From Anaerohalosphaeraceae bacterium (GTDB lineage Bacteria; Planctomycetota; Phycisphaerae; Sedimentisphaerales; Anaerohalosphaeraceae), in the NCBI GenBank assembly GCA_050309605.1, contig JBNRMN010000002.1:1-64000 (forward strand): a stretch of 64,000 bases of DNA. Reading direction: 5' to 3'. Both the position numbers and the translations under genes were made by a program. Position 1 is the stretch's first letter. Every line of letters begins with the position of its first letter. The notes beneath the pieces are model-generated. The model ran no database searches. It saw nothing but the letters and a program-made list of their open reading frames with translations, and was not told the DNA's origin. This document shows, piece after piece, positions 1 through 64,000 of this stretch.

Positions 1-151
1 CATAACGGCAGTCTCCTGTATAAAAGTGCTGTTTCCAACCCTTTTATCGGACAGATTGCCGTTTTTTGTTGAAATAATCACCATTTTCGTCCAAAATCCC
101 GATCAGAAAAGTCAGTCAACTTGAGTATTTAAAATTATTGTTTCTATTCAT

Positions 152-748
152 GTGTATGTTATTCTAATGGGAAGCTCTCATCTGAAAGCTCTTTCCAGGT
201 TTTTGTTCGCCGTTATTTTAATAAGTCTATTGGCTTATTTTGATGTTCCCAGAGTAATCGTCAGATCAGTTTTTCCTGTTGGAATTGCTTTAGGATCAAG
301 TATGGAGCCTACGATAAATAAAGGTGATTTCTTAATTGTAAATAGGGCTGCATACCTCTTCAGTTCACCCGAAAGAGGAGATATCGTTTCTATAAAATCA
401 TCTAAAGTAAAAGCACTGAATGGAACGGGTACTATTAACTCTTCGAAAAGGGTTGTTGCGATTGGCGGTGACAACGTCACGTTCACTAAAAGCGAATTAT
501 ATGTCAACGACGAAATTGTTGGCAAATCGAAATTGAATCATTCTGAAGTTCTCGATTTATCTGACATGCCGGAAGAAATCGAATGGAAAGCATCACCTTT
601 ACTTGAATCCATTATTGTTCCTCATAATTATATTTTTGTCTTGGGTGATAATTATGACAATAGCTATGATAGTCGTAAATTCGGAGTAATCTCCTTAGAT
701 ATAATCGATGGTAAAATTATAAAAATATTCGGAAAAGGCGATAATTGA
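152..748 (+). CDS. lepB: Signal peptidase I (S26 family)
   Basis: GSSMEPT catalytic Ser box, KRVVAIGGD Lys box, FVLGDNYDNSYDSRKFG box E; N-terminal TM; AT-rich. Confidence 0.9.
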   Translation: MYVILMGSSHLKALSRFLFAVILISLLAYFDVPRVIVRSVFPVGIALGSSMEPTINKGDFLIVNRAAYLFSSPERGDIVSIKSSKVKALNGTGTINSSKRVVAIGGDNVTFTKSELYVNDEIVGKSKLNHSEVLDLSDMPEEIEWKASPLLESIIVPHNYIFVLGDNYDNSYDSRKFGVISLDIIDGKIIKIFGKGDN

Positions 749-824
749 CGATAGTGGATGTCGCACTTAAAGATATATCAGGCGGTTCAATCGCCGATTT
801 TGCGTGATTGAATTGATCGAATGT

Positions 825-922
825 GCTCTTTGACAAAGAAATACATTTACAGACGGGATTGGATAATCCGGTGGCGATGGTGAGTGTCAGCGGCAACAGC
901 GCGGCAGCGCGAGCTGGCCGAT
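825..922 (+). repeat. 98-bp direct repeat, copy 1 (degenerate Rhs-core fragment plus GC hairpin)
   Basis: Matches 2799-2896 with 5 mismatches; encodes GLDNPVAM, resembling the Rhs GIDEPxxM motif. Confidence 0.85.
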
Positions 923-964
923 CAAGATGCGGAGATGCAGGTGAGATATTTAAGTCGGGGCATT

Positions 965-1013
965 ATCCGGCCGCTGGCGCGGCTCGGCTGTTGTTGATGC
1001 GTTCGGGGCGATT
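965..1013 (+). repeat. 49-bp direct repeat, copy 1 (Rhs GSxVxDxxGAIVE fragment)
   Basis: Matches 3056-3104 with 2 mismatches; in frame with the downstream Rhs core. Confidence 0.8.
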
Positions 1014-1610
1014 GTGGAAGGGTATGCGTATCTGGTGTTCGGCCAGCCGTATGTGATGACCGACGCGGGCGCCGACGGCAACTGGCTGACTGCGGACACG
1101 ACGACTTACACCGCCAGCGCCATCGGCAATCCGTATATGTTTACGGGGCGTCGGTGGGACAGCGCGGCGCAGTTGTACTACTACCGTTTCCGGGATTATG
1201 CGCCGCTGATCGGCCGCTTCTGCCAGACCGACCCGCTCGGCTATATCGACGGCATGAACCTCTACGCCTACGTCAACAACAACCCGCTGAACTGGCTTGA
1301 TCCGTGGGGGTTGTGTAAGGAGGATGAAGAGAATGGTGGTGGCTGGTGGCAAAATTTAAAAAATTGGTTTATAGGCCTTTGGGGAGCAAAAGATTATACT
1401 TTACCACCGGGTGTGAGTGAAGGTGTAGGGGTGGCTAAACTTGCACCCGACATCGGGAAATCCGTTCATGAGCAACATAAAAAAAATGCACGTATTAATG
1501 ATGCCTTAGATTTTGCTGAAGAAATGGGCTTGGGGGGGGATGGTTCACGTTTAGGGACAGATTATGAAATCGATCCTGACACAGGGAGACCTCGACGAAA
1601 AAGTCAGTAG
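1014..1610 (+). CDS. Orphan Rhs repeat-associated core plus unknown C-terminal toxin (N-terminally truncated)
   Basis: NPYMFTGRRWD, LYYYRFRDYAPLIGRFCQTDPLG, YAYVNNNPLNWLDPWGL (DPxGL); GC drops immediately after DPWGL. Confidence 0.9.
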   Translation: MEGYAYLVFGQPYVMTDAGADGNWLTADTTTYTASAIGNPYMFTGRRWDSAAQLYYYRFRDYAPLIGRFCQTDPLGYIDGMNLYAYVNNNPLNWLDPWGLCKEDEENGGGWWQNLKNWFIGLWGAKDYTLPPGVSEGVGVAKLAPDIGKSVHEQHKKNARINDALDFAEEMGLGGDGSRLGTDYEIDPDTGRPRRKSQ

Positions 1611-1674
1611 GGGCTATGACGTTTTGGTAGAGAGATTTATTTTGTTTTTGGTTAAAACAACAAGGAGAAGTAGA

Positions 1675-2259
1675 ATGCGGCATACTTTAAGAAATATTTG
1701 CCTGATACTGTTGGGGGTTGTGGTCGGCGTCGTCGGAATGTTGATACTTGCGTTAGATTCTGTCAAGAGATCTGGAGGCAGAGAGTTGCTGATGCCGAAA
1801 CTCTGCGGCGACTTGAGAATTTATAAAGTTCCGGCGCCCGATAAATCGCTTTCCGAAAAAAGCGGCATCCACCGGACTGTTGTAATTGAAAAAGACGGGA
1901 CACACTTTCTCATGATACACCAAGATTCTTCAGATATTTCTAAGGAAATGGTTTTTTTTAATGACAAAGGAGTTGATATTTTTCGGGTTTCATTAGATGA
2001 AAGATATAGAAAGAAAATGCGAAGTGGATTGACCTTTGGGCTTCTTGATACAGAACCTGTTCCAAATTTGGAAAGATACTATGATTTTAATCTCGATGGT
2101 GTTTTCGATTTGGTTATTCGTTTTAATGAATATAGTATGATAGAAGACATTTCCGCAAAAATCGATTACAAGTGGAAATCGGTTGATGCATTTGATGCTG
2201 AAAAGCAGATTTTTGAGATAGAAGGAAAAGACTATACAATAGACTATTGGGTAGATTAG
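1675..2259 (+). CDS. Hypothetical membrane-anchored protein, candidate Rhs immunity protein
   Basis: AGGAG RBS before ATG 1675; N-terminal TM; AT-rich; directly downstream of the Rhs-CT. Confidence 0.55.
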   Translation: MRHTLRNICLILLGVVVGVVGMLILALDSVKRSGGRELLMPKLCGDLRIYKVPAPDKSLSEKSGIHRTVVIEKDGTHFLMIHQDSSDISKEMVFFNDKGVDIFRVSLDERYRKKMRSGLTFGLLDTEPVPNLERYYDFNLDGVFDLVIRFNEYSMIEDISAKIDYKWKSVDAFDAEKQIFEIEGKDYTIDYWVD

Positions 2260-2333
2260 ATGTTGACTCTTGTACAAAGAAGTATCTGGCAGTTTAGCCG
2301 AGACTGTAGCATAGTTACTTTACGAGGCAATGT

Positions 2334-2768
2334 TTGGACCATGCCCGGGAGCGGATTGCAATGTCCCAAAAGTCTGGAGTAGTTGACATGATAAAAAAAA
2401 GTTTTACGAAGGGAGTTTTGCTGGGCATTGAAATACTTTCTTTCGTGTTTTTCTTACAGGGAAATTTGACCTTGGCTGGGGCGGGTTTTATTGTCGCAGG
2501 AATTTGGGCGGCAGCGACTGGGCTTAATGGCGCTGATGTACAAATTTTGCTTGGGATTCTCGTGTTTCAAATTGCCTCTCAAAATCGTTTTCTATTTATC
2601 ATAACATGCTTTCTTTTGATTTTTGTAGCAATTTATTATATGATTCAACTACACCAAATCCGTAAAATTTATGGTAAAGAAATTGACAAAGATAAGTGGT
2701 TTAAGCTTTTTTACGAAAAACAATTGGTCAACGTATTGTTGAGAAAGCTTAAAAGAATACAAAAATAA
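2334..2768 (+). CDS. Hypothetical multi-TM protein, possible orphan immunity protein
   Basis: About 4 hydrophobic segments; AT-rich; start codon uncertain. Confidence 0.5.
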   Translation: MDHARERIAMSQKSGVVDMIKKSFTKGVLLGIEILSFVFFLQGNLTLAGAGFIVAGIWAAATGLNGADVQILLGILVFQIASQNRFLFIITCFLLIFVAIYYMIQLHQIRKIYGKEIDKDKWFKLFYEKQLVNVLLRKLKRIQK

Positions 2769-2798
2769 GGTGGCATATTGTTTTCGAATATGTGAATG

Positions 2799-2896
2799 GC
2801 TCTTTGGCAAGGAAATACATTTACAGGCGGGATTGGATAATCCGGTGGCGATGGTGAATTTCAGCGGCAACAGCGCGGCAGCGCGAGCTGGCCGAT
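2799..2896 (+). repeat. 98-bp direct repeat, copy 2
   Basis: Matches 825-922. Confidence 0.85.
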
Positions 2897-3055
2897 GATT
2901 ACTCGCTGTGTGGGGTATTGTCCCTTGGCAGGAAAAGAGCGGCATCCGGATTTAGGCGCTGATGTCAATTTCAGAGATCAGATTTCAGATTTCAAAATAT
3001 GCGGCACAGGGAGGTTTGTTTTGCAGGAGGTCTCCCTGTGCGGCGGGAGAGTGTC

Positions 3056-3104
3056 ATCCGGCCGCTGGCGCGGCTCGGCTGTTGTTGATGCGAGCGGGGC
3101 GATT
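3056..3104 (+). repeat. 49-bp direct repeat, copy 2 (Rhs scar with no downstream core)
   Basis: Matches 965-1013. Confidence 0.8.
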
Positions 3105-3168
3105 TCGGAAGCCAGAAGTCAGATGTCAGATTTCGGACTTCAGATTTCGTCTCGTCTCGGCTGTTGGG

Positions 3169-4329
3169 TTAGTGGGCCATGACGCTGGAGATGCGGAAGA
3201 CGGGCAGCAGCAGGGCGATGGCGATTGTGCCGATGATCAGGCCCATGAGGGTAATCATCAGCGGCTCGATGAGGGCAGTGGCGGTGCGGATGGAGTTTTG
3301 GAGCTGTTTTTCGAGAAAGACCGAGATGCGGTCGCAGGCAAAACCGAGTTTTCCGCTTTTTTCACCGGCGCGAAGCATTTGGATGATGCCGGGGGCAATC
3401 AGCGAGCCGTAGGGGGCCATCAGCAGGGCATCGGAGAACTGGCAGCCGTCGCGGATTTTGGCGTCGGCGTGTTTCCAGAGGGTTTTGAAGTAGTAGTTAT
3501 CGCAGGACATTCGCATCACTTCAAGGGCATCGAGCAGATTGACGCCGGTGTTGACCATGGTGGCCAGGATGCGCATACTGCGTGTCAGGACGGCGTCGAT
3601 GAACATCGGGCCGAAGATGGGGGTGCGAATTTTAATCCAGTCGAGTGCCTTTTGGCCGGATTCGGTTTTTTTCCAGGAACTGACGCCCCAGAAGCCGAGT
3701 GTGCCGACGGTGACGGCAACGGCCAGAAATTCGGGATTGGCCAGCAGGTTGCTGCAATTGACCAGCAGACGGGTCAGGGTCGGCAGGGCGGCGCCGCGGG
3801 ATTCGTAGATTTTGGTAAATCGCGGCAGGACGAAAAACATCAGCGATCCGGTGGCGGCCACGGCCATCAGCAGCATAATCACCGGATAGATCATTGCGCC
3901 TTTGACCTGTTTTCGGGTTTCGGCGTCGGCGTTCTGGTAGCTGCTGAGGACGTCGAGCATATGGCCCATTTTGCCGGTGGCTTCGGAGGCTTTGACCATA
4001 CTGATGAACATGGCGTTGAAGACTCTGGGATAGACCGAGAGGGCGGCTGAGAAACTTTCGCCGTTTTTGATTCGCATGGCCACATCGCACAGGACATCGC
4101 GAAAGACGCCGGGGCGCATCTGTGCCGAGACGGCTTCCATCGCATCGGTCAGAACGACGCCGCTGTCAAGCATCACCGACAACTGGGTGGTGAACATGAT
4201 CACTTCACTTTGACGTACACGCACGTCTGAAACGACAGGGCCGGGTGCCGCAGGACAGCGGTCGCCGGCGGGCGGGGCGCTGCGCCGAGGGGCGATGGCG
4301 GCGGTTTTTTCAAGTGTCGTGGTGCTCAT
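3169..4329 (-). CDS. pilC: Type II secretion system F / PilC platform protein
   Basis: FTTQLSVMLDSGV, AMIYP, AGEKSGKL, LIEPLMI; two T2SSF repeats. Confidence 0.92.
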   Translation of the reverse strand: MSTTTLEKTAAIAPRRSAPPAGDRCPAAPGPVVSDVRVRQSEVIMFTTQLSVMLDSGVVLTDAMEAVSAQMRPGVFRDVLCDVAMRIKNGESFSAALSVYPRVFNAMFISMVKASEATGKMGHMLDVLSSYQNADAETRKQVKGAMIYPVIMLLMAVAATGSLMFFVLPRFTKIYESRGAALPTLTRLLVNCSNLLANPEFLAVAVTVGTLGFWGVSSWKKTESGQKALDWIKIRTPIFGPMFIDAVLTRSMRILATMVNTGVNLLDALEVMRMSCDNYYFKTLWKHADAKIRDGCQFSDALLMAPYGSLIAPGIIQMLRAGEKSGKLGFACDRISVFLEKQLQNSIRTATALIEPLMITLMGLIIGTIAIALLLPVFRISSVMAH

Positions 4330-6053
4330 ACGGCCTCCTCATTGACGGCTGCAACCCGCAGGATTTCGTCGATGGTGGTGATGCCGGCGGCGACCTTTTG
4401 CAGGCCGTCCAGATGCAGCGGCACCATGCCGTTTTCGAGGGCGGCTGCACGCAGGGTCTTTAGCGGGACAGAGTGGGTGATCCTATCCAGTATTTTGTCA
4501 TCCGGCACGAACAGTTCGTGGACGGCGATGCGGCCGCTGTAGCCGGTGTTGCGGCATTTTTTGCAGCCGATGCCGCGGAAGAAGGTCGGCGTTTGGCCGG
4601 TCCATTTTTCGACAAGGCGGCGTATGCTGTGGGACGGTTCGTAGGCGTCTTTGCAGTTGGGGCATATTTTGCGTACGAGCCGCTGGCTGAGGGCGGCGAT
4701 CAGCGAGGCGCTGACCAGATACGGGGCCACGCCCAGATCAATCAGACGGGTTACGGCGCCGGGGGCGTCGTTGGTGTGCAGGGTCGAGAGCACCAGGTGG
4801 CCGGTCAGGGCGGCCTGGACGGCGATGTTGGCGGTTTCACGGTCTCGGATTTCGCCGACCATAATAATGTCGGGGTCCTGCCGCAGAAGACTGCGCAGGG
4901 CCGAGGCGAAGTTGAAACCGGCGCCGTCGTGGACTTCGAATTGATTGATGCCGTGGATGTTGCACTCGACGGGATCTTCAACGGTACAGATGTTGACCTG
5001 TTCGCTGTTCAGTTCGTTCAGGGCGGCATAGAGGGTGGTGTTTTTACCCGATCCGGTCGGGCCGGTAACCAGTACGATGCCATTGGGATGGCTGATGACC
5101 TTTTTGAATTGTGTCAGATGATCGTAGCTGAAGCCCAGTGCCTCGAGGTTGTTGAGCATTTTGCGAAAATCAATGACGCGGATGACGACTTTTTCGCCAT
5201 ATGTGCCGGGCATGACCGAGACGCGCAGGTCAATGGGGCGCGACTGGACGAGGACGTGGATGCTGCCGTCCTGCGGGAGACGGCGCTGGGCGATGTCCAG
5301 GTCGGCCATGATTTTGACGCGCGAGACAATCGCGGCGTGCATCTGCCAGGGCGGGTGCATTTTTTCGTACAGACGGCCATCGACGCGATAGCGGACGCGG
5401 AGGACTTTTTCGTCCGGTTCGATGTGGATGTCGCTGGCGTTTTCGTGGACGGCGCTGTAGATGATGTAGTTGACCAGTTTGACGACGGGGGACTGGCCGG
5501 CGACTTCTTCCAGATCGGTGATGTCTTCGGGCAGATTCTCGATCATCGAGAAGTTTTCCAGCGCCGCATCGTCAATGATTTCGTCAATGACAAAGACATT
5601 GGCCGCGGGCAGATAGGTCTGGAGCGTGGCGCGGATGTCTTTGGCGGTGGCGCAGACGATCTGGACGCGGCAGTCGGTCAGGCGTCTGATTTCGTCGATG
5701 ACGAAGACGTTGGCCGGTTCGCTGAGGGCGACGGTCAGGGTGTCAAAGACCTTGAACATCGGCAAGGCAATGTGTTCTTCAAGAAAATCGCGCGGCAGCA
5801 GTTCGACGGCATCCGGATCGCACAGGCGGGGGTTCATCTGAGCATAGGGCAGGCCGTAGGCCTCGGCCAGGGCGGCGGCGATCTGGTTATCAGAACAGAA
5901 CCCCAGCTCGACGAGTAATTCGCCCAGCAGGCGATTGTGGCCCTGGTCGCGCTGTTTGGCCAGGGCCTGATCGATCTGCTCCTGCGAGACCACGCCGCGG
6001 TTGAGCAGGACCTGCCCCAGCGGCAGTTTTGTATGTACGGGCGACTGTGTCAT
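4326..6053 (-). CDS. pilB: GspE/PilB assembly ATPase with N-terminal MshEN-like domain
   Basis: ASDIHIEP, Walker A GPTGSGKNTT, TVEDPVE, LRQDPDIIMVGEIRD, AALTGHLVLSTLH, tetracysteine motif. Confidence 0.93.
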   Translation of the reverse strand: MTQSPVHTKLPLGQVLLNRGVVSQEQIDQALAKQRDQGHNRLLGELLVELGFCSDNQIAAALAEAYGLPYAQMNPRLCDPDAVELLPRDFLEEHIALPMFKVFDTLTVALSEPANVFVIDEIRRLTDCRVQIVCATAKDIRATLQTYLPAANVFVIDEIIDDAALENFSMIENLPEDITDLEEVAGQSPVVKLVNYIIYSAVHENASDIHIEPDEKVLRVRYRVDGRLYEKMHPPWQMHAAIVSRVKIMADLDIAQRRLPQDGSIHVLVQSRPIDLRVSVMPGTYGEKVVIRVIDFRKMLNNLEALGFSYDHLTQFKKVISHPNGIVLVTGPTGSGKNTTLYAALNELNSEQVNICTVEDPVECNIHGINQFEVHDGAGFNFASALRSLLRQDPDIIMVGEIRDRETANIAVQAALTGHLVLSTLHTNDAPGAVTRLIDLGVAPYLVSASLIAALSQRLVRKICPNCKDAYEPSHSIRRLVEKWTGQTPTFFRGIGCKKCRNTGYSGRIAVHELFVPDDKILDRITHSVPLKTLRAAALENGMVPLHLDGLQKVAAGITTIDEILRVAAVNEEAV

Positions 6054-6074
6054 ATCTTCTTTATGTGCTGCGCA

Positions 6075-6410
6075 TTATGCAAAGCTTTTGACCGCTTCGG
6101 TCAGTTCACTGTAGGTATCGAACTGCGGCAGCAGCCGCGTGACTTCCAGAATTTTGGAACAGGTTTCGTCCAGTCCGGCCAGTTTGAGCGGCCGCAGCCG
6201 GTCGCGGCATTGTTCGTTCAGTTCGATCAGTTGTTCCAGCGCTCGGCTGTCCAGTTGGACGACTTTGCTCATATCGAGGACGATACCGGAAATGTGCGAG
6301 ACAAAGGCGCCGGAGACAATGTCCTCAAACGATTTGACCGCTTCGGCGGTAAACTCGCCCTGAAGCTGGATGACCGTGATGTCGTTGTAATTTTGGGTTT
6401 CGATTCTCAT
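6075..6410 (-). CDS. STAS domain anti-sigma-factor antagonist
   Basis: 111 aa; IVLDMSKVVQLDSRALEQL is a STAS signature with the phosphorylatable Ser. Confidence 0.85.
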   Translation of the reverse strand: MRIETQNYNDITVIQLQGEFTAEAVKSFEDIVSGAFVSHISGIVLDMSKVVQLDSRALEQLIELNEQCRDRLRPLKLAGLDETCSKILEVTRLLPQFDTYSELTEAVKSFA

Positions 6411-8035
6411 CGTATCAACGCTCCCACGGCTTCGATGCCGTATTCGTCGAAATTACTGAAATCCCAGCTTTCAATGAATCCGTCCTGGATGATATGCCAG
6501 AGTTTGTCGATGTCGCTGTTGAGAAATGCACGGGCCGCGTCGCCGTCAAACTGGGTGCCGATGCCTTTTTCGATCTCGGTCAGCGCGCGTCGAATGCTCA
6601 TCGCGTCGCGATAGACTCGTTTGGAGGTCATGGCGTCGAAGGCGTCGGCCAGGCTGATGATTTTGCCGATCAGCGGGATTTGATCGCCGGCCAGTCCCCG
6701 GGGATAGCCTTTGCCGTCGATGCGTTCGTGGTGGCACAAGACGCCGGGGACAATGTCGTCCATTTGGCGGATTTCAGACAGGATGGCCGCCCCGATGCGC
6801 GGATGGGCGCAGATGGCGGCGCGTTCATCGTCGCTTAATCTTCCGCGTTTGCGCAGGACGGCTTCGCTGACGCCGATTTTTCCGATATCATGCAGCAGGC
6901 CGGCCAGATATATATGATGGATGTCTTTTTCGCTGATCGGATGGGTCTGCGCCATGCGTTCGGCGATCCAGCGTGAGATGAAGGCCACACGTTCGGAATG
7001 GCCGCGGGTGTATTGGTCTTTGGCGTCGATGCTGTTGGTCAGGGCCTTGAGCGAGCCGGCGAACAGCTCTTTGAGTTCGTCAAAGAGGCGGTTGTTCTCG
7101 ATGAAGACCATACATTGATTGGCCACGGAGTTGAACAGTTTGATGTCGGTGCTGTCAAAATCGAGCTTGTTTTGGACATTGGTGGCGACCAGCATGCCGA
7201 GCATGCGATCTTTATCGCCCAGTGGTACGGCGATGATGTTGCTGATTCCCTGCGGCCAGGTGTATCGGAACGGTCCGTCAACGGCGCTGTCCAGCAGGGC
7301 GTCTCTGCCGCGCGCCAGTTCGGAGATCAACTGCATTTGCAGCAGATCGGCTTTGGCCGGTTCGATCTGCATAACGCCGGCGCCGGCGGTGAGGGTTAAT
7401 TGTTTGCGTCCGTCCTGTTTTTTTTCGAGGAACAGCCCGATTCCCTCGACCTGCACCAATTGGGTCAGCTCGTCGCAGGCCATCTGAAGATAGGCCGGAA
7501 TCGATTGGGTGACCTTCATATGGGTGCTGAGGTTGTACAAGAGAATGATTTCTTCATACGCCTGAGACAGTTCATCGCTGATTTTTTCAATCTGTCCCAT
7601 GACACGTTGAGATTTGGTAAATGCGTCGGCGAATTCTTCAAGGATCCAGGTCAGGTACATCTGTTCTCGCCGCCGTGAATCACTGTCATGGATTTGGCGT
7701 GGGGGCTGAATGATCAGGACGGCCTGCGGTCGGGCCTCGGCGGTCAGAACACATGCCAGGGCCGCCGCATCCGGCCCGCAAGGCGCCACCGGCCGGCCGC
7801 TTTCGGCGGTATATTCGAGGGCTTGCGGGACGTATAAGCCGCCTTGCCGCGCGGCGTCTTCGTCGGCGGCGTACAGGAGGGTCCCTTCGGCGCCGAAGAC
7901 GCTCCATTGACAGCCCAGTTGTTCGAGCCGGTCGGCCAGATCGCTTAGACCGGGGATGTACGAAGCGGCCGCCGCCTCGGCGGGTCGCGGCTGAATTACA
8001 TTGTGGGTCGCGTCATTCATAAGACAGATCATCAA
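6407..8035 (-). CDS. GAF + HD-GYP cyclic di-GMP phosphodiesterase
   Basis: TRGHSERVA, LLHDIGKIG, HHERIDGKGYPRGL, ADAFDAMTSKRVYR. Confidence 0.92.
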   Translation of the reverse strand: MMICLMNDATHNVIQPRPAEAAAASYIPGLSDLADRLEQLGCQWSVFGAEGTLLYAADEDAARQGGLYVPQALEYTAESGRPVAPCGPDAAALACVLTAEARPQAVLIIQPPRQIHDSDSRRREQMYLTWILEEFADAFTKSQRVMGQIEKISDELSQAYEEIILLYNLSTHMKVTQSIPAYLQMACDELTQLVQVEGIGLFLEKKQDGRKQLTLTAGAGVMQIEPAKADLLQMQLISELARGRDALLDSAVDGPFRYTWPQGISNIIAVPLGDKDRMLGMLVATNVQNKLDFDSTDIKLFNSVANQCMVFIENNRLFDELKELFAGSLKALTNSIDAKDQYTRGHSERVAFISRWIAERMAQTHPISEKDIHHIYLAGLLHDIGKIGVSEAVLRKRGRLSDDERAAICAHPRIGAAILSEIRQMDDIVPGVLCHHERIDGKGYPRGLAGDQIPLIGKIISLADAFDAMTSKRVYRDAMSIRRALTEIEKGIGTQFDGDAARAFLNSDIDKLWHIIQDGFIESWDFSNFDEYGIEAVGALIR

Positions 8036-8421
8036 GCCTGGACGGCGGGGTTGTGACTTAGGACATTCTCAACGGTTTGAAGGACTTCGCGCGGGCTGAA
8101 GGGTTTGCTCAGACAGTCGGCGATGGACAGGCGCTGCTGCTGTTCCTGGTCGATGGAGAAGTTGCGCGCCGTGAGCATCACGACCGGCGTTGAGCGGATG
8201 TCGGGATCGGCACGAAGCTGTTCAATGAGTTCAATGCCGCCCATGACGGGCATTTGGTAGTCGGTGATTACGATATCCGGTTTGTGTTCGCGGGCCATTT
8301 GCAGGGCCTGCGCACCGTTTTCAGCGGTCAGGACATCAAAGCCGTTGTTGCGCAGCTTGATGGCGACGACCTGGACGATGTGAAATTCATCGTCAACGAC
8401 GAGGGCTTTGCGTTGGGTCAT
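8032..8421 (-). CDS. Single-domain response regulator (CheY-like)
   Basis: LVVDDE, ITDYQMP, LTA, KPF motifs. Confidence 0.93.
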   Translation of the reverse strand: MTQRKALVVDDEFHIVQVVAIKLRNNGFDVLTAENGAQALQMAREHKPDIVITDYQMPVMGGIELIEQLRADPDIRSTPVVMLTARNFSIDQEQQQRLSIADCLSKPFSPREVLQTVENVLSHNPAVQA

Positions 8422-8463
8422 TGGATTCTCCTCGATTCAATCTGCATTCGATCAGTTCACCGT

Positions 8464-9819
8464 TTATGCCGGCAGTCCCGCCGGTTCGGCGGCCAGCGGC
8501 AGTTCGATGCCGAAGGTGCTTCCTTTGCCGACGGTACTGGTCACAAAGACCCGTCCGCCGTGTACTGTTTCGACAATTTGTTTGACCAGGTTAAGTCCCA
8601 ATCCGGTGCCTTTGGCGCATTTGTTGTTGGCCTGGACCCGATAAAATTTGTCAAAGATGTGTTCCAGGTCTTCCGGCGGGATACCGACGCCCGTATCGGC
8701 GATGGTCACGGTGATGCAGTTGTCCGATTCGTTGACCTCTGAGCGGACGGTGATCGTTCCGCCGGCGGGCGTGTATTTGACGGCGTTGCTGAGCAGGTTG
8801 ACGATGACCTGTGAGAGCATATCATGGTCGATATAGACCTGATCATAGAGGATGGGGGCCTGGGTGTTGAGCGTGATGTTTTTTTCATGGGCGTAGCTCT
8901 TGATCATTTCGGCCGCGTCGCGGATGATCAGAGCCATGCTGTGGTTGGCTTTTTGGATTTTGACCAGGCCGGATTCGATGCGGGAGATGTTCAGGATGTC
9001 TTCGATCAGCCGGGTCAGACGTTGGGCCTGGCTTTGAATGACGCCGCAGAAGTTCGCCAGTGTTTCGGCGTCCTGCGCCTCGCCGTCCACGAGCATTTCG
9101 GCGTAGGCGTTGATGGAGGCCAGGGGCGTTTTCAGTTCGTGTGAGACGTGGCTGACGAAATCGTTTTTCATTTGGGCGATTTCTTTTTCGCGGGTGATGT
9201 CGTGCAGCACGGCCACGACGGCGCTGTTGTGGTCGGCGTCGTCTTCGGTACAGGACAGCACGGCATCAAAGACCGCCTCTCGACCGTCCTGCGGAAGGGC
9301 GATTTCGTGGCGGACATGGGCGATGCGGCCGGTTCGGCTTTTTTGAATGAGCGCAAGCAGGGCGTCTGTACCGAGGATTTCAGCGGCTAACACGGCGGCG
9401 TCAGGGTCGAAGTGAAAGCCAAAGAGCCGTTCGGCGGCGCGATTGGCCAGAATGATCCGGTCGCGGTCGTCGGTGACGAGCACGGCGTCGCGAATGCTGT
9501 TGAGGATGGCCTCGACGCTGTTTTTTCGGCGATTGATGAGCTGGACCTTCAATTTCATATCGGCCAGTTGCCGCTGGGCATCGTTCAGTTTGTCGTCCAG
9601 GTCGGCGGTGTGGTGTTGGCGTTCGGTCAGCTGGTGCCGGCTGCTGTGTTGTTGTGCGCGAGCCAGTATTGCCAGCCCGGCCACAGCCATGGCCGTCAGC
9701 GCCGCGGCCGGCAGGGCGGCTGCGGCCGGATGCGACAGCCCCGCCGATACGGCGGCCAGTCCGGCGCCGGTCAGTCCGAGGGCGATTAGCCCGCCGTATT
9801 TGAATTGCTCGTTACGCAT
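8464..9819 (-). CDS. PAS sensor histidine kinase
   Basis: H box SHELKTPL, N box NLLSNAVKY, G boxes DTGVGI and GTGLGL; N-terminal TMs. Confidence 0.93.
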   Translation of the reverse strand: MRNEQFKYGGLIALGLTGAGLAAVSAGLSHPAAAALPAAALTAMAVAGLAILARAQQHSSRHQLTERQHHTADLDDKLNDAQRQLADMKLKVQLINRRKNSVEAILNSIRDAVLVTDDRDRIILANRAAERLFGFHFDPDAAVLAAEILGTDALLALIQKSRTGRIAHVRHEIALPQDGREAVFDAVLSCTEDDADHNSAVVAVLHDITREKEIAQMKNDFVSHVSHELKTPLASINAYAEMLVDGEAQDAETLANFCGVIQSQAQRLTRLIEDILNISRIESGLVKIQKANHSMALIIRDAAEMIKSYAHEKNITLNTQAPILYDQVYIDHDMLSQVIVNLLSNAVKYTPAGGTITVRSEVNESDNCITVTIADTGVGIPPEDLEHIFDKFYRVQANNKCAKGTGLGLNLVKQIVETVHGGRVFVTSTVGKGSTFGIELPLAAEPAGLPA

Positions 9820-9884
9820 ACGCCTGATACTTCATTTACACGCTGTATCACTTTGCTTTTGCCGTCTGATCATCCCGACGGTGT

Positions 9885-11081
9885 TTATGGATGAGCGGTC
9901 TGTTCGGTGTTGAGAAAATGCGACACCAGCGGGCTGACGGTGTTGCGGCTGCCGGCTTGCTGATAGGCGGCCCGGGCCTTGGCGGTCTGGTCAAGCTGCG
10001 CATAGCATCGTCCGGTCATGAACCAGCCAAAGCCGGCCAGTTCCTCATCTCCGCGAAGATAGGCAAATGACCGCAGGGCCTCATTGTAGTCGCCTTTGAG
10101 GTATTGGGCGGCGCCGAGTACGGCATACGCCTGTGTCCAGCCGGGCTTGAGCGTCAGCGCCCGACGGGCGTTGTCGGCGGTACGGTCAACCCTGTCCGCT
10201 CCCATCGCCGCCTGGGCCATACTCAGCCAGACATCCGGATCGTCGCGGCGCATCGTCGAGAGGCGGTCGTAACTTTTCAGAGCCTGGCCGTATTGCCCGG
10301 CGTTGAAGTAACAGAAGGCAAGGCCGGTTAAATAGGTCTCTTGTGCGGTTTTCGGCGGGGCGACCTGCAGCAGTGTTTCGTATGTTTCGGCCGCGTTGAG
10401 CCAGTTATTTTGCTGTCGATAACAGTCGGCCAGCGCCTCCAGGATACCGATGTCATGAGGCGTTAAGCTGATCGCTGTTTTGTACAGCTCGACGGCTTCG
10501 TCCAGCCGTCCGCATCGGGCGCAGACAGAGGCGGCCTGAGCCAATACGATACTGTCTTTGCTGCGGGACAGGGTGGTACGGATATAGCCGGTCGTCTCGC
10601 TGCAGCGATCCAGCAGGGCCAGTGTGTCAATCAGGGCGGTCGTATAACCGATATGTTCCGGATTCAGACGAACGGCCTGTTGATAATGCTCAAGGGCGTC
10701 GTTGTGATTGTCCTGACTTTGTTCCAGTGCCGCCAGGTGGAACCATGCCGCGTCGCACTCGGCGTCGAGGGCGATGGCCTGTTCAAAGGCCTGTCGCGCT
10801 TGATTGAGGTGTCCCTCGGCGCAGAGAATCCGGCCGTCCAGGACATGGACCATCGGATTGTCCGGTTCGGCTGTCATGCACTCGTTCAGTGTTTTGCGCG
10901 CCTGGGCGACCTGTCCGCGTTCGAGCAGATCGACGGCGGCCGGCAGTCTTACGGCGAGCGAATCGTCGGCGTATTTTTGCCTTAACGCCTCTTTTTTTGC
11001 CGATTCGGTTTGTGCGCATCCTCCGGCCAGGATCAGACTCGCTGCAAACGCAATAGCTAACACGCTTCGTTTCAGATCCAT
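9885..11081 (-). CDS. TPR lipoprotein, candidate pilotin
   Basis: Lipobox-like LAGGC after a signal peptide; multiple TPR repeats; directly downstream of the secretin. Confidence 0.75.
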   Translation of the reverse strand: MDLKRSVLAIAFAASLILAGGCAQTESAKKEALRQKYADDSLAVRLPAAVDLLERGQVAQARKTLNECMTAEPDNPMVHVLDGRILCAEGHLNQARQAFEQAIALDAECDAAWFHLAALEQSQDNHNDALEHYQQAVRLNPEHIGYTTALIDTLALLDRCSETTGYIRTTLSRSKDSIVLAQAASVCARCGRLDEAVELYKTAISLTPHDIGILEALADCYRQQNNWLNAAETYETLLQVAPPKTAQETYLTGLAFCYFNAGQYGQALKSYDRLSTMRRDDPDVWLSMAQAAMGADRVDRTADNARRALTLKPGWTQAYAVLGAAQYLKGDYNEALRSFAYLRGDEELAGFGWFMTGRCYAQLDQTAKARAAYQQAGSRNTVSPLVSHFLNTEQTAHP

Positions 11082-11119
11082 CTTGCATCTCCTGAAAAAG
11101 TCCGTTCTGTGTTCAAAAG

Positions 11120-11148
11120 GCCTCGACCGGCTGTTGACCGGTCGAGGC
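11120..11148 (-). terminator. Stem-loop after the secretin gene
   Basis: GCCTCGACCGG / CCGGTCGAGGC 11-bp perfect stem, followed by CTTTT on the minus strand. Confidence 0.55.
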
Positions 11149-11167
11149 ATGGCGCAGTGTGAATGTC

Positions 11168-12925
11168 TTATTTACGCATCCATTTGCCGGATTCTTCCTG
11201 CTCCAGTTTGCGGAGCATGATGCGTTCGAGTTGGTCGAACTGGTCGGGCTGCTGCTGACGCAGAATACGTTCCCGCAGCCGAATGGGATCCAGGTAATTG
11301 CGTTTGATGGCAAAGGGGCTGTTCAATTCAGCCATGGCTTCATCGTAACGGCCTTCCTGATACAGCCGCACGGCCTTGGCGTACCGCGCTTCGTCGATGC
11401 GGGCGCGGCTCATCCACATCAGATTGTGCCGTGCATTCCAGGCCAGCCGTTCCACATCTTCTTTGCGCATGACGCCATCGGCCTGTTCCGGCTCGGTGAT
11501 GATATGGGGCGTCAGCAAAACGATCAGTTCAACGCGCTCGGATCGATCGTTCGTGCTGCGGAACAGATCGCCGACGCCGGGCAAATCGCCGAGAAGGGGA
11601 ACCTGAGTCCGACCGAGCGTGGTTTTTTCCTTAAACAGGCCGCCCAGTACGATGGTCTTGCCGTCTCGAACCATGACGTTGGTGGTCACTTCGGTGGTTT
11701 TTTCTCTGGGCAATACAAAATTACCTTCGATGTCCACGTCCGGCTCACTTTGCTTGGGATTGATCTCCATCCGGACCAGTCCGTCGCCGCTGATGAAGGG
11801 GCGGAAGGCCAGCCGCGTGCCGCCTTCGAGAAACTCGACCTGTTGAATGGCGCCGTCGGCACTGATCTGAGACGTTGTCACGTACCCTCTGCGGTCGCCG
11901 ATCATCACATGGCCGGCCTGTTTGTTCAGTGCCAGTATCTTGGTGTTGGCCAGCAGGGTGGTATCGGTGATGCTGTCCAGGGCCGTCAGCAATACGTCGA
12001 GCTTGCCGTTGACGATGCCGACTCGCAATCCGCCGGCGTCAGTGCCTTGGGCAAAACCGGTCTGAGTGACGCCGCTGTCGCCTAAATCCAGCACACCGGA
12101 GGTGGATAAATCCAGATTCAGATTTCTGAAATCGATGCCGAATTTTGTTGTTTCATCCAGACTGGCTTCCAGAATCGTGACTTCAATCAACACCTGCGGG
12201 GGCTGTTTGTCGATGGCGGCCAGGGCTTCTTTGACGGCCTGGATGTTTTCAGGATAATCGGAAATCGAGAGGATATCCCGAATCGCCAGCGAGTCGCCGC
12301 CTCTGCCGGCCTGTGTGTCGCGCACGGCGGGCGTGGTGACACCGATGCGTCCCATATCGCTGAGCAGCGGTTCGACGAGCTTTTTGGCTTCATCGGAATT
12401 GATGTAGTACAGCTCAATGATGGCGTTTTCAAGCCGTGTCTTGTCCTGCATAAACTCTTCGTTGGTATAGACCTTGATGAAGTTGCCCTTGATTTCGTAC
12501 TTGTGAGTGCCGAGGATGGCCTGCAGGGCCTCTTCGAAGGTTACGTCGTACAGATGCGACACGGTGACAATGCCGTCAACTTTGGCCGAGGGGACGATGT
12601 TTTTCTGATACATCTGAGCCAGCATCCGCAGGGCGTCTCTGATGGGCATATCTTTGCGGAAACTGATGGTCTGAATCGACTGACCGGCCAGGACCGGTAC
12701 CACTGTTTCGTTGTCGTGCTCGGCATTCTGCGGCGCCGGCTGCTGAACAGGCGTCGTCGTGTCCGCCTGCACAAGAAGCGGCTCGGCGGCGACCGGTTCG
12801 GCTGGCTGTACCGCCGGGTCCTGGGCCAATACCACCGCTGCGCAGACGGCCAGCACCGTCATTGCGACGACCGATCCAGCCAGCCGTTTTTTTGTGTGTG
12901 TTCGATTTGTTTTGTGTGACAACAT
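11168..12925 (-). CDS. Secretin (GspD/PilQ family)
   Basis: QVLIEVTILE, VMVRDGKTIVLGGLF, VPLLGDLPGVGDLFRS, LIVLLTPHII; signal peptide. Confidence 0.92.
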   Translation of the reverse strand: MLSHKTNRTHTKKRLAGSVVAMTVLAVCAAVVLAQDPAVQPAEPVAAEPLLVQADTTTPVQQPAPQNAEHDNETVVPVLAGQSIQTISFRKDMPIRDALRMLAQMYQKNIVPSAKVDGIVTVSHLYDVTFEEALQAILGTHKYEIKGNFIKVYTNEEFMQDKTRLENAIIELYYINSDEAKKLVEPLLSDMGRIGVTTPAVRDTQAGRGGDSLAIRDILSISDYPENIQAVKEALAAIDKQPPQVLIEVTILEASLDETTKFGIDFRNLNLDLSTSGVLDLGDSGVTQTGFAQGTDAGGLRVGIVNGKLDVLLTALDSITDTTLLANTKILALNKQAGHVMIGDRRGYVTTSQISADGAIQQVEFLEGGTRLAFRPFISGDGLVRMEINPKQSEPDVDIEGNFVLPREKTTEVTTNVMVRDGKTIVLGGLFKEKTTLGRTQVPLLGDLPGVGDLFRSTNDRSERVELIVLLTPHIITEPEQADGVMRKEDVERLAWNARHNLMWMSRARIDEARYAKAVRLYQEGRYDEAMAELNSPFAIKRNYLDPIRLRERILRQQQPDQFDQLERIMLRKLEQEESGKWMRK

Positions 12926-12944
12926 AAGACACCATCCTTTCAAG

Positions 12945-13568
12945 TTAATCGACGTGTTCGGATTCCGCCATTTTCAAAACGACGCTCCATTGGTCCCAGG
13001 TCAACACAACCCGGTTCTCGCCGATTTCCGAGACCGTCAATTCATAGGTTTCATTATCTTTTTTTACGATTAGCGTTTGTCCCTGTGACAGCACATGGCC
13101 CTGAATGCAGGCGCGCGGGGCCGGATCATTGCCGGTATGCAGTATGGCGTCCAGATTGAGCGTGCGGGTCAGTTCATCGGCAAATGCTTTCTGTCGCCGC
13201 TGCTGTTCTGCGTTTTCATCCGGCGGTTCGGGCGTTTTGTCGGCAGTGCGGAAACCCGGCCAATTGGACGATGAGAACAAGTCGCTTGCCAAGACATCGT
13301 GCCTGCCTTCCATGACCGGCAGCTGAACCGGTTTGATGTGCACGGCGGTCTCGGTCGGTTTTGACGCCGCTGCGGCCAGGGCTTCTTCGGCGGCCTGAGC
13401 CGCCGACGGCCCCGTTTGTCCGCCGGTCAGAACGCGAAGCCACAACATCCCCATCAGCGCCATCAATACGATAGCCGTGATGGTCTTGGGGCTGAGCGAC
13501 CGAAGCGGGTTCGCAGCCGAAGAGATGCCGCTTGTGTTGTTATATTGCGAATATGTCATCGTATTCAT
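12945..13568 (-). CDS. Hypothetical single-TM pilus/T2SS protein (PilP/GspC-like position)
   Basis: One TM, beta-rich C-terminus; lies between the PilO-like gene and the secretin. Confidence 0.5.
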   Translation of the reverse strand: MNTMTYSQYNNTSGISSAANPLRSLSPKTITAIVLMALMGMLWLRVLTGGQTGPSAAQAAEEALAAAASKPTETAVHIKPVQLPVMEGRHDVLASDLFSSSNWPGFRTADKTPEPPDENAEQQRRQKAFADELTRTLNLDAILHTGNDPAPRACIQGHVLSQGQTLIVKKDNETYELTVSEIGENRVVLTWDQWSVVLKMAESEHVD

Positions 13569-13591
13569 TCACCGCAGAGTGAGCATTGCGA

Positions 13592-14137
13592 TTATCCCTG
13601 TTTCGGTTCGATCTGATAATACAGGACGGCTTTGGCGTTCAGTTTGACGCTGCCGTCGGATCGGCTGTCATTGACCAGTTCCACCTGTTCAAAGCGAATC
13701 AGACGCTGCCATTGTTCGATGGCTTGAAAGAAGGCGAACAGATCCTGCATCGTGCCGACTGCCGCCAGCGTCAGCGGAATGGCCCCCAGTTGATCGGCTT
13801 GCACGGCCGGTCCCGGCTGGACATGCTGTTCGCTGAGGTGGTATTGGTTCATCAGGTCGGCGATTTGCTGCCAGAGATCGCCGAACCCTCTGCCGGCAGG
13901 GATGCGGGCGTCAAACACGGCCGCCTGCGCCCGCATGTGGTCGAGCTGTTGAGCCAAATCGGGCAGCCGGGCGCCGTCGGCATGAATTTCTTCAAGGGTT
14001 TGGCGATGCTGCTGAATCGTCTCATCCAGCGTCCGGCGCTGATGCAGCAGGGGGGCGATGCGCAAGCCGCCGATTCCTGTTACACAGAGCAGGACGGTTG
14101 TTATGAGAATCCATTGTTGTTTATCAAGTTGTCTCAT
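13592..14137 (-). CDS. pilO: PilO/GspM-like protein
   Basis: TM, coiled coil, then ferredoxin-like region (FFQAIEQWQRLIRF); M-N-O gene order. Confidence 0.7.
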   Translation of the reverse strand: MRQLDKQQWILITTVLLCVTGIGGLRIAPLLHQRRTLDETIQQHRQTLEEIHADGARLPDLAQQLDHMRAQAAVFDARIPAGRGFGDLWQQIADLMNQYHLSEQHVQPGPAVQADQLGAIPLTLAAVGTMQDLFAFFQAIEQWQRLIRFEQVELVNDSRSDGSVKLNAKAVLYYQIEPKQG

Positions 14138-14143
14138 CGGTTA

Positions 14144-14794
14144 TTACCTCACGATGTCATAATCGGCAACGGTGCAGACGATTTCAAATTCGGTAACGGT
14201 CTTGTCGCCGATCTTTTTCGCCCGCGAAAAAGCGGGCGAAACGGCTGTAAAATAGTCGGATATTTCAAGTCGTTCGATAAGTCCGGCCACATCGGCTCCG
14301 CCGGCGGCGATACCGGTCAGCGTGATTTGGGTTCGCTGCGGTTCGTTGGGCAGCGGGGATGGGCCGTCGGATTTTGAGCCGCCGATACGAATGATGCCGG
14401 TCTTTGAGGCGGGCTTTGCGTCTTTGATCGATTCCTGAATCAGCGATACGCGGGTGAACATGATCCGCTCAGTGACGCAATGGGACAGTTCACCCAGCAC
14501 GGCACTGACGGCCGTTCGGGGGGTCAGTACTTCGAGAATTTCGGTTTCGCGGCTGAGCCGGTCGATTTGAAGCCGCAGTTCCTGCGCCGTCTGAAGCGTC
14601 TGACGGCCTTCTTCGATCACGGATTCGATTTGGCGGGTTTGAGCCTCCAATCCGACGACCGAGCGGCCGAGCATAAAGCTCCAGCCGGCCACCCCTGCGA
14701 CAATCAGTCCGAACAGGACATAATGGCGGTATTGGCGCTGTTTGCGCTGTCGGTCGGCCCGGTACCAGTCTGGCAGGAAATCAAGCTCTTTCAT
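14144..14794 (-). CDS. pilN: PilN-like protein
   Basis: ELDFLP start motif, TM, coiled coil, ITLTGIA. Confidence 0.7.
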   Translation of the reverse strand: MKELDFLPDWYRADRQRKQRQYRHYVLFGLIVAGVAGWSFMLGRSVVGLEAQTRQIESVIEEGRQTLQTAQELRLQIDRLSRETEILEVLTPRTAVSAVLGELSHCVTERIMFTRVSLIQESIKDAKPASKTGIIRIGGSKSDGPSPLPNEPQRTQITLTGIAAGGADVAGLIERLEISDYFTAVSPAFSRAKKIGDKTVTEFEIVCTVADYDIVR

Positions 14795-15921
14795 ACGTCG
14801 CTTCCCGTGAGCTGCGGCTGTTGACAGGGGTCGCCGGCCTGATCGACGCCTTTCAGCGCCAGGCCGACGGCAATCGTCCACTCGCACAACTGCGGCTTAT
14901 AGCGGCGGTCAAATCCGGTGCGGCTCAGGTCAAATCCCCGCAGCGGCTCGGCAATGCGGATGGCCACGCCGAGATGACGCTTCAGGGCGTCCATCAGGGA
15001 CGGCTCATACGCCTCACCGCCTGCAAAGATCGCCTCGCTGGGACGTTGTCCGCGAAACGTGACGGCGTAATATTTGAAACACAGTGAGATTTCATGGGCC
15101 AGCTCTTCAACCGAAGCGCTCATGGCATCGCGGACGGCCCGAACCGTATCGGCATCGACGCCGTCGTCTTGGTCTTCGTGCAGGCGGCTGCGCAGTCGCA
15201 TCGTGTCTTCGATACTGATCCCCAGACGCCGGGCGACCTGCTCGTTGAACTGCCGTCCGGCCAGGGGGATTTGTTTGACGAAGGCGACGTTTTGGCCGCG
15301 TCCGATAATGACGGTGGTGTATTTGGCGCCCAAATCAACGAAGACACTAACGATGTCTTTGTCTTCGCGTCGGCGAAGGGTTGCCTGAAAGCTGCGAAAC
15401 AGTGCGCCGGGAACGGTTTCGATGGACACCGGTTCCAGTCCCGCGCGCTCGAGCATGTCAATATGAGCGGCAAGCTGCTGACGACGGATGCCGAAAAAGA
15501 TGACTTCGTTTTTGATGTCGTCGCCCTGGAAGACGCTGCCGGCGATACTGTAGCGAATCTCGTCGGTTCGGGCGTCCAGCCCCAGCCGCGGGGCGACTTC
15601 GCCGGCGATCAGGGCCTCGATCCGGATCGGATCAAGGCTGTCCAGCCGCAGGCTCTTGATCTTGAGCATATCGCCCGGCAGGCACGAAACGACTTGACGC
15701 CCGGAAAATCGGCCGTGCTGAAGCATATGGCCCAGGGCCTCGACCACGGCGCTGCGCCACGGGTCCGATCCGGCTTCAAGCTGCGGGTCGAGATGGACCT
15801 GGTCGGCGGCATCGACGCGCCAGCTCTGGTCGCGCTGACTGAGCTGGATCATCTTGATCGTCGTATGGCCGATGTCCAAGCCGATGGGACAACTGTTGCG
15901 TTTGAACAAAAACTCAAACAT
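14791..15921 (-). CDS. pilM: PilM actin-like pilus assembly protein
   Basis: IGLDIGHTTIKMIQL, VDLGAKYTTVII, FAGGEA, IAVGLALKG. Confidence 0.88.
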   Translation of the reverse strand: MFEFLFKRNSCPIGLDIGHTTIKMIQLSQRDQSWRVDAADQVHLDPQLEAGSDPWRSAVVEALGHMLQHGRFSGRQVVSCLPGDMLKIKSLRLDSLDPIRIEALIAGEVAPRLGLDARTDEIRYSIAGSVFQGDDIKNEVIFFGIRRQQLAAHIDMLERAGLEPVSIETVPGALFRSFQATLRRREDKDIVSVFVDLGAKYTTVIIGRGQNVAFVKQIPLAGRQFNEQVARRLGISIEDTMRLRSRLHEDQDDGVDADTVRAVRDAMSASVEELAHEISLCFKYYAVTFRGQRPSEAIFAGGEAYEPSLMDALKRHLGVAIRIAEPLRGFDLSRTGFDRRYKPQLCEWTIAVGLALKGVDQAGDPCQQPQLTGSDV

Positions 15922-15937
15922 ATGCGTATCCTGCCGT

Positions 15938-16498
15938 TCAGGGCGTTGGGCTTTCAATCGTGACATAACCGGTCAGCGGTTCGATTTTGACGTATAACGA
16001 AAAATGGCCCGCCGTATCCTGAAGTTCAATAGTTCCGCTTTTGAGCGGGTTGTCTGTTCCTGAGCCGCTGTAGGGTGTGCCCATATAGTCGAACGTGATG
16101 GCCTTGTCAGTACTGTCCGGATCCAGCGTTATGCCGTTGACGGGAATGCAAACCCGATTGAGGCTGCGGATAGTGGAAAATTGGACTTCAAAATCTCTGC
16201 CGCTGATTGGATTTGTAATGGGATCCTCTGTACTGTTTTTGATTTTATAGCCATTTGTGTCGGAAGAATCGTCAAATAGCACTGTAAAGGACTGCTGGTG
16301 CGTGATGGCCATATTCTTGGCGTATTCAAGGTCGGCGGCCAGGCGGTTGGCGGCGCTGCGGACCTGCATATCGGCGGCGCCGCTCATCATGGGCACGGCG
16401 ATCAGCGCGACGATGGCGAGAATCGCGACGGTGACCATAATCTCGATCAAGGTGAACGCCGCCGTGCGTCTGTTCGGTTTGATTGTCCGTTTGGCCAT
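15938..16498 (-). CDS. GspH/FimT-like minor (pseudo)pilin
   Basis: AAFTLIEIMVTVAILAIVA; RLAADLEYAKNMAI. Confidence 0.85.
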   Translation of the reverse strand: MAKRTIKPNRRTAAFTLIEIMVTVAILAIVALIAVPMMSGAADMQVRSAANRLAADLEYAKNMAITHQQSFTVLFDDSSDTNGYKIKNSTEDPITNPISGRDFEVQFSTIRSLNRVCIPVNGITLDPDSTDKAITFDYMGTPYSGSGTDNPLKSGTIELQDTAGHFSLYVKIEPLTGYVTIESPTP

Positions 16499-16847
16499 CA
16501 CAATGCCTTTCTTTACAGTTGTTCTGCCGGTACTGATGTCGTCAGACGACCGGCTCGGCTTAATCAGCCGCCGAAAATTTTGCCGGCTGAACACTAATTT
16601 TTCGTCCGGCGGCGGTGTCCGTTCGTTTGTCTGTTTGGTGCGGCTTGTTTGTGTTGCCGCGATTTTCATCTTGAAAAGGTGTTTTCAGCATTAAAAACAC
16701 CTTATGCCCCCACAGAAGCCTGATGTATTATAAAACATACAAAACAATTCGGCCTGTCGGGGCGTCATAAATCAAGAGTCAGTCGATGGAGTTATCGATG
16801 TTTGCGGGACACAGGTTATAGGACGCAGCGCCGATGATGTGCGGTTT

Positions 16848-16923
16848 ATCGGGTGGCACCCTCAAGCATCGGGTGGCGTCCTCAAGCATCGGGTGGCACC
16901 CTCAAGCGCAGCTTGCGGGTGCC
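16848..16923. repeat. 3 x 20-bp tandem repeat ending in a REP-like hairpin
   Basis: ATCGGGTGGCACCCTCAAGC x3; the last unit extends into GGCACCC-TCAAGC-GCA-GCTTG-C-GGGTGCC. Confidence 0.85.
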
Positions 16924-16939
16924 GGGACAGAGTTTGGCA

Positions 16940-17464
16940 TCATTCTTGAGGACGCCGGATGTTGGTAAACCAGGCTCTTTGTGTGTCAGGATTATACAGG
17001 ATCGTTGCGCTTAGTTCGCTAAAAGGTCGAGTAGTGGCTCCGGTTTTGTCATAACGCACTTTGCATACTAGGTCGTACCGCCAGAGTAAATCATATTGTG
17101 GGTGATTAGTAATTGTTTGCGGATCGTAGGCAGGTTCCAGAATAAAAGAGAAGTTCTCGTCACCATCCAACTCGGCGGGAGCATTGTTATTTAAATATTG
17201 AGGATTAACTGGAGCATTCAGAGTCCCAGACTTGTTGTCCGCCAGAATCAATGCGCGGGCGTGTTCCAGCCCGCCCCAGGCGATGTAGTCGGCCTGGGTG
17301 CGCAGGGCGTAGTTGTGGCCGCCGGCCGCGGCCATGTCGGCGCGGTACAGGATGCCCAGCGAGATCACCACCACCGCCATAATCATAAACAGCACCACCA
17401 GCAGGGCTGCGCCGCGGCGATTCCTGGTTTTGCGTTTTGCGTTTTGCGTTTTGCGTTTGATCAT
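16940..17464 (-). CDS. PilX/GspK-like minor pilin
   Basis: RRGAALLVVL, no Glu5; AWGGLEHA. Confidence 0.75.
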   Translation of the reverse strand: MIKRKTQNAKRKTRNRRGAALLVVLFMIMAVVVISLGILYRADMAAAGGHNYALRTQADYIAWGGLEHARALILADNKSGTLNAPVNPQYLNNNAPAELDGDENFSFILEPAYDPQTITNHPQYDLLWRYDLVCKVRYDKTGATTRPFSELSATILYNPDTQRAWFTNIRRPQE

Positions 17465-17506
17465 TATCGCATTTCACATTTGAAATTGGATATTTGAGAT
17501 TTCAGA

Positions 17507-18055
17507 TTATCTCTCGCCGCGTGGCGTGGCGGTCAGGGTATAACGTGCATCGTTTATATCGAACGTGATGGTTACGTGGTTATTTTCATACTGGATATGT
17601 ACATTTTTCTGAACAGATACGGAGTTTTGTGTTGTCGCGTCTTCAATTTTATAGTCATATTCAGATGTGTTAGGCTCGGGTTTGCTGAAATCCTTTACGT
17701 AAAGAATGTTTTGTGAGGCATCTGTATAGATTTTATATTTTCCCTCGGCGCAGACGATTTCTACGCCTTTGTTTTCGCCTTCAGGGAGTTCTTCGATACT
17801 TTCGGCGCGCATGACCAGATCGGCCAGGCGCGTGTGCAGTTGTGCCAGATAGGTGGCGGTGCGGGTCATGTTTTCGGTTTCGCGCTTGCCGCAGCTCATG
17901 GCGTCGGCCATCGTCGCCGCCGCGGCCAGCACAATCGCTGCGACCATCAGCGCCAGCAGCAGCTCGGTGAGCGTAAAGCCGCTGGATGGACGATGGACGA
18001 GGGACGAGGGACGATTGTCCTGTGGTCTATATTGTGCCGGTCTATTGTTTTTCAT
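17507..18055 (-). CDS. Prepilin-type minor pilin (PilW/GspJ-like)
   Basis: GFTLTELLLAL class III signal. Confidence 0.8.
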   Translation of the reverse strand: MKNNRPAQYRPQDNRPSSLVHRPSSGFTLTELLLALMVAAIVLAAAATMADAMSCGKRETENMTRTATYLAQLHTRLADLVMRAESIEELPEGENKGVEIVCAEGKYKIYTDASQNILYVKDFSKPEPNTSEYDYKIEDATTQNSVSVQKNVHIQYENNHVTITFDINDARYTLTATPRGER

Positions 18056-18094
18056 ATCCTCTTTTTGGGATTTTTGGTTATTGCTGTGCTGCAT

Positions 18095-18520
18095 TTACAG
18101 ATGACCGTCGCCGATCAATGTTTTGAGTGTGATCATGGGTCTGTTGTTGTCGGAGACCTTGACTGTTAGAATCACCACATCAATGGTATCGGGCATTTGA
18201 CCAACCGAATCATAAGTGATAAATAACTTTGCGCTCAAATTCGAATAAACAGGCTCAGGGTATTGTCCCAAGGGAATTATTGGGTCATACTGTCCGTTAA
18301 CAGGATAATCGTTTTTGATAGCGTCGTATCCTTCGGCAATGAGCCTTTCAATGACGTCAGCGGCGAAGCGTGTGGCGATGACGCGGCGTTGGGCGTCTGT
18401 TTGGGCGGCGGCGGCGGCGGTGATGGGCAGCAGGATGCCCGCCGCGGCCATGGCCAGCAGCGCCGAGGCCATCAGGGCCTCGATCAGCGTCATGCCGGAT
18501 TGTTGTTTGCGTCGTGCCAT
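18095..18520 (-). CDS. PilV/GspI-like minor pilin
   Basis: GMTLIEALMA class III signal. Confidence 0.8.
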   Translation of the reverse strand: MARRKQQSGMTLIEALMASALLAMAAAGILLPITAAAAAQTDAQRRVIATRFAADVIERLIAEGYDAIKNDYPVNGQYDPIIPLGQYPEPVYSNLSAKLFITYDSVGQMPDTIDVVILTVKVSDNNRPMITLKTLIGDGHL

Positions 18521-18671
18521 CGTTTCCCCTCTAAGGGAAAATTCCAAATCTTAAATTCCAAATCATAAACAAATCTGAAAATTAAAAACCGAAAACATTC
18601 AACACGTTTTGAATTTCTGATTTTTAAAATTTGACCTTGTTTAGGATTTAGTGCTTAGTGCTTGGAATTTT

Positions 18672-19097
18672 CTACAGGTCTTTGTGGCGGATGCCTTTGG
18701 TTGCGCCGCCGTCGTCGGCGATGAATCGGCCGGTTTGCTGGTCATACAGCCAGTCGCCGCCGGAGACGCTGTTGCCCCCGGTGAAGGGATTGGCGGGGAT
18801 GCGCTCCAGATAGGGGCCGAACTTCAGAGGGCCGTCGGCGTCGTCGGTCGTGCCTTTGAGGTTGGTTTTTTGGGTCATCTGTTCGGCGAAGGCCGCCAGA
18901 CGAGGCCATTGGCCGTCGTGCTGAACGTGGTACAACGACAGTTGTGAGCGGACCGTCTGGAGGTTTTCACATAACGTGTTGAGCCGCTCGTCGGTTGCGG
19001 CGCGACTGAATTTGGGCAGCGTCATCACCGAGACGACGCACAGCACCGCTGCGATGATGATGACTTCAGTCTTTTTGAATGTGTTGTTCGTCCTCAT
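18672..19097 (-). CDS. Pilin paralog with degenerate cleavage site
   Basis: NLQTVRSQLSLYHVQHDGQWP and GPYLERIPANPF resemble the adjacent major pilin; N-terminus reads TFKKTE. Confidence 0.75.
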   Translation of the reverse strand: MRTNNTFKKTEVIIIAAVLCVVSVMTLPKFSRAATDERLNTLCENLQTVRSQLSLYHVQHDGQWPRLAAFAEQMTQKTNLKGTTDDADGPLKFGPYLERIPANPFTGGNSVSGGDWLYDQQTGRFIADDGGATKGIRHKDL

Positions 19098-19179
19098 TGC
19101 TTTTCCTTGAATACGTGAATTTTAAATGAGCTTCACACGAAGCGTTTTTACTTTCGGCCTGAATGGTCAATCGTCAAAG

Positions 19180-19220
19180 AAAAAAGCCGACCGGCCGCGT
19201 GAGTGCGGACCGGCCGGCTT
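19180..19220 (-). terminator. Rho-independent terminator after the major pilin
   Basis: Long GC stem AAGCCG.CCGG-CCGC / GCGG-CCGG.CGGCTT followed by a T run on the minus strand. Confidence 0.7.
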
Positions 19221-19245
19221 ATTTTGACATTTCAGCTTTTAATTA

Positions 19246-19761
19246 TCAATCAGTAGTACCACCAGTAGTACCAAGTGCCGCACCGTTTTCAACAAGAGTG
19301 TCCTTTGCAGTCTTATTGGTTACGTCGCTGACGGCCAGATAGATGTTGCCTGTGCCTTCTACATAGACCCAGCCGACACCAGCCCCATCTGCAGCAGCAA
19401 CGGAGGAGGAGTTGTTCCAGGGATTTCTGGGAATCGACTGAACGTAAGGTCCATAAATAATGTTATTTTCAGCATCTTTTGAATCACTTGTGTTTCCAGC
19501 GGCATCTGAATATTGTTCGAGCCGATCTTTAAATGTTGCCTCGTCAAATGTTCCATGACAAGGAGGATTGTCATTGTGCTGGATTTTGTACAGCGAAATC
19601 TGCGACCGCAGCGTCTGCAAGCTGCTCATCGAGCTGTTGAGCTTGGCTTCGGTGCTGGCCTCGCTGAACTGAGGGATGACGATGGCCGCCAGGATACCCA
19701 GGATGACCACCACGATCAGAATTTCAACCAGTGTGAAACCTTTTTGTGTTCGTGTTCTCAT
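19246..19761 (-). CDS. Major (pseudo)pilin, GspG/PilA-like
   Basis: KGFTLVEILIVVVILGILAAIVIP; first gene of the operon with its own terminator. Confidence 0.9.
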   Translation of the reverse strand: MRTRTQKGFTLVEILIVVVILGILAAIVIPQFSEASTEAKLNSSMSSLQTLRSQISLYKIQHNDNPPCHGTFDEATFKDRLEQYSDAAGNTSDSKDAENNIIYGPYVQSIPRNPWNNSSSVAAADGAGVGWVYVEGTGNIYLAVSDVTNKTAKDTLVENGAALGTTGGTTD

Positions 19762-20085
19762 TGTTCTGTTCCTTTCGTTTTGTGTTTCTGTTTTCGGTAT
19801 CGTTTTTTGTTAGTTCGTAGATTGTCCTCTGACCTCTGCCTACTGTCCTTTGTCCTCTGACGTCTGGTTTCCAGGCCGATATTCGATTGTCAAAGATCGT
19901 TGCGGCGTTTTGATGTGTGCCGCGTTGTGTTTCTACAAAAAATGTAAGAAACAAAATGGTCGAGGGGTAATGATTCGGGTCATTTTTTTAAGATTTTTTC
20001 AAAGATAAAGTCCGCCCGATAACGACGTGGTTTGTTTGTCTTTACGGCAATGCGGACGCAGCACATGTGTAGGGTCCGGCGGAGA

Positions 20086-20117
20086 CGGCAACAGCGCGGC
20101 AGCGCGAGCTGCCCGAT
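20086..20117. repeat. Third copy of a 32-bp dispersed hairpin repeat
   Basis: CGGCAACAGCGCGGCAGCGCGAGCTGSCCGAT also at 891-922 and 2865-2896. Confidence 0.8.
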
Positions 20118-20184
20118 AGGGGGGCGAATGTGTGAGGCGTTTTTAAGGCGTGCTGGTATCCGGGGGTTTTCGCGGTTCGGGTTG

Positions 20185-20311
20185 TGTTGTGGGTGATTAT
20201 CCGGGGGCTTGCGCCCCTCGGCTTTTGTTGTGGGCGATTATCCGGGGGCTTGCGCCCCTCGGCTTTTGTTGTGGGGGATTATCCGGGGGCTTGCGCCCCT
20301 CGGCTTTTGTT
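20185..20311. repeat. 3 x 41-bp tandem REP/BIME-like repeat
   Basis: TGTTGTGGGNGATTATCCGGGGGCTTGCGCCCCTCGGCTTT x3, each with a GGGGC-TTGC-GCCCC hairpin. Confidence 0.9.
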
Positions 20312-20363
20312 CGATTTTGACGGGGGTTGTGTATGGTGTGCGGGGCGGCTATAATGACCCCCT

Positions 20364-21758
20364 ATGGCGAAATTACCAGACAATTCGTTGTTTTCGCGGT
20401 CGGAACGGGCGACGCTGGCGGGTTTTGCTCCGCTGGCGGTGCGGATGCGTCCGGAACGGCTGGATGCGTTTGTCGGCCAGGCGCATTTTGTCGGGCCGGG
20501 CAAGCTGCTGCGTCGGATGCTCGAGGCCGGTCAGGTGACCAGCCTGATTTTTTACGGCCCGCCCGGCGTGGGCAAGACGACGCTGGCGCGGATTGTGGCC
20601 CATTCGATTCAGGCACAGTTTCATTATCTCAGTGCACCGGCGGCCTCGGTCAAGGATGTGCGCGAGATTGCCGCGGCGGCCAAAGACCGGCTGATTACGT
20701 CCAAACGTCGGACACTGCTTTTCATCGATGAAATCCATCGATTTAACAGGGCACAGCAGGATGTGCTGCTGGATGATGTGGAAAACGGGATATTGACGCT
20801 GATCGGGGCGACGACGGAAAATCCGTTTTTTTCGGTCAATTCGCCGCTGATCAGCCGCAGCACGGTGTTCAGTTTTGAGCCGCTTGGCCGAGAGGCGATT
20901 TTGGAATTGCTGAATCGCGCTCTGACCGACGCCGAGCGGGGGCTGGGCAAGATGCAGGTGGCTGCCGAGCCGGAGGCGCTGGATTTTTTGGCGACGATCT
21001 GCGACGGCGACGCCCGCAAGGCCCTGACGGCACTGGAAGTGGCGGTGTTGTCGCAGGCACAGGCCGAAGGGTCCGAAAAAGTACGGCTGACGCTCGATAT
21101 TGCTAAAGAATCCGTTCAGAAAAAGTCGATTCAATATGACGGGACCGGCGATACGCACTACGATCTGGCCAGTGCGCTGCAAAAGTCGATGCGCGGGTCG
21201 GATCCGGACGCGACGGTGTATTGGCTGGCGCGGATGATCGTCGGGGGTGAGGATCTGCGGTTTATCGCCCGCCGGATAATGGTGTGTGCGGCCGAGGATG
21301 TGGGTAACGCCGATCCGATGGCGACGATATTGGCGGCGTCGGCGATGCAGATTGCCGAGTTTATCGGTTTTCCGGAGGCCCAGCTTCCGCTGGCGCAGGC
21401 GGCGATTTATATTGCCTGTGCGCCGAAATCCAACGCCTGTGCCAATGCGATTTGGCAGGCGTGTTCGGATGTGCAGTCGGGGCGGACGATTCCGGTGCCG
21501 CCGCACCTGCGGGATGCGCATTACGCCGGGGCCAAACAGCTCGGCCACGGCGCCGGTTATCAGTATCCGCACAAAAGCCCGGTCGGCTATGTTGAACAGG
21601 ACTATCTCGGTCAGAAACTCGATAAGCCGTACTATCAGCCGAAAGCAATCGGACGTGAAAAAATCATTGCCGATTATTTACAAAAACTGAAAAATCATGT
21701 ACAACAGATGGGCGAAAACCGCTCTGAACCCGTAGAAAAGAGACCTGATGACAGATAA
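20364..21758 (+). CDS. rarA: Replication-associated recombination protein A (MgsA)
   Basis: PLAVRMRP, GPPGVGKTT, FIDEIHRFNRAQQD, KSMRGSDPDA. Confidence 0.95.
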   Translation: MAKLPDNSLFSRSERATLAGFAPLAVRMRPERLDAFVGQAHFVGPGKLLRRMLEAGQVTSLIFYGPPGVGKTTLARIVAHSIQAQFHYLSAPAASVKDVREIAAAAKDRLITSKRRTLLFIDEIHRFNRAQQDVLLDDVENGILTLIGATTENPFFSVNSPLISRSTVFSFEPLGREAILELLNRALTDAERGLGKMQVAAEPEALDFLATICDGDARKALTALEVAVLSQAQAEGSEKVRLTLDIAKESVQKKSIQYDGTGDTHYDLASALQKSMRGSDPDATVYWLARMIVGGEDLRFIARRIMVCAAEDVGNADPMATILAASAMQIAEFIGFPEAQLPLAQAAIYIACAPKSNACANAIWQACSDVQSGRTIPVPPHLRDAHYAGAKQLGHGAGYQYPHKSPVGYVEQDYLGQKLDKPYYQPKAIGREKIIADYLQKLKNHVQQMGENRSEPVEKRPDDR

Positions 21759-22323
21759 AGCTCAAATGCGTCGAGAATTGAAGAGCCGACTGGCTCAGAT
21801 TCGTCCGGAAGACCGCATCGAAAAAAGCCGCAGGATATGCGGCTATATTCTTGATTCCGAGCCGTATCGGTCCGCGTCGGTGGTGATGTTGTTTTTGTCG
21901 CTGCCGCATGAAGTGGATACGACGCCGCTGATATTGGCGGCCTGGCAGCAGGGTAAGACCGTGGCGGTGCCGAAGATGTCTTGGGAGCAGCGTCATATGA
22001 TACCGGTCGAGATTACCTCGCTGGAAACGGGACTTCAGGAAGATCGGATGGGGCTTCGCAATCCGGTTTCCGGAGCGCCTGTGCCTTATGAGGATATTGA
22101 TCTGGTGGTAACGCCGGGTCTGGGATTTGATCGGCATGGCAATCGGCTTGGCCGCGGCGGGGCGTACTATGACCGTTTTTTCTCGATGCACCCTGTGACA
22201 GCGGCCAAATGGGGCGTCGGTTTTTCCGAGCAGCTTTGTCCTGAGATTCCGCATGACCAGAACGATGTGCCGGTGGATGCGGTGGTTACCGAGCAGGGGG
22301 TTATTCATTGCAGCCTGTCGTGA
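21748..22323 (+). CDS. 5-formyltetrahydrofolate cyclo-ligase
   Basis: PGLGFDRHGNRLGRGGAYYDRF. Confidence 0.93.
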   Translation: MTDKAQMRRELKSRLAQIRPEDRIEKSRRICGYILDSEPYRSASVVMLFLSLPHEVDTTPLILAAWQQGKTVAVPKMSWEQRHMIPVEITSLETGLQEDRMGLRNPVSGAPVPYEDIDLVVTPGLGFDRHGNRLGRGGAYYDRFFSMHPVTAAKWGVGFSEQLCPEIPHDQNDVPVDAVVTEQGVIHCSLS

Positions 22324-22466
22324 GCCATCGGCGCGTGGAAAGATTTCATCACAATCGATGCCAAACTTTTGAAAATCTAATGGATTCAATGCCTTACGGA
22401 TTTTGTATTTTGAATCGCGTGCATAAAAAACAAGATGTATTTCTATTGTAGTATGGAGGTGTCGTT

Positions 22467-23627
22467 TTGGCACAAGTTTTCAGACCTTATACCGCAAGCC
22501 GTCAGCGCCGCGGGCGTCATGTAAAAATGCTGATGCTGACGCTGATCGTAGTGATTGTGGGGGTGGTGATTTTGATTAAAAGTCAGACCGTCGAGGCGCC
22601 GGCGACGGGTGACTCCTCATCGCCGCCGCGGGTTGAGCTTGACGAGGTGCTGCCGCCGTCGCGCAGTGCCGGTCCATCTGCTCAAGCCCCGTCGCCGACG
22701 GCTGCACCGCCGGTCAATGAGCCGCCTGTTTCGGAGCCGGAGCCGGAGTCGGAGCCGGCGGCTGTGTCGGCATCGGAGCCGGAAGCTGCGGCTGTTGCGT
22801 CCGCACAGACCTCGGCGGAACAGACGGCTGGCCAGACCTCGCCTGAACGCCAGTCGGGGGATAAAACCAGCCTTGAGGCCCAGCGTCTGATCGAAGAGGC
22901 GCTGACGCTGCGCGACCGGGGGCGGGTCATCGCGGCACGGGATAAGCTCAATCAAGCACTGACGATGCAGTTAAGCCCTCAGATTCGTACCGGCGTCAAG
23001 GTGCAGTTGGCCAGTCTGGCGGATAAGTGGCTGTTCAGTCGTGATGTGCTCGAAGGCGACAAGCTGACGGGGTATTATCTGGTCAAGCCGGGCGAATTGC
23101 TGGCCAAGATCGGTCGTGAACACAAAGTGCCCTATGAGATTCTGATGCGCATCAACGGGATTGAGCGGCCGGAACTGCTTCAGGCCGGACGGCGGATCAA
23201 AGTCATTCATGGGCCGTTTCATGCGGTTGTTAATCGCACAACATACACCATGGACTTGTATCTTCAGGATGTGTATGTCAAGAGTTATCAAGTCGGCCTG
23301 GGCAGACCCGAGCATACGACGCCGACCGGGCGCTGGGTCGTTGCGCCGGGCGGCAAGATGATCAAGCCCACCTGGACGGATCCGGATACCGGCAAAACGT
23401 ATAAAGGCAGCGATCCGGACTATCCGCTGGGATCGCGCTGGATCGCTTTGGACGGCATTGAGGGCAACGCCAGAGGACGCACGGGGTTTGCCCTGCACGG
23501 CACGCATGAGCCGGAGACCATCGGCACGCAGTCCAGCCGCGGCTGTATTCGCCTGCATAACGGCGATGTGATTGAAGTGTATGAGGTGTTGGAGCCGGGG
23601 CATTCGAATGTGCAGGTGACCGATTGA
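22467..23627 (+). CDS. LysM + L,D-transpeptidase (YkuD) protein
   Basis: YLVKPGELLAKIG LysM; FALHGT...SRGCIRL catalytic motif; TM and Pro-rich linker. Confidence 0.9.
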   Translation: MAQVFRPYTASRQRRGRHVKMLMLTLIVVIVGVVILIKSQTVEAPATGDSSSPPRVELDEVLPPSRSAGPSAQAPSPTAAPPVNEPPVSEPEPESEPAAVSASEPEAAAVASAQTSAEQTAGQTSPERQSGDKTSLEAQRLIEEALTLRDRGRVIAARDKLNQALTMQLSPQIRTGVKVQLASLADKWLFSRDVLEGDKLTGYYLVKPGELLAKIGREHKVPYEILMRINGIERPELLQAGRRIKVIHGPFHAVVNRTTYTMDLYLQDVYVKSYQVGLGRPEHTTPTGRWVVAPGGKMIKPTWTDPDTGKTYKGSDPDYPLGSRWIALDGIEGNARGRTGFALHGTHEPETIGTQSSRGCIRLHNGDVIEVYEVLEPGHSNVQVTD

Positions 23628-23690
23628 GGTCAGAAGTCAGAGGTCAGAGGTCAGAGGGATTTTTTTGGTGTTATTTGAGGATGTACGGCG

Positions 23691-24578
23691 GTGTCGAGAG
23701 GGCGATTTTTCACACGACGCTCGGCGTCTGATTCCGTGCGGGTCGGTGCGCTGAGCCTGTCCGTTGCGGTTCATCTGGCGGCGTTGACCGTGCTGGGATC
23801 GGTGCATTTCCGACGTGATGCCGAGATGCCGGCTGAAGCGGTTTCGGCGGATATTTCCGTTCACGTGGTTGAACGGATTCTTGAATCGCCGCCGGCGCCC
23901 AAACCCAAGCCGAGGATTGAGCCGACACCTGCCCCGACCGTGGCGCGCCCCTTGCCCAAGCCCGCTGAGCCTGCGCCGCCGTCGCCTAAGCAGGAACCGG
24001 CACAACCGGTCGTTTCGAAACCGGACAGCCGTCCGGCGGATACGGTGTTTTTTTCCGGTACGACCGTCGCGGCCAAGCGAGTGTGCTATGTGGTGGACGG
24101 TTCGGGCAGTATGTTTGGGCTGATGTATCTGGTGCGCGAGCAGTTGCGTGAGTCGATTCTGAAATTGTCGGCCGAGCAGTCGTTTAATGTGGTGTTTTTT
24201 ATGGAAAACGGGCAGCTTTTGCAGGCGTTCGAGGGGACGCTTGAGAAGGCAAGCCCGTCGGCCAAGGCCGAGGCGCTGAATTTGCTCGGACGTATCCGGC
24301 CGGGAGGACAGACGATTGCCGAAGACGCGCTCGGGGCGGCTATGACGATGCGCGACAAAAGCGGACGCCGGGCGGAAGTGCTCTATTTTGTAACTGATGG
24401 GTTTGACCTGATGGACGGTGACGGTCAGGCGTTTATCCGACGGATTGACGCCCTTCGACAGTCGGTATCGCCGGGGACGGTCGTCCACACCATCGGCATC
24501 TATCCGGAAGCACGGGACAGCGGCATTCTGTCGCGATTGGCGCAGGTGTGCGGCGGGCGGTATATCGAGGTGAATTGA
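23691..24578 (+). CDS. Membrane-anchored vWA domain protein
   Basis: MIDAS VVDGSGSM, FVTDG, VHTIGI; Pro-rich linker. Confidence 0.8.
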   Translation: MSRGRFFTRRSASDSVRVGALSLSVAVHLAALTVLGSVHFRRDAEMPAEAVSADISVHVVERILESPPAPKPKPRIEPTPAPTVARPLPKPAEPAPPSPKQEPAQPVVSKPDSRPADTVFFSGTTVAAKRVCYVVDGSGSMFGLMYLVREQLRESILKLSAEQSFNVVFFMENGQLLQAFEGTLEKASPSAKAEALNLLGRIRPGGQTIAEDALGAAMTMRDKSGRRAEVLYFVTDGFDLMDGDGQAFIRRIDALRQSVSPGTVVHTIGIYPEARDSGILSRLAQVCGGRYIEVN

Positions 24579-24806
24579 GTGCCCACCGGCATCGTGTTTT
24601 GCGCCAGGGGATGTGGCTGTTGTATTCATTGGCATGGGTTATCGCGATACTGGTTTGCGCGACGCCGGTTAAATGGGAGAAAAAGCAAATTTTTTAAGAA
24701 ATTATGTTTTTTTCCTGTAACGGAGGTATAATAGAAACGTCCTCTTAAACAGGATGAACAGGACTTTTTACAGGACATTCTATATCCATCAATTAAGGAG
24801 ACGGTT

Positions 24807-27695
24807 ATGATATTTCCGAGAACCGGCATTATTGCATCCTTTTTTCTGATTTTTTCGATGGGTGCATTGGGGGATGTGCAATGGCTGCGTTATCGAACCA
24901 GTGAGGATGTGGGCCAGGAGGTGGGCGCCTCGGTGAACCGGTATTATCGCAGTTTTGAGTCGCAGCGTCCGGAGCACGTGCGGTGTCCGGAATTCAAATC
25001 CGACAGTCCCTTGTTTATTAAATGGAACACCCCGATGGACGGGCAGGGTTTTCGGTGGATCGCGTTGGATCGTTCGACGCCGTATGGACAATATGATCTG
25101 TTGTATATCGATTCAAACGGCGACGGGCATCTGGATGACGAGAAGCCGTATCAGGGGCGGCGAAGCGATCAGTATCGTATGGCCTTTCATCCGTTTCCTG
25201 TCTATCTGACCGGCGAGGACGGGCCGATTACCTATCATCTGGCGTGCCAATTCTACAGCTATGATGAGCGCAGTCGATATTTGATGATGTCTTCGGGCGG
25301 TTATTATGAAGGGACGGTGTTGATCGGCGGCGAACCGGTTGGGTGTGTTCTGGTGGATACCAACGGCAACGGGACGTTTGACGATACGGCTGAGGACTTT
25401 AACGCCGACCGGATTTTGCTGGGTGAAGGACAAAATCGGCGGGAGTATTTTGTGGGTCGCTATCTGGATTATGAAGGGACGTTGTATCGGCTTCAGATTG
25501 CACGCGACGGGGCGTTTGTGTCTCTTGCGGCTGCGCCCGACGTATCGTTTGGGGTCGTGCAGGTTCCCGAAGGTTTGACGAAATTCTCGGCCGGGGGTGT
25601 TAATGGAATGTATCACATGTCGCCGGAAAACGGGCACGTGCGCCTGCCGGAAGGGACGTATCGGGTGTATCAATGGGAGTTGGTTCGTCAGGACAAGGGG
25701 CAGGACTGGACCTTGCGGGGAAGCAATTTTCCGCGTCAGCAGAGTTTTACGGTCAGCGCCGATACGCCGGCGAGGGTGGCTGTCGGCGAGCCGGTATTTT
25801 CGCGGCTGTCGGTTTCCGAACGACAGGGAATCTATTCGATCAATCAGGAACTTCGGGGCAAGATGAACGAGCAGGTCAGTGTGCTGCGAAACGGTCGGCA
25901 GCCGCCGGCGCCGAAGGTGCATATTCGCAGCCAAACGGGCGCGTATGACCGGACGTTTTCGCTGGAGTATGGGTGAGGCGGTACCTGTTCGCTCTCGTGG
26001 CGAGAGCCGAGGAATATTGAGCGTCCGTATGTTATAACGCCGCTGGTCGAGGGGCCGTTTGATATACGGCAGATGCGCTATGTTTTTAAGCCGCTGCATC
26101 GTTCGGTACCGGTCGTCGGGCCGTGGATTGCCGAGGTTGCCGCCGATGAGGCGCTGCGCGTGGTGGTTGACGGTACGGGGCTGGTTGACCGTAACGGCGA
26201 CCGTTTGCCGGAGCATTTGACGCAAACCGAGACGCAGTGGATTGTATCGCAAGAGGAGGTGGGAGAAGGGCTTGTCTTTGATTTCGGCCAAGCGGTCGAG
26301 TTGGAAACGCTTCAAATCTGGAATTACAATGAGCCGGGCTATACATCGCGCGGCGTCGCGCAGGCGGATGTATCGGTCTGGACGTCTGAAGGCGACTGGA
26401 AGACGGTTTTGCGCGGCGCGTCGCTGCAAGAAGCCGAAGGGACAGACCAGTATGATGAGCCGACCCTGCTGAGGCTTGTCCCGACGCGGGCCGAGAAGGT
26501 GCGGCTGAGCAATCTTAAGCCGTTTGCCGATGAGGGGTTTGTCGGTTTGTCGGCGATCCGGTTTTATGAGAAGGCCACGTTGGCGGCCTGCAATCCGCAG
26601 CCGCCGGGAGGGGCATCGCTGCCGTTCAGTTCTCAGGCGACGTTGTTCTGGACGCCGGGTAAAGAGGCGGCTGCGTATGATGTGTACGCCGGAATCGACG
26701 GTCAAGAGCCGGCGTTTTTGGGTCGCATTGCGGAATCTCAGGTCAAACTGGTCGGGCTGGTCGGCGAACGAACATATCGGTGGCGCATTGATGCGGTACA
26801 AACGAATGGTACCGTTACGCAAGGGCCGCTGTGGTCGTTTTCGGTTGAGCCGGGCCGCTGTGTGGCGCATTGGCCGTTTGATGAACACGAAGGCCAAACG
26901 GCTGCCGATTCGCTCGGTCAGGCGGCCGGTGTGTTGAGAGGTGAACCGGCGTGGCTGATTGACGGCGGACGGATTGACGGGGCCATCGAGCTGGACGGTC
27001 AGCGTGATTTTGTCGAAACGCCGGCGCTGCATTTGAACACTGATACGCTGACGATGACTGTCTGGCTGCGGGCTGATCCGCCGCCGAATCAACTGACCGG
27101 CGTGATGTTCTGCCGCACGCCTTCGACGGTGGCGGGAATTCACTTGAGCGGTACGAATCTGCGGTATCACTGGAATGATCTTCCGGAAAGTTATAATTGG
27201 GACAGCGGACTGAGTCTTCCGACGGATGGCAGGTGGGTGTTTGCCGCCCTGACGGTTACGCCGGAGTCGGCCAGGCTGTACCTGCATCATGACGGTGAGC
27301 TGAAGACAGCGGAAAATCGTCTCGTTCATTCCGTTCAGCCCTTTGACGGGCCGTTGACATTGGGATGTGACGGCGGGATCAATGACCGCAATTTCAAAGG
27401 TCGTATGGATGATGCGCGGGTGTATAATTATGCGCTGACTGCTGAACAGATTCTTGCACTGGCCGAGGGACGTGAGCCGGCGGATTACGCTTCAGATGCG
27501 GCGCCGTCGCTGGCGCTGGCCGGTGCGGAATTGATCCAGCGCGACGCGGATTTGAAGGCGATCGCCGAGGCTCGGCAGCGCGAGCGACAAGCGGCTCCGC
27601 CGGCCGAGGTGCGCCGACGCAATATCCTGCCGGTGCTGGTGATTGTGGCGTTGATTGCCGCCGCGGCGGTGGTCTTGGGCAGGAAGTCCGCATAA
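24807..27695 (+). CDS. Candidate exported selenoprotein (962 aa, Sec390) with galactose-binding-like, Fn3-like and LamG domains and a C-terminal TM anchor
   Basis: ORFs 24807-25976 and 26073-27695 are in one frame, separated only by TGA 25974-25976 (YG-U-GGTCSLSWREP); SECIS-like hairpin follows; signal peptide; LamG motifs VAHWPFDE and FKGRMDDARVYNYALT. Confidence 0.8.
25991..26007 (+). promoter_or_regulatory. Bacterial SECIS-like hairpin 1
   Basis: GCTCTCG-TGG-CGAGAGC, after a 14-nt spacer from the TGA. Confidence 0.8.
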
Positions 27696-27819
27696 ACCGC
27701 AGAATAAGCAGTGAAACGTCAGATTTCACAAACTAAACAGAGAACGTTCTATTATGCGGCACGATCCTTCCGGCCGTATTGAAGGGGGATCGTGCCCGTG
27801 CTGCAAGGGAGGTTTCAGG

Positions 27820-30258
27820 ATGCGTCAAGTCATAAGCAGAAACGGGTGGACGTGGGTTATGGTTGTGTCGGCGGTACTCGGTGCGGCTGAGGCGAAAACG
27901 CTCAAAGGCACGGTCACCGGTCCTGACGGCGCACCGGTGGACGGCGCGGCGGTGAGTGTCTATGCGGCCCAGCTTAAGATTGAATCGCTTGCTTTTGAGG
28001 TTCAGCCGGTCGGTCAGACGACGACGTGTTCGTCGGGACTGTTTTCGGTGGAGACGGATGTTCAGATGCTGTCCAGCGAGGGAGGCTGGCTGTTTTTTGC
28101 GGAAAAGCCGGGCCTGTCAATCGGTTTTTCTTTGCTGCAAGACTTCTCGGAGGACAGCACGTCGCTTCAACTGACCGCGCCGCAGACATTGGCCGGACGG
28201 ATTGAGGATATTCACGGTAATGCGGTTGCCGGGGCCGGGGTGCGTCTGCTGGTTTTATCGGTTCCGGGTGAGCGTGAGTGCTATACGCTGGGGCTTGAGC
28301 CGATCCCGTTTTTTGCTGCGGAAACGGATGCGCAGGGGCGATTTGAATTCGCGAATCTGCCGGAAAACTGTACGGCTGAACTCTTGGCCAAAAAGGCGGG
28401 ACTGGCGACCTTTCATACGCTGACGTCCAACATCAATCCGCAAACGGGGCTGAGTTTTTCGGTCGGGCAGGAAGATATTGTCCTGACCTTATCCGAGGCG
28501 TGTCGAATCAGCGGTATAGTGACCGACCAGGACAATCAGCCGGTGGGTCATGTGCAGATTGTGGCGATTGAAGCGGACCATCCGCAGATCGGGATTTTTA
28601 CCCGGAATCTAACACGCGCCGAGGCCGACGGGACATTCAGCTTCGGCGGCCTGTCGGCCGGGTCATATCGACTCAGTGTGATTGATGCGGACTGGATGTC
28701 CGAGCCGGTTACCGTGGAGGTCAAGACGGAGGTGGGTGTGCCGCTGAAGGTCGTCAAGGGCAGCCTGCTGACAGTGACGGTGGTGGACGGCGTTTCCAAT
28801 CAGCCGGTTGGATCGGCTCAAGTCAATGTGAGTCCGCAGGATGAACGCAGCAGTTTCTCGTTCGGCAGGGGCACGACCGATCCGGAGGGCAAAGTGCAAA
28901 GTCGCGTTTTGCCGGGGACGTATAATGTGTACGTCAGTGCGCCCGGATATCGCAGCAGCCGCAGTGTCGCGGCGGTCGTGGAAGACGGCAAGACCAATGA
29001 GATCACGATTATGCTGGGCGCAACGGCCCGCATTGCCGGAACGGTTACCGATTCCGACGGGCGGCCCGTTGCAGGGGCACAAGTCTTTGTGCTCCCCTTT
29101 TCGGGTAATGTGCGGGACGCCATACAGACAACCGACGAAAAGGGGCACTTTACCCTTGGGTGGGATCCGGAGCAGATCAGTTGGGTACAGGGTGAATTCT
29201 ATCTTGCCGCGATTGACAAAAGCAGCAACCGTGCGGTGATTGAGCCGATTGACGCGGACACCACGGACATCCAGCTTACCCTTCAGCCCGGTCTGACGAT
29301 CACCGGCAAAGTGACCGGCCCGGACGGCGAATCTCTGGCCGGGGCGGGGGTGAATGTGCAGTTTCGCGGCTCAAACTGGTCTTCGACGCTTCAGGGATAC
29401 ACCGCCCAAACCGACCGGGACGGGATGTATCGTATTGCCGCCATACCGCCGCAGCAGCGGTATTACTTATTCATCAGTGGGCCGACCGGTTATGGCACCG
29501 GGTCGGTTAATCTGGAGTTACCGACGGACGGCGATGTGGTTACCGCATCCGATACGGTGCTGAAATTGGCCAATCTGTCGGTATCCGGCAAGGTGGTTGA
29601 TGAGGACGGCAATCCGCTGGAGGGGGTGAATCTGCATTGTTACGGCTCCGGCCAGCCCAGCGCCCAGGCGCGAACCGGCACGGATGGGACATTTGTGTTT
29701 GATGCGGTCTGCCAAGGCGATCTGTCCATTCAGGCCAATTATCAAAAAGACGGCGAGTATATGTATTCCAATGTCCGAACCGAAGGCGGAGCGCAGGAGG
29801 TCACGATCGTCCTGGGCCCGCAAAGCTCCGGCGGCGGCTATGTGCCGCGACGGCCGGCCCCGCTGGTCGGCAAGCTGCTGCCGGATTTGTCGGGGTACGG
29901 CATTGAGCTTGAGAGGCAGGCCGGGCCGGTGCTGGTATGCGTCTGGGACTGGCGGCAGCGGCCGAGCCGTTATATGGTGCGGCAACTGGCCGCGCGGGCC
30001 GGTGCGCTGGCCGAGCGGTCGGTACAGGTCGTGCTGCTCAATGGCGAATCGACGGAACGTGAGCCGCTCGATGCGTGGCTGGCTGATTTTGACATTCCGT
30101 TCGTCTGCGGCGTTATCGCCATCGACCCCGATAATTCTCGATTTAATCTCGGCGTCCAGGCGATGCCGTGGCTGATTTTAACCGATGGTCAGCGCAAGGT
30201 CATTGCTGAAGGGTTTGCGCTGTCCGAATTGACTGATAAGCTGGGCGGACTGCAATAA
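27820..30258 (+). CDS. Exported protein with carboxypeptidase-regulatory-like repeats and a C-terminal thioredoxin-like domain lacking CxxC
   Basis: Repeated ISGxVTDxDGxPVAGAxV...TDxxGxF units; C-terminal LVGKLLPDL...VCVWDWRQRPSR...GVQAMPWLILTD. Confidence 0.75.
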   Translation: MRQVISRNGWTWVMVVSAVLGAAEAKTLKGTVTGPDGAPVDGAAVSVYAAQLKIESLAFEVQPVGQTTTCSSGLFSVETDVQMLSSEGGWLFFAEKPGLSIGFSLLQDFSEDSTSLQLTAPQTLAGRIEDIHGNAVAGAGVRLLVLSVPGERECYTLGLEPIPFFAAETDAQGRFEFANLPENCTAELLAKKAGLATFHTLTSNINPQTGLSFSVGQEDIVLTLSEACRISGIVTDQDNQPVGHVQIVAIEADHPQIGIFTRNLTRAEADGTFSFGGLSAGSYRLSVIDADWMSEPVTVEVKTEVGVPLKVVKGSLLTVTVVDGVSNQPVGSAQVNVSPQDERSSFSFGRGTTDPEGKVQSRVLPGTYNVYVSAPGYRSSRSVAAVVEDGKTNEITIMLGATARIAGTVTDSDGRPVAGAQVFVLPFSGNVRDAIQTTDEKGHFTLGWDPEQISWVQGEFYLAAIDKSSNRAVIEPIDADTTDIQLTLQPGLTITGKVTGPDGESLAGAGVNVQFRGSNWSSTLQGYTAQTDRDGMYRIAAIPPQQRYYLFISGPTGYGTGSVNLELPTDGDVVTASDTVLKLANLSVSGKVVDEDGNPLEGVNLHCYGSGQPSAQARTGTDGTFVFDAVCQGDLSIQANYQKDGEYMYSNVRTEGGAQEVTIVLGPQSSGGGYVPRRPAPLVGKLLPDLSGYGIELERQAGPVLVCVWDWRQRPSRYMVRQLAARAGALAERSVQVVLLNGESTEREPLDAWLADFDIPFVCGVIAIDPDNSRFNLGVQAMPWLILTDGQRKVIAEGFALSELTDKLGGLQ

Positions 30259-30320
30259 GACGACAGCACAGCAGGGGTGTTTTATTCGGCTGTTGATGTG
30301 ATTATGTTCAGGGAGTTGAG

Positions 30321-31475
30321 ATGAGACAATGGGTTGTTTTATGGGTCGCTTTCGCGGCGGCCGGGGCGATGGCGCTGACGGTTTCGGAGCAGACGCTTGA
30401 TCTGTTTGGTACGTCCGAGCCGGAGGATCCGAATGCCGTGGTTCTCGCTGATCCGCCCTACACCGTCAAGGTGTCGCGCACGGGCAAAGTGCTGAATGTG
30501 GCGATTGAGACCGCGTCGCGTGAGCAGGCGGAATTGCTGTTCGGCGCGCATTATGAACAGTCGCCGAGACTGTCGATTTATAAGGGCGATTTGCTGCTGG
30601 CATCGGGGCAGTTCGCCTTTGGGTGAGGCGGCGTCTGTGCGTACTCGTGGCGAGTACCGATGTATGCTTATGGCACATTCAGAATCGAGACGGAAGTGCC
30701 GACCGGCGAAGGCGAACCGATCCGCGTCGAGCCGACGACATATTATTTCAATCCGCTGTATCATGCGTCGGGGTTTGTCTATTTCGTTCCGGTTGCGGCG
30801 GCGTTTTTGTTCCTGAAAGAAAACCGGCGACCGAAGGCGTTTTTGATTCTGGCGCCAATGCTGCTGGTGATGGGGATGTGGAGAGGGTTTTCCGGAGTGA
30901 TGCATTTTCCTGAAGAGGCGGTCAGCATGTTAAATTCAGTGGTTATGGCCTTGCTGGCGGGCCTTTCCGTTGTCTGGCTTCTGGGTGAGCGGATCGGCCA
31001 TCGCCATCGGTTGGCAACGACTTTTCTGGCGGGCGGTATTATGCTGGGGTGCTGTGCCCTGATGCTGGTAGAAATCTTTTCCTCGGACTATGTGTTTCAA
31101 ATCGCATTTTTCGGTGTGATCAGTGCGGCGGTTATCCTGTCGGGCTTACTTGTCGGCGGTTTCCTGAGCCGGAAGCGATTTGGCCCGGTGCGTTTTTTGC
31201 TATGGTTCGGTGTGGGCATTTTATCGGCGACTTTTGTGCTGTTTTTTGTTTATTATGCGATTTTGACATTTTCCTATTTCAGTGCAGATTTGTTCTGGAT
31301 GTTGTTGGGCGTGATGCTGACTTATGCCGCAATCTATTGGGTAGGCGTCTTGCCGTTTCTGGTGCTGTTTTTCGTCAATGACTTTTGGCGGCAGCGGTTT
31401 ACGGCGGTCATGGGATTGGGCACTGTAGCCGTATCCGAGACGGAAGCTCACGAGGCGTTTACGTCTGACTTCTGA
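30321..31475 (+). CDS. Candidate membrane selenoprotein (384 aa, Sec102)
   Basis: ORFs 30321-30626 and 30660-31475 are in one frame across TGA 30624-30626 (FG-U-GGVCAYSWRVP); SECIS-like hairpin; signal peptide plus about 7 TMs. Confidence 0.8.
30641..30657 (+). promoter_or_regulatory. Bacterial SECIS-like hairpin 2
   Basis: GTACTCG-TGG-CGAGTAC, after a 14-nt spacer; compensatory changes relative to hairpin 1. Confidence 0.8.
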
Positions 31476-32323
31476 TCGCCCAGTTCCGTCGGTTCGTCCA
31501 GCAGGGTGGCCGGCTTCAGTGCGCCGGGGCCGCATTTTGTGCATTCCAGACAGCGGATGCAGTGGTCGGCGTTGGGGGTCTTATCGGGCTGGACGCCGTA
31601 GCGGCACAGGGTTCGACAGCGGCCGCATTGGGTGCATTGGTGTTCTTCCAGGTTCAGTGTAAACAGAGAAAACCGATTGAAAAAGCCGAAAATCGCACCC
31701 AGCGGGCACAGAATTCGACACCACGGGCGGATGGTAAAAAAGATGGCGGCGACAAAGACGACGATGATGGTGATTTTGAGGGTGTTGGGCCAGGGGATTA
31801 CGTCGCCGGCGACGGCGGCGGAAACCACATCGGGCAGGGCCTTTTCCAGCCCGCCGGCCGGGCAGATACGGCAGATAAACAGCGGGTGGCCTTCGCCGAA
31901 AAAGTAGGGGACGGCCAGGACTGTCCCGATCAGTACGACATAGCGAAAATGCCCCATCCAGCGGGGGATTTTGAAACGCGGCGCGGGGACCTTGGCCGCG
32001 ACATCCTGAAGCAGGCCGAACGGACACATCCAGCCGCACACCAGCGAGCCGAGCATCACGCCGAACGCGATCAGCAGTCCCACGGCAAAATACGGAAACA
32101 GGTGCAGCGCACTGAATTGGGCAATGACGCCGATGGGGCAGCCGAACAAGGCCAGCGGACAGGCATAGCAATGGAACACCGGTCCGCACACGGTGTGCAT
32201 CCGCAACCCGAACGGATCGAGCCAGACCAGCAAAAAACCCGTCTGTACCCACAGCCGATGCGGCAGGAGTTTTTTGAAAAACCGCGACAGCGGCGATGAC
32301 GATGAATTGACCGTGGACACCAC
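31448..32323 (-). CDS. Membrane 4Fe-4S binding protein (NapH/MauN-like)
   Basis: CYACP, CGWMCPFG, CRICPAG, CRILCPLG and two CxxCxxCxxxC motifs. Confidence 0.88.
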   Translation of the reverse strand: MVSTVNSSSSPLSRFFKKLLPHRLWVQTGFLLVWLDPFGLRMHTVCGPVFHCYACPLALFGCPIGVIAQFSALHLFPYFAVGLLIAFGVMLGSLVCGWMCPFGLLQDVAAKVPAPRFKIPRWMGHFRYVVLIGTVLAVPYFFGEGHPLFICRICPAGGLEKALPDVVSAAVAGDVIPWPNTLKITIIVVFVAAIFFTIRPWCRILCPLGAIFGFFNRFSLFTLNLEEHQCTQCGRCRTLCRYGVQPDKTPNADHCIRCLECTKCGPGALKPATLLDEPTELGDQKSDVNAS

Positions 32324-32327
32324 AGCC
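32309..32327 (-). promoter_or_regulatory. Bacterial SECIS-like hairpin 3
   Basis: GGCTGTGG-TGT-CCACGGTC (8 bp with 2 G-U pairs); loop starts 22 nt after TGA 32343-32341. Confidence 0.6.
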
Positions 32328-32331
32328 TCCT

Positions 32332-32577
32332 TTAACTGCCTCAGGTCGGGCAGGCTTCGGGGGGCTTGCCCGTGTAGGTTAACTGCAATCGACCGTCGTC
32401 GGTACGCTCCAGCCCGCCGATGCTGACTTCCTTCATCAGCCGCGTTTCGGGCGTGGCCAACCCTTTGTCGTTGTGTTCCGAAAAGACCGGCTGCGTGTGA
32501 AACTTCAGCCCGAAGGCCATCAGGCCGGCGCCGATAAACAGCAGCACAAATACGATTTTGATCTTGAAGGACTCCAT
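32332..32577 (-). CDS. Small single-TM candidate selenoprotein ending in C-P-T-U-G-S
   Basis: Track ORF ends ACPT-TGA; readthrough gives a CxxU motif, then GS-TAA; SECIS-like hairpin at matching spacing. Confidence 0.65.
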
Positions 32578-32670
32578 AATATTTACGCTATCATAGCACA
32601 CCGGAATGTATTTGTAAACAGCGTTTGGCGTACAAAATGATTGGCGGCCAGTCAGGATCGGCAGCCAAAT

Positions 32671-32703
32671 AAAAACGCCCGCGGACTTTGTCAGCGGGCG
32701 TTT
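32671..32703 (-). terminator. Terminator after xerC
   Basis: AAACGCCCGC...GCGGGCGTTT stem with a T run on the minus strand. Confidence 0.7.
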
Positions 32704-32723
32704 GAGGCTGTATCTAAAAAGAC

Positions 32724-33734
32724 TTATGTTGTCGGTTTGATTTCCAGCGGATGGGCGTTTTGATATTGTTCCTGCATTCGACTGGTGGTGATATGCGTAT
32801 AAATCTGGGTTGTCGATAACGATTGGTGTCCCAGCAGTTCCTGAACGCTTCGCAGGTCGGCACCGTTGTTGAGCATATGGGTCGCGAAGCTGTGCCGCAG
32901 CGTGTGCGGGCTGATGTTCGGGTCCAGACCCGCCTCGATGAGGTATTTGTCCATTTTTCGGCGGACGCTGCGGGCACTCATCCGTTTGCCGTGCTTGTTG
33001 GCAAACAGCACTTTACTGTCAAAGCCCGGATCATTGGCCAGACGGCGGCTGCGAAACTCCAGATAATGTTGAATGCTCTGCAGCGCTGTCAGACCAATCG
33101 GGCAAATCCGTTCTTTTTTGCCTTTGCCGCGGACGTGAATCACTTCGCCGAGGAAATCCACATCTTCCATATTCAGGGCCACCAGTTCGCTGACCCGCAT
33201 CCCCGTGCTGTAGAGTACTTCCATCATCGCTCGGTCGCGGGCACCCAGCCATGTGGTGGCCGGCGGTGTGTTCAGCAGCCGCTGAACCTGCTCGTATTCA
33301 AGAAACTTGGGCAGTTTTTTATCTTGTTTGGGTGTTTTGATATTGGTGGCCGGATTGCTGGACACATAATTGCGCTTGACGAGAAATTTGTAAAAGCTGC
33401 GCACCGTGGCCAGTTTGCGTGCGGTGGTGGATTTGGAATAGGCGTGGGAGTTCAATTCCGCCAGAAAACGGCGTATCGTATTGACGTCCGCAGCCTGCAG
33501 CAGGGTATCGATCTGGGTTTGTGCCTGGGTCTGTGTTTGTGTCGCGACCGAACCGTTCTCGGCGGCCCAGGGATTTTGTCCGTTGTCGTCGGGGCCGTGC
33601 GCGTCGGCGTGGGCGGCCAGAAAGGCGCTGTACTGCTCCAGGTCAGCCTCATAACACTTGGCGGTATGCTCGGAAAAATGTTTTTCAAATTTCAGATAAT
33701 TGACAAAATCCTGGATAATCGCCGAGTTGTCCAT
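32724..33734 (-). CDS. xerC: Tyrosine recombinase XerC
   Basis: LYSTGMRVSEL, GKGKKER, SPHTLRHSFATHML, LLGHQSLSTTQIYTH. Confidence 0.9.
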   Translation of the reverse strand: MDNSAIIQDFVNYLKFEKHFSEHTAKCYEADLEQYSAFLAAHADAHGPDDNGQNPWAAENGSVATQTQTQAQTQIDTLLQAADVNTIRRFLAELNSHAYSKSTTARKLATVRSFYKFLVKRNYVSSNPATNIKTPKQDKKLPKFLEYEQVQRLLNTPPATTWLGARDRAMMEVLYSTGMRVSELVALNMEDVDFLGEVIHVRGKGKKERICPIGLTALQSIQHYLEFRSRRLANDPGFDSKVLFANKHGKRMSARSVRRKMDKYLIEAGLDPNISPHTLRHSFATHMLNNGADLRSVQELLGHQSLSTTQIYTHITTSRMQEQYQNAHPLEIKPTT

Positions 33735-33792
33735 AAGTCTGTTTCCTTGTTTTAAGTTGTTTGCATTGTGCTGTCGGCTGTGCCCTGCCCTC

Positions 33793-34047
33793 TCATTCGA
33801 CGTCGCGCCGGCAGCTTTGCATCGGATCGGTCAAATCTTTATACAGAATTTCATCCGCCTGATGGATGAGCGATTGGGTCAGCTTAAAGCTGACCACCGC
33901 GGCGTCAAACCAGTCAAAGTCCGTACGCGCATCATTGGCCGCGGCCACCAGCGCATCCAAAAGAAGGCCTTCCTGGCCCGGCTCATAGCGAAAAATATAC
34001 TTTTCTGAACCTTTATTCAAAACGAATTGCCGCTTTACGATTTCCAT
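33793..34047 (-). CDS. Small hypothetical protein
   Basis: Plausible ORF upstream of xerC (FDWFDAAVVSF). Confidence 0.6.
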   Translation of the reverse strand: MEIVKRQFVLNKGSEKYIFRYEPGQEGLLLDALVAAANDARTDFDWFDAAVVSFKLTQSLIHQADEILYKDLTDPMQSCRRDVE

Positions 34048-34317
34048 AAGGCATCCTGAAACAGAATCCACATCTTTTTTTATCGGGCTGAATGCGATTT
34101 TCTGAAGTCTTTTTCCCCGAAAAAAACAAATCAAAGACAGATTCAGACAAAACAGCCATTTTTATTATCGACCGATAACGAAGCTTTCTTCAGAAGAAAT
34201 CGGTATGCAAATAGGCGGTTGGGGCAATTCTTTATGACGTCCTATAATAATTCTTGCCGTCCAACAGCAAAAACCTGAGGAACCGAGGGGGGGGATATAT
34301 CGGGATGGGGGAAAAAA

Positions 34318-35262
34318 TCAGGGAATCTTAAAAAATTCCGTGCCTGACCGTATATCGGACACAATTTGGCCTGTTTTCAAAAGGGCGTCCAGCAGCGGAC
34401 GCACTTGATCGGGGCTGAGGGACAGCCCGATGCCGATATCCTTCAATGAACAGGGATGACGACGGAGCATGGCAAGAACCGCTTCGGTGTTGCCGGTGAG
34501 GTCTGCCGAAGCGGCAGGGCCTTGATGACGACTGAAATCAGCAATGATTTCGGCTTGCGGATGCAGTTTTGGGGCGATCTGCTCCAATTCCTGAGGCGAA
34601 ACCGGCAGCGCCTCGGCGTGGGTGGTCGGACGCGCAGCGGTGTTGAGCTGGACTTTGTCGGGGCGGATTTTTGCGATGAGTCGGGCGATGTTTCGGATAC
34701 GGTCCTCGTCGGTGTTGATTCCCCGACAGAAAAAAACCTCCAGCCAGATTTGGCCGGCGTATTCGTCGCGAAACCGGCATAAACCATTGATAAAAAGCTC
34801 GAAATTCAGGTCGGGATGCGGGTTGTTCAGGCGGCGAAAGGTCGCTTCATCGCCGGCATCGAGCGAGGGCAGTACGACATCCGCCTTGGCGCAGTCCCGC
34901 CGAACCTCCGGCTGATACAGCAGTGTGCCGTTGGTGATGACGGCGGCGGGTATGTCGGTCAGCTTTTTGATGCCGTCGATGATGACGCCCAGTTCACTGT
35001 GCAGGGTCGGCTCGCCGGAACCGCTGAGGGTGATGTAGTCGGCGGACAGTCCCTCGTCTAACCGTTGGCGCAATTCAGTCAGCACCGCATCGGTCGGCAC
35101 ATAGACTTTGCGCTCCAGCGTCAGCGGGGCGTCTTTGCCCAGTTGGCAATAGAGGCAGTTTTGGGTGCAGGTCTTCATCGGGACGATGTCCAGCCCCAGG
35201 CTTTGGCCCAGACGACGCGAACGAACAGGCCCGAACAGATAGTGATAGGTTGACTTGGCCAT
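34318..35262 (-). CDS. Radical SAM protein
   Basis: GPVRSRRLGQSLG, CTQNCLYC, SGSGEPTL. Confidence 0.9.
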   Translation of the reverse strand: MAKSTYHYLFGPVRSRRLGQSLGLDIVPMKTCTQNCLYCQLGKDAPLTLERKVYVPTDAVLTELRQRLDEGLSADYITLSGSGEPTLHSELGVIIDGIKKLTDIPAAVITNGTLLYQPEVRRDCAKADVVLPSLDAGDEATFRRLNNPHPDLNFELFINGLCRFRDEYAGQIWLEVFFCRGINTDEDRIRNIARLIAKIRPDKVQLNTAARPTTHAEALPVSPQELEQIAPKLHPQAEIIADFSRHQGPAASADLTGNTEAVLAMLRRHPCSLKDIGIGLSLSPDQVRPLLDALLKTGQIVSDIRSGTEFFKIP

Positions 35263-36092
35263 TATGATTTTGGATTGCGAATGAGTTGATGGATACGGCC
35301 GCACATCGAGACCAGTGATTCCACTTCGTCCAGCGGGAGCATACAGGCCGCATCGCAGAGGGCATTGGCCGGGTCGGGGTGGATTTCCATAAACAAGGCG
35401 TTGGCGCCTGCCGCCGTTGCAGCGCGGGCCAATATCGGGGCCATATCGGGCGTGCCGGCACTGGCCGTGCCCAAACCGCCCGGCCGCTGGGTGCTGTGTG
35501 TGGCGTCAAAGACGACCGGACAGCCGATTTGCTGCATCAGCGGGATGGCAGTCATATCGTTGACATTGCGGTTGTAGCCGAAAAACGTGCCCCGTTCGGT
35601 CAAGAGAATCTTGTGGTTTCCGGTGGAACGTACCTTTTGGACGCAGTTTTTCATCTCTTCGGGGCTGACGAACTGACCTTTTTTGATATTGACGGGCTTT
35701 TGTGTCCGGCCGCAGGCGACCAGCAAGTCAGTTTGACGACATAAAAACGCCGGAATCTGAAGACAATCGACCACCGAGCCGGCGGCCTCGGCCTGGGCCG
35801 GTTCGTGGACATCGGTCAGGACGGGCAGGCCCGTTTTTGAGTGCACGTCATTCAGTATGGCAAGGCCTTTTTCCAGGCCAGGCCCGCGAAAACTGTCAAT
35901 ACTTGAACGATTGGCCTTGTCGAAACTGGCCTTGAAGATCACGCCGACACCGGTGCGCTCCCGAATGCCGAGTAGCGTCTCGGCGATCCGCAGGCACACA
36001 TCGCGGCTTTCTATCACGCACGGTCCGGCAATGATAAACAGCGGCTCATTGAGACCGACCTTGATTTGTCCAATGTGAAAGGATGAATTCAT
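35262..36092 (-). CDS. kdsA: KDO-8-phosphate synthase
   Basis: IAGPCVIES, KASFDKANRSS, QIPAFLCRQTDL, NIKKGQF. Confidence 0.95.
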   Translation of the reverse strand: MNSSFHIGQIKVGLNEPLFIIAGPCVIESRDVCLRIAETLLGIRERTGVGVIFKASFDKANRSSIDSFRGPGLEKGLAILNDVHSKTGLPVLTDVHEPAQAEAAGSVVDCLQIPAFLCRQTDLLVACGRTQKPVNIKKGQFVSPEEMKNCVQKVRSTGNHKILLTERGTFFGYNRNVNDMTAIPLMQQIGCPVVFDATHSTQRPGGLGTASAGTPDMAPILARAATAAGANALFMEIHPDPANALCDAACMLPLDEVESLVSMCGRIHQLIRNPKS

Positions 36093-36124
36093 TATTCTGT
36101 CCGCATTTTGTCCGCTGGTGGGGT

Positions 36125-37000
36125 TTACTCCGGCCAGATGCCGGTAAAGACTTCTGCGGCCGGGCCGGTCATATAAACGCAGTTATCTTCCTGCCGCCAG
36201 TTGAGCTGAAGGTTGCCGCCTGGCAGGTGGGCGGTGACGATGCGGTCGCACTGGCCGATCAGGACGCCCGCTACAGCACACGCGCACGCGCCGGTTCCGC
36301 AGGCCAGGGTGACGCCGCTGCCGCGTTCCCAGGTCTTCATCGTCAATTCGTCCGGCCCCTCGGCCTTGACAAAATGCACATTGACGCGCTGGGGAAACAG
36401 CTCGTGCCGTTCAATAATCGGTCCCAGATGCGGCAGGTCGATGGCGTCCAGGTCTTCGCAGAAAAAGACCGCGTGCGGATTGCCCATTGACACGCAGGTC
36501 ATCGACAAATCCTGCCCCTCGATGTGCAGCGGCAGATTAACCACGGTCGGTGTCTCGGCGGCCACGGGAATCTGTGTCGATTCGAGGATGGGCTGTCCCA
36601 TGTTGACACAAACCCGACTGACCAGGCCGTCTTGCCCCAGATCCAGTCCGACCGTCAGGATCCCCCGTCCGGTCTCAATCCGCAGGGAGGTGGGAAATGT
36701 TGTTTGTCCCGGCAGTGAGAACTCCGTATCGGTGCGGGCCAGATTGTGATCATAGACATATTTGGCCACGCAGCGGATGCCGTTGCCGCACATCGGCGAC
36801 TCGGAGCCGTCGGCGTTGAACATCCGCATCCGCGCGTCGGCGATTTCGGACGGTTCAATCAGAATCAGTCCATCCGAGCCGACGCCGAAATGCCGGTTGC
36901 TGATCCGCACCGCCAGATCGGCGGGGTTGTCAATGTGTTCGCTGAAGCAATCGACATACACATAATCATTGCCCAGTCCGTGCATTTTGGTAAATTGCAT
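36125..37000 (-). CDS. dapF: Diaminopimelate epimerase
   Basis: KMHGLGNDY, MCGNGIRC, ERGSGVTLACGTG. Confidence 0.96.
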   Translation of the reverse strand: MQFTKMHGLGNDYVYVDCFSEHIDNPADLAVRISNRHFGVGSDGLILIEPSEIADARMRMFNADGSESPMCGNGIRCVAKYVYDHNLARTDTEFSLPGQTTFPTSLRIETGRGILTVGLDLGQDGLVSRVCVNMGQPILESTQIPVAAETPTVVNLPLHIEGQDLSMTCVSMGNPHAVFFCEDLDAIDLPHLGPIIERHELFPQRVNVHFVKAEGPDELTMKTWERGSGVTLACGTGACACAVAGVLIGQCDRIVTAHLPGGNLQLNWRQEDNCVYMTGPAAEVFTGIWPE

Positions 37001-37159
37001 ATTGAAACCTCACTCTTGGATTTAGAAAATAAGTCAAGCCATTATATGCTCAATCTTTTGAAAATCAATAGTCAACCCCTCATTCGGGGCAAGTCTGACC
37101 CGAAAACAAAGGCATTTTTATCCTTGATAATCACGGATTTTGACGGTATAGATTGCACT

Positions 37160-38722
37160 ATGACTTACTTGACTGTACCCATAGCCGGCAGCGACGCCGA
37201 GTCATTTGCCGAGCGGTTTAAGCAGGCCAAGGCCCAGGGGGCTGAGGCGATTGAGGTGCGTTTGGACGGCCTGGCGGATTTGACGCCGGAGGCGGCCGGG
37301 CGGTTAATCACCCAGGCCCGCAAGACCAAATTGCCGGTGATTGCGACCTGTCGTGAAAAGGACGAGGGCGGGGCACGCAATTTCCCGATTGCCGAAAAGA
37401 CGGCGATTCTGGCCGAATGTATCCAAGCCGGGGCCGAGTTTATAGACTGCGAGCTGAAAGTTTTTGCAAAAAAAGATGCTTTTGGGCCACTTAAAGAGGT
37501 TCTTAAGGCTCATCCCGATTGCCGATTGATTTTGTCGGCCCATCGAATGAAGGGGCGATTTGAGGATATTAATATCCTTTATGAAACAATGCTGAGTCTG
37601 TGGCCGATGGCCATCTGCAAGCTGGTCTATCCGGCTCGGCACATCAATGATTGTTTTGAGGGGCTGGATTTGCTGCATCGGGCCGGCAAGGATATGATTG
37701 TTTTTTGTATGGGCCAGGCCGGTTTGATGACCCGCGTGCTTGCCAAAAAGCTGGGGGCGTTTTTGACGTTTGCCTCGCTGGATGAGAACAGCGCGACGGC
37801 GGCAGGGCAGATTCCCGTCGAGCAGATGAAGCAGTTGTTCTGCTGGGATCGACTGGATAACGAGACCGAAGTGTTTGGCCTGATCGGCAATCCGGTGTCC
37901 CATTCGCTCAGTCCGGCGCTGTTCAATGCGGCCTTTGAGGCCGAAGCCATCAATGCGGTCTATCTGCCGTTTCGGGTTGAAGGGGACCAGGAGCAATTTT
38001 CCGCGTTTGTTGATGCGATGGTGGAACGGCCCTGGCTGAGTGTCGGTGGGTTTAGCGTGACGATTCCCCACAAAACACACGCGCTGGATTACGTCAATCG
38101 CAAAGGCGAGTTTGTTGATACGCTGGCGGCCTCTATCGGGGCGGCCAATACGCTGAAAGTGGGCTTTAACGGCATTGTGTGCGGCTACAATACCGACTAT
38201 GCCGGTGCGATGGACGCGTTGACGGCGACGATTGGGATAGAACCGCATGCCCTGCATCAAATGGATGTGGCCGTTGTGGGCGCCGGCGGTGTGGCCCGTG
38301 CGGTTGTGGCGGGTCTGGTGGATGTCGGTGCGTATGTGACGGTGTATAATCGCACCGCCAAAAAGGCCGAGTCGCTGGCCGAGGAGTTTCGCTGCAAGGC
38401 AGCCGGTTTGGATGCACTGGAACGGGCCAATCCGGCGGTGATTATCAATTGCACCAGTTTGGGGATGTATCCGGATGTCGAACAGTGTGCCGTGGAAAAA
38501 GGGGTGCTGCGGCCGGATATGACGGTTTTTGATACGGTGTATAATCCGCTTCGTACGCGGCTGCTTGAGGCTGCTGAAGAAGTCGGCGCCAAGACCATCA
38601 GCGGCGCTGAGATGTTCATCCGGCAGGCGATAGCCCAGTACCGCGTCTTTATTGGGGCGGATCCGGACGAAAAGATCATCCGATCGGTCGTGATTGAAGC
38701 CTTGAAATCCAAAACGGCGTAA
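37160..38722 (+). CDS. aroE: Fused type I 3-dehydroquinate dehydratase / shikimate dehydrogenase
   Basis: IEVRLD and AAGQI (AroD); PVSHSLSP, VTIPHK, NTDYAG, GAGGVAR, DTVYNP (AroE). Confidence 0.9.
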   Translation: MTYLTVPIAGSDAESFAERFKQAKAQGAEAIEVRLDGLADLTPEAAGRLITQARKTKLPVIATCREKDEGGARNFPIAEKTAILAECIQAGAEFIDCELKVFAKKDAFGPLKEVLKAHPDCRLILSAHRMKGRFEDINILYETMLSLWPMAICKLVYPARHINDCFEGLDLLHRAGKDMIVFCMGQAGLMTRVLAKKLGAFLTFASLDENSATAAGQIPVEQMKQLFCWDRLDNETEVFGLIGNPVSHSLSPALFNAAFEAEAINAVYLPFRVEGDQEQFSAFVDAMVERPWLSVGGFSVTIPHKTHALDYVNRKGEFVDTLAASIGAANTLKVGFNGIVCGYNTDYAGAMDALTATIGIEPHALHQMDVAVVGAGGVARAVVAGLVDVGAYVTVYNRTAKKAESLAEEFRCKAAGLDALERANPAVIINCTSLGMYPDVEQCAVEKGVLRPDMTVFDTVYNPLRTRLLEAAEEVGAKTISGAEMFIRQAIAQYRVFIGADPDEKIIRSVVIEALKSKTA

Positions 38723-39265
38723 AAAGATGTCTTGATCTGCCTCGAATGCACTACTGTAACATCTCACCCAAAATGGTTATTGGCGGAAATTGGGGGATTC
38801 GGCGGGATATTTGGGAAAATGGCGGGATGGCGGCCTCTTAAAGGGGGATTATTAAGCTATTATTCGGGATTATTAAGGCCTTTGGGGCGGCTGAGCAAAG
38901 TGCGCAAAAACGCGAATTTCGGGCATTTTCGGGGGTGTATCGGAGTATAGGGGTCGTGAATTGAAAAATCGGGCAAAATCTTTAAAAACCGCGTTTTTGA
39001 CTTCAAAACGGTAATTGTCGCGTTTAAGAAGCAGAATTTAGGGATATAAACAGGGTCTTTCGGTTGTGTCCGCGCGGACGCACTCTCGGACAACTTTTTA
39101 TATCCAAAATTACCTTAATATATCAAGATAGGTGAAATAGACAGCCATTTTTTGGGGAAAATTAACAAGAAAATATTGTCGGGAATTGATTCAGGGAAAT
39201 TCTCAAAATTTTTTTTGAAAAAAAATAAGATTTTTTTGTACCAGAATATTTCTTGCTATTTCTTG

Positions 39266-39811
39266 CTAATTTTTATTATTGCATTGTGGTTCCTGGGTAA
39301 GCCGGAGCATTTCAAGAATCGCGTTTAATCGAAATTTAATCTCTGTGAAATTGTGCAGCATCATCAACAAGTCAGAAAGTCTGTTTTTTTGGCTGTTTAT
39401 TACCTGAAGCGCGGCTTGGTCTTGTTCAGACAGCTTTTCGCCCTGACTTAGCCGTGCTTCGGCGTCCAGAATAATCGTCCAGGCCTCTTGGTATTTCTCG
39501 GCTATGGGTTTTCGGATTGTTTCAATATCAGTGTTTACAAGCGTTTCTGCGGCTTTTTGAAACTGATCGTCGCCGGTGATAAGCCAATGAAGATCAATTT
39601 CTAATGCCTCTGAAATTTTCAAAAGCACATACGGGTCGGGTAGATTTTCGCCATTTTCATAGCGAGATATTTGGCTGGAGCTTGTAAAACCCGCCATTTT
39701 AGCAAGTGCCACCATACTTAACTGTTTAGCTTTTCTGGACTTATGGAGTCTTTCGCAAAACCCATTCAGAAATTTTGAGAAATCTTCTTTTTTTCGCTTG
39801 CTTTGTTGCAT
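39266..39811 (-). CDS. XRE/cI-like HTH repressor
   Basis: LSMVALAKMAG...QISRYENGENLP...DLHWLITG; divergent from the transposase operon. Confidence 0.85.
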   Translation of the reverse strand: MQQSKRKKEDFSKFLNGFCERLHKSRKAKQLSMVALAKMAGFTSSSQISRYENGENLPDPYVLLKISEALEIDLHWLITGDDQFQKAAETLVNTDIETIRKPIAEKYQEAWTIILDAEARLSQGEKLSEQDQAALQVINSQKNRLSDLLMMLHNFTEIKFRLNAILEMLRLTQEPQCNNKN

Positions 39812-39871
39812 TTCTCTCAGTACATTAGACGATACAATGCGTAACGCTCATTGTTTTTTAAGGTTTTAGTT

Positions 39872-40069
39872 ATGGCAAAAAACGTAAATCTTCGTGATCG
39901 GGACGTAATGGCCTTAATCAATGCCAGGGCAGAGGCCGAAGGGCGGACGGCCCAAAATGCCGCCAGTCAGACGATTCGCGAGGCGCTTATGCCGATTTAC
40001 GGCCCGAAACGTCGTTCATTCAAACAGCGAATCATTGAAAAGTCAAACGGAAATGGCTCAATGGATTGA
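39872..40069 (+). CDS. Small DNA-binding protein (Arc/RHH-like; Ner/Cro position)
   Basis: 65 aa; beta-helix-helix-like pattern; first gene of the early operon. Confidence 0.5.
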   Translation: MAKNVNLRDRDVMALINARAEAEGRTAQNAASQTIREALMPIYGPKRRSFKQRIIEKSNGNGSMD

Positions 40070-41979
40070 CATTTCGACAGCCGCTGCGCGGCTGGGGGTT
40101 ACGGAGCGGGCTGTCCGTAAGCGTTGTCTGGTCGGTGATTTGCCCGGCGCTGAGAAGCGTAATGGGATCTGGCGGATACCTGTAACCGCCGACGCGCGGC
40201 TGGCAGGGCGTCCTGCCGTCGACGTGCGGGTTGATGCTGATGACCTGGCAAGAATTCCAAAACCAAAGTTAGACGAGGCGATTCGGCGGGCAGGCGTTGT
40301 CGCGGCTTTTGAGAGGTTCTCGCGTGAACACGTCCGGGCCGGCGGGCTGCGAACTGAGGCCTTCGAAATATTCGCGTATCAAAATAATCTGGCTGTCGGC
40401 ACGCTGCGGCGATGGGTTTCACGGCACAAGCAACACGGGGTTTTGGGCCTGGTGGATTGTCGCGGCGGGTCGCGAAATAGCGAGACTATCAGTCCGGAGG
40501 CCTGGGAGTTTTTCAAGAGTCTCTATCTCGATCCGCGCCAGCCGTCAATCCGGCAGTGCCTGCGGATGACCGTTCACCATAATAAGAGGGAGAAGTTGGG
40601 CTGGACAATACCATCGTACGGCGCGCTTTGCCGATACATAGACAAGTATTTGCCCTTGCCGGTTCGGGTGCTGCATCGTGAGGGGCAGGCCGCCTATGAG
40701 GCCAAGTGCGCGCCTTATATTCAAGTCGATCTTTCGGAAGTCGAGCCGGGCAGCGTCTGGGTCGGCGATCACCACCAGTTTAATGTGTTGATTCAACACA
40801 TGGGCAAATGGGTGCGGCCCTGGCTGACGGCCTGGATGGATGCGCGCAGCCGCGCGCTGGTGGGCTGGCAGGTCTGTTTGCAGCCGAACCAGACGACGAT
40901 CCTGACGTCGTTTCGGGATGCGGCGAAAAAATATGGCCCACCGGATGGGGTTAAGATCGATAATGGCCGCGACTACGATGCACGATTGTTTACCGGCACG
41001 ACCAAAAAACGCCGGAAGGCCCTGAGTAAGGGTTATCTTGACGAAGATACGGTGTCCGGCCTCTACGGTCTTTTGGGTGTCGAAGTTTCTTTTGCCATTC
41101 CTTACCATCCTCAAAGCAAGTCCATCGAACGGTTCTTTGATACCGTCGATCAACAGTTTTGCAAGTTTGTTCCGACGTATTGCGGCAAAGACACCAAGCG
41201 GAAGCCGGAAGCGCTTAATGATTATCTCAAGTCGTCGTCGGCGGTTGAGGCGGCTTATACGCTTGAGACCTTCTCGAAGGCCTTTGCCGATTACGCGGCT
41301 GTTTATAATACCCGGCCGCACTCATCGCTGGCCGGCCAGACGCCGCTGGAAGTGCTCGAATCGCGCGAGTCGAAGCGCGTCGTTTTGGATGATGTGCTGG
41401 ATCTGTTGTGCCGTGTCTGGATAGACGCAAAAGTCACCAAGAACGGTGTACGCATAAATGGACTTTATTTTGGGCAATACGACCCCCCACATCATGGCGC
41501 TGCAAGGCAAAGCTGTGCGTGTTAGCTACGATCCGAACGACGCGGGGGTCATTTTCATTTACAACGAAGATTGGAAGTTTGTTGCGCGGGCCGAGAGCAA
41601 TCGGCTGGTCGCCTACGGGCAGCCCGGGGTCAGCGACGGCTCTGTCCGTGCGGCCATGCGGCAAAAGGCCCGCGCGGCAAAACAGCTTCGTCAGCAGCGG
41701 GACGCGGCGCGTACTCGCGCGATGGACGTGGCGGCCCTGGCGATCGAGGCCCAGGCCGCCGAGACCCGGCCGGCGCCGGCGGCCAAGCCGCCGAGGATTC
41801 GGGCGGTCAAAACCGTTTTGGACGGTCAGCTCGACGCGCATAAAGTGGCTGCTGGGCCGTCGCCGTCGCGAGAGTCGTTCTGTCTGGAGTGGGACATCGA
41901 ACCCAAAGGGCTAAAACCGCCGCCTGTTATTGATCTGGGGCTGGACGACGATTTCTGGGAGGATGCCGATGTTGGGTGA
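40053..41979 (+). pseudogene. MuA-like DDE transposase, frameshifted in a C6 run at 41483-41488
   Basis: N-terminal HTH; WVGDHH, KIDNGRDY, KSIERFF (DDE); C-terminal domain (VRVSYDPND) continues in the +1 frame. Confidence 0.85.
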
Positions 41980-43090
41980 TCTCCGCGACAATCTCGAACA
42001 GGATTCACGACTGGTGCTGGTTCACGTGCCGGATGTCGGCGACGCTGCCGCGCTGGCGGCGTTCTGTGCGGAGGTCAAACGGTTTTTGGCTGAACAGGGT
42101 GTCTCGCAGACTCGGCTGGCCAAGTCTATCGAATTGTCGCAGACGGCGGTCGGTCAGTTTCTTAACGGAAAGTACGCCGGCGATAATCAGGCGCTGGCGG
42201 AGAAGATCGGCTGCTATGTCAATGCGGTTTGGCGGCGTCAGCGGCGCTCGGCAGGCGCGCCGGAGTTTGCGGAAATTGGCGTCGCGGAGCGGATTTTTGG
42301 GTTGATCCGACGGGTCGATTCGTTCAGCGATGTCGAAGGGCGGATCGGCGTGATTATCGGCGACGCCGGCAGCGGCAAGTCCGCGTGTCTGCGGGCGTAT
42401 GCCCGGGCGGACGCGGCGGCGGTCTATATCAGCCATGATTCGGCCCAGAAGATTACCGGCCTGCTGGATGCGATTACCCGCGCCAGTGGTGGAGACGTGG
42501 CCGTTAACGCCTCTTTGTCGCTGGCACGGGCGCGGCTGGCCGAGGTCATGAAGCATAAACGTCGGCTTATTTTGATCGACGAGGCCAGTTCCTTACGGGC
42601 GAAAGACCTGGATAAATTGCGGTCGCTGCTTTGTGTGAAGTGCGGCTGTCCGTTGATCCTGGCCGGCAACAATGATCTTTTGCGGACGATCCAGGAGAAT
42701 GCGGACAAGACCGGCTATGCCTCTTTGGATCAATTTAACAGCCGTTTGATCGGCGTTTTGAATTTGGATGAATTGGCCGCCGGCGGCGACGGCGGGCCGT
42801 TGTACAGTGCCGAGGACATTCGCCGACTCTACGAATACGGCGGCATTCGGCTGACGCCGGACGCGGTGGATGCCCTGGGGCGCATTTGCCGGACGCCGCA
42901 TTCGGGCAAGCTGCGAACGTGTCGAGACATCGTTCGTGCACTGCACAGCGCAACGCAGGTCATCGAGACCGGCCAGATCAACGCGGCGCTGGTCTGGGCG
43001 GCGATTGAGCAGTTGGGCCTGTCGGCGGCGGACTGGCTGCCGACTGCGTGCGGTCAGCCGGTAGTCAAAAGGGTATCAAAAATTGGGTAA
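41969..43090 (+). CDS. MuB-like AAA ATPase with N-terminal HTH
   Basis: VGQFLNGKYAGD, Walker A GDAGSGKS, Walker B ILIDEA; follows the transposase. Confidence 0.88.
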   Translation: MLGDLRDNLEQDSRLVLVHVPDVGDAAALAAFCAEVKRFLAEQGVSQTRLAKSIELSQTAVGQFLNGKYAGDNQALAEKIGCYVNAVWRRQRRSAGAPEFAEIGVAERIFGLIRRVDSFSDVEGRIGVIIGDAGSGKSACLRAYARADAAAVYISHDSAQKITGLLDAITRASGGDVAVNASLSLARARLAEVMKHKRRLILIDEASSLRAKDLDKLRSLLCVKCGCPLILAGNNDLLRTIQENADKTGYASLDQFNSRLIGVLNLDELAAGGDGGPLYSAEDIRRLYEYGGIRLTPDAVDALGRICRTPHSGKLRTCRDIVRALHSATQVIETGQINAALVWAAIEQLGLSAADWLPTACGQPVVKRVSKIG

Positions 43091-43116
43091 TTTTAGTTTT
43101 TTTGGGAAGAATAGAT

Positions 43117-44004
43117 ATGGCCGACAAAGACATTAACATTCATATTCGCGCCAAGGGCGCTGAGGACGCCAAGCGGCAGATCAGCGGCGTGGCCCAGACA
43201 ACCGGCCAGGTCGGCGACAAGGCCCAGGAGACCGGCAGCAAGAGCGAGCAGGGGTTCGGCAAGGTCAAGGGCGCCTTGACCGCGTTGATGGGGCCGCTGG
43301 GCTTTGCCGGGCTGTTTGCCTTGCTCGGTGCCGGGGCGCGGAAGGTGGCGGCGTTTTTTGACGATCTGGCGCGGCGGGCGGCGATGAAAGAGTATATGCA
43401 AAACCCTGTGATTTTGGCGTCGCATACGCATCGGCTGGCGGACGGGCGGTCGCCGGTGGTCGGCAAAGTCATTGACTATACTTTTACGGGGCGCGACCTT
43501 GTGATCACGGTCGAATTTGCTCAGACGGAGCTGGGTGAGGAGTACTGGAGACTCTACAAGGACAAATTTCAACGGGCGTTCAGTATCGGCTTTATCGGGC
43601 GGTCGGCGCCGGTCGCCGAGGTGATGGACGGGCGGCGGGTGCGTGTTTGGAAAGATATTGAATTGCTGGAGATTTCCTGTGTGGCCGTGCCGGCGAATCC
43701 GGCGGCCCTCAGCAAACAGCGGCTCTCCTGGGGCCAGCGAAAAAAAAACGAACGGGAGCAAAAGCTTTTGGAAAACCCGGTACGGCTGGAGCGATTGTTT
43801 GCTCGTTATGAAAAGCTTCGCAATGAGCAGATACGGACGGCGGGGCTGGGGTATTGCGAGGACGTCAGCGAAGAGGTGCTCAGGAAACATTTTTCAGATG
43901 CTGAAATCTCGATGATTCACGATGTTTGCCGCTATGATCCGGCGTGGGGGTTCGGCGATCCTGAAGAGCTGAGCTTTGAGGAGGATTATGCGAAGTACAT
44001 TTGA
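43117..44004 (+). CDS. HK97-family prohead protease with a tape-measure-like N-terminal extension
   Basis: NPVILASH, AFSIGF, LLEISCVAVPANPAA. Confidence 0.8.
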   Translation: MADKDINIHIRAKGAEDAKRQISGVAQTTGQVGDKAQETGSKSEQGFGKVKGALTALMGPLGFAGLFALLGAGARKVAAFFDDLARRAAMKEYMQNPVILASHTHRLADGRSPVVGKVIDYTFTGRDLVITVEFAQTELGEEYWRLYKDKFQRAFSIGFIGRSAPVAEVMDGRRVRVWKDIELLEISCVAVPANPAALSKQRLSWGQRKKNEREQKLLENPVRLERLFARYEKLRNEQIRTAGLGYCEDVSEEVLRKHFSDAEISMIHDVCRYDPAWGFGDPEELSFEEDYAKYI

Positions 44005-44201
44005 GTTTTCTGTTGGTGCGGACGGCATCACGGGGCGGCGCCCCTGGGTTTGTCGCGTGGCTGCGGTGCTGCTGCGATGCCGTTTAACGCGATGCGCCTA
44101 TTTTCTCCAGTCGGCGGCGGAGTGCCGGGCCGCCGCCGATTTTTGACCCGGCACGATTGCTCGGTAAAGCGTTTTTAATTTCGATTTAAGGATATATTAT
44201 T

Positions 44202-45551
44202 ATGGATTTTGAATTTGCTACGCGAGATAAGGTCGCCGATGGGTTTAAGGCCGTCGGCGAGCGGTTCGACGCGAACGAGGCGATGATCAATGAGTTCAAG
44301 ACGTGCATCGAACAGATTCAGGTTAAGCTCCGCCAGCTCCTGCAAACGAGGGGCTGGGGGGATAGTTTCACGTCGAATTCATTTTGGGGCAATGAGGACT
44401 ATGCCCGCGAGTTTGGTCAGATCGTACTGAGCGTCTCGCGCGGTCAGACGAAGGACTTGGGCGAGCGGACGGACGCCCTGGGCGGCGTCCTTGTGCCGGA
44501 CAATCTGTCCAGACGTCTGATTGATCTGCTGGGCAGCTTCGGCAAGTTTCGAAAAAACGCCCTGGTGTTTCCGCTGGGGCCGGGGACAACGCTTGTCCCG
44601 AAACTGGAAAGCGACTTGACGGTCGTTTGTCCGGGCGAGGGCAAAGAGATCAAGGCCTCGGACATGCTGTTCTCGGCGATCAAAATGCTGCCCAAAACGT
44701 GGGGCGTGCTGGCGGCTGTGTCCAACGAATTGGATGATGATGCCCTGGTCGCGATCGGTGAAATCGCAGGAATGTCAATCGTGCGAAGTATGGCCCGCAA
44801 AGAGGACGAGGTCGGCTTTCTCGGCGACGGCACAGAGGAATACTTCGGGCACTGCGGCATCCTCGGTGAATTCAAAAGGATCAATGAGGACTATACTCAA
44901 GTTCCCGGGCTGGTTGCCAAAAACGTGGACAATTGGGGCCAGTTGACGCTGGACGATTTCAATGATGTGATTACGCTGCTGGACAGCCAGTTTGACGACG
45001 CGGCCAAGTGGTATTGCACGAAGGCCTTCTATCGGCAGGTGATGTACACGCTGGCCGCGTCTCAGGGCGATGTCGGGCTGTTTGAGCTGCTGAGCGGCAA
45101 ACGCAGTCTGTCGTTCATGGGCTATCCTGTGGAGCTGGTGCATGCCATGCCCAAGGCTGTTTCCGAGAAGCAGGTGCCCTGCTTGTTGGGTGATTTGAAG
45201 AGCGGGGCCTATCTGGGCCAGCGCAAAGACCTGTCTATTGCCCAGAGCCGCGAGGTGCTGTTTACGCGGTACATGACGGCGATCCTGGGCATTGAGCGGA
45301 TCGATGTTCAGATCTTTGGCTGCGGGGACAAAAACAACCCCGGCCCGATTGCCGCCGACAAGGACGGCAAGTTTTATTTCATCGGCATTGACCTGATCAA
45401 GGCGCACAAGCGGTATTATCGGATCAAACAGCCGCATGTGGGCGATGGGACAATGACGGACAGTCTGCTGACGGTTATCGCCCTGGGCGTGCCGAATCGG
45501 ACGCCTTTGAACGCCGCCGACGCCGGTTGCGAGGAACGGGTGTTGGCATGA
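44202..45551 (+). CDS. HK97-fold phage major capsid protein with C-terminal extension
   Basis: Coiled-coil delta domain, GGVLVP, VSNELDDDA, FLGDGT, MGYPV, LLGDL, ERID. Confidence 0.88.
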   Translation: MDFEFATRDKVADGFKAVGERFDANEAMINEFKTCIEQIQVKLRQLLQTRGWGDSFTSNSFWGNEDYAREFGQIVLSVSRGQTKDLGERTDALGGVLVPDNLSRRLIDLLGSFGKFRKNALVFPLGPGTTLVPKLESDLTVVCPGEGKEIKASDMLFSAIKMLPKTWGVLAAVSNELDDDALVAIGEIAGMSIVRSMARKEDEVGFLGDGTEEYFGHCGILGEFKRINEDYTQVPGLVAKNVDNWGQLTLDDFNDVITLLDSQFDDAAKWYCTKAFYRQVMYTLAASQGDVGLFELLSGKRSLSFMGYPVELVHAMPKAVSEKQVPCLLGDLKSGAYLGQRKDLSIAQSREVLFTRYMTAILGIERIDVQIFGCGDKNNPGPIAADKDGKFYFIGIDLIKAHKRYYRIKQPHVGDGTMTDSLLTVIALGVPNRTPLNAADAGCEERVLA

Positions 45552-45727
45552 GGCAGGCGATTGAGGATTTTTGCAAGGACACAGGACGCACGCCCAACGG
45601 CAACATTGATATCCAAAAAGAGCTGGCTATTAAAGAAATCACGCTAATTTTGAGGAATTCCGACCCTTGCTTTGTTTTAGCGCTGCTCCACCGGCTTCAG
45701 CGGCGTCAAGAACTCTGGACGGGCTGA
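45548..45727 (+). CDS. Small hypothetical protein
   Basis: ATGA overlap with the capsid stop; 59 aa. Confidence 0.4.
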   Translation: MRQAIEDFCKDTGRTPNGNIDIQKELAIKEITLILRNSDPCFVLALLHRLQRRQELWTG

Positions 45728-46008
45728 GCGGGATGTGTTTGTTTCCCGCAGCGCTCTGGCACGGTTCTTCCGCGCCCTGTTTTTGCTTAAAATATACCCA
45801 ATTAAGCGTCGTTTTGTGTCCATTTAAGGGGCGTTTAATCGGGGTTTGAAGGCCGACGCCTGCTTGTCGGATGTTAAAATAGGCAATTTGGCGCCGGAGA
45901 TTTTATGCGCTATCGGCGGCGCATATTGAGTGAAACAAAAACTCATTTTGCGCGCGATTCTACATACATCTACATTCAGAAAAAATGTGCTTTTCTCTGT
46001 TTTTTTGC

Positions 46009-46033
46009 TTGACAGATAGGAATTGATACTATT
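46009..46033 (+). promoter_or_regulatory. Promoter -35 (TTGACA) next to a candidate PerR/Fur box
   Basis: ATAGGAATTGATACTAT imperfect palindrome directly upstream of perR. Confidence 0.5.
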
Positions 46034-46063
46034 TAGTGTGGATAATTAAACAGGAAGAGGCCC

Positions 46064-46516
46064 ATGGAAACCAATGAACACAAAACGACCTGGAATCAGA
46101 AGCTCAATGCGTTCTATGACCGCTGCCGTCAGGCGGGGCTGAAGATGACGCCGCAGCGTCTGGCCGTTTACAAGGCCTTGATCCAGACGAATTTGCATCC
46201 GACCGCCGACGATGTGTATCAAACGGTGCGTCGGGAGCTTCCCACGATCTCGCTGGATACGGTCAACCGGACGCTGCTGACACTGGCTGAAATCGGTGCG
46301 GCCTTCATCGTCGAGGGGACCGGACAGCCGCGCCGTTATGACGGCGGGATGGAAGAACACCAGCATTTTCGCTGTCTGAAATGCGGAAAAATCATTGATT
46401 TTCATTATGAGCCGTATGACCAAATTGAAACGCCGTCACACCTTGGCGATTTCAAGGTCATCCGAAAAACGGTCTATCTTGAGGGCTATTGCGCAGCGTG
46501 TGATCAGGACAACTGA
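46064..46516 (+). CDS. perR: Fur-family regulator (PerR-like)
   Basis: MTPQRLAV, HPTADDVY, HQHFRCLKCG, CAAC; heads the peroxide-defence genes. Confidence 0.85.
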   Translation: METNEHKTTWNQKLNAFYDRCRQAGLKMTPQRLAVYKALIQTNLHPTADDVYQTVRRELPTISLDTVNRTLLTLAEIGAAFIVEGTGQPRRYDGGMEEHQHFRCLKCGKIIDFHYEPYDQIETPSHLGDFKVIRKTVYLEGYCAACDQDN

Positions 46517-46563
46517 TCGTTCAAAGTATATAACGTTCACATTGATAAGAAAGAGAGGTTTGT

Positions 46564-47136
46564 ATGTCAGTTAAAGGAACACAGACGGAGAAGAATTTGT
46601 TGACCGCATTTTCGGGAGAATCCCAGGCGCGCAATCGTTATACCTATTTTGCCGGCCAGGCCAAAAAGGAAGGGTATGAGCAGATTGCGGCCATTTTCTC
46701 TGAAACAGCCGACCAGGAAAAGGAGCACGCCAAACGGCTGTTCAAGTTTCTTGAAGGCGGCGAGGTTGAAATCGTCGGCAGTTTCCCGGCCGGCGTGATC
46801 GGCACCACCGAGCAGAACCTGCAGGAGGCGGCTCACGGCGAAAACTATGAAACAACCGAGATGTATCCCGGTTTTGCCAAAGTGGCCGAGGAAGAAGGTT
46901 TTACGGAAATCGCCGCGGTCTTTCGCAAGATCGCCGTGGCCGAGGCTCGCCACCGCGACCGTTATCTTGCGCTGCGCAAGAATATTCAGACCGGCCAGGT
47001 CTTTAAGCGTGAAAAACCGCAGCGCTGGATTTGCCGCAACTGCGGTTATGTGCACGAAGGAACAGAAGCGCCGAAGTCATGCCCGGCCTGTGCCCATCCT
47101 CAGGCTCATTTTGAGCTGGAAGCGGCCAATTATTGA
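46564..47136 (+). CDS. rbr: Rubrerythrin
   Basis: [29 protein letters not shown]. Confidence 0.95.
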
Positions 47137-47227
47137 TTGGCGGCCGGCTTTTTGAGCGGCTTACACCGCGTATTGTGCCGGCGGCATGGTAAAAGGCCTT
47201 AAAGTGTAGAAAGGATGTTGCTTATTA

Positions 47228-47273
47228 ATGTCCGGGCGCTCGGCTTCGGAGGGGAGATACGACGCCCGGACAT
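47228..47273. other. Intergenic stem-loop
   Basis: ATGTCCGGGCG / CGCCCGGACAT 11-bp perfect stem between rbr and tpx. Confidence 0.5.
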
Positions 47274-47425
47274 CTTAATTTTGATGGGAATTCCTGATTT
47301 GTATGGGAAACAACAGGTATCGAAAATTAACGGAAATTGTTAAAATCACACTGGCTTTTGCGCCTTTTTTGATTATCTTTATAATCATCAGTTTAGCGAT
47401 AGCCGGTTGCGAAAGGAGTCAGACT

Positions 47426-47941
47426 ATGCAGGAACGAAAAGGTATCATTACGATGAAGGGAAATCCTCTGACCCTCACAGGTCAAGAGGTCAAAGTCGGT
47501 CAAAAGGCCCCGGACTTTACCGTGGTCGGAAATGATCTTTCACCCGTTACTCTGTCGTCTTTTTCGGGTAAGGTGATTGTGGTTTCGTCGGTGCCGTCGC
47601 TGGATACGGGGGTCTGTGATGTAATGACGCGGCGTTTTAACGACGAGGCCGGCAAGCTGGGCGACGAGGTCGTTGTGCTGACCATAAGTATGGATTTGCC
47701 GTTCGCTCAGAATCGCTGGTGCGGCGCGACGGGGGTGACCCATGTGACGACGCTGTCGGATTACCAGACGGCGGATTTTGGGCAAAAATACGGCCTGCTG
47801 ATCAAAGAGCTGCGTCTGCTGGCGCGGGCGGTTTTGGTGATTGACAAAGCCGGTGTGGTGCGGTATGTTCAGGTGGTGCCGGAAATTGCGACGGAGCCGG
47901 ATTATGACGCCGTGCTCAAGGCCGTCAACGACGTGTTGTAA
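47426..47941 (+). CDS. tpx: Thiol peroxidase
   Basis: VPSLDTGVC, SMDLPFAQNRWC, LLARAV; RBS AAGGAG. Confidence 0.93.
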   Translation: MQERKGIITMKGNPLTLTGQEVKVGQKAPDFTVVGNDLSPVTLSSFSGKVIVVSSVPSLDTGVCDVMTRRFNDEAGKLGDEVVVLTISMDLPFAQNRWCGATGVTHVTTLSDYQTADFGQKYGLLIKELRLLARAVLVIDKAGVVRYVQVVPEIATEPDYDAVLKAVNDVL

Positions 47942-48060
47942 GGCAGAAGACAGAATTCAGAATTCAGAAAACAGAGGACAGAAGGCAGTAGGCAGAAGTC
48001 GGAATCTTGCCCTCTGGGTTTCTCTGTGGTGATTTGGTTTAGAGTTACAAAGGTGCATCG

Positions 48061-49242
48061 ATGAGAGCATTGACAGAACGCATCTGTGAAGTGGGCGTAC
48101 AGGACTGGGATCGCCGGCTCTTTGATGAGCTGATTCCGCTTCCGGACGGGACCAGTTACAACGCTTACCTGATCAAAGGCAGTGAAAAGACGGCGCTGCT
48201 GGATACGGTTGATCCGTCCAAGACCGAATTGCTGGTGGACCATCTGGTGCGGGCGGGAGCGGACTCGATTGATTATATCATCAGCCATCACGCCGAGCAG
48301 GATCACTCCGGCAGTATCCCGGATATGCTGCTGATGTATCCGGATGCCAAGGTCGTGACCAATCCCAAATGCAAGGCGATGCTGATTGACCATTTGCAGC
48401 TTGAGGATGATCGGTTTATCGAGGTTCAGGATGGCCAGGAGCTGTCGCTGGGCGATAAGACACTTCAGTTTATCTATACGCCGTGGGTGCATTGGCCTGA
48501 GACCATGTGCACGTGGGTCAAAGAAGACCGCATCTTGTTCAGTTGTGATTTTTTTGGTTCGCATCAGGCGTGCAGCAATCTCTATGTTGACAATGAAGCC
48601 CTTGTGCTGGAAGCGGCCAAGCGGTATTACGGTGAGATCATGATGCCGTTTCGCACGTCGATTCGCGGCAATCTGAAAAAGCTTGACGGACTGGATATTG
48701 CAATGATCGCTCCCAGTCATGGCCCGGTGTATAATCGTCCGTCATTGATTCTGGATGCCTATCGGGACTGGATTGCCGAAGACAAGGTCAAAAACCATGT
48801 CATTGTGGCGTATGTCTCAATGCACGACAGCACACAGCGGATGGCCGAGTATTTCGTCGATGCCCTGATGGAACGCGGCGTCGGAGTCAAGCAGTATAAT
48901 CTGACCGTTGCGGATATCGGCGAACTGGTCATTGATCTGGTGGATGCGGCGACGGTGGTGATTGGTTCGCCGACGGTGCTGGTCGGGGCGCATCCGTCGG
49001 CGCTGTATTGTGCGGCACTGGTCAATGTCCTGCGCCCCAAGACCAAACATCTGGGGATTATCGGGTCGTTTGGCTGGGGCAGCAAGATGGTCGATCAGAT
49101 TACCGGTATGCTGACGAATGTCAAGGCCGAGATTTTTGAGCCGGTGCTTTCCAAAGGGATGGCCGGTGAACAGGCCTATTCAGAACTGGATGTGCTGGCG
49201 GATAAAATCGCACAAAAACACAACGCCCTCGGGCTGATGTGA
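48061..49242 (+). CDS. fprA: Flavodiiron protein (FprA)
   Basis: [35 protein letters not shown]. Confidence 0.93.
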
Positions 49243-49294
49243 TGGGTTGAGGGATATTGAGAAAACGTTAACTTTTTTGCAAAGGAATGTAACA

Positions 49295-49669
49295 ATGGCA
49301 GCAAAACACGAAATTTATAAATGTTTGGCGTGCGGCAATATCGTGGAAGTGGTGCATGGCGGCGACGGCGAATTGGTCTGTTGCAATCAGCCGATGAAAA
49401 AAATGACAGAGAACACCGTCGATGCGGCCAAAGAAAAGCACGTGCCGGTCATCGAAAAAATAGATGGCGGCTATAAGGTCAAAATCGGCAGTGTGCCGCA
49501 TCCGATGACCGAGGAACATTATATCGAATGGATTGAACTGACGGCCGATGGCAAGTCGTATAAGCAGTATCTGTCGCCGGGACAGGAACCGGAAGCGGTC
49601 TTCTGTGTGCAGGCCGAGAAGGTCGGTGCACGCGAGTACTGCAATCTGCACGGCCTCTGGAAGGCGTAA
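49295..49669 (+). CDS. dfx: Desulfoferrodoxin (superoxide reductase)
   Basis: [28 protein letters not shown]. Confidence 0.95.
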
Positions 49670-49708
49670 GTCATGTCCGCACGGTGTTTAGAATAGGGAA
49701 ACCACACG

Positions 49709-50218
49709 ATGATACCTACTCGGATTGAACAGGCGTTTAATCAGCAGATCAACGCCGAGACCTATTCGGCGTATCTGTACTGGTCGATGTCCGCGGCGCT
49801 GGAGGCGATGAATCTGCCGGGGTTTGCCAACTGGATGCGAATTCAGGCTCAGGAAGAGATGACCCATGCCGAGAAGTTCTTTCGGTATCTTGTTGAGCGC
49901 GGCGGCCAAGTCAAGCTGACGGCCATTGACGGGCCGCCGACCGAATGGAAGGATCTTGACGCGATTTTCAGCAATGTCCTTGAGCATGAACAGCATGTGA
50001 CCGGTTTGATTAACCAGTTGATGGACCTGGCGATGGCGGAAAAAGATCATGCCTCGGTGATGTTTTTGCAGTGGTTTGTCAGCGAACAGGTCGAAGAAGA
50101 AGCGACCGCACAAGAGATCCTCGGCAAGCTGAAGATCGCCGGCACCGCCTCGGCGGCGCTGTATATGCTTGATAAAGAAATGGCGCAGCGTGTGTTTGTG
50201 CCGCCTGCAAGTGAATAA
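49709..50218 (+). CDS. ftnA: Non-heme ferritin
   Basis: QINAETYSAYLY, EEMTHA, FLQWFVSEQVEEE. Confidence 0.93.
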   Translation: MIPTRIEQAFNQQINAETYSAYLYWSMSAALEAMNLPGFANWMRIQAQEEMTHAEKFFRYLVERGGQVKLTAIDGPPTEWKDLDAIFSNVLEHEQHVTGLINQLMDLAMAEKDHASVMFLQWFVSEQVEEEATAQEILGKLKIAGTASAALYMLDKEMAQRVFVPPASE

Positions 50219-50241
50219 CAAGACCCCTTAGGAGACAGCGT

Positions 50242-50733
50242 ATGACTATCACTTTCAATGCTGATGAGATTTTCGAAATTGCCGAACAGATCGAGCGCAA
50301 TGCTGCGCAGTTTTATTACGAAGCGGCTGACAAGGCGCCAGATCCGGATTCCAAAAAATTGCTCAACGACCTCAGCGCGATGGAAAAAGGTCACGAACAA
50401 ACCTTTGCTCAGATGCGCACGGAGCTGAGCGCGGCGGAAAAAGAGCCGACTACCTTTGATCCGGATAATGAGGTGGCGTTGTATCTTCGCACGATGGCGG
50501 ATTTCCACGGCACTGAAGGCAAAATCAGTGCGACAGAAAAGCTCAGCGGCCTGGAAAGTATGGAGGATATTCTCAAAATCGCACTGCAGGCTGAGAAGAA
50601 TTCCATTGCGTTTTATGTGGGCATCAAAGATGTGGTTCCGAGCAAGTCGGGCAAGGACAAAATCCATGCCATTATCATTGAAGAAATGACCCACGTCTCG
50701 ACGCTGGGCGCCAAACTGCAATCGCTTAAATAA
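50242..50733 (+). CDS. Ferritin-like (rubrerythrin-type diiron) protein
   Basis: AEQIERNAAQFY, EKGH, EKNSIAFY, EEMTH. Confidence 0.85.
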   Translation: MTITFNADEIFEIAEQIERNAAQFYYEAADKAPDPDSKKLLNDLSAMEKGHEQTFAQMRTELSAAEKEPTTFDPDNEVALYLRTMADFHGTEGKISATEKLSGLESMEDILKIALQAEKNSIAFYVGIKDVVPSKSGKDKIHAIIIEEMTHVSTLGAKLQSLK

Positions 50734-50823
50734 TGGAGTCGGCAAAGGCAACGGCCTGATTGCAGCATTAAGGGGGGCTTTCTGCGATCCGGTCTTTAGG
50801 GCGTCTTTTTTGTATTTCGGTTC

Positions 50824-51897
50824 GTGATGGCACAAACGCAGTCAAAATCCAATCTGCTGCGTAAGCAGCCTGCTATGCGAAAGGTGTTGCTGGCCTTGAT
50901 TCCCTGTGGGGCCGGGAGCATCTACTATTTCGGCTGGCGTTCACTGGCGATGATCGCGTTTTGCTGGGTGTGGGGTTTTTTTCTGGAGTGGCTCTTTTGC
51001 CGCAAGCGCGGCGAGCCGGTCAGCGAGGCCGTATTCGTTACCGCGACGCTTTTTGCACTGGTGATGCCGCCGGGGGTGGGCTGGCATGTGCTGGCGGTGG
51101 GAATGGGGTTTGCGATTATTTTTTCCAAAGAGGTGTTCGGCGGTTTCGGCCGCAATGTGTTTAATCCGGCTTTGGCGGGGCGGTGTTTTGTGTATATTTG
51201 CTTTCCGGTGGCTCTGACGGGGGTTTGGCAAGAACCCGCGTCAGGCCCGTCGGGGGCACTGGGTCGCTGGACGACGGCCGTGCGTCCGGACGGGACCGCG
51301 GCGGTGACGGGTGCGTCCACCATGGCCCATCTGAAGGCCGGTCATCTGGTGCGTTCGTCCGATTCTGATGCACTTGACCACATTCCCTTTGAGGTCGGCG
51401 ACCAGGAACGCATCAAAATCAGCAACACGGCTCTGTTTAAGGCGCAGTTTTTCGGCCGGATGAGCGGAACGATGGGCGTGACCAGCGTGCTGCTGATTCT
51501 GATCGGCGGGGTGTATCTGTTCTGGACCAAGACGGCCAGCCGCACGACTATTTTGTCGGTGGTGATTACCTATGCGGTTTTGAATCAGGTCTTGTTCTGG
51601 CTGGGGGTCAAGCCGGTGCCGGGCGCCTGGCCGGCGGTGTTGGGCGGCGGGTTTCTGCTGGGTGCGTTTTTTATGGCGACCGATCCGGTCAGTTCTCCCA
51701 AAACCGAATGGGGCCGGATTTTCTTTGGCATGATCATCGGGACGGGAACCACCGTCATACGCAATTTTTCAATCTTCAATGGCGGGTTGATGTTCAGTAT
51801 TCTGCTGGGCAATATGTTTGCGCCGATCATTGATTACGGCGTCAAGGCCTGGCAGGAACGCAAAAAAACCAAAGGGACTGTACCGGAGGCGGCATGA
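50824..51897 (+). CDS. RnfD/NqrB-family membrane subunit
   Basis: KEVFGGFGRNVFNPALAGR, TGAST FMN site, FMATDPVSSP. Confidence 0.9.
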   Translation: MMAQTQSKSNLLRKQPAMRKVLLALIPCGAGSIYYFGWRSLAMIAFCWVWGFFLEWLFCRKRGEPVSEAVFVTATLFALVMPPGVGWHVLAVGMGFAIIFSKEVFGGFGRNVFNPALAGRCFVYICFPVALTGVWQEPASGPSGALGRWTTAVRPDGTAAVTGASTMAHLKAGHLVRSSDSDALDHIPFEVGDQERIKISNTALFKAQFFGRMSGTMGVTSVLLILIGGVYLFWTKTASRTTILSVVITYAVLNQVLFWLGVKPVPGAWPAVLGGGFLLGAFFMATDPVSSPKTEWGRIFFGMIIGTGTTVIRNFSIFNGGLMFSILLGNMFAPIIDYGVKAWQERKKTKGTVPEAA

Positions 51898-52511
51898 TGA
51901 AGGACAAACCCTGGTTTCCGGTGGCGTATATGTTTGTTGTTACGGCGTGCTTCAGTACGGTGCTGATCGGGTTTTCGCGTCTGACGCGCGAGCGTGTAGA
52001 GGCCAACCAGGAGATTGCCTTTGAACGGGCGGTGCTGGAGTCTTTTCCTGAGATTGAGGTGCCGCCGACGCCGCAGATCCACGAGCGGTTTGTGCAGTTG
52101 TTTGAACAATCCGAGCAGGCCGGTGGGGCGTATGTCTATCGCAAAGACGGCCGGGTTGTCGGCTACGCCGTGCCGGTGGCCGGACAGGGATTCTGGGCGC
52201 CGATACGCGGCATTGTGGGGGTCTCGCAGGATTTGGATACGATTGTCGGCATTTCCTTTTATGAACAAACTGAAACACCCGGCCTGGGGGCGCGGATTAC
52301 CGAACCGGAGTTCCGCCGGCAGTTTGAGGGCTTGCGCATCGGCGAGGCATCAGCGCCGATCGGCATTCGCCCGACGTCGGTGACGCCTGCGGATAATGAG
52401 GTGCACGCCATTACCGGCGCTACACAAACGAGTGTGCGGCTGGAGAGGCTGATCAACGAGGATCTTTCGGCGTGGCTGGAGATGATGCAGCAGCAGGAGG
52501 AGGTGCAATGA
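51894..52511 (+). CDS. RnfG/NqrC FMN-binding subunit
   Basis: GFWAPI, ETPGLG, ITGATQTS. Confidence 0.9.
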   Translation: MMKDKPWFPVAYMFVVTACFSTVLIGFSRLTRERVEANQEIAFERAVLESFPEIEVPPTPQIHERFVQLFEQSEQAGGAYVYRKDGRVVGYAVPVAGQGFWAPIRGIVGVSQDLDTIVGISFYEQTETPGLGARITEPEFRRQFEGLRIGEASAPIGIRPTSVTPADNEVHAITGATQTSVRLERLINEDLSAWLEMMQQQEEVQ

Positions 52512-53134
52512 ACGGCTCAACTTCGACCGCTCCGCGCGATATTATGGTGGATGCCCTATGGCGCAACAATCCCATTTTTCGCCAGATACTGGGGATTTGC
52601 AGCACGCTGGCGGTGACCAATGTGGTCTTGAATACGGTGGTTATGTGTGTGTCGCTGACGGCGGTGACGGCGCTGAGCTGTCTGACGGTATCGCTGCTGC
52701 GGCACTGGACGCCGCGGAATATCCGGATGATGGTGCAGACGCTGATCATTGCGTTTTATGTGATTATCGTCGATTTAATTCTCAAGGCGTACTGGCCGGA
52801 GATGAGTCGCAATCTCGGCCCGTTCGTCGGCCTGATTATTACCAACTGTATCATTATGGGGCGCTGTGAGGCCTTTGCCGGGACGAATCCGCCGAAGGCG
52901 GCTTTTCTGGACGGGCTGTTCAGCGGCCTGGGGTATTCGTTTGTGCTGCTGGCGATTGCCGTCCCGCGCGAGCTGTTCGGGATGGGCACGATTCTGGGCG
53001 TTTCGATGCCGTATTTTTCGTCGCCGTATTGGGATAAATGGATCATTATGGTGATGCCGCCGGGGGCGTTTTTTATGCTGGCGTCGATTTTGTGGGTCTT
53101 TCGCTCCATCGGCGACAGGGAGGTGAAGAAATGA
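52508..53134 (+). CDS. RnfE/NqrD subunit
   Basis: LGICSTLAVT, VGLIITNCIIMGRCE, PPGAF. Confidence 0.9.
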   Translation: MNGSTSTAPRDIMVDALWRNNPIFRQILGICSTLAVTNVVLNTVVMCVSLTAVTALSCLTVSLLRHWTPRNIRMMVQTLIIAFYVIIVDLILKAYWPEMSRNLGPFVGLIITNCIIMGRCEAFAGTNPPKAAFLDGLFSGLGYSFVLLAIAVPRELFGMGTILGVSMPYFSSPYWDKWIIMVMPPGAFFMLASILWVFRSIGDREVKK

Positions 53135-53730
53135 ACGGGATGGGACAGGAACTGTGGATGGCGGTGGTGACGTGTTTTGCGGCTGTTTTTACGCAGAACA
53201 TTTTGCTGACGACGTTTTTGGGGATGTGTCCGTTTACGAGTGTTTCCCGCGAGGTTAAGACCGCTGCGGGGCTGGGCGGGGCGGTGGTCTTTGTGATGAC
53301 CTTTACGTCGCTGCTGAACTGGCTGGCGTATTATTACGTGCTGGTGCCGCTGGAACTGGAGTTTTTCCGTTTTATTCTGTTTATTATTATCATCGCGGCA
53401 TTTGTGCAGTTTGTAGAAATGGTCATTGACCGCTATTCGCCGAAACTGTATCAGACGCTGGGGATTTTTCTGCCGCTGATAACGGTGAACTGTGCGATTC
53501 TGGGTGTGTCTTTGTTTATGGTGATTCGTGAGCATTCCTTTATCGTGACGATCGGCTATGGCTTTGGCAGCGGAGTGGGATGGCTGCTGGCGATTTTGGC
53601 GATGGCCGGCATTCGGCAGCGGCTCAATGAGTCGCGTGTGCCGGCAGGATTGCGCGGGCCGGGGATTACGCTGATTATTGCCGGTCTGATGGCACTGGCG
53701 TTTGTCGGGTTTACGGGCGTTTTGAGTTAA
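53131..53730 (+). CDS. RnfA/NqrE subunit
   Basis: FLGMCPF, LGIFLPLITVNCAILG. Confidence 0.9.
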   Translation: MNGMGQELWMAVVTCFAAVFTQNILLTTFLGMCPFTSVSREVKTAAGLGGAVVFVMTFTSLLNWLAYYYVLVPLELEFFRFILFIIIIAAFVQFVEMVIDRYSPKLYQTLGIFLPLITVNCAILGVSLFMVIREHSFIVTIGYGFGSGVGWLLAILAMAGIRQRLNESRVPAGLRGPGITLIIAGLMALAFVGFTGVLS

Positions 53731-53743
53731 AAGGATTCCGACG

Positions 53744-54844
53744 TTGATAAGCTTCCTGGTTACGGTCTTTTTTGTCAGTCTCATCGCCGCCGGTTTGGCG
53801 CTGGCACTCGTGGTGGCCGAGCGGTATATCGCCGACTATGGCGAGTGCAAAATCACGCTCAACGATAAACGCGAAATCACCGTTGAGGGCGGCAAGCCGC
53901 TGCTGTCGGTACTGCGGGAAGAGAAGATTTTTATTCCCAGTGCCTGCGGCGGGCGCGGCACATGCGGTGTGTGCAAGGTCAAGGTGCTTGACGGCGCCGG
54001 TCCGATTCTGCCGACTGAAACGCCGTTTATGACCAAAGACGAAATCGCCGGCCGTGTTCGTTTGTCCTGTCAGGTCAAGGTGCGGCAGAATTTGTCGATT
54101 GAAATACCCGATGAACTGTTCAATGTTCGGGAATATACAACCCGATGCACCGGCATCGAAGAGTTGACCTATGATATGAGCCGGTTTCGTTTTGAATTGG
54201 CCGAGCCGAAGACCATTGAGTATGTTCCGGGGCAATATGTGCAACTGCTCTGTCCGCGGTACAAGGGCAGCAGCGAAGAGGTCTATCGGGCCTATTCCAT
54301 TGCCTCCGATCCGAACGAAAAGGGCATCATTGATCTGATTATCCGGCGCGTGCCGAACGGGATTTGCACGACGTGGTGTTTTGAGTATCTAAAAGAAGGC
54401 GATACGGTCAAACTCAACGGCCCCTATGGCGAATTTCGTTTGAGTGAATCGGATGCGCCGATGGTATTCGTTGCCGGCGGCAGCGGTATGGCGCCGTTTG
54501 TCTCGATTCTGCATCAGATGAAACATAACCATGATCAGCGAGAAGCGGTGTATTTTTTCGGCGGTAATACCGTGCGTGATTTGTGTTTGACCGAGCAGAT
54601 GAAGGCGTTTGAAAAGGCACTGCCGGATTTTACGTTTATACCGGTGGTTGCCCGTCCGGAGGAAGACGGCGGCTGGGACGGTGAAACGGGACTGGTGACC
54701 GACGCGGTCAAGCGGAAATACAAGGACTTAAGCGGTTATGAGGGGTATTTGTGCGGCAGCCCCGGAATGATTGATGCGGCGATCAAGGTGTTTACGTCGC
54801 TGGGAATGCCGGACGAGAAGATTTATTATGATAAATTTGCATAA
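53744..54844 (+). CDS. NqrF-like 2Fe-2S/FAD/NAD reductase
   Basis: TM; SACGGRGTCGVC, RAYSIAS, AGGSGMAP, YLCGSP. Confidence 0.88.
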   Translation: MISFLVTVFFVSLIAAGLALALVVAERYIADYGECKITLNDKREITVEGGKPLLSVLREEKIFIPSACGGRGTCGVCKVKVLDGAGPILPTETPFMTKDEIAGRVRLSCQVKVRQNLSIEIPDELFNVREYTTRCTGIEELTYDMSRFRFELAEPKTIEYVPGQYVQLLCPRYKGSSEEVYRAYSIASDPNEKGIIDLIIRRVPNGICTTWCFEYLKEGDTVKLNGPYGEFRLSESDAPMVFVAGGSGMAPFVSILHQMKHNHDQREAVYFFGGNTVRDLCLTEQMKAFEKALPDFTFIPVVARPEEDGGWDGETGLVTDAVKRKYKDLSGYEGYLCGSPGMIDAAIKVFTSLGMPDEKIYYDKFA

Positions 54845-54859
54845 GACGTTGAGGCCGTT

Positions 54860-55330
54860 ATGAAGATGTCGCCGCAGGACAACAAGCTGGATGAAATGCT
54901 CCGGTCGTCAACTCTGGTGGCCGGTGGTTTTATGGGCAGCGACCGCCGGAGTGTGTTTGAGGTCATCGAGTCGGATGCCGCAACGCTGGACAAAGCCGGT
55001 CTGAATGCGGCCATGGTTGCCCGGCGGATGCGCGAGCTGACCGCCGCAGCACAAGCGGGGCTGGGCACGTGGGTCGATGTTGATAAGGGACGGATTCGCG
55101 TGATGAGCGAGGACTACAAGGGGGTTTTGGTGTGCCCCTGGGGACATGCCGGTCAGTATCCAAAACGGATTACGATTGTCGAATGTCCTGAAACGGGACA
55201 AACGCTGACCTGGTCGGATCTGAATATTCATCTGATTGAAGCCCATGGTTTTTTTGAAGGCCAAGGCTCGGCGTTTCGTGTGGAACCGGACCAGGCGGCG
55301 GCGATTCTTTTTGAGAAAGACAGGGATTGA
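54860..55330 (+). CDS. Hypothetical protein
   Basis: Operonic position; CPWGH and HLIEAHGFF possible metal ligands. Confidence 0.65.
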   Translation: MKMSPQDNKLDEMLRSSTLVAGGFMGSDRRSVFEVIESDAATLDKAGLNAAMVARRMRELTAAAQAGLGTWVDVDKGRIRVMSEDYKGVLVCPWGHAGQYPKRITIVECPETGQTLTWSDLNIHLIEAHGFFEGQGSAFRVEPDQAAAILFEKDRD

Positions 55331-55413
55331 AGTCTTGACGAGACCGCATTTGCTGCGATAATGAATGCAGTGGAAAATGAATGTTATTTGAATTGCAGTG
55401 AAAGGGAGATGTT

Positions 55414-55578
55414 ATGAAGAAATACCGGTGTACGTTGTGCAGTTATATTTATGATCCGGCCCAAGGCGATCCCGATAACGGCGTCGAGCCGGGTACGGCG
55501 TTTGAAGATTTGCCGGACGGCTGGGTCTGTCCGGATTGCGGTGCCGGCAAGGAGGATTTTGAACCGGTCGATGACTAA
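55414..55578 (+). CDS. Rubredoxin (absent from the ORF track)
   Basis: [19 protein letters not shown]...[20 protein letters not shown], 54 aa. Confidence 0.95.
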
Positions 55579-55591
55579 CGGAGTAGAATCG

Positions 55592-55626
55592 GCCCCGGAG
55601 CTTGGGATGAGTTCCGGGGCTTTTTT
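55592..55626 (+). terminator. Rho-independent terminator
   Basis: GCCCCGGAGC...GTTCCGGGGC followed by T6. Confidence 0.8.
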
Positions 55627-55663
55627 GTAGAATGTTTGTAGAATCGGTTCGGCGGCTTGGTCA

Positions 55664-57244
55664 ATGCCGGGGGAGATTATGAAACGAATCGAGGCGGTGC
55701 TGAAACAACAGGAAATGCTCTGTGCTGAAACGACGGCCGGGCCGTGCGGTTTTGTGGTGTTCGGGGCATCGGGGGATTTGGCTCATCGCAAACTGTTTCC
55801 GGGCCTGTACGAATTGTTTCGCCGCGATTTGATGAGTCGGCGGTTCTACTGCATCGGCTGCGGGCGGTCGGCGTATACCGATGAGGCGTTTCGAGATCGC
55901 ATACGGGATTCGTTTAGAGAAACAGTGGATGGGTTTGATGAGACAACAGCCGATACCTTCCTGAAGCACTTTTCTTACATTGCCGGAGACTATGCCGACA
56001 GCGGATTGTATCAGCGTCTATGCGATAAGATACACGAGCTGGACAACGGTTGCGGGGTAGAGGATGGGGTGCGGATATTTTATCTGTCCGTTCCGCCGTT
56101 TCTGTACGGCGATATTGTTGAAAAACTGGGGGCCTTGAAGCAAACCTGTCCGGCGGCGGGACAATGGCCTCAAGACAAGGTTCGGCTGGTGGTTGAAAAA
56201 CCGTTCGGGCGGGATCTTGAATCGGCCCAAGCGCTGGAGGATGTCCTGCGCCGGCATTTTGATGAGTCGCAGATCTACCGGATCGACCACTATCTGGGCA
56301 AAGAAACGATTCAGAATCTGCTGATCTTTCGTTTTGCCAACAGTCTGTTTGAGCCGTTGTGGAACCGCAATTATATTGACCATATCCAGATTACTATTGC
56401 TGAGACGCTGGGGGTGGAACATCGAGCCGGCTATTATGACCACAGCGGTGCGCTGCGGGATATGTTTCAAAACCATCTCCTTCAGATGTTAGCGCTGGTG
56501 GGGATGGAGCCGCCGATCTCATTTGAGGCCGATCATATGCGGGATGAAATCAATAAATTGCTGCGGGCGCTGCGGCCGTATCAGTCGATGCAAACACCGC
56601 AGTTCTTTGTGCGCGGCCAATACGGTCCCGGGCGGATAGACGGGCAGGAGGTCAATGGGTATCTTGAAGAAAAAGGCGTGGCGAAAGATTCAACGACTGA
56701 GACATTTGTTGCGGCCCGATTGTTGGTGGACAACTGGCGATGGAAGGGGGTTCCGTTCTATTTGCGCACCGGCAAGCGGCTCAAGCGGAAACTGACCGAG
56801 ATCGCCATTTTCTTTAAGCATGTTCCCCATTCAATGTTCCGTGCGTCCGGTCTTGAGGATTTGCCGCCGAACATATTGCGGTTTCAGATTCAGCCGGATG
56901 AAGGAATCTATCTGAGTCTGCAGGCCAAGCGCCCCGGCTCAAAGCTCTGTATGAGTACGCTCGATATGGCCGTCGATTATCAGCAGGTTTTCGGCGTCAA
57001 GATGCCGGACGCCTATCAGCGGCTGCTGCTGGACTGTATGGTGGGCGACCAGACCCTGTTTACACGACATGACAGCATCCTGACCTCGTGGGAGTTTCTC
57101 AGGCCTGCGATGGCGTATTGGCAGTCCACCCACGATAAACCCGTCATCTATGCCGCCGGCAGCAGCAATTTTGAGCAAGCCCGAAAACTCATCCAGGCCC
57201 GCAAACTTGTCGAAACCGAAGGGCGTGAATGGCAGGAACTCTAA
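55664..57244 (+). CDS. zwf: Glucose-6-phosphate 1-dehydrogenase
   Basis: GASGDLA, EKPFG, RIDHYLGKE, DMFQNHLLQ, PFYLRTGK. Confidence 0.96.
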   Translation: MPGEIMKRIEAVLKQQEMLCAETTAGPCGFVVFGASGDLAHRKLFPGLYELFRRDLMSRRFYCIGCGRSAYTDEAFRDRIRDSFRETVDGFDETTADTFLKHFSYIAGDYADSGLYQRLCDKIHELDNGCGVEDGVRIFYLSVPPFLYGDIVEKLGALKQTCPAAGQWPQDKVRLVVEKPFGRDLESAQALEDVLRRHFDESQIYRIDHYLGKETIQNLLIFRFANSLFEPLWNRNYIDHIQITIAETLGVEHRAGYYDHSGALRDMFQNHLLQMLALVGMEPPISFEADHMRDEINKLLRALRPYQSMQTPQFFVRGQYGPGRIDGQEVNGYLEEKGVAKDSTTETFVAARLLVDNWRWKGVPFYLRTGKRLKRKLTEIAIFFKHVPHSMFRASGLEDLPPNILRFQIQPDEGIYLSLQAKRPGSKLCMSTLDMAVDYQQVFGVKMPDAYQRLLLDCMVGDQTLFTRHDSILTSWEFLRPAMAYWQSTHDKPVIYAAGSSNFEQARKLIQARKLVETEGREWQEL

Positions 57245-57348
57245 CTGTCTTTTCTATATATACTTAAGACTAATATTGGACGGTTGTGTTCGTTTGTGTT
57301 CTCTATTTAAGGAAATTGACCGAATAAATGCAACAAAAACGCTTTTTG

Positions 57349-57400
57349 TTGTGAAAAAAATATCAAAAAGTATTGACTTTGGTTTTCTATTGTTTATAAT
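57349..57400 (+). promoter_or_regulatory. Candidate Rex operator and sigma70 promoter
   Basis: TTGTGAA-N4-ATATCAA against Rex consensus TTGTGAA-N4-TTCACAA; TTGACT-16-TATAAT. Confidence 0.55.
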
Positions 57401-57470
57401 AACGTAAATTAAAAGCCTGTTGCGGCGTTTTTTCAGGCTTTCGCTCAAATAAATGATCCGAGGTGCTGTT

Positions 57471-58124
57471 ATGGTTATGAATCGAAAATGTATTTTACGG
57501 CTTTCCAGATATAAAAACGCCCTTAAGCGGTTAAAAGCACTGGGGTTTGTGAAGGTTTTTTCGGGTAACCTTGCCGATGCGGCCGGTGTTACGTCGTCTC
57601 AGGTACGGAAGGATTTTTCGCTGTTCGGTATCACCGGAAACCGACGTGGCGGCTATAAAGTGGATGAGCTGATCAATCGAATTCGAGAGATATTAGGGAA
57701 AAACGAGATACAAAAAGTGGTCATTGTCGGCGTCGGCAATATCGGCAATGCACTGCTGCGGTACAAGGGTTTTGAGACCGGCGGGATTCGGGTGGTGGCC
57801 GGGTTTGACATCGATCCATCCAAGTATCAGCGTCATGCTGAAGTGCCGATTTTGCCGTTGGAGGAATTCTCGTCGTTTGTGCAGGAAAATGAAATTAAGG
57901 TCGGTATTCTGGCCGTGCCCGATGTGGCGGCTCATCATGTGTCTGAAATTATGATCGCTGCGGGCATCAAGGGCATCTTGAATTTTGCTCCGATTCAGCT
58001 TCGCGGCGCTGATGATGTGATTATCAGCAATATCAACCTTGAGGTCGAATTGGAAAATCTGATCTACTTTGTCAATGCTGCCGATAAAACCGCCTTGTCG
58101 GCCTCGGCTGACAAGGTGAAGTGA
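57471..58124 (+). CDS. rex: Redox-sensing repressor Rex
   Basis: RLSRY, QVRKDFSLFG, VGVGNIGNAL, ILNFAP. Confidence 0.93.
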   Translation: MVMNRKCILRLSRYKNALKRLKALGFVKVFSGNLADAAGVTSSQVRKDFSLFGITGNRRGGYKVDELINRIREILGKNEIQKVVIVGVGNIGNALLRYKGFETGGIRVVAGFDIDPSKYQRHAEVPILPLEEFSSFVQENEIKVGILAVPDVAAHHVSEIMIAAGIKGILNFAPIQLRGADDVIISNINLEVELENLIYFVNAADKTALSASADKVK

Positions 58125-58161
58125 TTTTTGCAAAAACCATAAATCAATCGTACACCGTTTT

Positions 58162-60057
58162 GTGTTGGCAACTATGACATCCGACCGGTTGCAGGGGATT
58201 GTCAGTGCGATTATGAAAAACCGAACCCTTAAAAATCAGATTCTTGCATCGTTTGCGATTGTCATCGCAGTCCTGAGTGTCTGTACATTTGGGTTGGGGC
58301 TTTATGTCATTAAAACGGATGTTTTTGAGCGGATTCAAACGGAAGTCGAACGGTCTTTGGGCGGGGCGCGCACGGTCTATGAAGAGGAAATTCGGCGTAT
58401 CGGGGTTAGTCTTGAAATAGCCGATCTGAGCCAGTCGCCGGCGGTTTTGCGGGACAAGATGCGACTGCATTATTTTTACCGTTTGCCGTATGCCCAGGCG
58501 CTTGAGCACCCGAGCGAACTGGTGGTCTCTGCCGCACAAAGCGGCCAGGCTGTCGGCGGTACGCGCCTCATCGGGCCGGATGAACTGGTTCAAATGAACC
58601 GCGGAATTCGAGAGCGTGCGCACATTGACATCAAACCGACGGCCAAAGCCAGGCCGACCCGCAAGACGTCGCTGGATTCGGCCATGGCTAAAGAATACGC
58701 CCTTGCTTTAACGGATTCAGCCGGCCGCGTGACGGAGGTTGTCTTTGGCGGTCGTATTGTCAACCAGGATTATGAATTTGTTGACCATATTCGTCAGCTT
58801 GTTTTCGGCAACGAAGACTATCGCGGTATTCCGGTCGGCACGGTGACCATTTTTCTTGATGATGTACGGATTTCCACGAATGTTCTGGATGAAAGCGGGC
58901 AACGTGCCATCGGGACGCGCGTTTCTGAAGCGGTTTATAATGAGGTGATTCTGCAGGGCCGGCCGTGGCTGGACAGGGCCTTGGTGGTCGGGCACTGGTA
59001 TAAGTCGGCTTATGAGCCGATTGTCAATATCCATGATGAGATTATCGGTATTTTGTATGTGGGCATTTTGGAAGAGCCGTTCCACAATCGGGCCGCCAAC
59101 TTGCTGCTGGCCTTTCTGGCGATGATTTTGCTGGCCTCGGTGCTGTCGTTTGTGTTGGCCTACATTTTGTCCGGGTCGGTTTCGCGGCCGCTGACGGTGC
59201 TGCTTGAGGGCACGCAAAAATTGTCTCGCGGCGAATTGGGACATCTGGTAATGCCTCCGCATTCGAGTATTGAAGAGATGCACCAGTTGGCGCATTCGTT
59301 CAATGAGATGTCGGTGCGTCTGGAAGAACGCGAGGTTCGGTTGCAGGAAAATCATCAAAAACTTGAAGAATTGAACAAGAGCTATCTTGATCTGCTGGGT
59401 TTTGTGGCGCATGAACTGAAGGGGCTGCTGTCCTCTGCGGTACTGAATGCGTATGCCCTGCGCGACGGTTTTCTGGGGATGATTAATTTCAAGCAGAAAA
59501 AGGCCGTCGATTCGATCTGCCGGAATCTGGATTATCTGGCAGCGACCGTAACGAAGTTTTTGAATCTCAGCCGAATTGAACGCGGCAATCTGGAAGTCAA
59601 CAAAACCCGATTTTCTCTCTGGAAGGATGTATTCGGTCATTCGGTGCAGACGTTCTCCAAGCTGATTAACGACAAACAGATCCAGGTTGCTAATCAGATG
59701 GATCCGGATTTGACGGTGTCCGCCGATCAGGATCTGATGCTGATTGTGGCGAACAATCTGGTCAGCAACGCCGCCAAATACGGCAGCGAAGGCGGACAGA
59801 TTATCCTCAGCGCTCGTGAAGAAGGTGATCGAGTTACGGTCGAGGTCTATAACGACGGTCGGCCGATTTCCGAGCAGCAGTGTGCGTCGCTGTTTAAGAA
59901 ATTTTCGCGACTGGATACGCCCGAAAAAAAGAAAGTCAAAGGCACCGGCCTGGGGCTGTATATTACCAGACAGATCATTGAAAGCCACGGCGGCCGGATT
60001 GATGTACAGGCAAAAGACAACGGTAATTCATTTATATTTCAAATTCCTAAGGAGTAA
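58162..60057 (+). CDS. Cache/HAMP sensor histidine kinase
   Basis: TIFLDDVRISTNV...RAIGT Cache motif; AHELKG, NLVSNAAKY, GTGLGL; start codon uncertain. Confidence 0.88.
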   Translation: MLATMTSDRLQGIVSAIMKNRTLKNQILASFAIVIAVLSVCTFGLGLYVIKTDVFERIQTEVERSLGGARTVYEEEIRRIGVSLEIADLSQSPAVLRDKMRLHYFYRLPYAQALEHPSELVVSAAQSGQAVGGTRLIGPDELVQMNRGIRERAHIDIKPTAKARPTRKTSLDSAMAKEYALALTDSAGRVTEVVFGGRIVNQDYEFVDHIRQLVFGNEDYRGIPVGTVTIFLDDVRISTNVLDESGQRAIGTRVSEAVYNEVILQGRPWLDRALVVGHWYKSAYEPIVNIHDEIIGILYVGILEEPFHNRAANLLLAFLAMILLASVLSFVLAYILSGSVSRPLTVLLEGTQKLSRGELGHLVMPPHSSIEEMHQLAHSFNEMSVRLEEREVRLQENHQKLEELNKSYLDLLGFVAHELKGLLSSAVLNAYALRDGFLGMINFKQKKAVDSICRNLDYLAATVTKFLNLSRIERGNLEVNKTRFSLWKDVFGHSVQTFSKLINDKQIQVANQMDPDLTVSADQDLMLIVANNLVSNAAKYGSEGGQIILSAREEGDRVTVEVYNDGRPISEQQCASLFKKFSRLDTPEKKKVKGTGLGLYITRQIIESHGGRIDVQAKDNGNSFIFQIPKE

Positions 60058-60062
60058 CACAC

Positions 60063-60416
60063 GTGCTAACGCCATTACAAGCTATCAAAAAAAAGCGTGC
60101 TGAAGCGGTCAACCGCATTATCAGCAAAGGGTATCTGTCCACCAAACGGGTGTATGTGGGTATGGCGACCTGTGAAATCGCCGCCGGCTCCAAAGAGGTG
60201 ATGGATGTATTTCGTCAGGCGATTGCCAACGGGCTGACGGATGTCTATCTGAGCCAGAAAGGCTGTGCGGGCCGCTGCAATCTGGAACCGACGGTTGAGG
60301 TGGTTGAAGAAGGCAAAATCCCCGTCAAATACGGGCGGGTCACGCCGCAGCGGGCGCGCGATATTGTTGAACGGCATCTGAAAAAAGGCGAGATTATTGC
60401 CGAATGGGTGATCTGA
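60063..60416 (+). CDS. Thioredoxin-like [2Fe-2S] ferredoxin (HndB/HydD-like)
   Basis: VGMATCEIAAG, GCAGRCNLEP. Confidence 0.85.
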   Translation: MLTPLQAIKKKRAEAVNRIISKGYLSTKRVYVGMATCEIAAGSKEVMDVFRQAIANGLTDVYLSQKGCAGRCNLEPTVEVVEEGKIPVKYGRVTPQRARDIVERHLKKGEIIAEWVI

Positions 60417-60433
60417 CGGAAAGGACAACGGAC

Positions 60434-62227
60434 GTGAAAGAAACGAGATACAAACTTACGCTGTGCGACGGTACAGCCTGTATTCACAATCATTCCAAAG
60501 CGATTCAGCAGGCGCTCGAGACGGAGCTGGACAAGCACGGACGCAAGGACAGCGTCAGCATTCATTTGAGCGGCTGTCTGGGGATGTGCACAAAAGGGCC
60601 GATTCTCATCGTCAACCCCGGCTATATAATGTACGGTCGGGTACAGGTTGAAGACGTGCCCGAAATTGTTGAGTCGCATCTGATTCATAATAAGGCCGTT
60701 ACCCGGCTGATTATTACCGAAGATCATCTGTATAATCGGTTCTTCCGAATCTTTGGTGATGTGGACTTCTTCGGCAAGCAGATGCGTATAGCGCTGCGTA
60801 ACTGCGGCATCATTGATCCGGAGAATATCGACAATTATCTGTCTCTTCGCGGCTACGAGGCTCTGGCCAAGGCGCTGGAGACAATGACGCCCGGTCAGGT
60901 GATTGAGGAAGTCAAAAAGAGCGGGCTGCGCGGTCGCGGCGGGGCGGGATTTCCGACCGGGTTGAAGTGGGAGTTTACCGCCAACCAGGATTCCGATGAG
61001 AAATACATCATCTGCAACGCCGACGAGGGCGATCCCGGCGCCTTTATGGATCGCAGCGCCATCGAAGGCGATCCGCATACAGTGATTGAAGGGATGATGA
61101 TCGGTGGTTACGCTATCGGCGCTCGCAAAGGCATTATTTATATTCGTGCCGAGTATCCGCTGGCGATCAAACGGCTTGAAAAAGCCATCGCTTCGGCACG
61201 TGAGCACGGCTTGCTCGGCGAAAACATACTCGGCTCCGATTTTGCGTTTGATATTGAGATTCGTCTCGGCGCCGGTGCGTTTGTCTGCGGCGAAGAAACC
61301 GCTTTGATTCATTCGATTGAAGGGCATCGCGGTATGCCGCGTCCCCGTCCGCCGTATCCGTCAGTCAAGGGGCTGTTCGGCAAGCCCACGCTGATCAACA
61401 ATGTGGAAACGTGGGCCAATATCCCTGTGATTCTTCTGGACGGCGCCGATTGGTTCAATAGCGTCGGCACTGAAACCAGCAAGGGCACCAAGGTCTTTGC
61501 GGTTGCCGGTCGGGTGCAGAATACCGGTCTGGTCGAAGTGCCCATGGGTACGACGCTGCGTGAGATCATTTATGACATCTGCGGCGGCATTCCCAACGGC
61601 AGACGTTTTAAGGCGGTTCAAACCGGCGGCCCGAGCGGTGGATGTCTGCCGGAACACTATCTCGATACGGAGATTGATTACGAATCGCTGGCCAAGGCCG
61701 GCTCGATTATGGGTTCCGGCGGGATGATCGTGATTGACGAGGATTCCTGTATGGTGTCGCTGGCGCGGTTCTTCCTTGAATTCACCCAGGATGAATCGTG
61801 CGGCAAATGTACCCCGTGCCGCGAGGGCACCAAGCGGATGTACGAGATTTTGACGCGGATTACGGAGGGTCAAGGCCAACCCGGCGATATTGAAAAGCTC
61901 CAGCGTCTGGGTGAAATGATTAAGCATTCGTCGCTGTGCGGCCTGGGGCAGTCGGCGCCGAATCCGGTACTCAGCACCATTGAGAATTTCCGCGAGGAAT
62001 ATGAAGAACATATTCAGGACAAGAAGTGCCGTGCCGGTCAGTGTACCGCACTGCTCAGTTATACCATTAACGACAAGTGTGTCGGCTGCGGGGCGTGCAA
62101 GCGCGTCTGTCCGGTCAATGCCATCGAAGGCGTTCGCAAAGAAAAGCACCGTATTCTTCAGGATGTGTGCATTCGCTGCGGCCAATGTTATGAAGTCTGT
62201 AAATTTGATGCGATTACCAAAGCGTGA
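60434..62227 (+). CDS. NuoF-like diaphorase subunit (HydB/HndC)
   Basis: GLRGRGGAGFPTG, CNADEGDPGAFMDR, FVCGEETAL, ESCGKCTPCREG, C-terminal 2x4Fe-4S. Confidence 0.93.
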   Translation: MKETRYKLTLCDGTACIHNHSKAIQQALETELDKHGRKDSVSIHLSGCLGMCTKGPILIVNPGYIMYGRVQVEDVPEIVESHLIHNKAVTRLIITEDHLYNRFFRIFGDVDFFGKQMRIALRNCGIIDPENIDNYLSLRGYEALAKALETMTPGQVIEEVKKSGLRGRGGAGFPTGLKWEFTANQDSDEKYIICNADEGDPGAFMDRSAIEGDPHTVIEGMMIGGYAIGARKGIIYIRAEYPLAIKRLEKAIASAREHGLLGENILGSDFAFDIEIRLGAGAFVCGEETALIHSIEGHRGMPRPRPPYPSVKGLFGKPTLINNVETWANIPVILLDGADWFNSVGTETSKGTKVFAVAGRVQNTGLVEVPMGTTLREIIYDICGGIPNGRRFKAVQTGGPSGGCLPEHYLDTEIDYESLAKAGSIMGSGGMIVIDEDSCMVSLARFFLEFTQDESCGKCTPCREGTKRMYEILTRITEGQGQPGDIEKLQRLGEMIKHSSLCGLGQSAPNPVLSTIENFREEYEEHIQDKKCRAGQCTALLSYTINDKCVGCGACKRVCPVNAIEGVRKEKHRILQDVCIRCGQCYEVCKFDAITKA

Positions 62228-62235
62228 GGATACCT

Positions 62236-64000
62236 ATGAATCAAATGATAACGATTACCATTAACGGCAAGGATTACCAGGTCGAGCCGAACCAGACGAT
62301 TATGCAGGCGGCCGACAAGTTGGGGTTTAAGATCCCCCGTCTGTGTTACCATCCCAAACTGTCGATTGAAGGGGCCTGTCGCGTCTGTATCGTCGAAGTT
62401 GAGGGTCAGCGCAATTTCGTTGCGTCCTGTGCCTTTCCGGTCAGCGACGGGATGAAGATCAAAACCAATACCCACGCGCTGCGTCGTGCCCGTCGGGATA
62501 TTGTTGAGTTGATCGTTGACAATCATCCCCTGGATTGCCATACCTGCGAGCGCGACGGCAATTGTGAATTGCAGCGGCTGGCGGCGTCGATGGGTATTCG
62601 TGCGCGTCATTTTGCAGGTGAACGCAAGCGGTATGAAGAAGACTTGTCCAGTGAGGCCGTGATTCGCAATCCTGAAAAGTGCATTTTGTGCGGCCGCTGC
62701 GTCCGGATGTGTTCGGAAATTCAGCAGGTGCACAATCTGACTCAGGCGCATCGCGGTTTCCAGACGGTGGTGATGCCGGCGTACGATCTGCCGATGGCCG
62801 AGAGCGTCTGTACCGCCTGCGGTCAGTGTATCAATGTCTGCCCGACCGCGGCCTTTGTCGAAAAGAACTATACGCAGGAATTGTTCGAACAGCTTAACGA
62901 CCCTGAAAGGGTTACGATTGTTCAGTTTGCTCCGTCCGTACGGGCGGCTATCGGCGAGGCGTTTGGTCTGCCCGTCGGTCAGAATATGGAAGGGCAATTG
63001 ATCGCTGCGCTGCGCAAGCTGGGGTTTGATTATGTGTTTGACACCCAGTTTGGCGCCGACTTGACCATTATGGAAGAGGCCAACGAGTTCCTTGAACGGC
63101 TGCAGAATAAAGGCACGCTGCCGATGATTACGTCCTGCTCGAGTGCCTGGATGAAATGCCTTGAGCAGTTTTATCCCGATCTGATCGACAATGTGTCAAC
63201 GTGTAAATCGCCGATGTCGATGCAGGGGGCGATGATCAAGACCTATTTTGCCGACAAGAGGGGTATCGATCCAACGAAGATATGCAGCGCTGCGGCGATG
63301 TGCTGTACAGCCAAGAAGTATGAGGCCGATCGTCCGGAGCTGATGTTTGACGGGATGCGCGGTGTGGATGTTGTTGTGACAACCCGCGAAATCGCCTGGA
63401 TGATCAAATCGGCGGGTATCGACTTTGTCAATATTCAGCCTGAAAAAGCCGACCATCCATTGGGGCTGTCCAGCGGCGCCGGGGCCATATTCGGCGCCAC
63501 CGGCGGCGTGATGGAAGCGGCCATCCGTACCGCCTATGAGCTTTACACCGGCCAGACGCTGGTGGATATCGAGGTCGAAGGCGTGCGCGGGCTGAAGGGG
63601 ATTAAGGAAGGGAGCCTGACGATGGACGGACAGGAAATCCGTGTGGCCGTGGCGCACGGTCTGGGCAATGCCTGCAAACTGCTGGAGGTGGTTCGGCAGG
63701 ACCCGCAGCGTTACCACTTTATTGAGATTATGGGCTGTCCGGGTGGCTGTGTTGGCGGCGGCGGTCAGCCGTATGCCGCGATCAATACGATTCCGCTGGA
63801 TGACAAGGCGCTGGAAAAACGCGCTCAGGCCCTTTATGATTTGGATCGGGGCAAGACCATTCGCCGCAGTCACGACAATCCGGATGTGCAGAAGCTGTAT
63901 AAAGAATTCCTTCAGCATCCGCTCAGTTCCGTGTCGCATAAATATCTGCATACACACTATAAGGCCAAGCTGCCGAAGGGTATTATTCCGAAAGAGGCAA
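62236..64000 (+). CDS. [FeFe]-hydrogenase group A catalytic subunit (HydA/HndD), runs off the window
   Basis: Translated by hand: IPRLCYH, CRVCIVEV, CILCGRC; H-cluster motifs ITSCSSAW, MCCTAKKYE, EIMGCPGGCVGGGGQP. Confidence 0.93.
   Translation, partial: MNQMITITINGKDYQVEPNQTIMQAADKLGFKIPRLCYHPKLSIEGACRVCIVEVEGQRNFVASCAFPVSDGMKIKTNTHALRRARRDIVELIVDNHPLDCHTCERDGNCELQRLAASMGIRARHFAGERKRYEEDLSSEAVIRNPEKCILCGRCVRMCSEIQQVHNLTQAHRGFQTVVMPAYDLPMAESVCTACGQCINVCPTAAFVEKNYTQELFEQLNDPERVTIVQFAPSVRAAIGEAFGLPVGQNMEGQLIAALRKLGFDYVFDTQFGADLTIMEEANEFLERLQNKGTLPMITSCSSAWMKCLEQFYPDLIDNVSTCKSPMSMQGAMIKTYFADKRGIDPTKICSAAAMCCTAKKYEADRPELMFDGMRGVDVVVTTREIAWMIKSAGIDFVNIQPEKADHPLGLSSGAGAIFGATGGVMEAAIRTAYELYTGQTLVDIEVEGVRGLKGIKEGSLTMDGQEIRVAVAHGLGNACKLLEVVRQDPQRYHFIEIMGCPGGCVGGGGQPYAAINTIPLDDKALEKRAQALYDLDRGKTIRRSHDNPDVQKLYKEFLQHPLSSVSHKYLHTHYKAKLPKGIIPKEA

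Follow-up and report, generated by a model that had tools for sequence, protein, structure and literature searches.

A TGA near the end of a small planctomycete membrane protein gene as a probable selenocysteine codon, with a candidate SECIS hairpin on the start region of the neighbouring NapH-like gene

In the 64,000-nt stretch of DNA analysed here (the window), the TGA at 32343-32341 of the minus strand is probably the selenocysteine (Sec) codon of an 81-residue CPTU-XX-stop membrane protein, with the hairpin at 32327-32309 as its SECIS element, which is the explanation that best accounts for the observations as a whole (site C, Table 1). The minus-strand frame opened by ATG 32577 runs to ...KPPEACPT and then reads TGA, GGC, AGT and TAA (32334-32332); it comprises 78 codons with TGA as the stop, and when TGA is read through the product ends in ...TYTGKPPEAC76-P-T-U79-G-S. 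That the UGA is in frame and that sense codons separate it from a later stop (TGA GGC AGT TAA) is trivial in itself, with just two codons involved. The AAGGAGG Shine-Dalgarno (SD) sequence of the following gene, which encodes a NapH-like polyferredoxin, shares the last A of TAA, its final two G are the first two bases of the stem, and the two candidate GTG starts of that gene (32323 and 32320) lie within the 5' arm and the loop of the hairpin, GTG 32320, at 5-nt spacing from the SD, being the more likely of the two. This anatomy, with CPT-TGA-GGC-AGT-TAA and with AAGGAGG running into a hairpin that holds a GTG start, had been described in the initial annotation and was confirmed on the minus strand.

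Table 1. Coordinates of the features discussed in the text.
Feature	Position	Strand	Remark
Small ORF read with TGA as Sec, 81 aa	32332..32577	minus	true stop TAA 32334-32332
TGA, candidate Sec codon, context TGAGGC	32341..32343	minus	same codon and context in L001 and L002
Candidate SECIS hairpin GGCUGUGG-UGU-CCACGGUC	32309..32327	minus	fits the bSECIS constraints quoted in PMC13188914
Shine-Dalgarno AAGGAGG of the NapH-like gene	32326..32332	minus	identical in L001 and L002
NapH/MauN-like polyferredoxin (Fer4_5), 290-291 aa, 16 invariant Cys	31448..32323	minus	PF12801
Promoter-like TTTACA-17-TATGAT, extended TG	32590..32618	minus	10/12 matches; 1 site found vs 0.7 expected
Site A: ORF 24807-25976 (389 aa) + TGA 25974-25976 + 32 codons + ORF 26073-27695 (540 aa, LamG), one frame, 962 aa	24807..27695	plus	
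Site A hairpin GCUCUCG-UGG-CGAGAGC	25991-26007	plus	
Site B: ORF 30321-30626 (101 aa) + TGA 30624-30626 + 11 codons + ORF 30660-31475 (271 aa, membrane), one frame, 384 aa	30321..31475	plus	
Site B hairpin GUACUCG-UGG-CGAGUAC	30641-30657	plus	

The site C hairpin pairs GGCUGUGG (32327-32320) with CCACGGUC (32316-32309) around the loop UGU (32319-32317) in eight pairs, two of which are G-U. The constraints quoted in PMC13188914 for the bacterial SECIS (bSECIS, fdhF type) describe a UGA followed by a stem-loop with a small apical loop of 3-9 carrying G-[G/U], with G in loop positions 1-2, a stem of 4-16, a loop start spaced 16-37 nt from the UGA and an MFE of -7.5 kcal/mol or lower. Site C passes this test, with a UGU loop that begins 21 nt past the UGA, an 8-bp stem and -11.2 kcal/mol, in a contiguous-stem version of the model which 7.9% of the 2311 TGA triplets of the window also pass and in which 1.5% are as stable. 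The hairpin is the MFE structure in 40- and 43-nt contexts, and in a 63-nt context a different fold is preferred (z -0.39). It is only slightly more stable than shuffled sequence (z -1.64, 15 of 200 shuffles being equally good), and by this measure none of the three hairpins considered below stands out (z for C, A and B: -1.64, -0.25 and +0.33). Rfam gave nothing at gathering score, with four weak non-SECIS matches in 24500-33000.

When all 2311 TGA triplets of the window were scanned for a G-UGK-C triloop 21 nt after the UGA on a stem of at least 7 bp, a template derived from site C itself, three fitted: site C and two further sites, A (25974) and B (30624), all of them TGAGGC and all standing at the ends of long ORFs. 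First-order Markov simulations yielded a mean of 0.12 such sites and none of 300 runs reached three; it is this geometry together with its context that goes beyond chance. Sites A and B are mutually paralogous and therefore amount to about one independent witness. The TGAGGC context occurs at 32 of 2312 TGA triplets of the window, and GGC follows the terminal TGA in one of 34 cases when the three sites are left aside. A covariance model built from sites A, B and C matched its own training sites only, the next best hit being at 12.5 bits (E 0.67).

At sites A and B, where two ORFs are joined in a single frame across the TGA, there are signs of read-through. The 32-codon linker of site A contains no in-frame ATG, GTG or TTG, the three differences between the window and the related locus L001 in this linker are all third-position synonymous, and the downstream part, which carries domains of extracellular type (LamG, F5/8 type C), seems from the reading of its N terminus to have no signal peptide of its own. 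An in-frame peptide, [YF]G-U-GG[TV]C[SA][LY]SWR[EV]P, is common to A and B, and their hairpins differ in two stem pairs through compensatory changes. With about 65 nt between the site A hairpin and the next start, what the sites have in common is the spacing from the TGA and not that from a start. The antisense ORF 25113-27329, which overlies site A, was rejected as spurious.

As regards site C, the arrangement TGA GGC AG[T/C] TAA AGGAGG with the hairpin is present in both related genomes read as DNA (L001 and L002), and the hairpin, whose conservation had been made a condition of the original proposal, is kept in all three DNA sequences, all of them close relatives, with one stem change from U-G to U-A, a loop change from UGU to UGG and no compensatory change. 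These three sequences share 85-92% protein identity, at which conservation of the TGA is weak evidence, and the SD and start codon, along with the coding sequence, could be enough to account for conservation of the junction. A scan of genome contigs, with patterns drawn from close relatives only, returned these two true loci; a third hit, L003, was discarded as a chance match (19 residues, profile E 0.016), and tblastn of three family members against plasmids returned nothing.

The small protein has an N-terminal membrane helix (residues 2-26) followed by a small beta-rich domain, and its AF2 model (mean pLDDT 90) shows the helix, strands at 28-43 and 56-66 and an extended tail. It matched no family in Pfam or NCBIfam (for the 81-aa read-through form, no NCBIfam match at E <= 0.1), a fold search gave no match at E <= 0.001, sequence searches of the PDB with the small-protein and NapH-like families gave none and the ESM Atlas none that was usable; no paralog was found in the DNA examined and no description of the family in the literature. 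Relatives are nonetheless numerous, with cluster names pointing to MAGs of Phycisphaerales, Sedimentisphaerales, Anaerohalosphaeraceae and Pirellulales, and in 260 of 263 family sequences C-x-[TS] is the exact C-terminal end. The Cys of this motif is the only invariant residue among 147 aligned members, 111 of which have no other Cys. Homologs ending in CPTC, for which the initial annotation had proposed a search, did not appear: none of the 260 sequences continues past C-x-[TS] with a Cys at the putative Sec position, and no Cys-for-Sec homolog is among the 150 listed of 235 HMM matches; these 150 align at the last or second-to-last residue, except P0138, a cut-off sequence. Likewise, TAA or TAG after CPT, the observation that would speak against Sec, was not seen in the homologs, those read as DNA being close relatives.

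The partner encoded downstream scores 49.4 bits against PF12801, in two stretches and above the gathering cutoff of 22, 66.4 bits against TIGR02163 (curated cutoff 213.05) and 52.2 bits against NF007013 NapH (cutoff 234), the latter two being below cutoff. It has two CX3CP motifs (C95/C99-P and C201/C205-P) and two C-terminal four-Cys ferredoxin motifs, and among its 1852 homologs the CX3CP motifs and 16 invariant Cys were found in the 118 aligned; its AF2 model (mean pLDDT 58) was too poor for use. The partnership proposed in the initial annotation draws support from conservation of the adjacency: the small gene and the NapH-like gene are kept together in two different gene neighbourhoods, in L002 beside a T2SS-F-like gene and ArgJ, and four database pairs of the two proteins come from source contigs of equal size. 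A role in maturation of the C-terminal Cys was weighed for a radical SAM gene (34318-35304) and set aside, as it is not near the pair in L002 and has no selenobiotic maturase match. Some database N-termini of NapH-like homologs are over-extended, with the SD read as K-E, and in four further clusters the called start (xTG) lies on the stop of the small ORF; TGA is required at that stop, an inference which is biased, in that only TGA can create such a start, and which works only if the T78 codon ends in A, G or T. The L-R dipeptides in the clusters of P0189 and P0277 are compatible with both TGA and TAA.

From the three-site hairpin result and the read-through signs at A and B, it is very probable that the organism, an anaerobic planctomycete, uses a stereotyped SECIS to decode UGA as Sec, which the site C element would match. 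The initial proposal of a C-P-T-U motif served by a SECIS thus draws its strength from two other TGAGGC codons with identical hairpin geometry, and on site C alone it is equivocal, since TGA is the commonest stop in the window (38 of the 66 listed ORFs), no tRNA-Sec, selA, selB or selD was found in the 64 kb, and none of the 260 relatives has the Cys form. The same facts favour the main alternative, namely that TGA is an ordinary stop. The protein would then end in Cys-Pro-Thr-COOH, with a conserved tail for docking into the polyferredoxin or for metal binding, the hairpin would sequester the start in classical translational coupling, and TAA would be a back-up stop forming part of an extended SD, UAAAGGAGG. 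A start-sequestering geometry is present in the sequence, to judge from the overlap of TAA with the SD, the placing of GTG 32323 and 32320 in paired stem and loop and the retention of the hairpin in the three sequences; the NapH-like start region is the third most structured among 66 gene starts, as coupling predicts, SD conservation accounts for the K-E of the extended N-termini, and covariation is absent within site C. We nevertheless consider an ordinary stop unlikely: it leaves unexplained why hairpin geometry, loop and UGAGGC context match those of the read-through sites A and B, it leaves the lone invariant Cys without a partner thiol in most aligned members, and it needs some other reason for the fixed C terminus of the family.

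Far less probable is read-through of the UGA at all three sites with a residue other than Sec, by hairpin-stimulated near-cognate decoding (Trp, Cys or Arg) that would yield short products mixed with long ones. The signs at A and B do not identify the inserted residue and the window holds no Sec genes, both of which are compatible with it, but the geometry fits the bacterial SECIS model point by point and the motifs around the codon are of selenoprotein type (CxxU at C, U-x3-C at A and B). To our knowledge, no programmed read-through element of this kind has been established in bacteria. Least credible of all is that the stretch after TGA is conserved as NapH-like coding sequence read from an xTG start overlapping the TGA, for although an ATG overlaps the TGA in L002 (an ATGA overlap), ORF calling begins the gene there, several database homologs are called from the same position and the only difference in L001, T/C, is silent in the NapH-like frame too, the codon is CTG, not a usual start, in the window and L001, about 105 of 118 homologs are called from a downstream MV(x)MVKK just behind the conserved SD, and one 90% cluster has varying extensions (RQLK vs TD[IL]R) with an identical protein behind the SD.

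Under the preferred Sec reading, the small protein would cross the membrane once, probably with the N terminus on the cytoplasmic side and the C-terminal domain on the other, carrying a CxxU motif three residues before the true stop TAA. SelB would read the hairpin 32327-32309 with the UGA positioned in the A site, and likewise at the two other UGAGGC sites within the same 8 kb, and the SECIS would lie outside the ORF because only two codons follow Sec. It would thereby fall on the SD and the GTG start of the gene for the polyferredoxin, the neighbour conserved beside the small protein. To insert Sec and terminate 9 nt later at UAA, a ribosome would have to melt the hairpin, which would free the start codon, while release at the UGA would leave the hairpin closed and possibly SelB-bound; synthesis of the partner would then keep pace with that of the full-length selenoprotein. 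Such a Sec-gated translational coupling is plausible from the geometry, and the pair may act as a relay outside the cytoplasm, either thiol/selenol-based or metal-handling, that the polyferredoxin feeds.

Tentatively, and with considerable reserve, these elements can be joined in one reading: a single hairpin would be both the SECIS for the UGA of a CPTU-XX-stop protein and the lock on the SD and start, the partner being translated only by or after Sec-inserting ribosomes that reach UAA (a selenium-gated coupling, possibly reinforced by SelB occupancy); the 8 kb would be an island coding for three selenoproteins outside the cytoplasm, the CPTU protein together with two that carry a new G-U-G-G-x-C motif, sharing one stereotyped SECIS (UGAGGC with a G-UGK-C loop at +21); and the CPTU family would be large (at least 235 clusters at 50% identity), would have no Cys form and would be beyond the reach of methods based on Sec/Cys pairs.

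Several known systems resemble parts of this arrangement. By comparison with the fdhF-type bSECIS, the site C element would differ in lying behind the stop of its own ORF, on the SD and start of the next gene, and in having no known Cys-form homologs. In the 'UXX-star' and 'KCU-star' selenoprotein families of NCBIfam (NF041114, NF041211 and NF033934; Table 1 of PMC13188914), where 'star', judging from the names, denotes the stop codon, only two or three residues separate Sec from the C-terminal end, as in U79-G-S-stop, and the SECIS must therefore extend past the stop. The small protein works like the UXX-star kind and is not a member: it matches none of their models, and it is membrane-anchored, with a CxxU motif and a polyferredoxin as fixed neighbour. 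E. coli selAB carries a SECIS-like hairpin in its 5' UTR, a few nt from the SD, and the binding of SelB.GTP.Sec-tRNASec represses the gene behind it (PMC13449736); this hairpin decodes no UGA, whereas that of site C would decode an upstream UGA and gate a downstream start. GrdA (selenoprotein A of glycine reductase; Table 1 of PMC13188914) is likewise a small redox carrier with CxxU. It is, however, soluble and cytoplasmic, with an internal Sec and no sequence similarity to the small protein. Few or no Cys forms of the GrdA family are known to us. As to the partner, the Fer4_5 domain, the two CX3CP and the two C-terminal ferredoxin motifs are those of NapH/MauN, from which it differs in its TIGR02163 score (66 bits vs a cutoff of 213), in six further invariant Cys (C45, C51, C54, C61, C150 and C153), of which four fall in an N-terminal region with no match to NapH, and in having no nap, mau or nos genes beside it. 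The COG0348 type (Fer4_5) also includes CcoG, NosR and PceC.

Site C is read here as a new CPTU-XX-stop selenoprotein. If this is true, the members of a large family of small membrane proteins from planctomycetes, now 'hypothetical' in annotations and cut at C-P-T, would be selenoproteins missed by every pipeline, as there is no Cys homolog and only two codons stand behind Sec, and site C would offer a natural bacterial SECIS that lies outside its ORF and on top of the initiation region of the next gene. Whether Sec insertion gates the synthesis of a partner protein would become a testable question, a NapH-like polyferredoxin, of a conduit class with mostly unknown acceptors, would feed an extracytoplasmic selenol-based redox or metal relay, and the sharp organism-specific signature UGAGGC-N18-UGK in a hairpin could be used in searches for selenoproteins of Phycisphaerae.

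The start of the small ORF was placed at ATG 32577, because GTG 32601, from which the program-made ORF list begins a form of 86 aa, falls inside the promoter-like site at 32618-32590. From that site the mRNA of the small gene is near-leaderless, the -10 hexamer ending 13 nt upstream of the ATG.

The small ORF preceding the polyferredoxin gene, described in the initial annotation as ending in CPT-TGA-GGC-AGT-TAA on the minus strand, matches that description in every detail, and the coordinates confirm that its AAGGAGG runs into a hairpin holding the GTG start of the polyferredoxin. A promoter-like motif lies so close to the ATG that the mRNA of the small gene would be nearly leaderless; the same motif rules out as gene start the GTG at 32601, from which the ORF listing opens a longer ORF. 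A XerC-type recombinase (343.9 bits, cutoff 335) is encoded upstream.

Coordinates of the features at the small ORF (site C) and of the proposed read-through genes A and B
Feature	Position	Strand	Remarks
Small ORF	starts ATG 32577	minus	reads MESFKIKIVFVLLFIGAGLMAFGL...TYTGKPPEACPT, TGA, GGC, AGT, TAA
Candidate Sec codon TGA	32343-32341	minus	in-frame at the end of the small ORF
TAA stop after TGA-GGC-AGT	32334-32332	minus	sequence reading
SD AAGGAGG	32332-32326	minus	sequence reading
Hairpin GGCUGUGG / UGU / CCACGGUC, 8 bp	32327-32309	minus	candidate SECIS
In-frame GTG codons	32323, 32320	minus	within hairpin; open the 290-291-aa polyferredoxin
Promoter-like TTTACA-17-TATGAT	ends 13 nt 5' of ATG 32577	minus	motif match
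Gene A, read-through 962 aa	24807-27695	plus	TGA 25974-25976, hairpin 25991-26007
Gene B, read-through 384 aa	30321-31475	plus	TGA 30624-30626, hairpin 30641-30657

A CxxU motif arises if the TGA of site C is read as Sec. The hairpin (–11.2 kcal/mol, loop start 21 nt after the UGA, G at loop position 2) conforms throughout to the bacterial SECIS model that a 2026 review (PMC13188914) quotes. Conservation of the hairpin, whose absence had been named beforehand as a ground for refutation, was found in both related loci read as DNA (L001 and L002; 2/2), together with TGA GGC AG[T/C] TAA and the SD; one stem U-G becomes U-A and one loop base changes, nothing else, and the L002 version carries the UGG loop of sites A and B. 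Alternatively, the TGA would be an ordinary stop and the structure a pure “coupling hairpin”. TGA is the most frequent stop (38/66 listed ORFs), 7.9% of all TGA triplets in the window satisfy a simple SECIS test, the hairpin does not stand out from shuffled sequences (z –1.64), and the 63-nt context folds into another preferred structure. The junction is conserved at 93-97% vs 57-90% in the flanks, for which a conserved C terminus, SD and start could account. Neither tRNA-Sec nor sel genes are seen within the 64-kb window, and no Cys form appears among the family sequences collected, though nearly all selenoproteins have Cys homologs, according to the review (PMC13188914). Sec is used by only 21.5% of sequenced bacteria (PMC5029168); some planctomycetes use it (PMC4807772). 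From the evidence of this locus alone, the Sec reading would have a minority chance.

The alternative loses ground when the window is considered as a whole. All TGA triplets on both strands were scanned with a template derived from site C (a U-G-K three-base loop closed by G-C, 21 nt after UGA, on an unbroken stem of 7 bp or more), and 3 of 2311 match, namely C and sites A and B, the latter two being paralogous modules that carry roughly the weight of one independent observation. If spacings of 20-22 nt and stems down to 5 bp are allowed, one weak site joins them. Simulated windows (first-order Markov) contain 0.12 such sites on average, and 0/300 reach three. Each of the three TGAs closes a long ORF and stands in a TGAGGC context, which is found at 32/2312 TGA triplets overall; GGC follows 1/34 other terminal TGAs. 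In a fixed register from the TGA, 35/35 stem cells pair in A, B, C and the two relatives of C, partly by construction because the sites were selected for this shape. What the three hairpins share is their spacing from the TGA rather than from a start codon, and at site A the next start lies about 65 nt beyond the hairpin, which speaks against a pure coupling function.

At site A, the TGA closes an ORF of 389 aa whose N terminus looks signal-like; the frame continues through 32 codons without a stop (and without ATG, GTG or TTG) into a 540-aa ORF carrying LamG and F5/8-type-C domains, which by our reading has no signal peptide of its own and whose hydrophobic C-terminal stretch looks like a C-terminal anchor. 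At site B, the TGA ends a 101-aa secreted-looking ORF, followed by 11 in-frame codons and a 271-aa multi-pass membrane ORF; here the hairpin stops 2 nt 5' of the ATG used by gene callers. Read through, the genes give G-U-G-G-T-C (A) and G-U-G-G-V-C (B) within a common peptide, [YF]G-U-GG[TV]C[SA][LY]SWR[EV]P, which has no further occurrence in the DNA searched (the window and the related loci). The hairpins, GCUCUCG-UGG-CGAGAGC in A and GUACUCG-UGG-CGAGUAC in B, differ by two compensatory pairs at the cost of Leu/Tyr and Glu/Val replacements, and thus selection acts on the RNA. The linker of A differs between the window and L001 at 3 places; each change (AGG/AGA, GTT/GTC, CAG/CAA) affects a third codon position and is synonymous if the frame is read through. 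Gene A is likely a new selenoprotein; database entries for A and B are split “hypothetical proteins”. The L001 copy of gene A (~5593-5620, minus) goes out of frame about 76 codons past the TGA; an indel and sequence divergence where the alignment ends are responsible. A 738-aa Arg-rich ORF antisense to gene A (25113-27329, minus), with no family match, is almost certainly spurious; being the longest ORF there, it can mislead gene lists.

The simplest account is that UGA would be decoded as Sec at A and B via a stereotyped SECIS and that site C bears the same signal, so that its TGA is probably a Sec codon as well. The CxxU claim of the initial annotation is strengthened by the shared hairpin and TGAGGC at read-through-like sites and weakened by the lack of a Cys homolog among the sequences collected and of sel genes in the window. 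Possibly, Cys forms are missing because the family is bound to Sec-using lineages, or because Sec is indispensable in it. With Sec two codons before the stop and no Cys homolog, such a family would escape the methods based on Sec/Cys pairs that PMC13188914 describes.

The small protein matches no Pfam or NCBIfam family. A word-based search gave 19 close relatives, a profile search of 1.84 billion representatives 235 matches at E ≤ 0.001 (150 of them listed, family counts resting on the matches listed), and a second profile search 96 more. C-x-[T/S] is the exact C-terminal end in 260/263 sequences collected (CPT 235, CPS 16, others 9), the three exceptions being two cut-off sequences (P0006, P0138) and a non-member (P0384); in none of the 263 does the motif lie inside a longer protein, and CPTC homologs, for which a search had been suggested beforehand, did not appear among them. 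In an alignment of 147 members the motif Cys is the sole invariant residue, and 111 have no second Cys. All members have a single N-terminal hydrophobic helix; Lys+Arg is more frequent before than after it in 84 and less frequent in 34, and acidic residues average 0.4 before vs 2.5 after, a charge distribution that suggests an N-in, C-out topology. AlphaFold models the protein confidently (mean pLDDT 90) as a small fold whose C-terminal tail is extended, and neither fold nor sequence search found a similar structure in the PDB.

In four further clusters (P0226, P0224, P0210, P0202, with members) the partner is called from an xTG overlapping the stop of the small ORF, which requires this stop to be TGA; the support is biased, as no other stop can create such a start. 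The two codons after the TGA vary between close relatives (RQLK vs TD[IL]R in the partner's frame), so the tail after the putative Sec is variable, with the TAA within UAAGGAG constant. In L002 (8234-8237) ACA encodes the Thr just ahead of the TGA, hence an ATG overlaps the TGA (ATGA) and ORF finders open the NapH-like gene 8 codons too early; database homologs with this type of artefact thereby reveal their stop as TGA.

The downstream protein is a Fer4_5 polyferredoxin (PF12801, 49.4 bits vs cutoff 22) that resembles NapH/MauN only distantly, below the cutoff (TIGR02163, 66.4 bits, cutoff 213). It has 1852 homologs at E ≤ 1e-10, and identity to it ranges from 53 to 98% among the best 120; the few named ones come from MAGs of Phycisphaerales, Sedimentisphaerales, Anaerohalosphaeraceae, Planctomycetaceae and one Verrucomicrobia. 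Sixteen Cys are invariant (118 sequences). Apart from two CX3CP and two ferredoxin motifs, the protein has six additional invariant Cys (C45, C51, C54, C61, C150, C153), which may face outward by our reading of the helices. Of the proposed partnership with a NapH-like protein, the adjacency stands, as the pair is kept in L001, with neighbours as in the window, and in L002 amid different ones (T2SS-F-like upstream, ArgJ downstream); the NapH likeness is distant. Four small-protein/polyferredoxin database pairs have identical longest-contig sizes (P0014/P0184, 11129; P0011/P0186, 1890; P0023/P0257, 6491; P0153/P0297, 4271), which would fit co-location even for members 35-41% identical to the small protein of the window. 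In L001 the NapH-like gene has an in-frame TAG (2146-2148) where the window has an invariant Trp TGG, either a pseudogene or an assembly error, and databases hold a truncated 230-aa call.

Mechanistically, SelB.GTP.Sec-tRNASec would bind the hairpin, which begins 13 nt behind the UGA, with the UGA in the A site; Sec79, Gly and Ser would be added and release would follow at the UAA 9 nt on, where the hairpin, 4 nt behind, would necessarily be open and both GTG codons, which directly follow a perfect SD, exposed. If release occurred at the UGA instead, the hairpin would stay closed. Among 66 start regions, that of the polyferredoxin ranks 3rd in degree of structure, and SelB bound beside an SD is known to repress translation at E. 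coli selAB (PMC13449736). Polyferredoxin synthesis could thus be tied to successful Sec insertion, a proposal that we regard as tentative and less likely than not. At A, B and C alike, the putative Sec falls in a predicted extracytoplasmic part, and the extra Cys are read as outward-facing; a relay leading outward from polyferredoxin to CPTU tail (for electrons, thiol-selenol or metal) is therefore tentatively proposed.

The site C element would work in the manner of bacterial SECIS-dependent selenoproteins such as the “UXX-star” families (PMC13188914, Table 1), but the NCBIfam search places the small protein in none of these families. Literature searches, and passages of PMC13188914, PMC12013277 and PMC13326102, gave no description of the small-protein family, of a SECIS coinciding with the next gene's initiation region or of G-U-G-G-x-C proteins, all three of which would be new if true.

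Between A and B, an 834-aa protein (27754-30258, plus) with about seven CarboxypepD_reg repeats matches TIGR04134, “radical SAM-associated putative lipoprotein” (65.7 bits, cutoff 39.8); its last ~130 residues resemble, by eye, a thioredoxin/TlpA-type fold without CxxC. Unannotated 253- and 269-aa ORFs (62188-63999, minus), one frame across TGA 63198-63196 without the hairpin signature, may be antisense artefacts. The window also holds a large type II secretion / type IV pilus cluster (3169-19761, minus; GspF, GspE/PilB, secretin, PilM, pseudopilins) with a PhoR/PhoB-like two-component pair, a mobile/prophage-like stretch (39266-45551; RstR/DicA-like repressor, IS481-like transposase, HK97-type prohead protease, major capsid protein), and an anaerobe-typical oxidative-stress cluster (46064-49669, plus; PerR-like regulator, rubrerythrin, thiol peroxidase, flavorubredoxin-like protein, desulfoferrodoxin), followed by Rnf/Nqr-like subunits, Rex and a NuoF-like flavoprotein.

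Follow-up and report, generated by a model that had tools for sequence, protein, structure and literature searches.

A decayed Mu-type transposable element with capsid genes in an Anaerohalosphaeraceae genome and its family of compact relatives, candidate satellites of Mu-like phages

The described systems closest to the locus reported here are the Mu-like phages (Mu, D3112/B3, and BcepMu), which are ~33–40 kb long, and the cfPICIs. The cfPICIs have a tyrosine integrase, their own portal, connectors, and a small terminase. To our knowledge, all well-described phage satellites (P4-like, PICI/cfPICI, PLE, and PICMI) integrate by means of site-specific recombinases. Mini-Mu is named as an engineered tool in the consulted part of one paper (PMC8705779), and the consulted part of a 2024 satellite review mentions transposases for IS/MITE pairs only (PMC11389934). 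In the literature searched, which included these two papers, no description of a transposase-borne, capsid-encoding satellite was found.

The locus lies in the genome of an Anaerohalosphaeraceae bacterium (assembly GCA_050309605.1; G000 below), in a stretch of 64,000 bases (contig JBNRMN010000002.1, positions 1–64,000) that is called the window here. The original prediction, made from the sequence alone, had placed a 7.2-kb Mu-like element at 38755–45964, and our analysis confirmed both the coordinates and the ends. The genes that it had named (repressor, regulator, MuA, MuB, protease, capsid, and a small ORF) were all found with Pfam, PHROG, and the ORFs. The features of the element are as follows (window positions).

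38755–45964: whole insert, 7,210 bp, between aroDE and perR
38755–39265, + strand: left end region, with the terminus TGTAACATCTCACCCAAAATGG followed by repeated GGCGGGA-type motifs
39266–39811, − strand: repressor of the Cro/C1-type HTH class, 181 aa (HTH_3, E = 1.4e-12; phrog_8, E = 1.3e-16), divergently transcribed
39851/39872–40069, + strand: small regulator, ~65 aa, in the position of Mu Ner
40053–41979, + strand: MuA-type DDE transposase (frame 0 to 41525; +1 frame 41458–41979)
41969–43090 (start approximate), + strand: MuB-type AAA+ ATPase with an N-terminal HTH (phrog_296, E = 7.7e-37; AAA_22, E = 7.6e-17)
43048/43117–44004, + strand: fused ORF, tape-measure-like plus S78 protease
43117–43377, + strand: tape-measure-like N-terminal fragment, ~87 aa, fused in frame to the protease
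43368–44004, + strand: prohead serine protease (S78; PF04586, E = 5e-6; phrog_80, E = 1.8e-14)
44202–45551, + strand: HK97-fold capsid ORF including a fused tail-piece (PF05065, E = 4e-26; phrog_10)
44202–45353, + strand: HK97-fold major capsid part, residues 1–384
45354–45551, + strand: C-terminal 65 aa of a phrog_5707-like jellyroll protein, fused in frame to the capsid
45527–45727, + strand: small ORF, 66 aa, no significant family match
45801–45964, + strand: right end region, with the terminus CATTTTGCGCGCGATTCTACA, an inverted match to the left terminus

Like the Mu-like phages, the element has a MuA DDE transposase, MuB, a divergent repressor with a small regulator, and TG...CA ends; 5-bp target duplications occur in its family, and full Mu-like prophages of the same bacterial family encode homologues of its head proteins. 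Unlike these phages, the compact elements measure 7–9 kb and have no large terminase, portal/gpF, connectors, tail tube, baseplate, or lysis genes. Furthermore, their head genes are collinear with MuA/MuB, whereas the two lie on opposite strands in related full Mu-like phages of the same host family, and the compact layout is therefore not one simple deletion from such phages. The likeness to cfPICIs is that of a small, repressor-controlled chromosomal island with its own HK97 capsid and prohead protease (here, the protease is N-truncated and the capsid C-terminus is replaced), no large terminase or tails, and, in some relatives, a TerS-like gene. In contrast to cfPICIs, there is no tyrosine integrase or att site, and integrase matches were found neither in the window nor in the scanned relatives; movement is by Mu-type transposition to varied sites with 5-bp duplications, and there is a tape-measure-like gene but no portal or head–tail connectors. 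Relatives without MuA/MuB resemble engineered mini-Mu and mini-D3112 and the MITE-like transposons in that they need transposition in trans, but they are natural elements with a selected, conserved head module, and are neither deletion constructs nor gene-less. With the P4-like, SaPI/PICI, PLE, and PICMI satellites, the element would share parasitism of the virion machinery of a helper, with the capsid remodelled or replaced, whereas those satellites are integrated by site-specific recombinases.

In two sister species, aroDE and perR are adjacent and the insert is absent (G006:C147, with flanks 93% identical, and G002:C7), so the element is a true insertion at this site; the search for an empty site in relatives had been part of the original prediction. 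The alignment with the empty site of G006 breaks off at window position 38749, and the termini of the insert are TGTAACATC at 38755 and GATTCTACA at 45964, the same positions as predicted. A motif scan identified TG...CA inverted termini, namely TGTAACATCTCACCCAAAATGG at 38755 and the right-end reverse complement TGTAGAATCGCGCGCAAAATGAG at 45964, and the TGTAAC...CTACA termini are conserved in a related element in genome G003. The left end is 78% identical to that of the G003 element, with the TGTAAC start common to both, and the flanks upstream of it diverge between the two. The GGCGGGA-type repeats behind the left terminus are probably transposase binding sites. The right end region can be aligned with its counterparts in the G003 element and in L065, a relative that is 80–85% identical. 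The ends had been described as apparently intact; this holds for the termini themselves, but the flanking 5-mers are unlike (ACTAC and TACAT), so there is no target-site duplication at the window insert, and ~80 bp of intergenic DNA present in G006 is missing at this site.

The same element was found at a second location. Contigs of three studies join its left end to a second site and contigs of two studies join its right end there, with the 5-bp duplication TCGGC; this site is present and empty in G000:C67. The window element has thus moved recently. In its own genome (99.7% complete), a DNA search found the window copy as the sole copy, and tblastn with MuA, MuB, TerS, TerL, portal, adaptor, capsid, and other queries gave nothing outside the element.

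The transposition genes are of the Mu type. The transposase matched PF02914 (E = 1.2e-13), PF09039 (E = 1.6e-12), PF09299 (E = 2.3e-5), and phrog_310 (E = 9.6e-91), and shares 63% identity with the intact MuA of G003 (654 aa). The adjoining ATPase, assigned by phrog_296 and AAA_22, matched TniB only at E = 1e-4, under the cut-off of that family, and is 66–70% identical to the MuB of G003 and G001; the variant MuB codons shown from other metagenomes comprised 27 synonymous and 9 non-synonymous ones. Homologues of the repressor occupy the same position in G003, G161, G273, G307, and G398. The small regulator ORF had no match in Pfam or PHROG, and is 42% identical to a 66-aa ORF ahead of MuA in G003.

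The window copy is nevertheless decayed, and the frameshift and gene fusions that had been noted in it proved to be real, both in alignments to relatives and in contigs of other studies. MuA is interrupted at 41483–41488, where the C6 run contains one C too many; the additional base causes a +1 frameshift and is visible in the alignment with the MuA of G003 and G017. Contigs of four independent studies give an identical reading with no indel; a sequencing error was rejected on this ground, although these are assemblies and a rare intact variant is possible. A programmed +1 shift through a Pro-Pro stall on CCC-CCA was also considered; none of the results supported it, and the relatives have no such run. 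Every contig of the four studies carries the frameshift, which leaves two options: the element moved with a broken MuA, the protein being provided in trans, or an intact variant is hidden by the assemblies.

Two internal deletions account for the fusions. A 1.39-kb deletion joins the N-terminus of the tape-measure-like protein to an N-terminally truncated protease, with the junction inside the 10-nt overlap GGCGCGGCGG at 43368–43377; in a contig of run X3, 1,387 additional nt lie between 43377 and 43368, and in runs X4 and X9 both parental genes are continued at loose ends. The HK97 protease of the original prediction is thus present, but without its first ~55–60 residues, and its canonical N-terminal strands are missing in alignment with the proteases of G003 and G001. 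An ORF of G003 (ORF239) was tried as the origin of its odd N-terminus and showed no similarity; the tape-measure-like proteins match instead. Relative to all four runs, one AGC codon is missing from the window protease after 43762. A 335-bp deletion at the microhomology CCCGGCCCGATTG joins the capsid, the last ~6 residues of which are deleted, to the C-terminus of the phrog_5707-like protein, and both genes are intact in L065. Furthermore, the window capsid departs from the family at 6 of 67 positions that are ≥95% conserved (family median, 1; joint highest of 70 sequences), which hints at relaxed constraint. The small ORF that had been listed last is present, but it is unconserved and absent from L065, in which window positions 45560–45800 have no counterpart, and it is probably not a conserved gene. 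The window copy is probably no longer autonomous, and the intact element would have been ~9 kb long.

The tape-measure-like fragment is 31–44% identical to the N-termini of 507–564-aa proteins in G307, G273, and G398, and its assignment rests on PF10145 matches of the G398 and G273 proteins that are weak and below threshold. The phrog_5707-like fragment matches the C-termini of 146–175-aa proteins encoded after the capsid gene in all relatives. An AF2 model of this protein is a beta-jellyroll (pLDDT, 90.4), with similarity to chain 8fwg_l1 of a phage Milano head/neck entry (Z = 9.5, 110 aligned residues; perhaps common fold only), to YomS (Z = 9.5, a range compatible with common fold only), and to the BPP-1 cement protein 3j4u_H (Z = 7.8, 111 aligned residues, 18% identity; again perhaps common fold only). 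The family profile had a single, chance-level match among PDB sequences (tachylectin, E = 0.024). It is a putative capsid cement or decoration protein. In comparison with L065, dN/dS was 0.08–0.09 for the capsid and 0.03–0.04 for the phrog_5707-like C-terminus, values that indicate strong purifying selection on both head genes; the neutral evolution that would have favored a mere deletion product is refuted for the capsid. Some relatives (G307 and L082) encode a TerS/Mu gp27-like gene (phrog_426) that the window does not have, and a Zn-ribbon plus Mu Gam-like gene also occurs among the relatives. TerS was not recognisable in any of the MuA/MuB-type elements examined.

The compact layout recurs in many places. 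The G003 element extends from L014:5438 to L055:9590, has an intact 654-aa MuA, MuB, protease, capsid, and phrog_5707-like gene, and is bounded by a perfect ACAGC duplication with the host DtxR/FeoAB genes directly after it; its gene order is also found in G001:C106. In the sequence upstream of it (L014:3800–5437), only a right-end-like stretch of ~60 bp was similar to any of the elements. Relatives without MuA/MuB are similarly bounded.

G273 / L071 / L072: 8,740 bp, Mu ends, perfect duplication CTCAC
L082: 8,632 bp, Mu ends, perfect duplication GTTGG
L139: 8,087 bp, Mu ends, perfect duplication TTCGT
L144: 7,430 bp, Mu ends, perfect duplication ACGAG

Perfect 5-bp duplications therefore occur in compact elements both with and without MuA/MuB, and the latter, which keep the Mu ends and duplications, must have been moved in trans. 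PHROG scans of L082, L139, L144, L107, and L093 detected no terminase large subunit, portal, or tail gene.

A census of 401 Phycisphaerae genomes gave 30 capsid loci in 28 genomes, of which 9 were compact, 13 were portal-adjacent, and 8 were unclassified. A search of genome contigs with the single capsid protein had matched the G003 contig alone. Among the best 80 of 208 metagenome relatives, portal, TerL, and adaptor genes were found at 0 of 80 loci, and 14 of the 80 had MuA and MuB, located ahead of the protease in some and behind the capsid module in others. In IMG/VR, relatives were found with an eight-sequence capsid alignment (a three-sequence alignment gave none); the six best loci were compact, and TerS–TerL–portal genes were present at 73 of 80 loci, so the queries do detect such genes when present. 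The IMG/VR entries are computational predictions, and the sequencing runs are assembled contigs of bulk DNA. In the capsid tree, eight compact capsids form one clade (support 100/100), nested among the capsids of full Mu-like prophages, and the window capsid sits inside this clade. The closest relatives are thus compact elements and not full-length phages, and the possibility raised beforehand that only a single instance exists fails. In all, the compact elements are Mu-ended, measure 7–9 kb, and occur in Phycisphaerae as well as in metagenomes from sediments and digesters; as they are spread over two bacterial families and carry fresh duplications, horizontal transfer is implied.

Both readings of the locus in the original prediction, that of a streamlined satellite and that of a prophage with internal deletions, are partly correct: the compact layout is conserved in the family, the window copy is itself decayed, and the satellite function is suggested by gene content. 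We consider the region more likely than not to be a decayed copy from an undescribed family, namely transposable elements that encode capsids and are satellites of Mu-like phages. The layout itself is conserved, repeatedly transposed, and selected, and did not arise by one isolated deletion in a 37-kb prophage. Helper dependence is proposed because the terminase, portal, and tail genes are missing: Pfam and PHROG matched no terminase, portal, lysis, or tail-tube gene in the window element, which agrees with the prediction for the first three and extends it to the last, and the virion module of a complete transposable phage is absent from the window, G000, the 80 of 80 metagenome loci, and the five scanned elements. 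The intact order would be left end, repressor, small regulator, MuA, MuB, tape-measure-like gene, protease, HK97 capsid, jellyroll accessory gene, and right end. In the likeliest lifestyle, that of a satellite of Mu-like siphophages, the repressor would hold the element silent until helper infection or induction led to transposition, with MuA/MuB from the element itself or from the helper. Capsids would then be built on the helper portal from the element's own capsid, protease, and cement proteins, and the helper would package the element and supply tails. In a new cell, Mu-type transposition would integrate the element and make the 5-bp duplication. The accessory TerS-like, Zn-ribbon plus Gam-like, and jellyroll genes fit such a virion-borne life. 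Counting against it, no helper was found in G000, and a compact element shares its genome with a related full Mu-like prophage capsid in only one of nine cases (G161).

A plain remnant of a Mu-like prophage that lost its packaging, tail, and lysis genes, with head genes that are now functionless junk, would explain the frameshifted MuA, the two internal deletions, and the lack of a target duplication in the window copy, as well as its capsid having the (tied) highest number of changes at conserved positions and the lack of a helper in G000. We nevertheless regard this explanation as unlikely for the locus, because the compact set is found at 9 genomic, 80 of the 80 best metagenome, and 6 IMG/VR loci in one capsid clade, the elements are end-bounded with perfect duplications at differing sites, the capsid dN/dS is ~0.08, and the orientation of the head genes relative to MuA/MuB differs from that of full phages of the same host family. 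An anti-phage island, selfish or retained by the host, is about as improbable; its head proteins would poison or divert the assembly of Mu-like phages and the element itself would stay unpackaged. The close homology of the head proteins to those of Mu-like phages in the same host family, the strong purifying selection, the repressor control of the module, and the lack of an own terminase or portal are all consistent with it, but the TerS-like, Gam-like, and tape-measure-like genes of relatives better suit DNA carried in virions, and the presence in two bacterial families with fresh duplications implies transfer between hosts. Known satellites that interfere with assembly are packaged too, so this explanation overlaps with the satellite reading. 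A transposon that encodes a portal-less HK97 shell as an encapsulin-like nanocompartment, or a minimal self-sufficient gene-transfer particle, is very improbable. Encapsulins are marked by an HK97 capsid that comes with neither portal nor terminase, and the element resembles them in this respect, but it has an S78 prohead protease and a capsid N-terminus of delta-domain length that aligns with phage capsids, the cement-, tape-measure-, TerS-, and Gam-like genes indicate virion biology, the capsids are nested within a phage capsid clade, and no cargo-enzyme gene turned up in the five fully scanned elements.

Extended beyond this locus, the satellite reading becomes a broader proposal that we hold at about even chances: that Phycisphaerae, and probably further bacteria of sediments and digesters, harbor widespread, undescribed Mu-transposing satellites, comprising autonomous forms with MuA/MuB and "mini-Mu" riders that borrow the transposase of a helper. 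Each kind would assemble capsids of its own on the portal of a Mu-like helper, from capsid, protease, and jellyroll cement proteins and in many cases also tape-measure-like and Gam-like proteins. The window element would be one decayed representative, with sibling elements that continue to transpose in natural populations. If this is true, a satellite lineage with Mu-type transposition would add a new mode of mobility to phage parasitism, and some members, natural mini-Mu elements, would be fully non-autonomous, with both transposase and virion borrowed. It would also explain the orphan capsid/protease pairs in Planctomycetota that appear "incomplete" to prophage finders, and would make available a small cassette with defined limits in which the matching of a capsid to a foreign portal could be studied. 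For annotation, the locus is best labeled a defective Mu-like transposable element and not a prophage. The family is already common enough for comparative study, with 208 metagenome relatives, the best 80 of which are all compact.

Compact elements of 7–9 kb with Mu-type ends and 5-bp duplications were found to form a family in which the head module is conserved and under selection, the Mu-type transposase (MuA) and ATPase (MuB) are optional, and packaging and tail machinery is absent. The element in the window spans 7,210 bp, from TGTAACATC... at 38755 to ...GATTCTACA at 45964, in an assembly (G000) of 3.4 Mb in 97 contigs that is 99.7% complete. The genes originally predicted for it were borne out by ORF listing and family scans, as follows.

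Genes of the element and its neighbours
Ends at 38722: bifunctional aroD/aroE gene, left neighbour of the element
39266–39811, minus strand: divergent Cro/C1-type repressor (ORF listing and family scans)
39872–40069: small ORF without a family match
40053–41525 and 41458–41979: MuA-type transposase in two frames (phrog_310, E = 1e-90; Pfam DDE_2, HTH_Tnp_Mu_2, Mu-transpos_C)
About 41969–43090: MuB-type ATPase (phrog_296, E = 8e-37)
43117–44004: ORF with an S78 prohead protease domain (family scan)
44202–45551: HK97-type capsid (family scan)
After the capsid gene: 66-aa ORF (ORF listing)
46064–46516: Fur/PerR gene, right neighbour of the element

The G+C content falls to approximately 0.40 at the left end and in the repressor, against 0.55–0.60 in the surroundings. 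On the 3' side of the element, positions 46064–49242 hold an oxidative-stress cluster typical of anaerobes; its Fur/PerR gene was Pfam-tested, and the rubrerythrin-like, thiol peroxidase-like and flavodiiron-like genes were assigned from ORF sequence alone.

The empty aroE–perR site was present in both sister species, G006 and G002, in which aroDE and perR are adjacent (flanks 93% identical in G006) and the alignment with the window is interrupted at 38749 and 45974. As judged from these alignments, the element is an insertion between aroDE and perR. The 5-mers that border it are unequal (ACTAC and TACAT), and approximately 80 bp of the intergenic DNA of G006 is missing at the site; therefore, an intact target duplication is absent at this site. 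The right junction (45958–45975) varies across samples by small indels, one study showing an (ACA)n-like run (ATCTACAACAACAACAACAGCAA), and in one study the five bases 38750–38754 are missing at the left junction.

The same compact gene set recurs at other loci and in other genomes. Of 401 Phycisphaerae genomes searched with a capsid profile, 28 contained matches, and 30 capsid loci were classed by tblastn of approximately 1.5 kb of flanking sequence. Portal was absent beside the protease at nine of the 30 (G000, G003, G001, G161, G398, G273, G325, G307, and G262) and present at 13; the other eight were distant or unclassified. In G003, from the same genus, the gene set comprises a repressor, a small ORF, intact MuA (654 aa), MuB (371 aa), a 239-aa ORF, the protease, the capsid, a gene for a phrog_5707-like jellyroll protein (5707-like), and an 85-aa ORF; the termini TGTAACGTC... 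and ...GACTCTACA have ACAGC on each side, and host DtxR/FeoA/FeoB genes lie directly beyond. An IS-like end divides the two contigs of this element: L055:10500–10622, at the end of G003:C65, resembles the C-terminal end of an IS transposase and lies immediately upstream of the 5707-like gene, which probably explains the split. The G001 element (contig C106) has the gene order of G003 as far as the contig ends. No MuA or MuB was found in the longer stretches of G307, G398, G273, G161, G325, and G262, and these MuA-less elements still finish in Mu-type termini; that of G273 measures 8,740 bp and has a CTCAC duplication.

Metagenomes and IMG/VR were queried with an 8-sequence capsid alignment. 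The metagenome scan gave 208 relatives, of which the best 80 were analyzed; none of these 80 loci, which are not all independent (L066 is the same sequence as the G003 contig, L067 as that of G161, and L071/L072 are of the G273 type), had a tblastn match to portal, TerL, or adaptor. MuA and MuB occurred together in 14 of the 80, before the protease in seven and after the capsid module in seven, and MuA lay at the contig edge in two more. The remaining loci held the repressor, protease, capsid, 5707-like, tape-measure-like, and Zn-ribbon/Gam-like genes, with two small conserved ORFs. When bounded elements were sought as TG...CA pairs 6–14 kb apart with at least 17/30 inverted matches and identical outer 5-mers, L071/L072, L082, L139, and L144 (7.4–8.7 kb) were recovered. 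When 50 ORFs of L082, L139, L144, L107, and L093 were scanned against PHROG, the matches comprised repressors, MuA, MuB, protease, capsid, and TerS-like (phrog_426) and Zn-ribbon/Gam-like proteins; neither a large terminase nor a portal or tail protein was among them. In IMG/VR, the six best loci (40–42% identity) were compact, and the order TerS–TerL–portal–protease–capsid–5707–adaptor was found in 73 of 80 loci, with one ambiguous, which serves as a positive control for the statements that portal is absent.

In a maximum-likelihood capsid tree of 29 rows, from which the partial G262 capsid was excluded, the eight compact capsids formed one clade (100/100) nested among 13 portal-adjacent capsids, the groups being set by neighbouring genes rather than by the capsid, and the relatives not being independent. 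Within the compact clade, the MuA/MuB-bearing G000, G003, and G001 were not monophyletic; therefore, the transposition module was gained, lost, or exchanged. The original prediction had also allowed for an internally deleted prophage. The full Mu-like prophages of G009 and G017, from the same bacterial family, have TerS, TerL, portal-gpF, protease, capsid, 5707-like gene, and adaptor together on one strand; their MuA, MuB, and Gam genes lie on the opposite strand. Thus, the compact layout is not a single deletion away from these prophages, which speaks against that alternative as regards layout; decay of the window copy itself is, on the other hand, supported by three lesions.

These lesions, a MuA frameshift, a protease fusion, and a capsid fusion, had been anticipated and are real, and they set this copy apart from its relatives. 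The C6 run of MuA at 41483–41488 has one C more than in G003 and G017, and the frameshift falls within the C-terminal barrel domain. The first ~87 residues of the "protease" ORF are non-protease and match the N-terminus of 507–564-aa proteins of related elements (31–44% identity), two of which have weak PF10145 (tape-measure) matches; the 55–60 canonical N-terminal residues of the G003 and G001 proteases are missing. Capsid residues 385–449 are the C-terminus of the 5707-like protein, the gene for which follows the capsid in every relative. In L065, whose DNA is 80–85% identical to the window, the capsid stop codon is intact and the 5707-like gene is complete (149 aa); therefore, 335 bp was lost in the window between two copies of CCCGGCCCGATTG.

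The element stretch is present in assembled contigs of runs from approximately 10 studies. Contigs from four independent studies were aligned to the window; because these are assemblies rather than raw reads, rare variants may go unseen. The C6 run, covered by four records, one with 13 other differences, is free of indels in every contig; therefore, the MuA frameshift is real and shared, and a sequencing error is ruled out at the level of these assemblies. An AGC codon after 43762 is extra in all four runs relative to the window. In one contig of 4,822 nt, an additional 1,387 nt lies precisely between 43377 and 43368, and loose contig ends in two further studies lead into the tape-measure-like gene and into a canonical protease N-terminus ("DRDGEVVSL"). 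A sibling approximately 2% diverged therefore has MuB followed by the complete tape-measure-like gene, the complete protease, and the capsid. On this alignment, the protease fusion arose by deletion of 1.39 kb, with an overlap of 10 nt at the junction. The capsid–5707 junction is spanned gaplessly in contigs of three studies, making it the older deletion. In contigs of two other studies, an IS with inverted repeats starting CAGTACTGTCCGGTT lies within MuA with a 9-bp duplication at 40798–40806; the window copy lacks this IS.

The insertion itself is polymorphic. The left terminus is joined to other flanking DNA in contigs of three studies and the right terminus in two, with TCGGC next to the termini on both sides. 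The left-flank 30-mer of this alternative site occurs once in G000, in contig C67, where both flanks are contiguous with one TCGGC; therefore, the element or its sibling transposed within the population of the species. Read from these contigs, transposition gave a perfect 5-bp duplication at a site that is empty in G000. The aroDE junction is also bridged by contigs of the same two studies. Arrival at a second site despite the MuA frameshift in every assembly could reflect trans mobilisation, a hidden intact allele, or low-level frame recovery.

The neutral evolution of head genes that would have counted against the original prediction was not observed: the window capsid against L065 (275 codons) gave dN 0.09, dS 1.1, and dN/dS 0.08–0.09, and the retained 5707 C-terminus (65 codons) gave 0.03–0.04. 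Among the 40 best-supported of 166 differences between the window and variant contigs, those in MuB comprised 27 synonymous and nine mostly conservative non-synonymous codon changes. Of 67 positions with conservation of 95% or more in 69 other capsids of the family, the window capsid is off-consensus at six (median 1; six is the joint highest), which is compatible with recent relaxation in the window lineage. With broken MuA, truncated protease, and fused capsid, the window copy appears to be a decaying member of the compact family. The AlphaFold2 model of the 5707-like protein (39 sequences; pLDDT 90.4) is a beta-jellyroll, whose best structural matches were the phage Milano neck/portal-vertex entry chain and YomS/XepA (Z 9.3–9.5); the BPP-1 jellyroll cement protein gave Z 7.8 and Foldseek rank 5. 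Given these matches and the constant position of the gene after the capsid in phages and compact elements, the modelled protein is likely a capsid cement or decoration protein.

Of the streamlined satellite originally proposed, what stands is that compact head-gene elements form a transposing, selected family; for their lifestyle, we infer that of a satellite. Such elements would draw portal, terminase, and tail from a Mu-like helper, and those without MuA would rely on it for transposition too. A full-text literature search found no description of a satellite moving by Mu-type transposition; in the portions of the articles covered, mini-Mu is mentioned solely as engineered (PMC8705779) and transposases only for IS/MITE pairs (PMC11389934).

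Several minor observations concern ends and architecture. At L014:5380–5437 (G003:C50), a solo right end of ~60 bp ending ...CATTCTACA is followed by GC and then TGTAAC, and nothing else like the family was found upstream of the G003 element; at L060:14600–14670 (G009:C3), 8 bp separates a right end from a left end. These abutting ends suggest either insertion beside the termini of elements already in place or remnants of tandem copies. The public metagenome contig L116 begins (1–80) with sequence resembling a library adapter that runs directly into the left portion of a compact element with MuA/MuB, and the left end is therefore unreadable. In L077:5–1434 and L126:3–1848, the protease follows MuA with no detectable MuB between, which points either to another variant of the architecture or to a MuB that has diverged. 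Transposase-less elements of G273 (L051:3101–3571) and L139 (2999–3505) encode a ~160-aa HTH_17 protein that resembles the N-terminal DNA-binding domain of MuA only, and short "MuA" matches in L071, L072, L092, L120, and L124 are similar. As a candidate regulator binding ends or operators, this protein could engage the transposition machinery of a helper.
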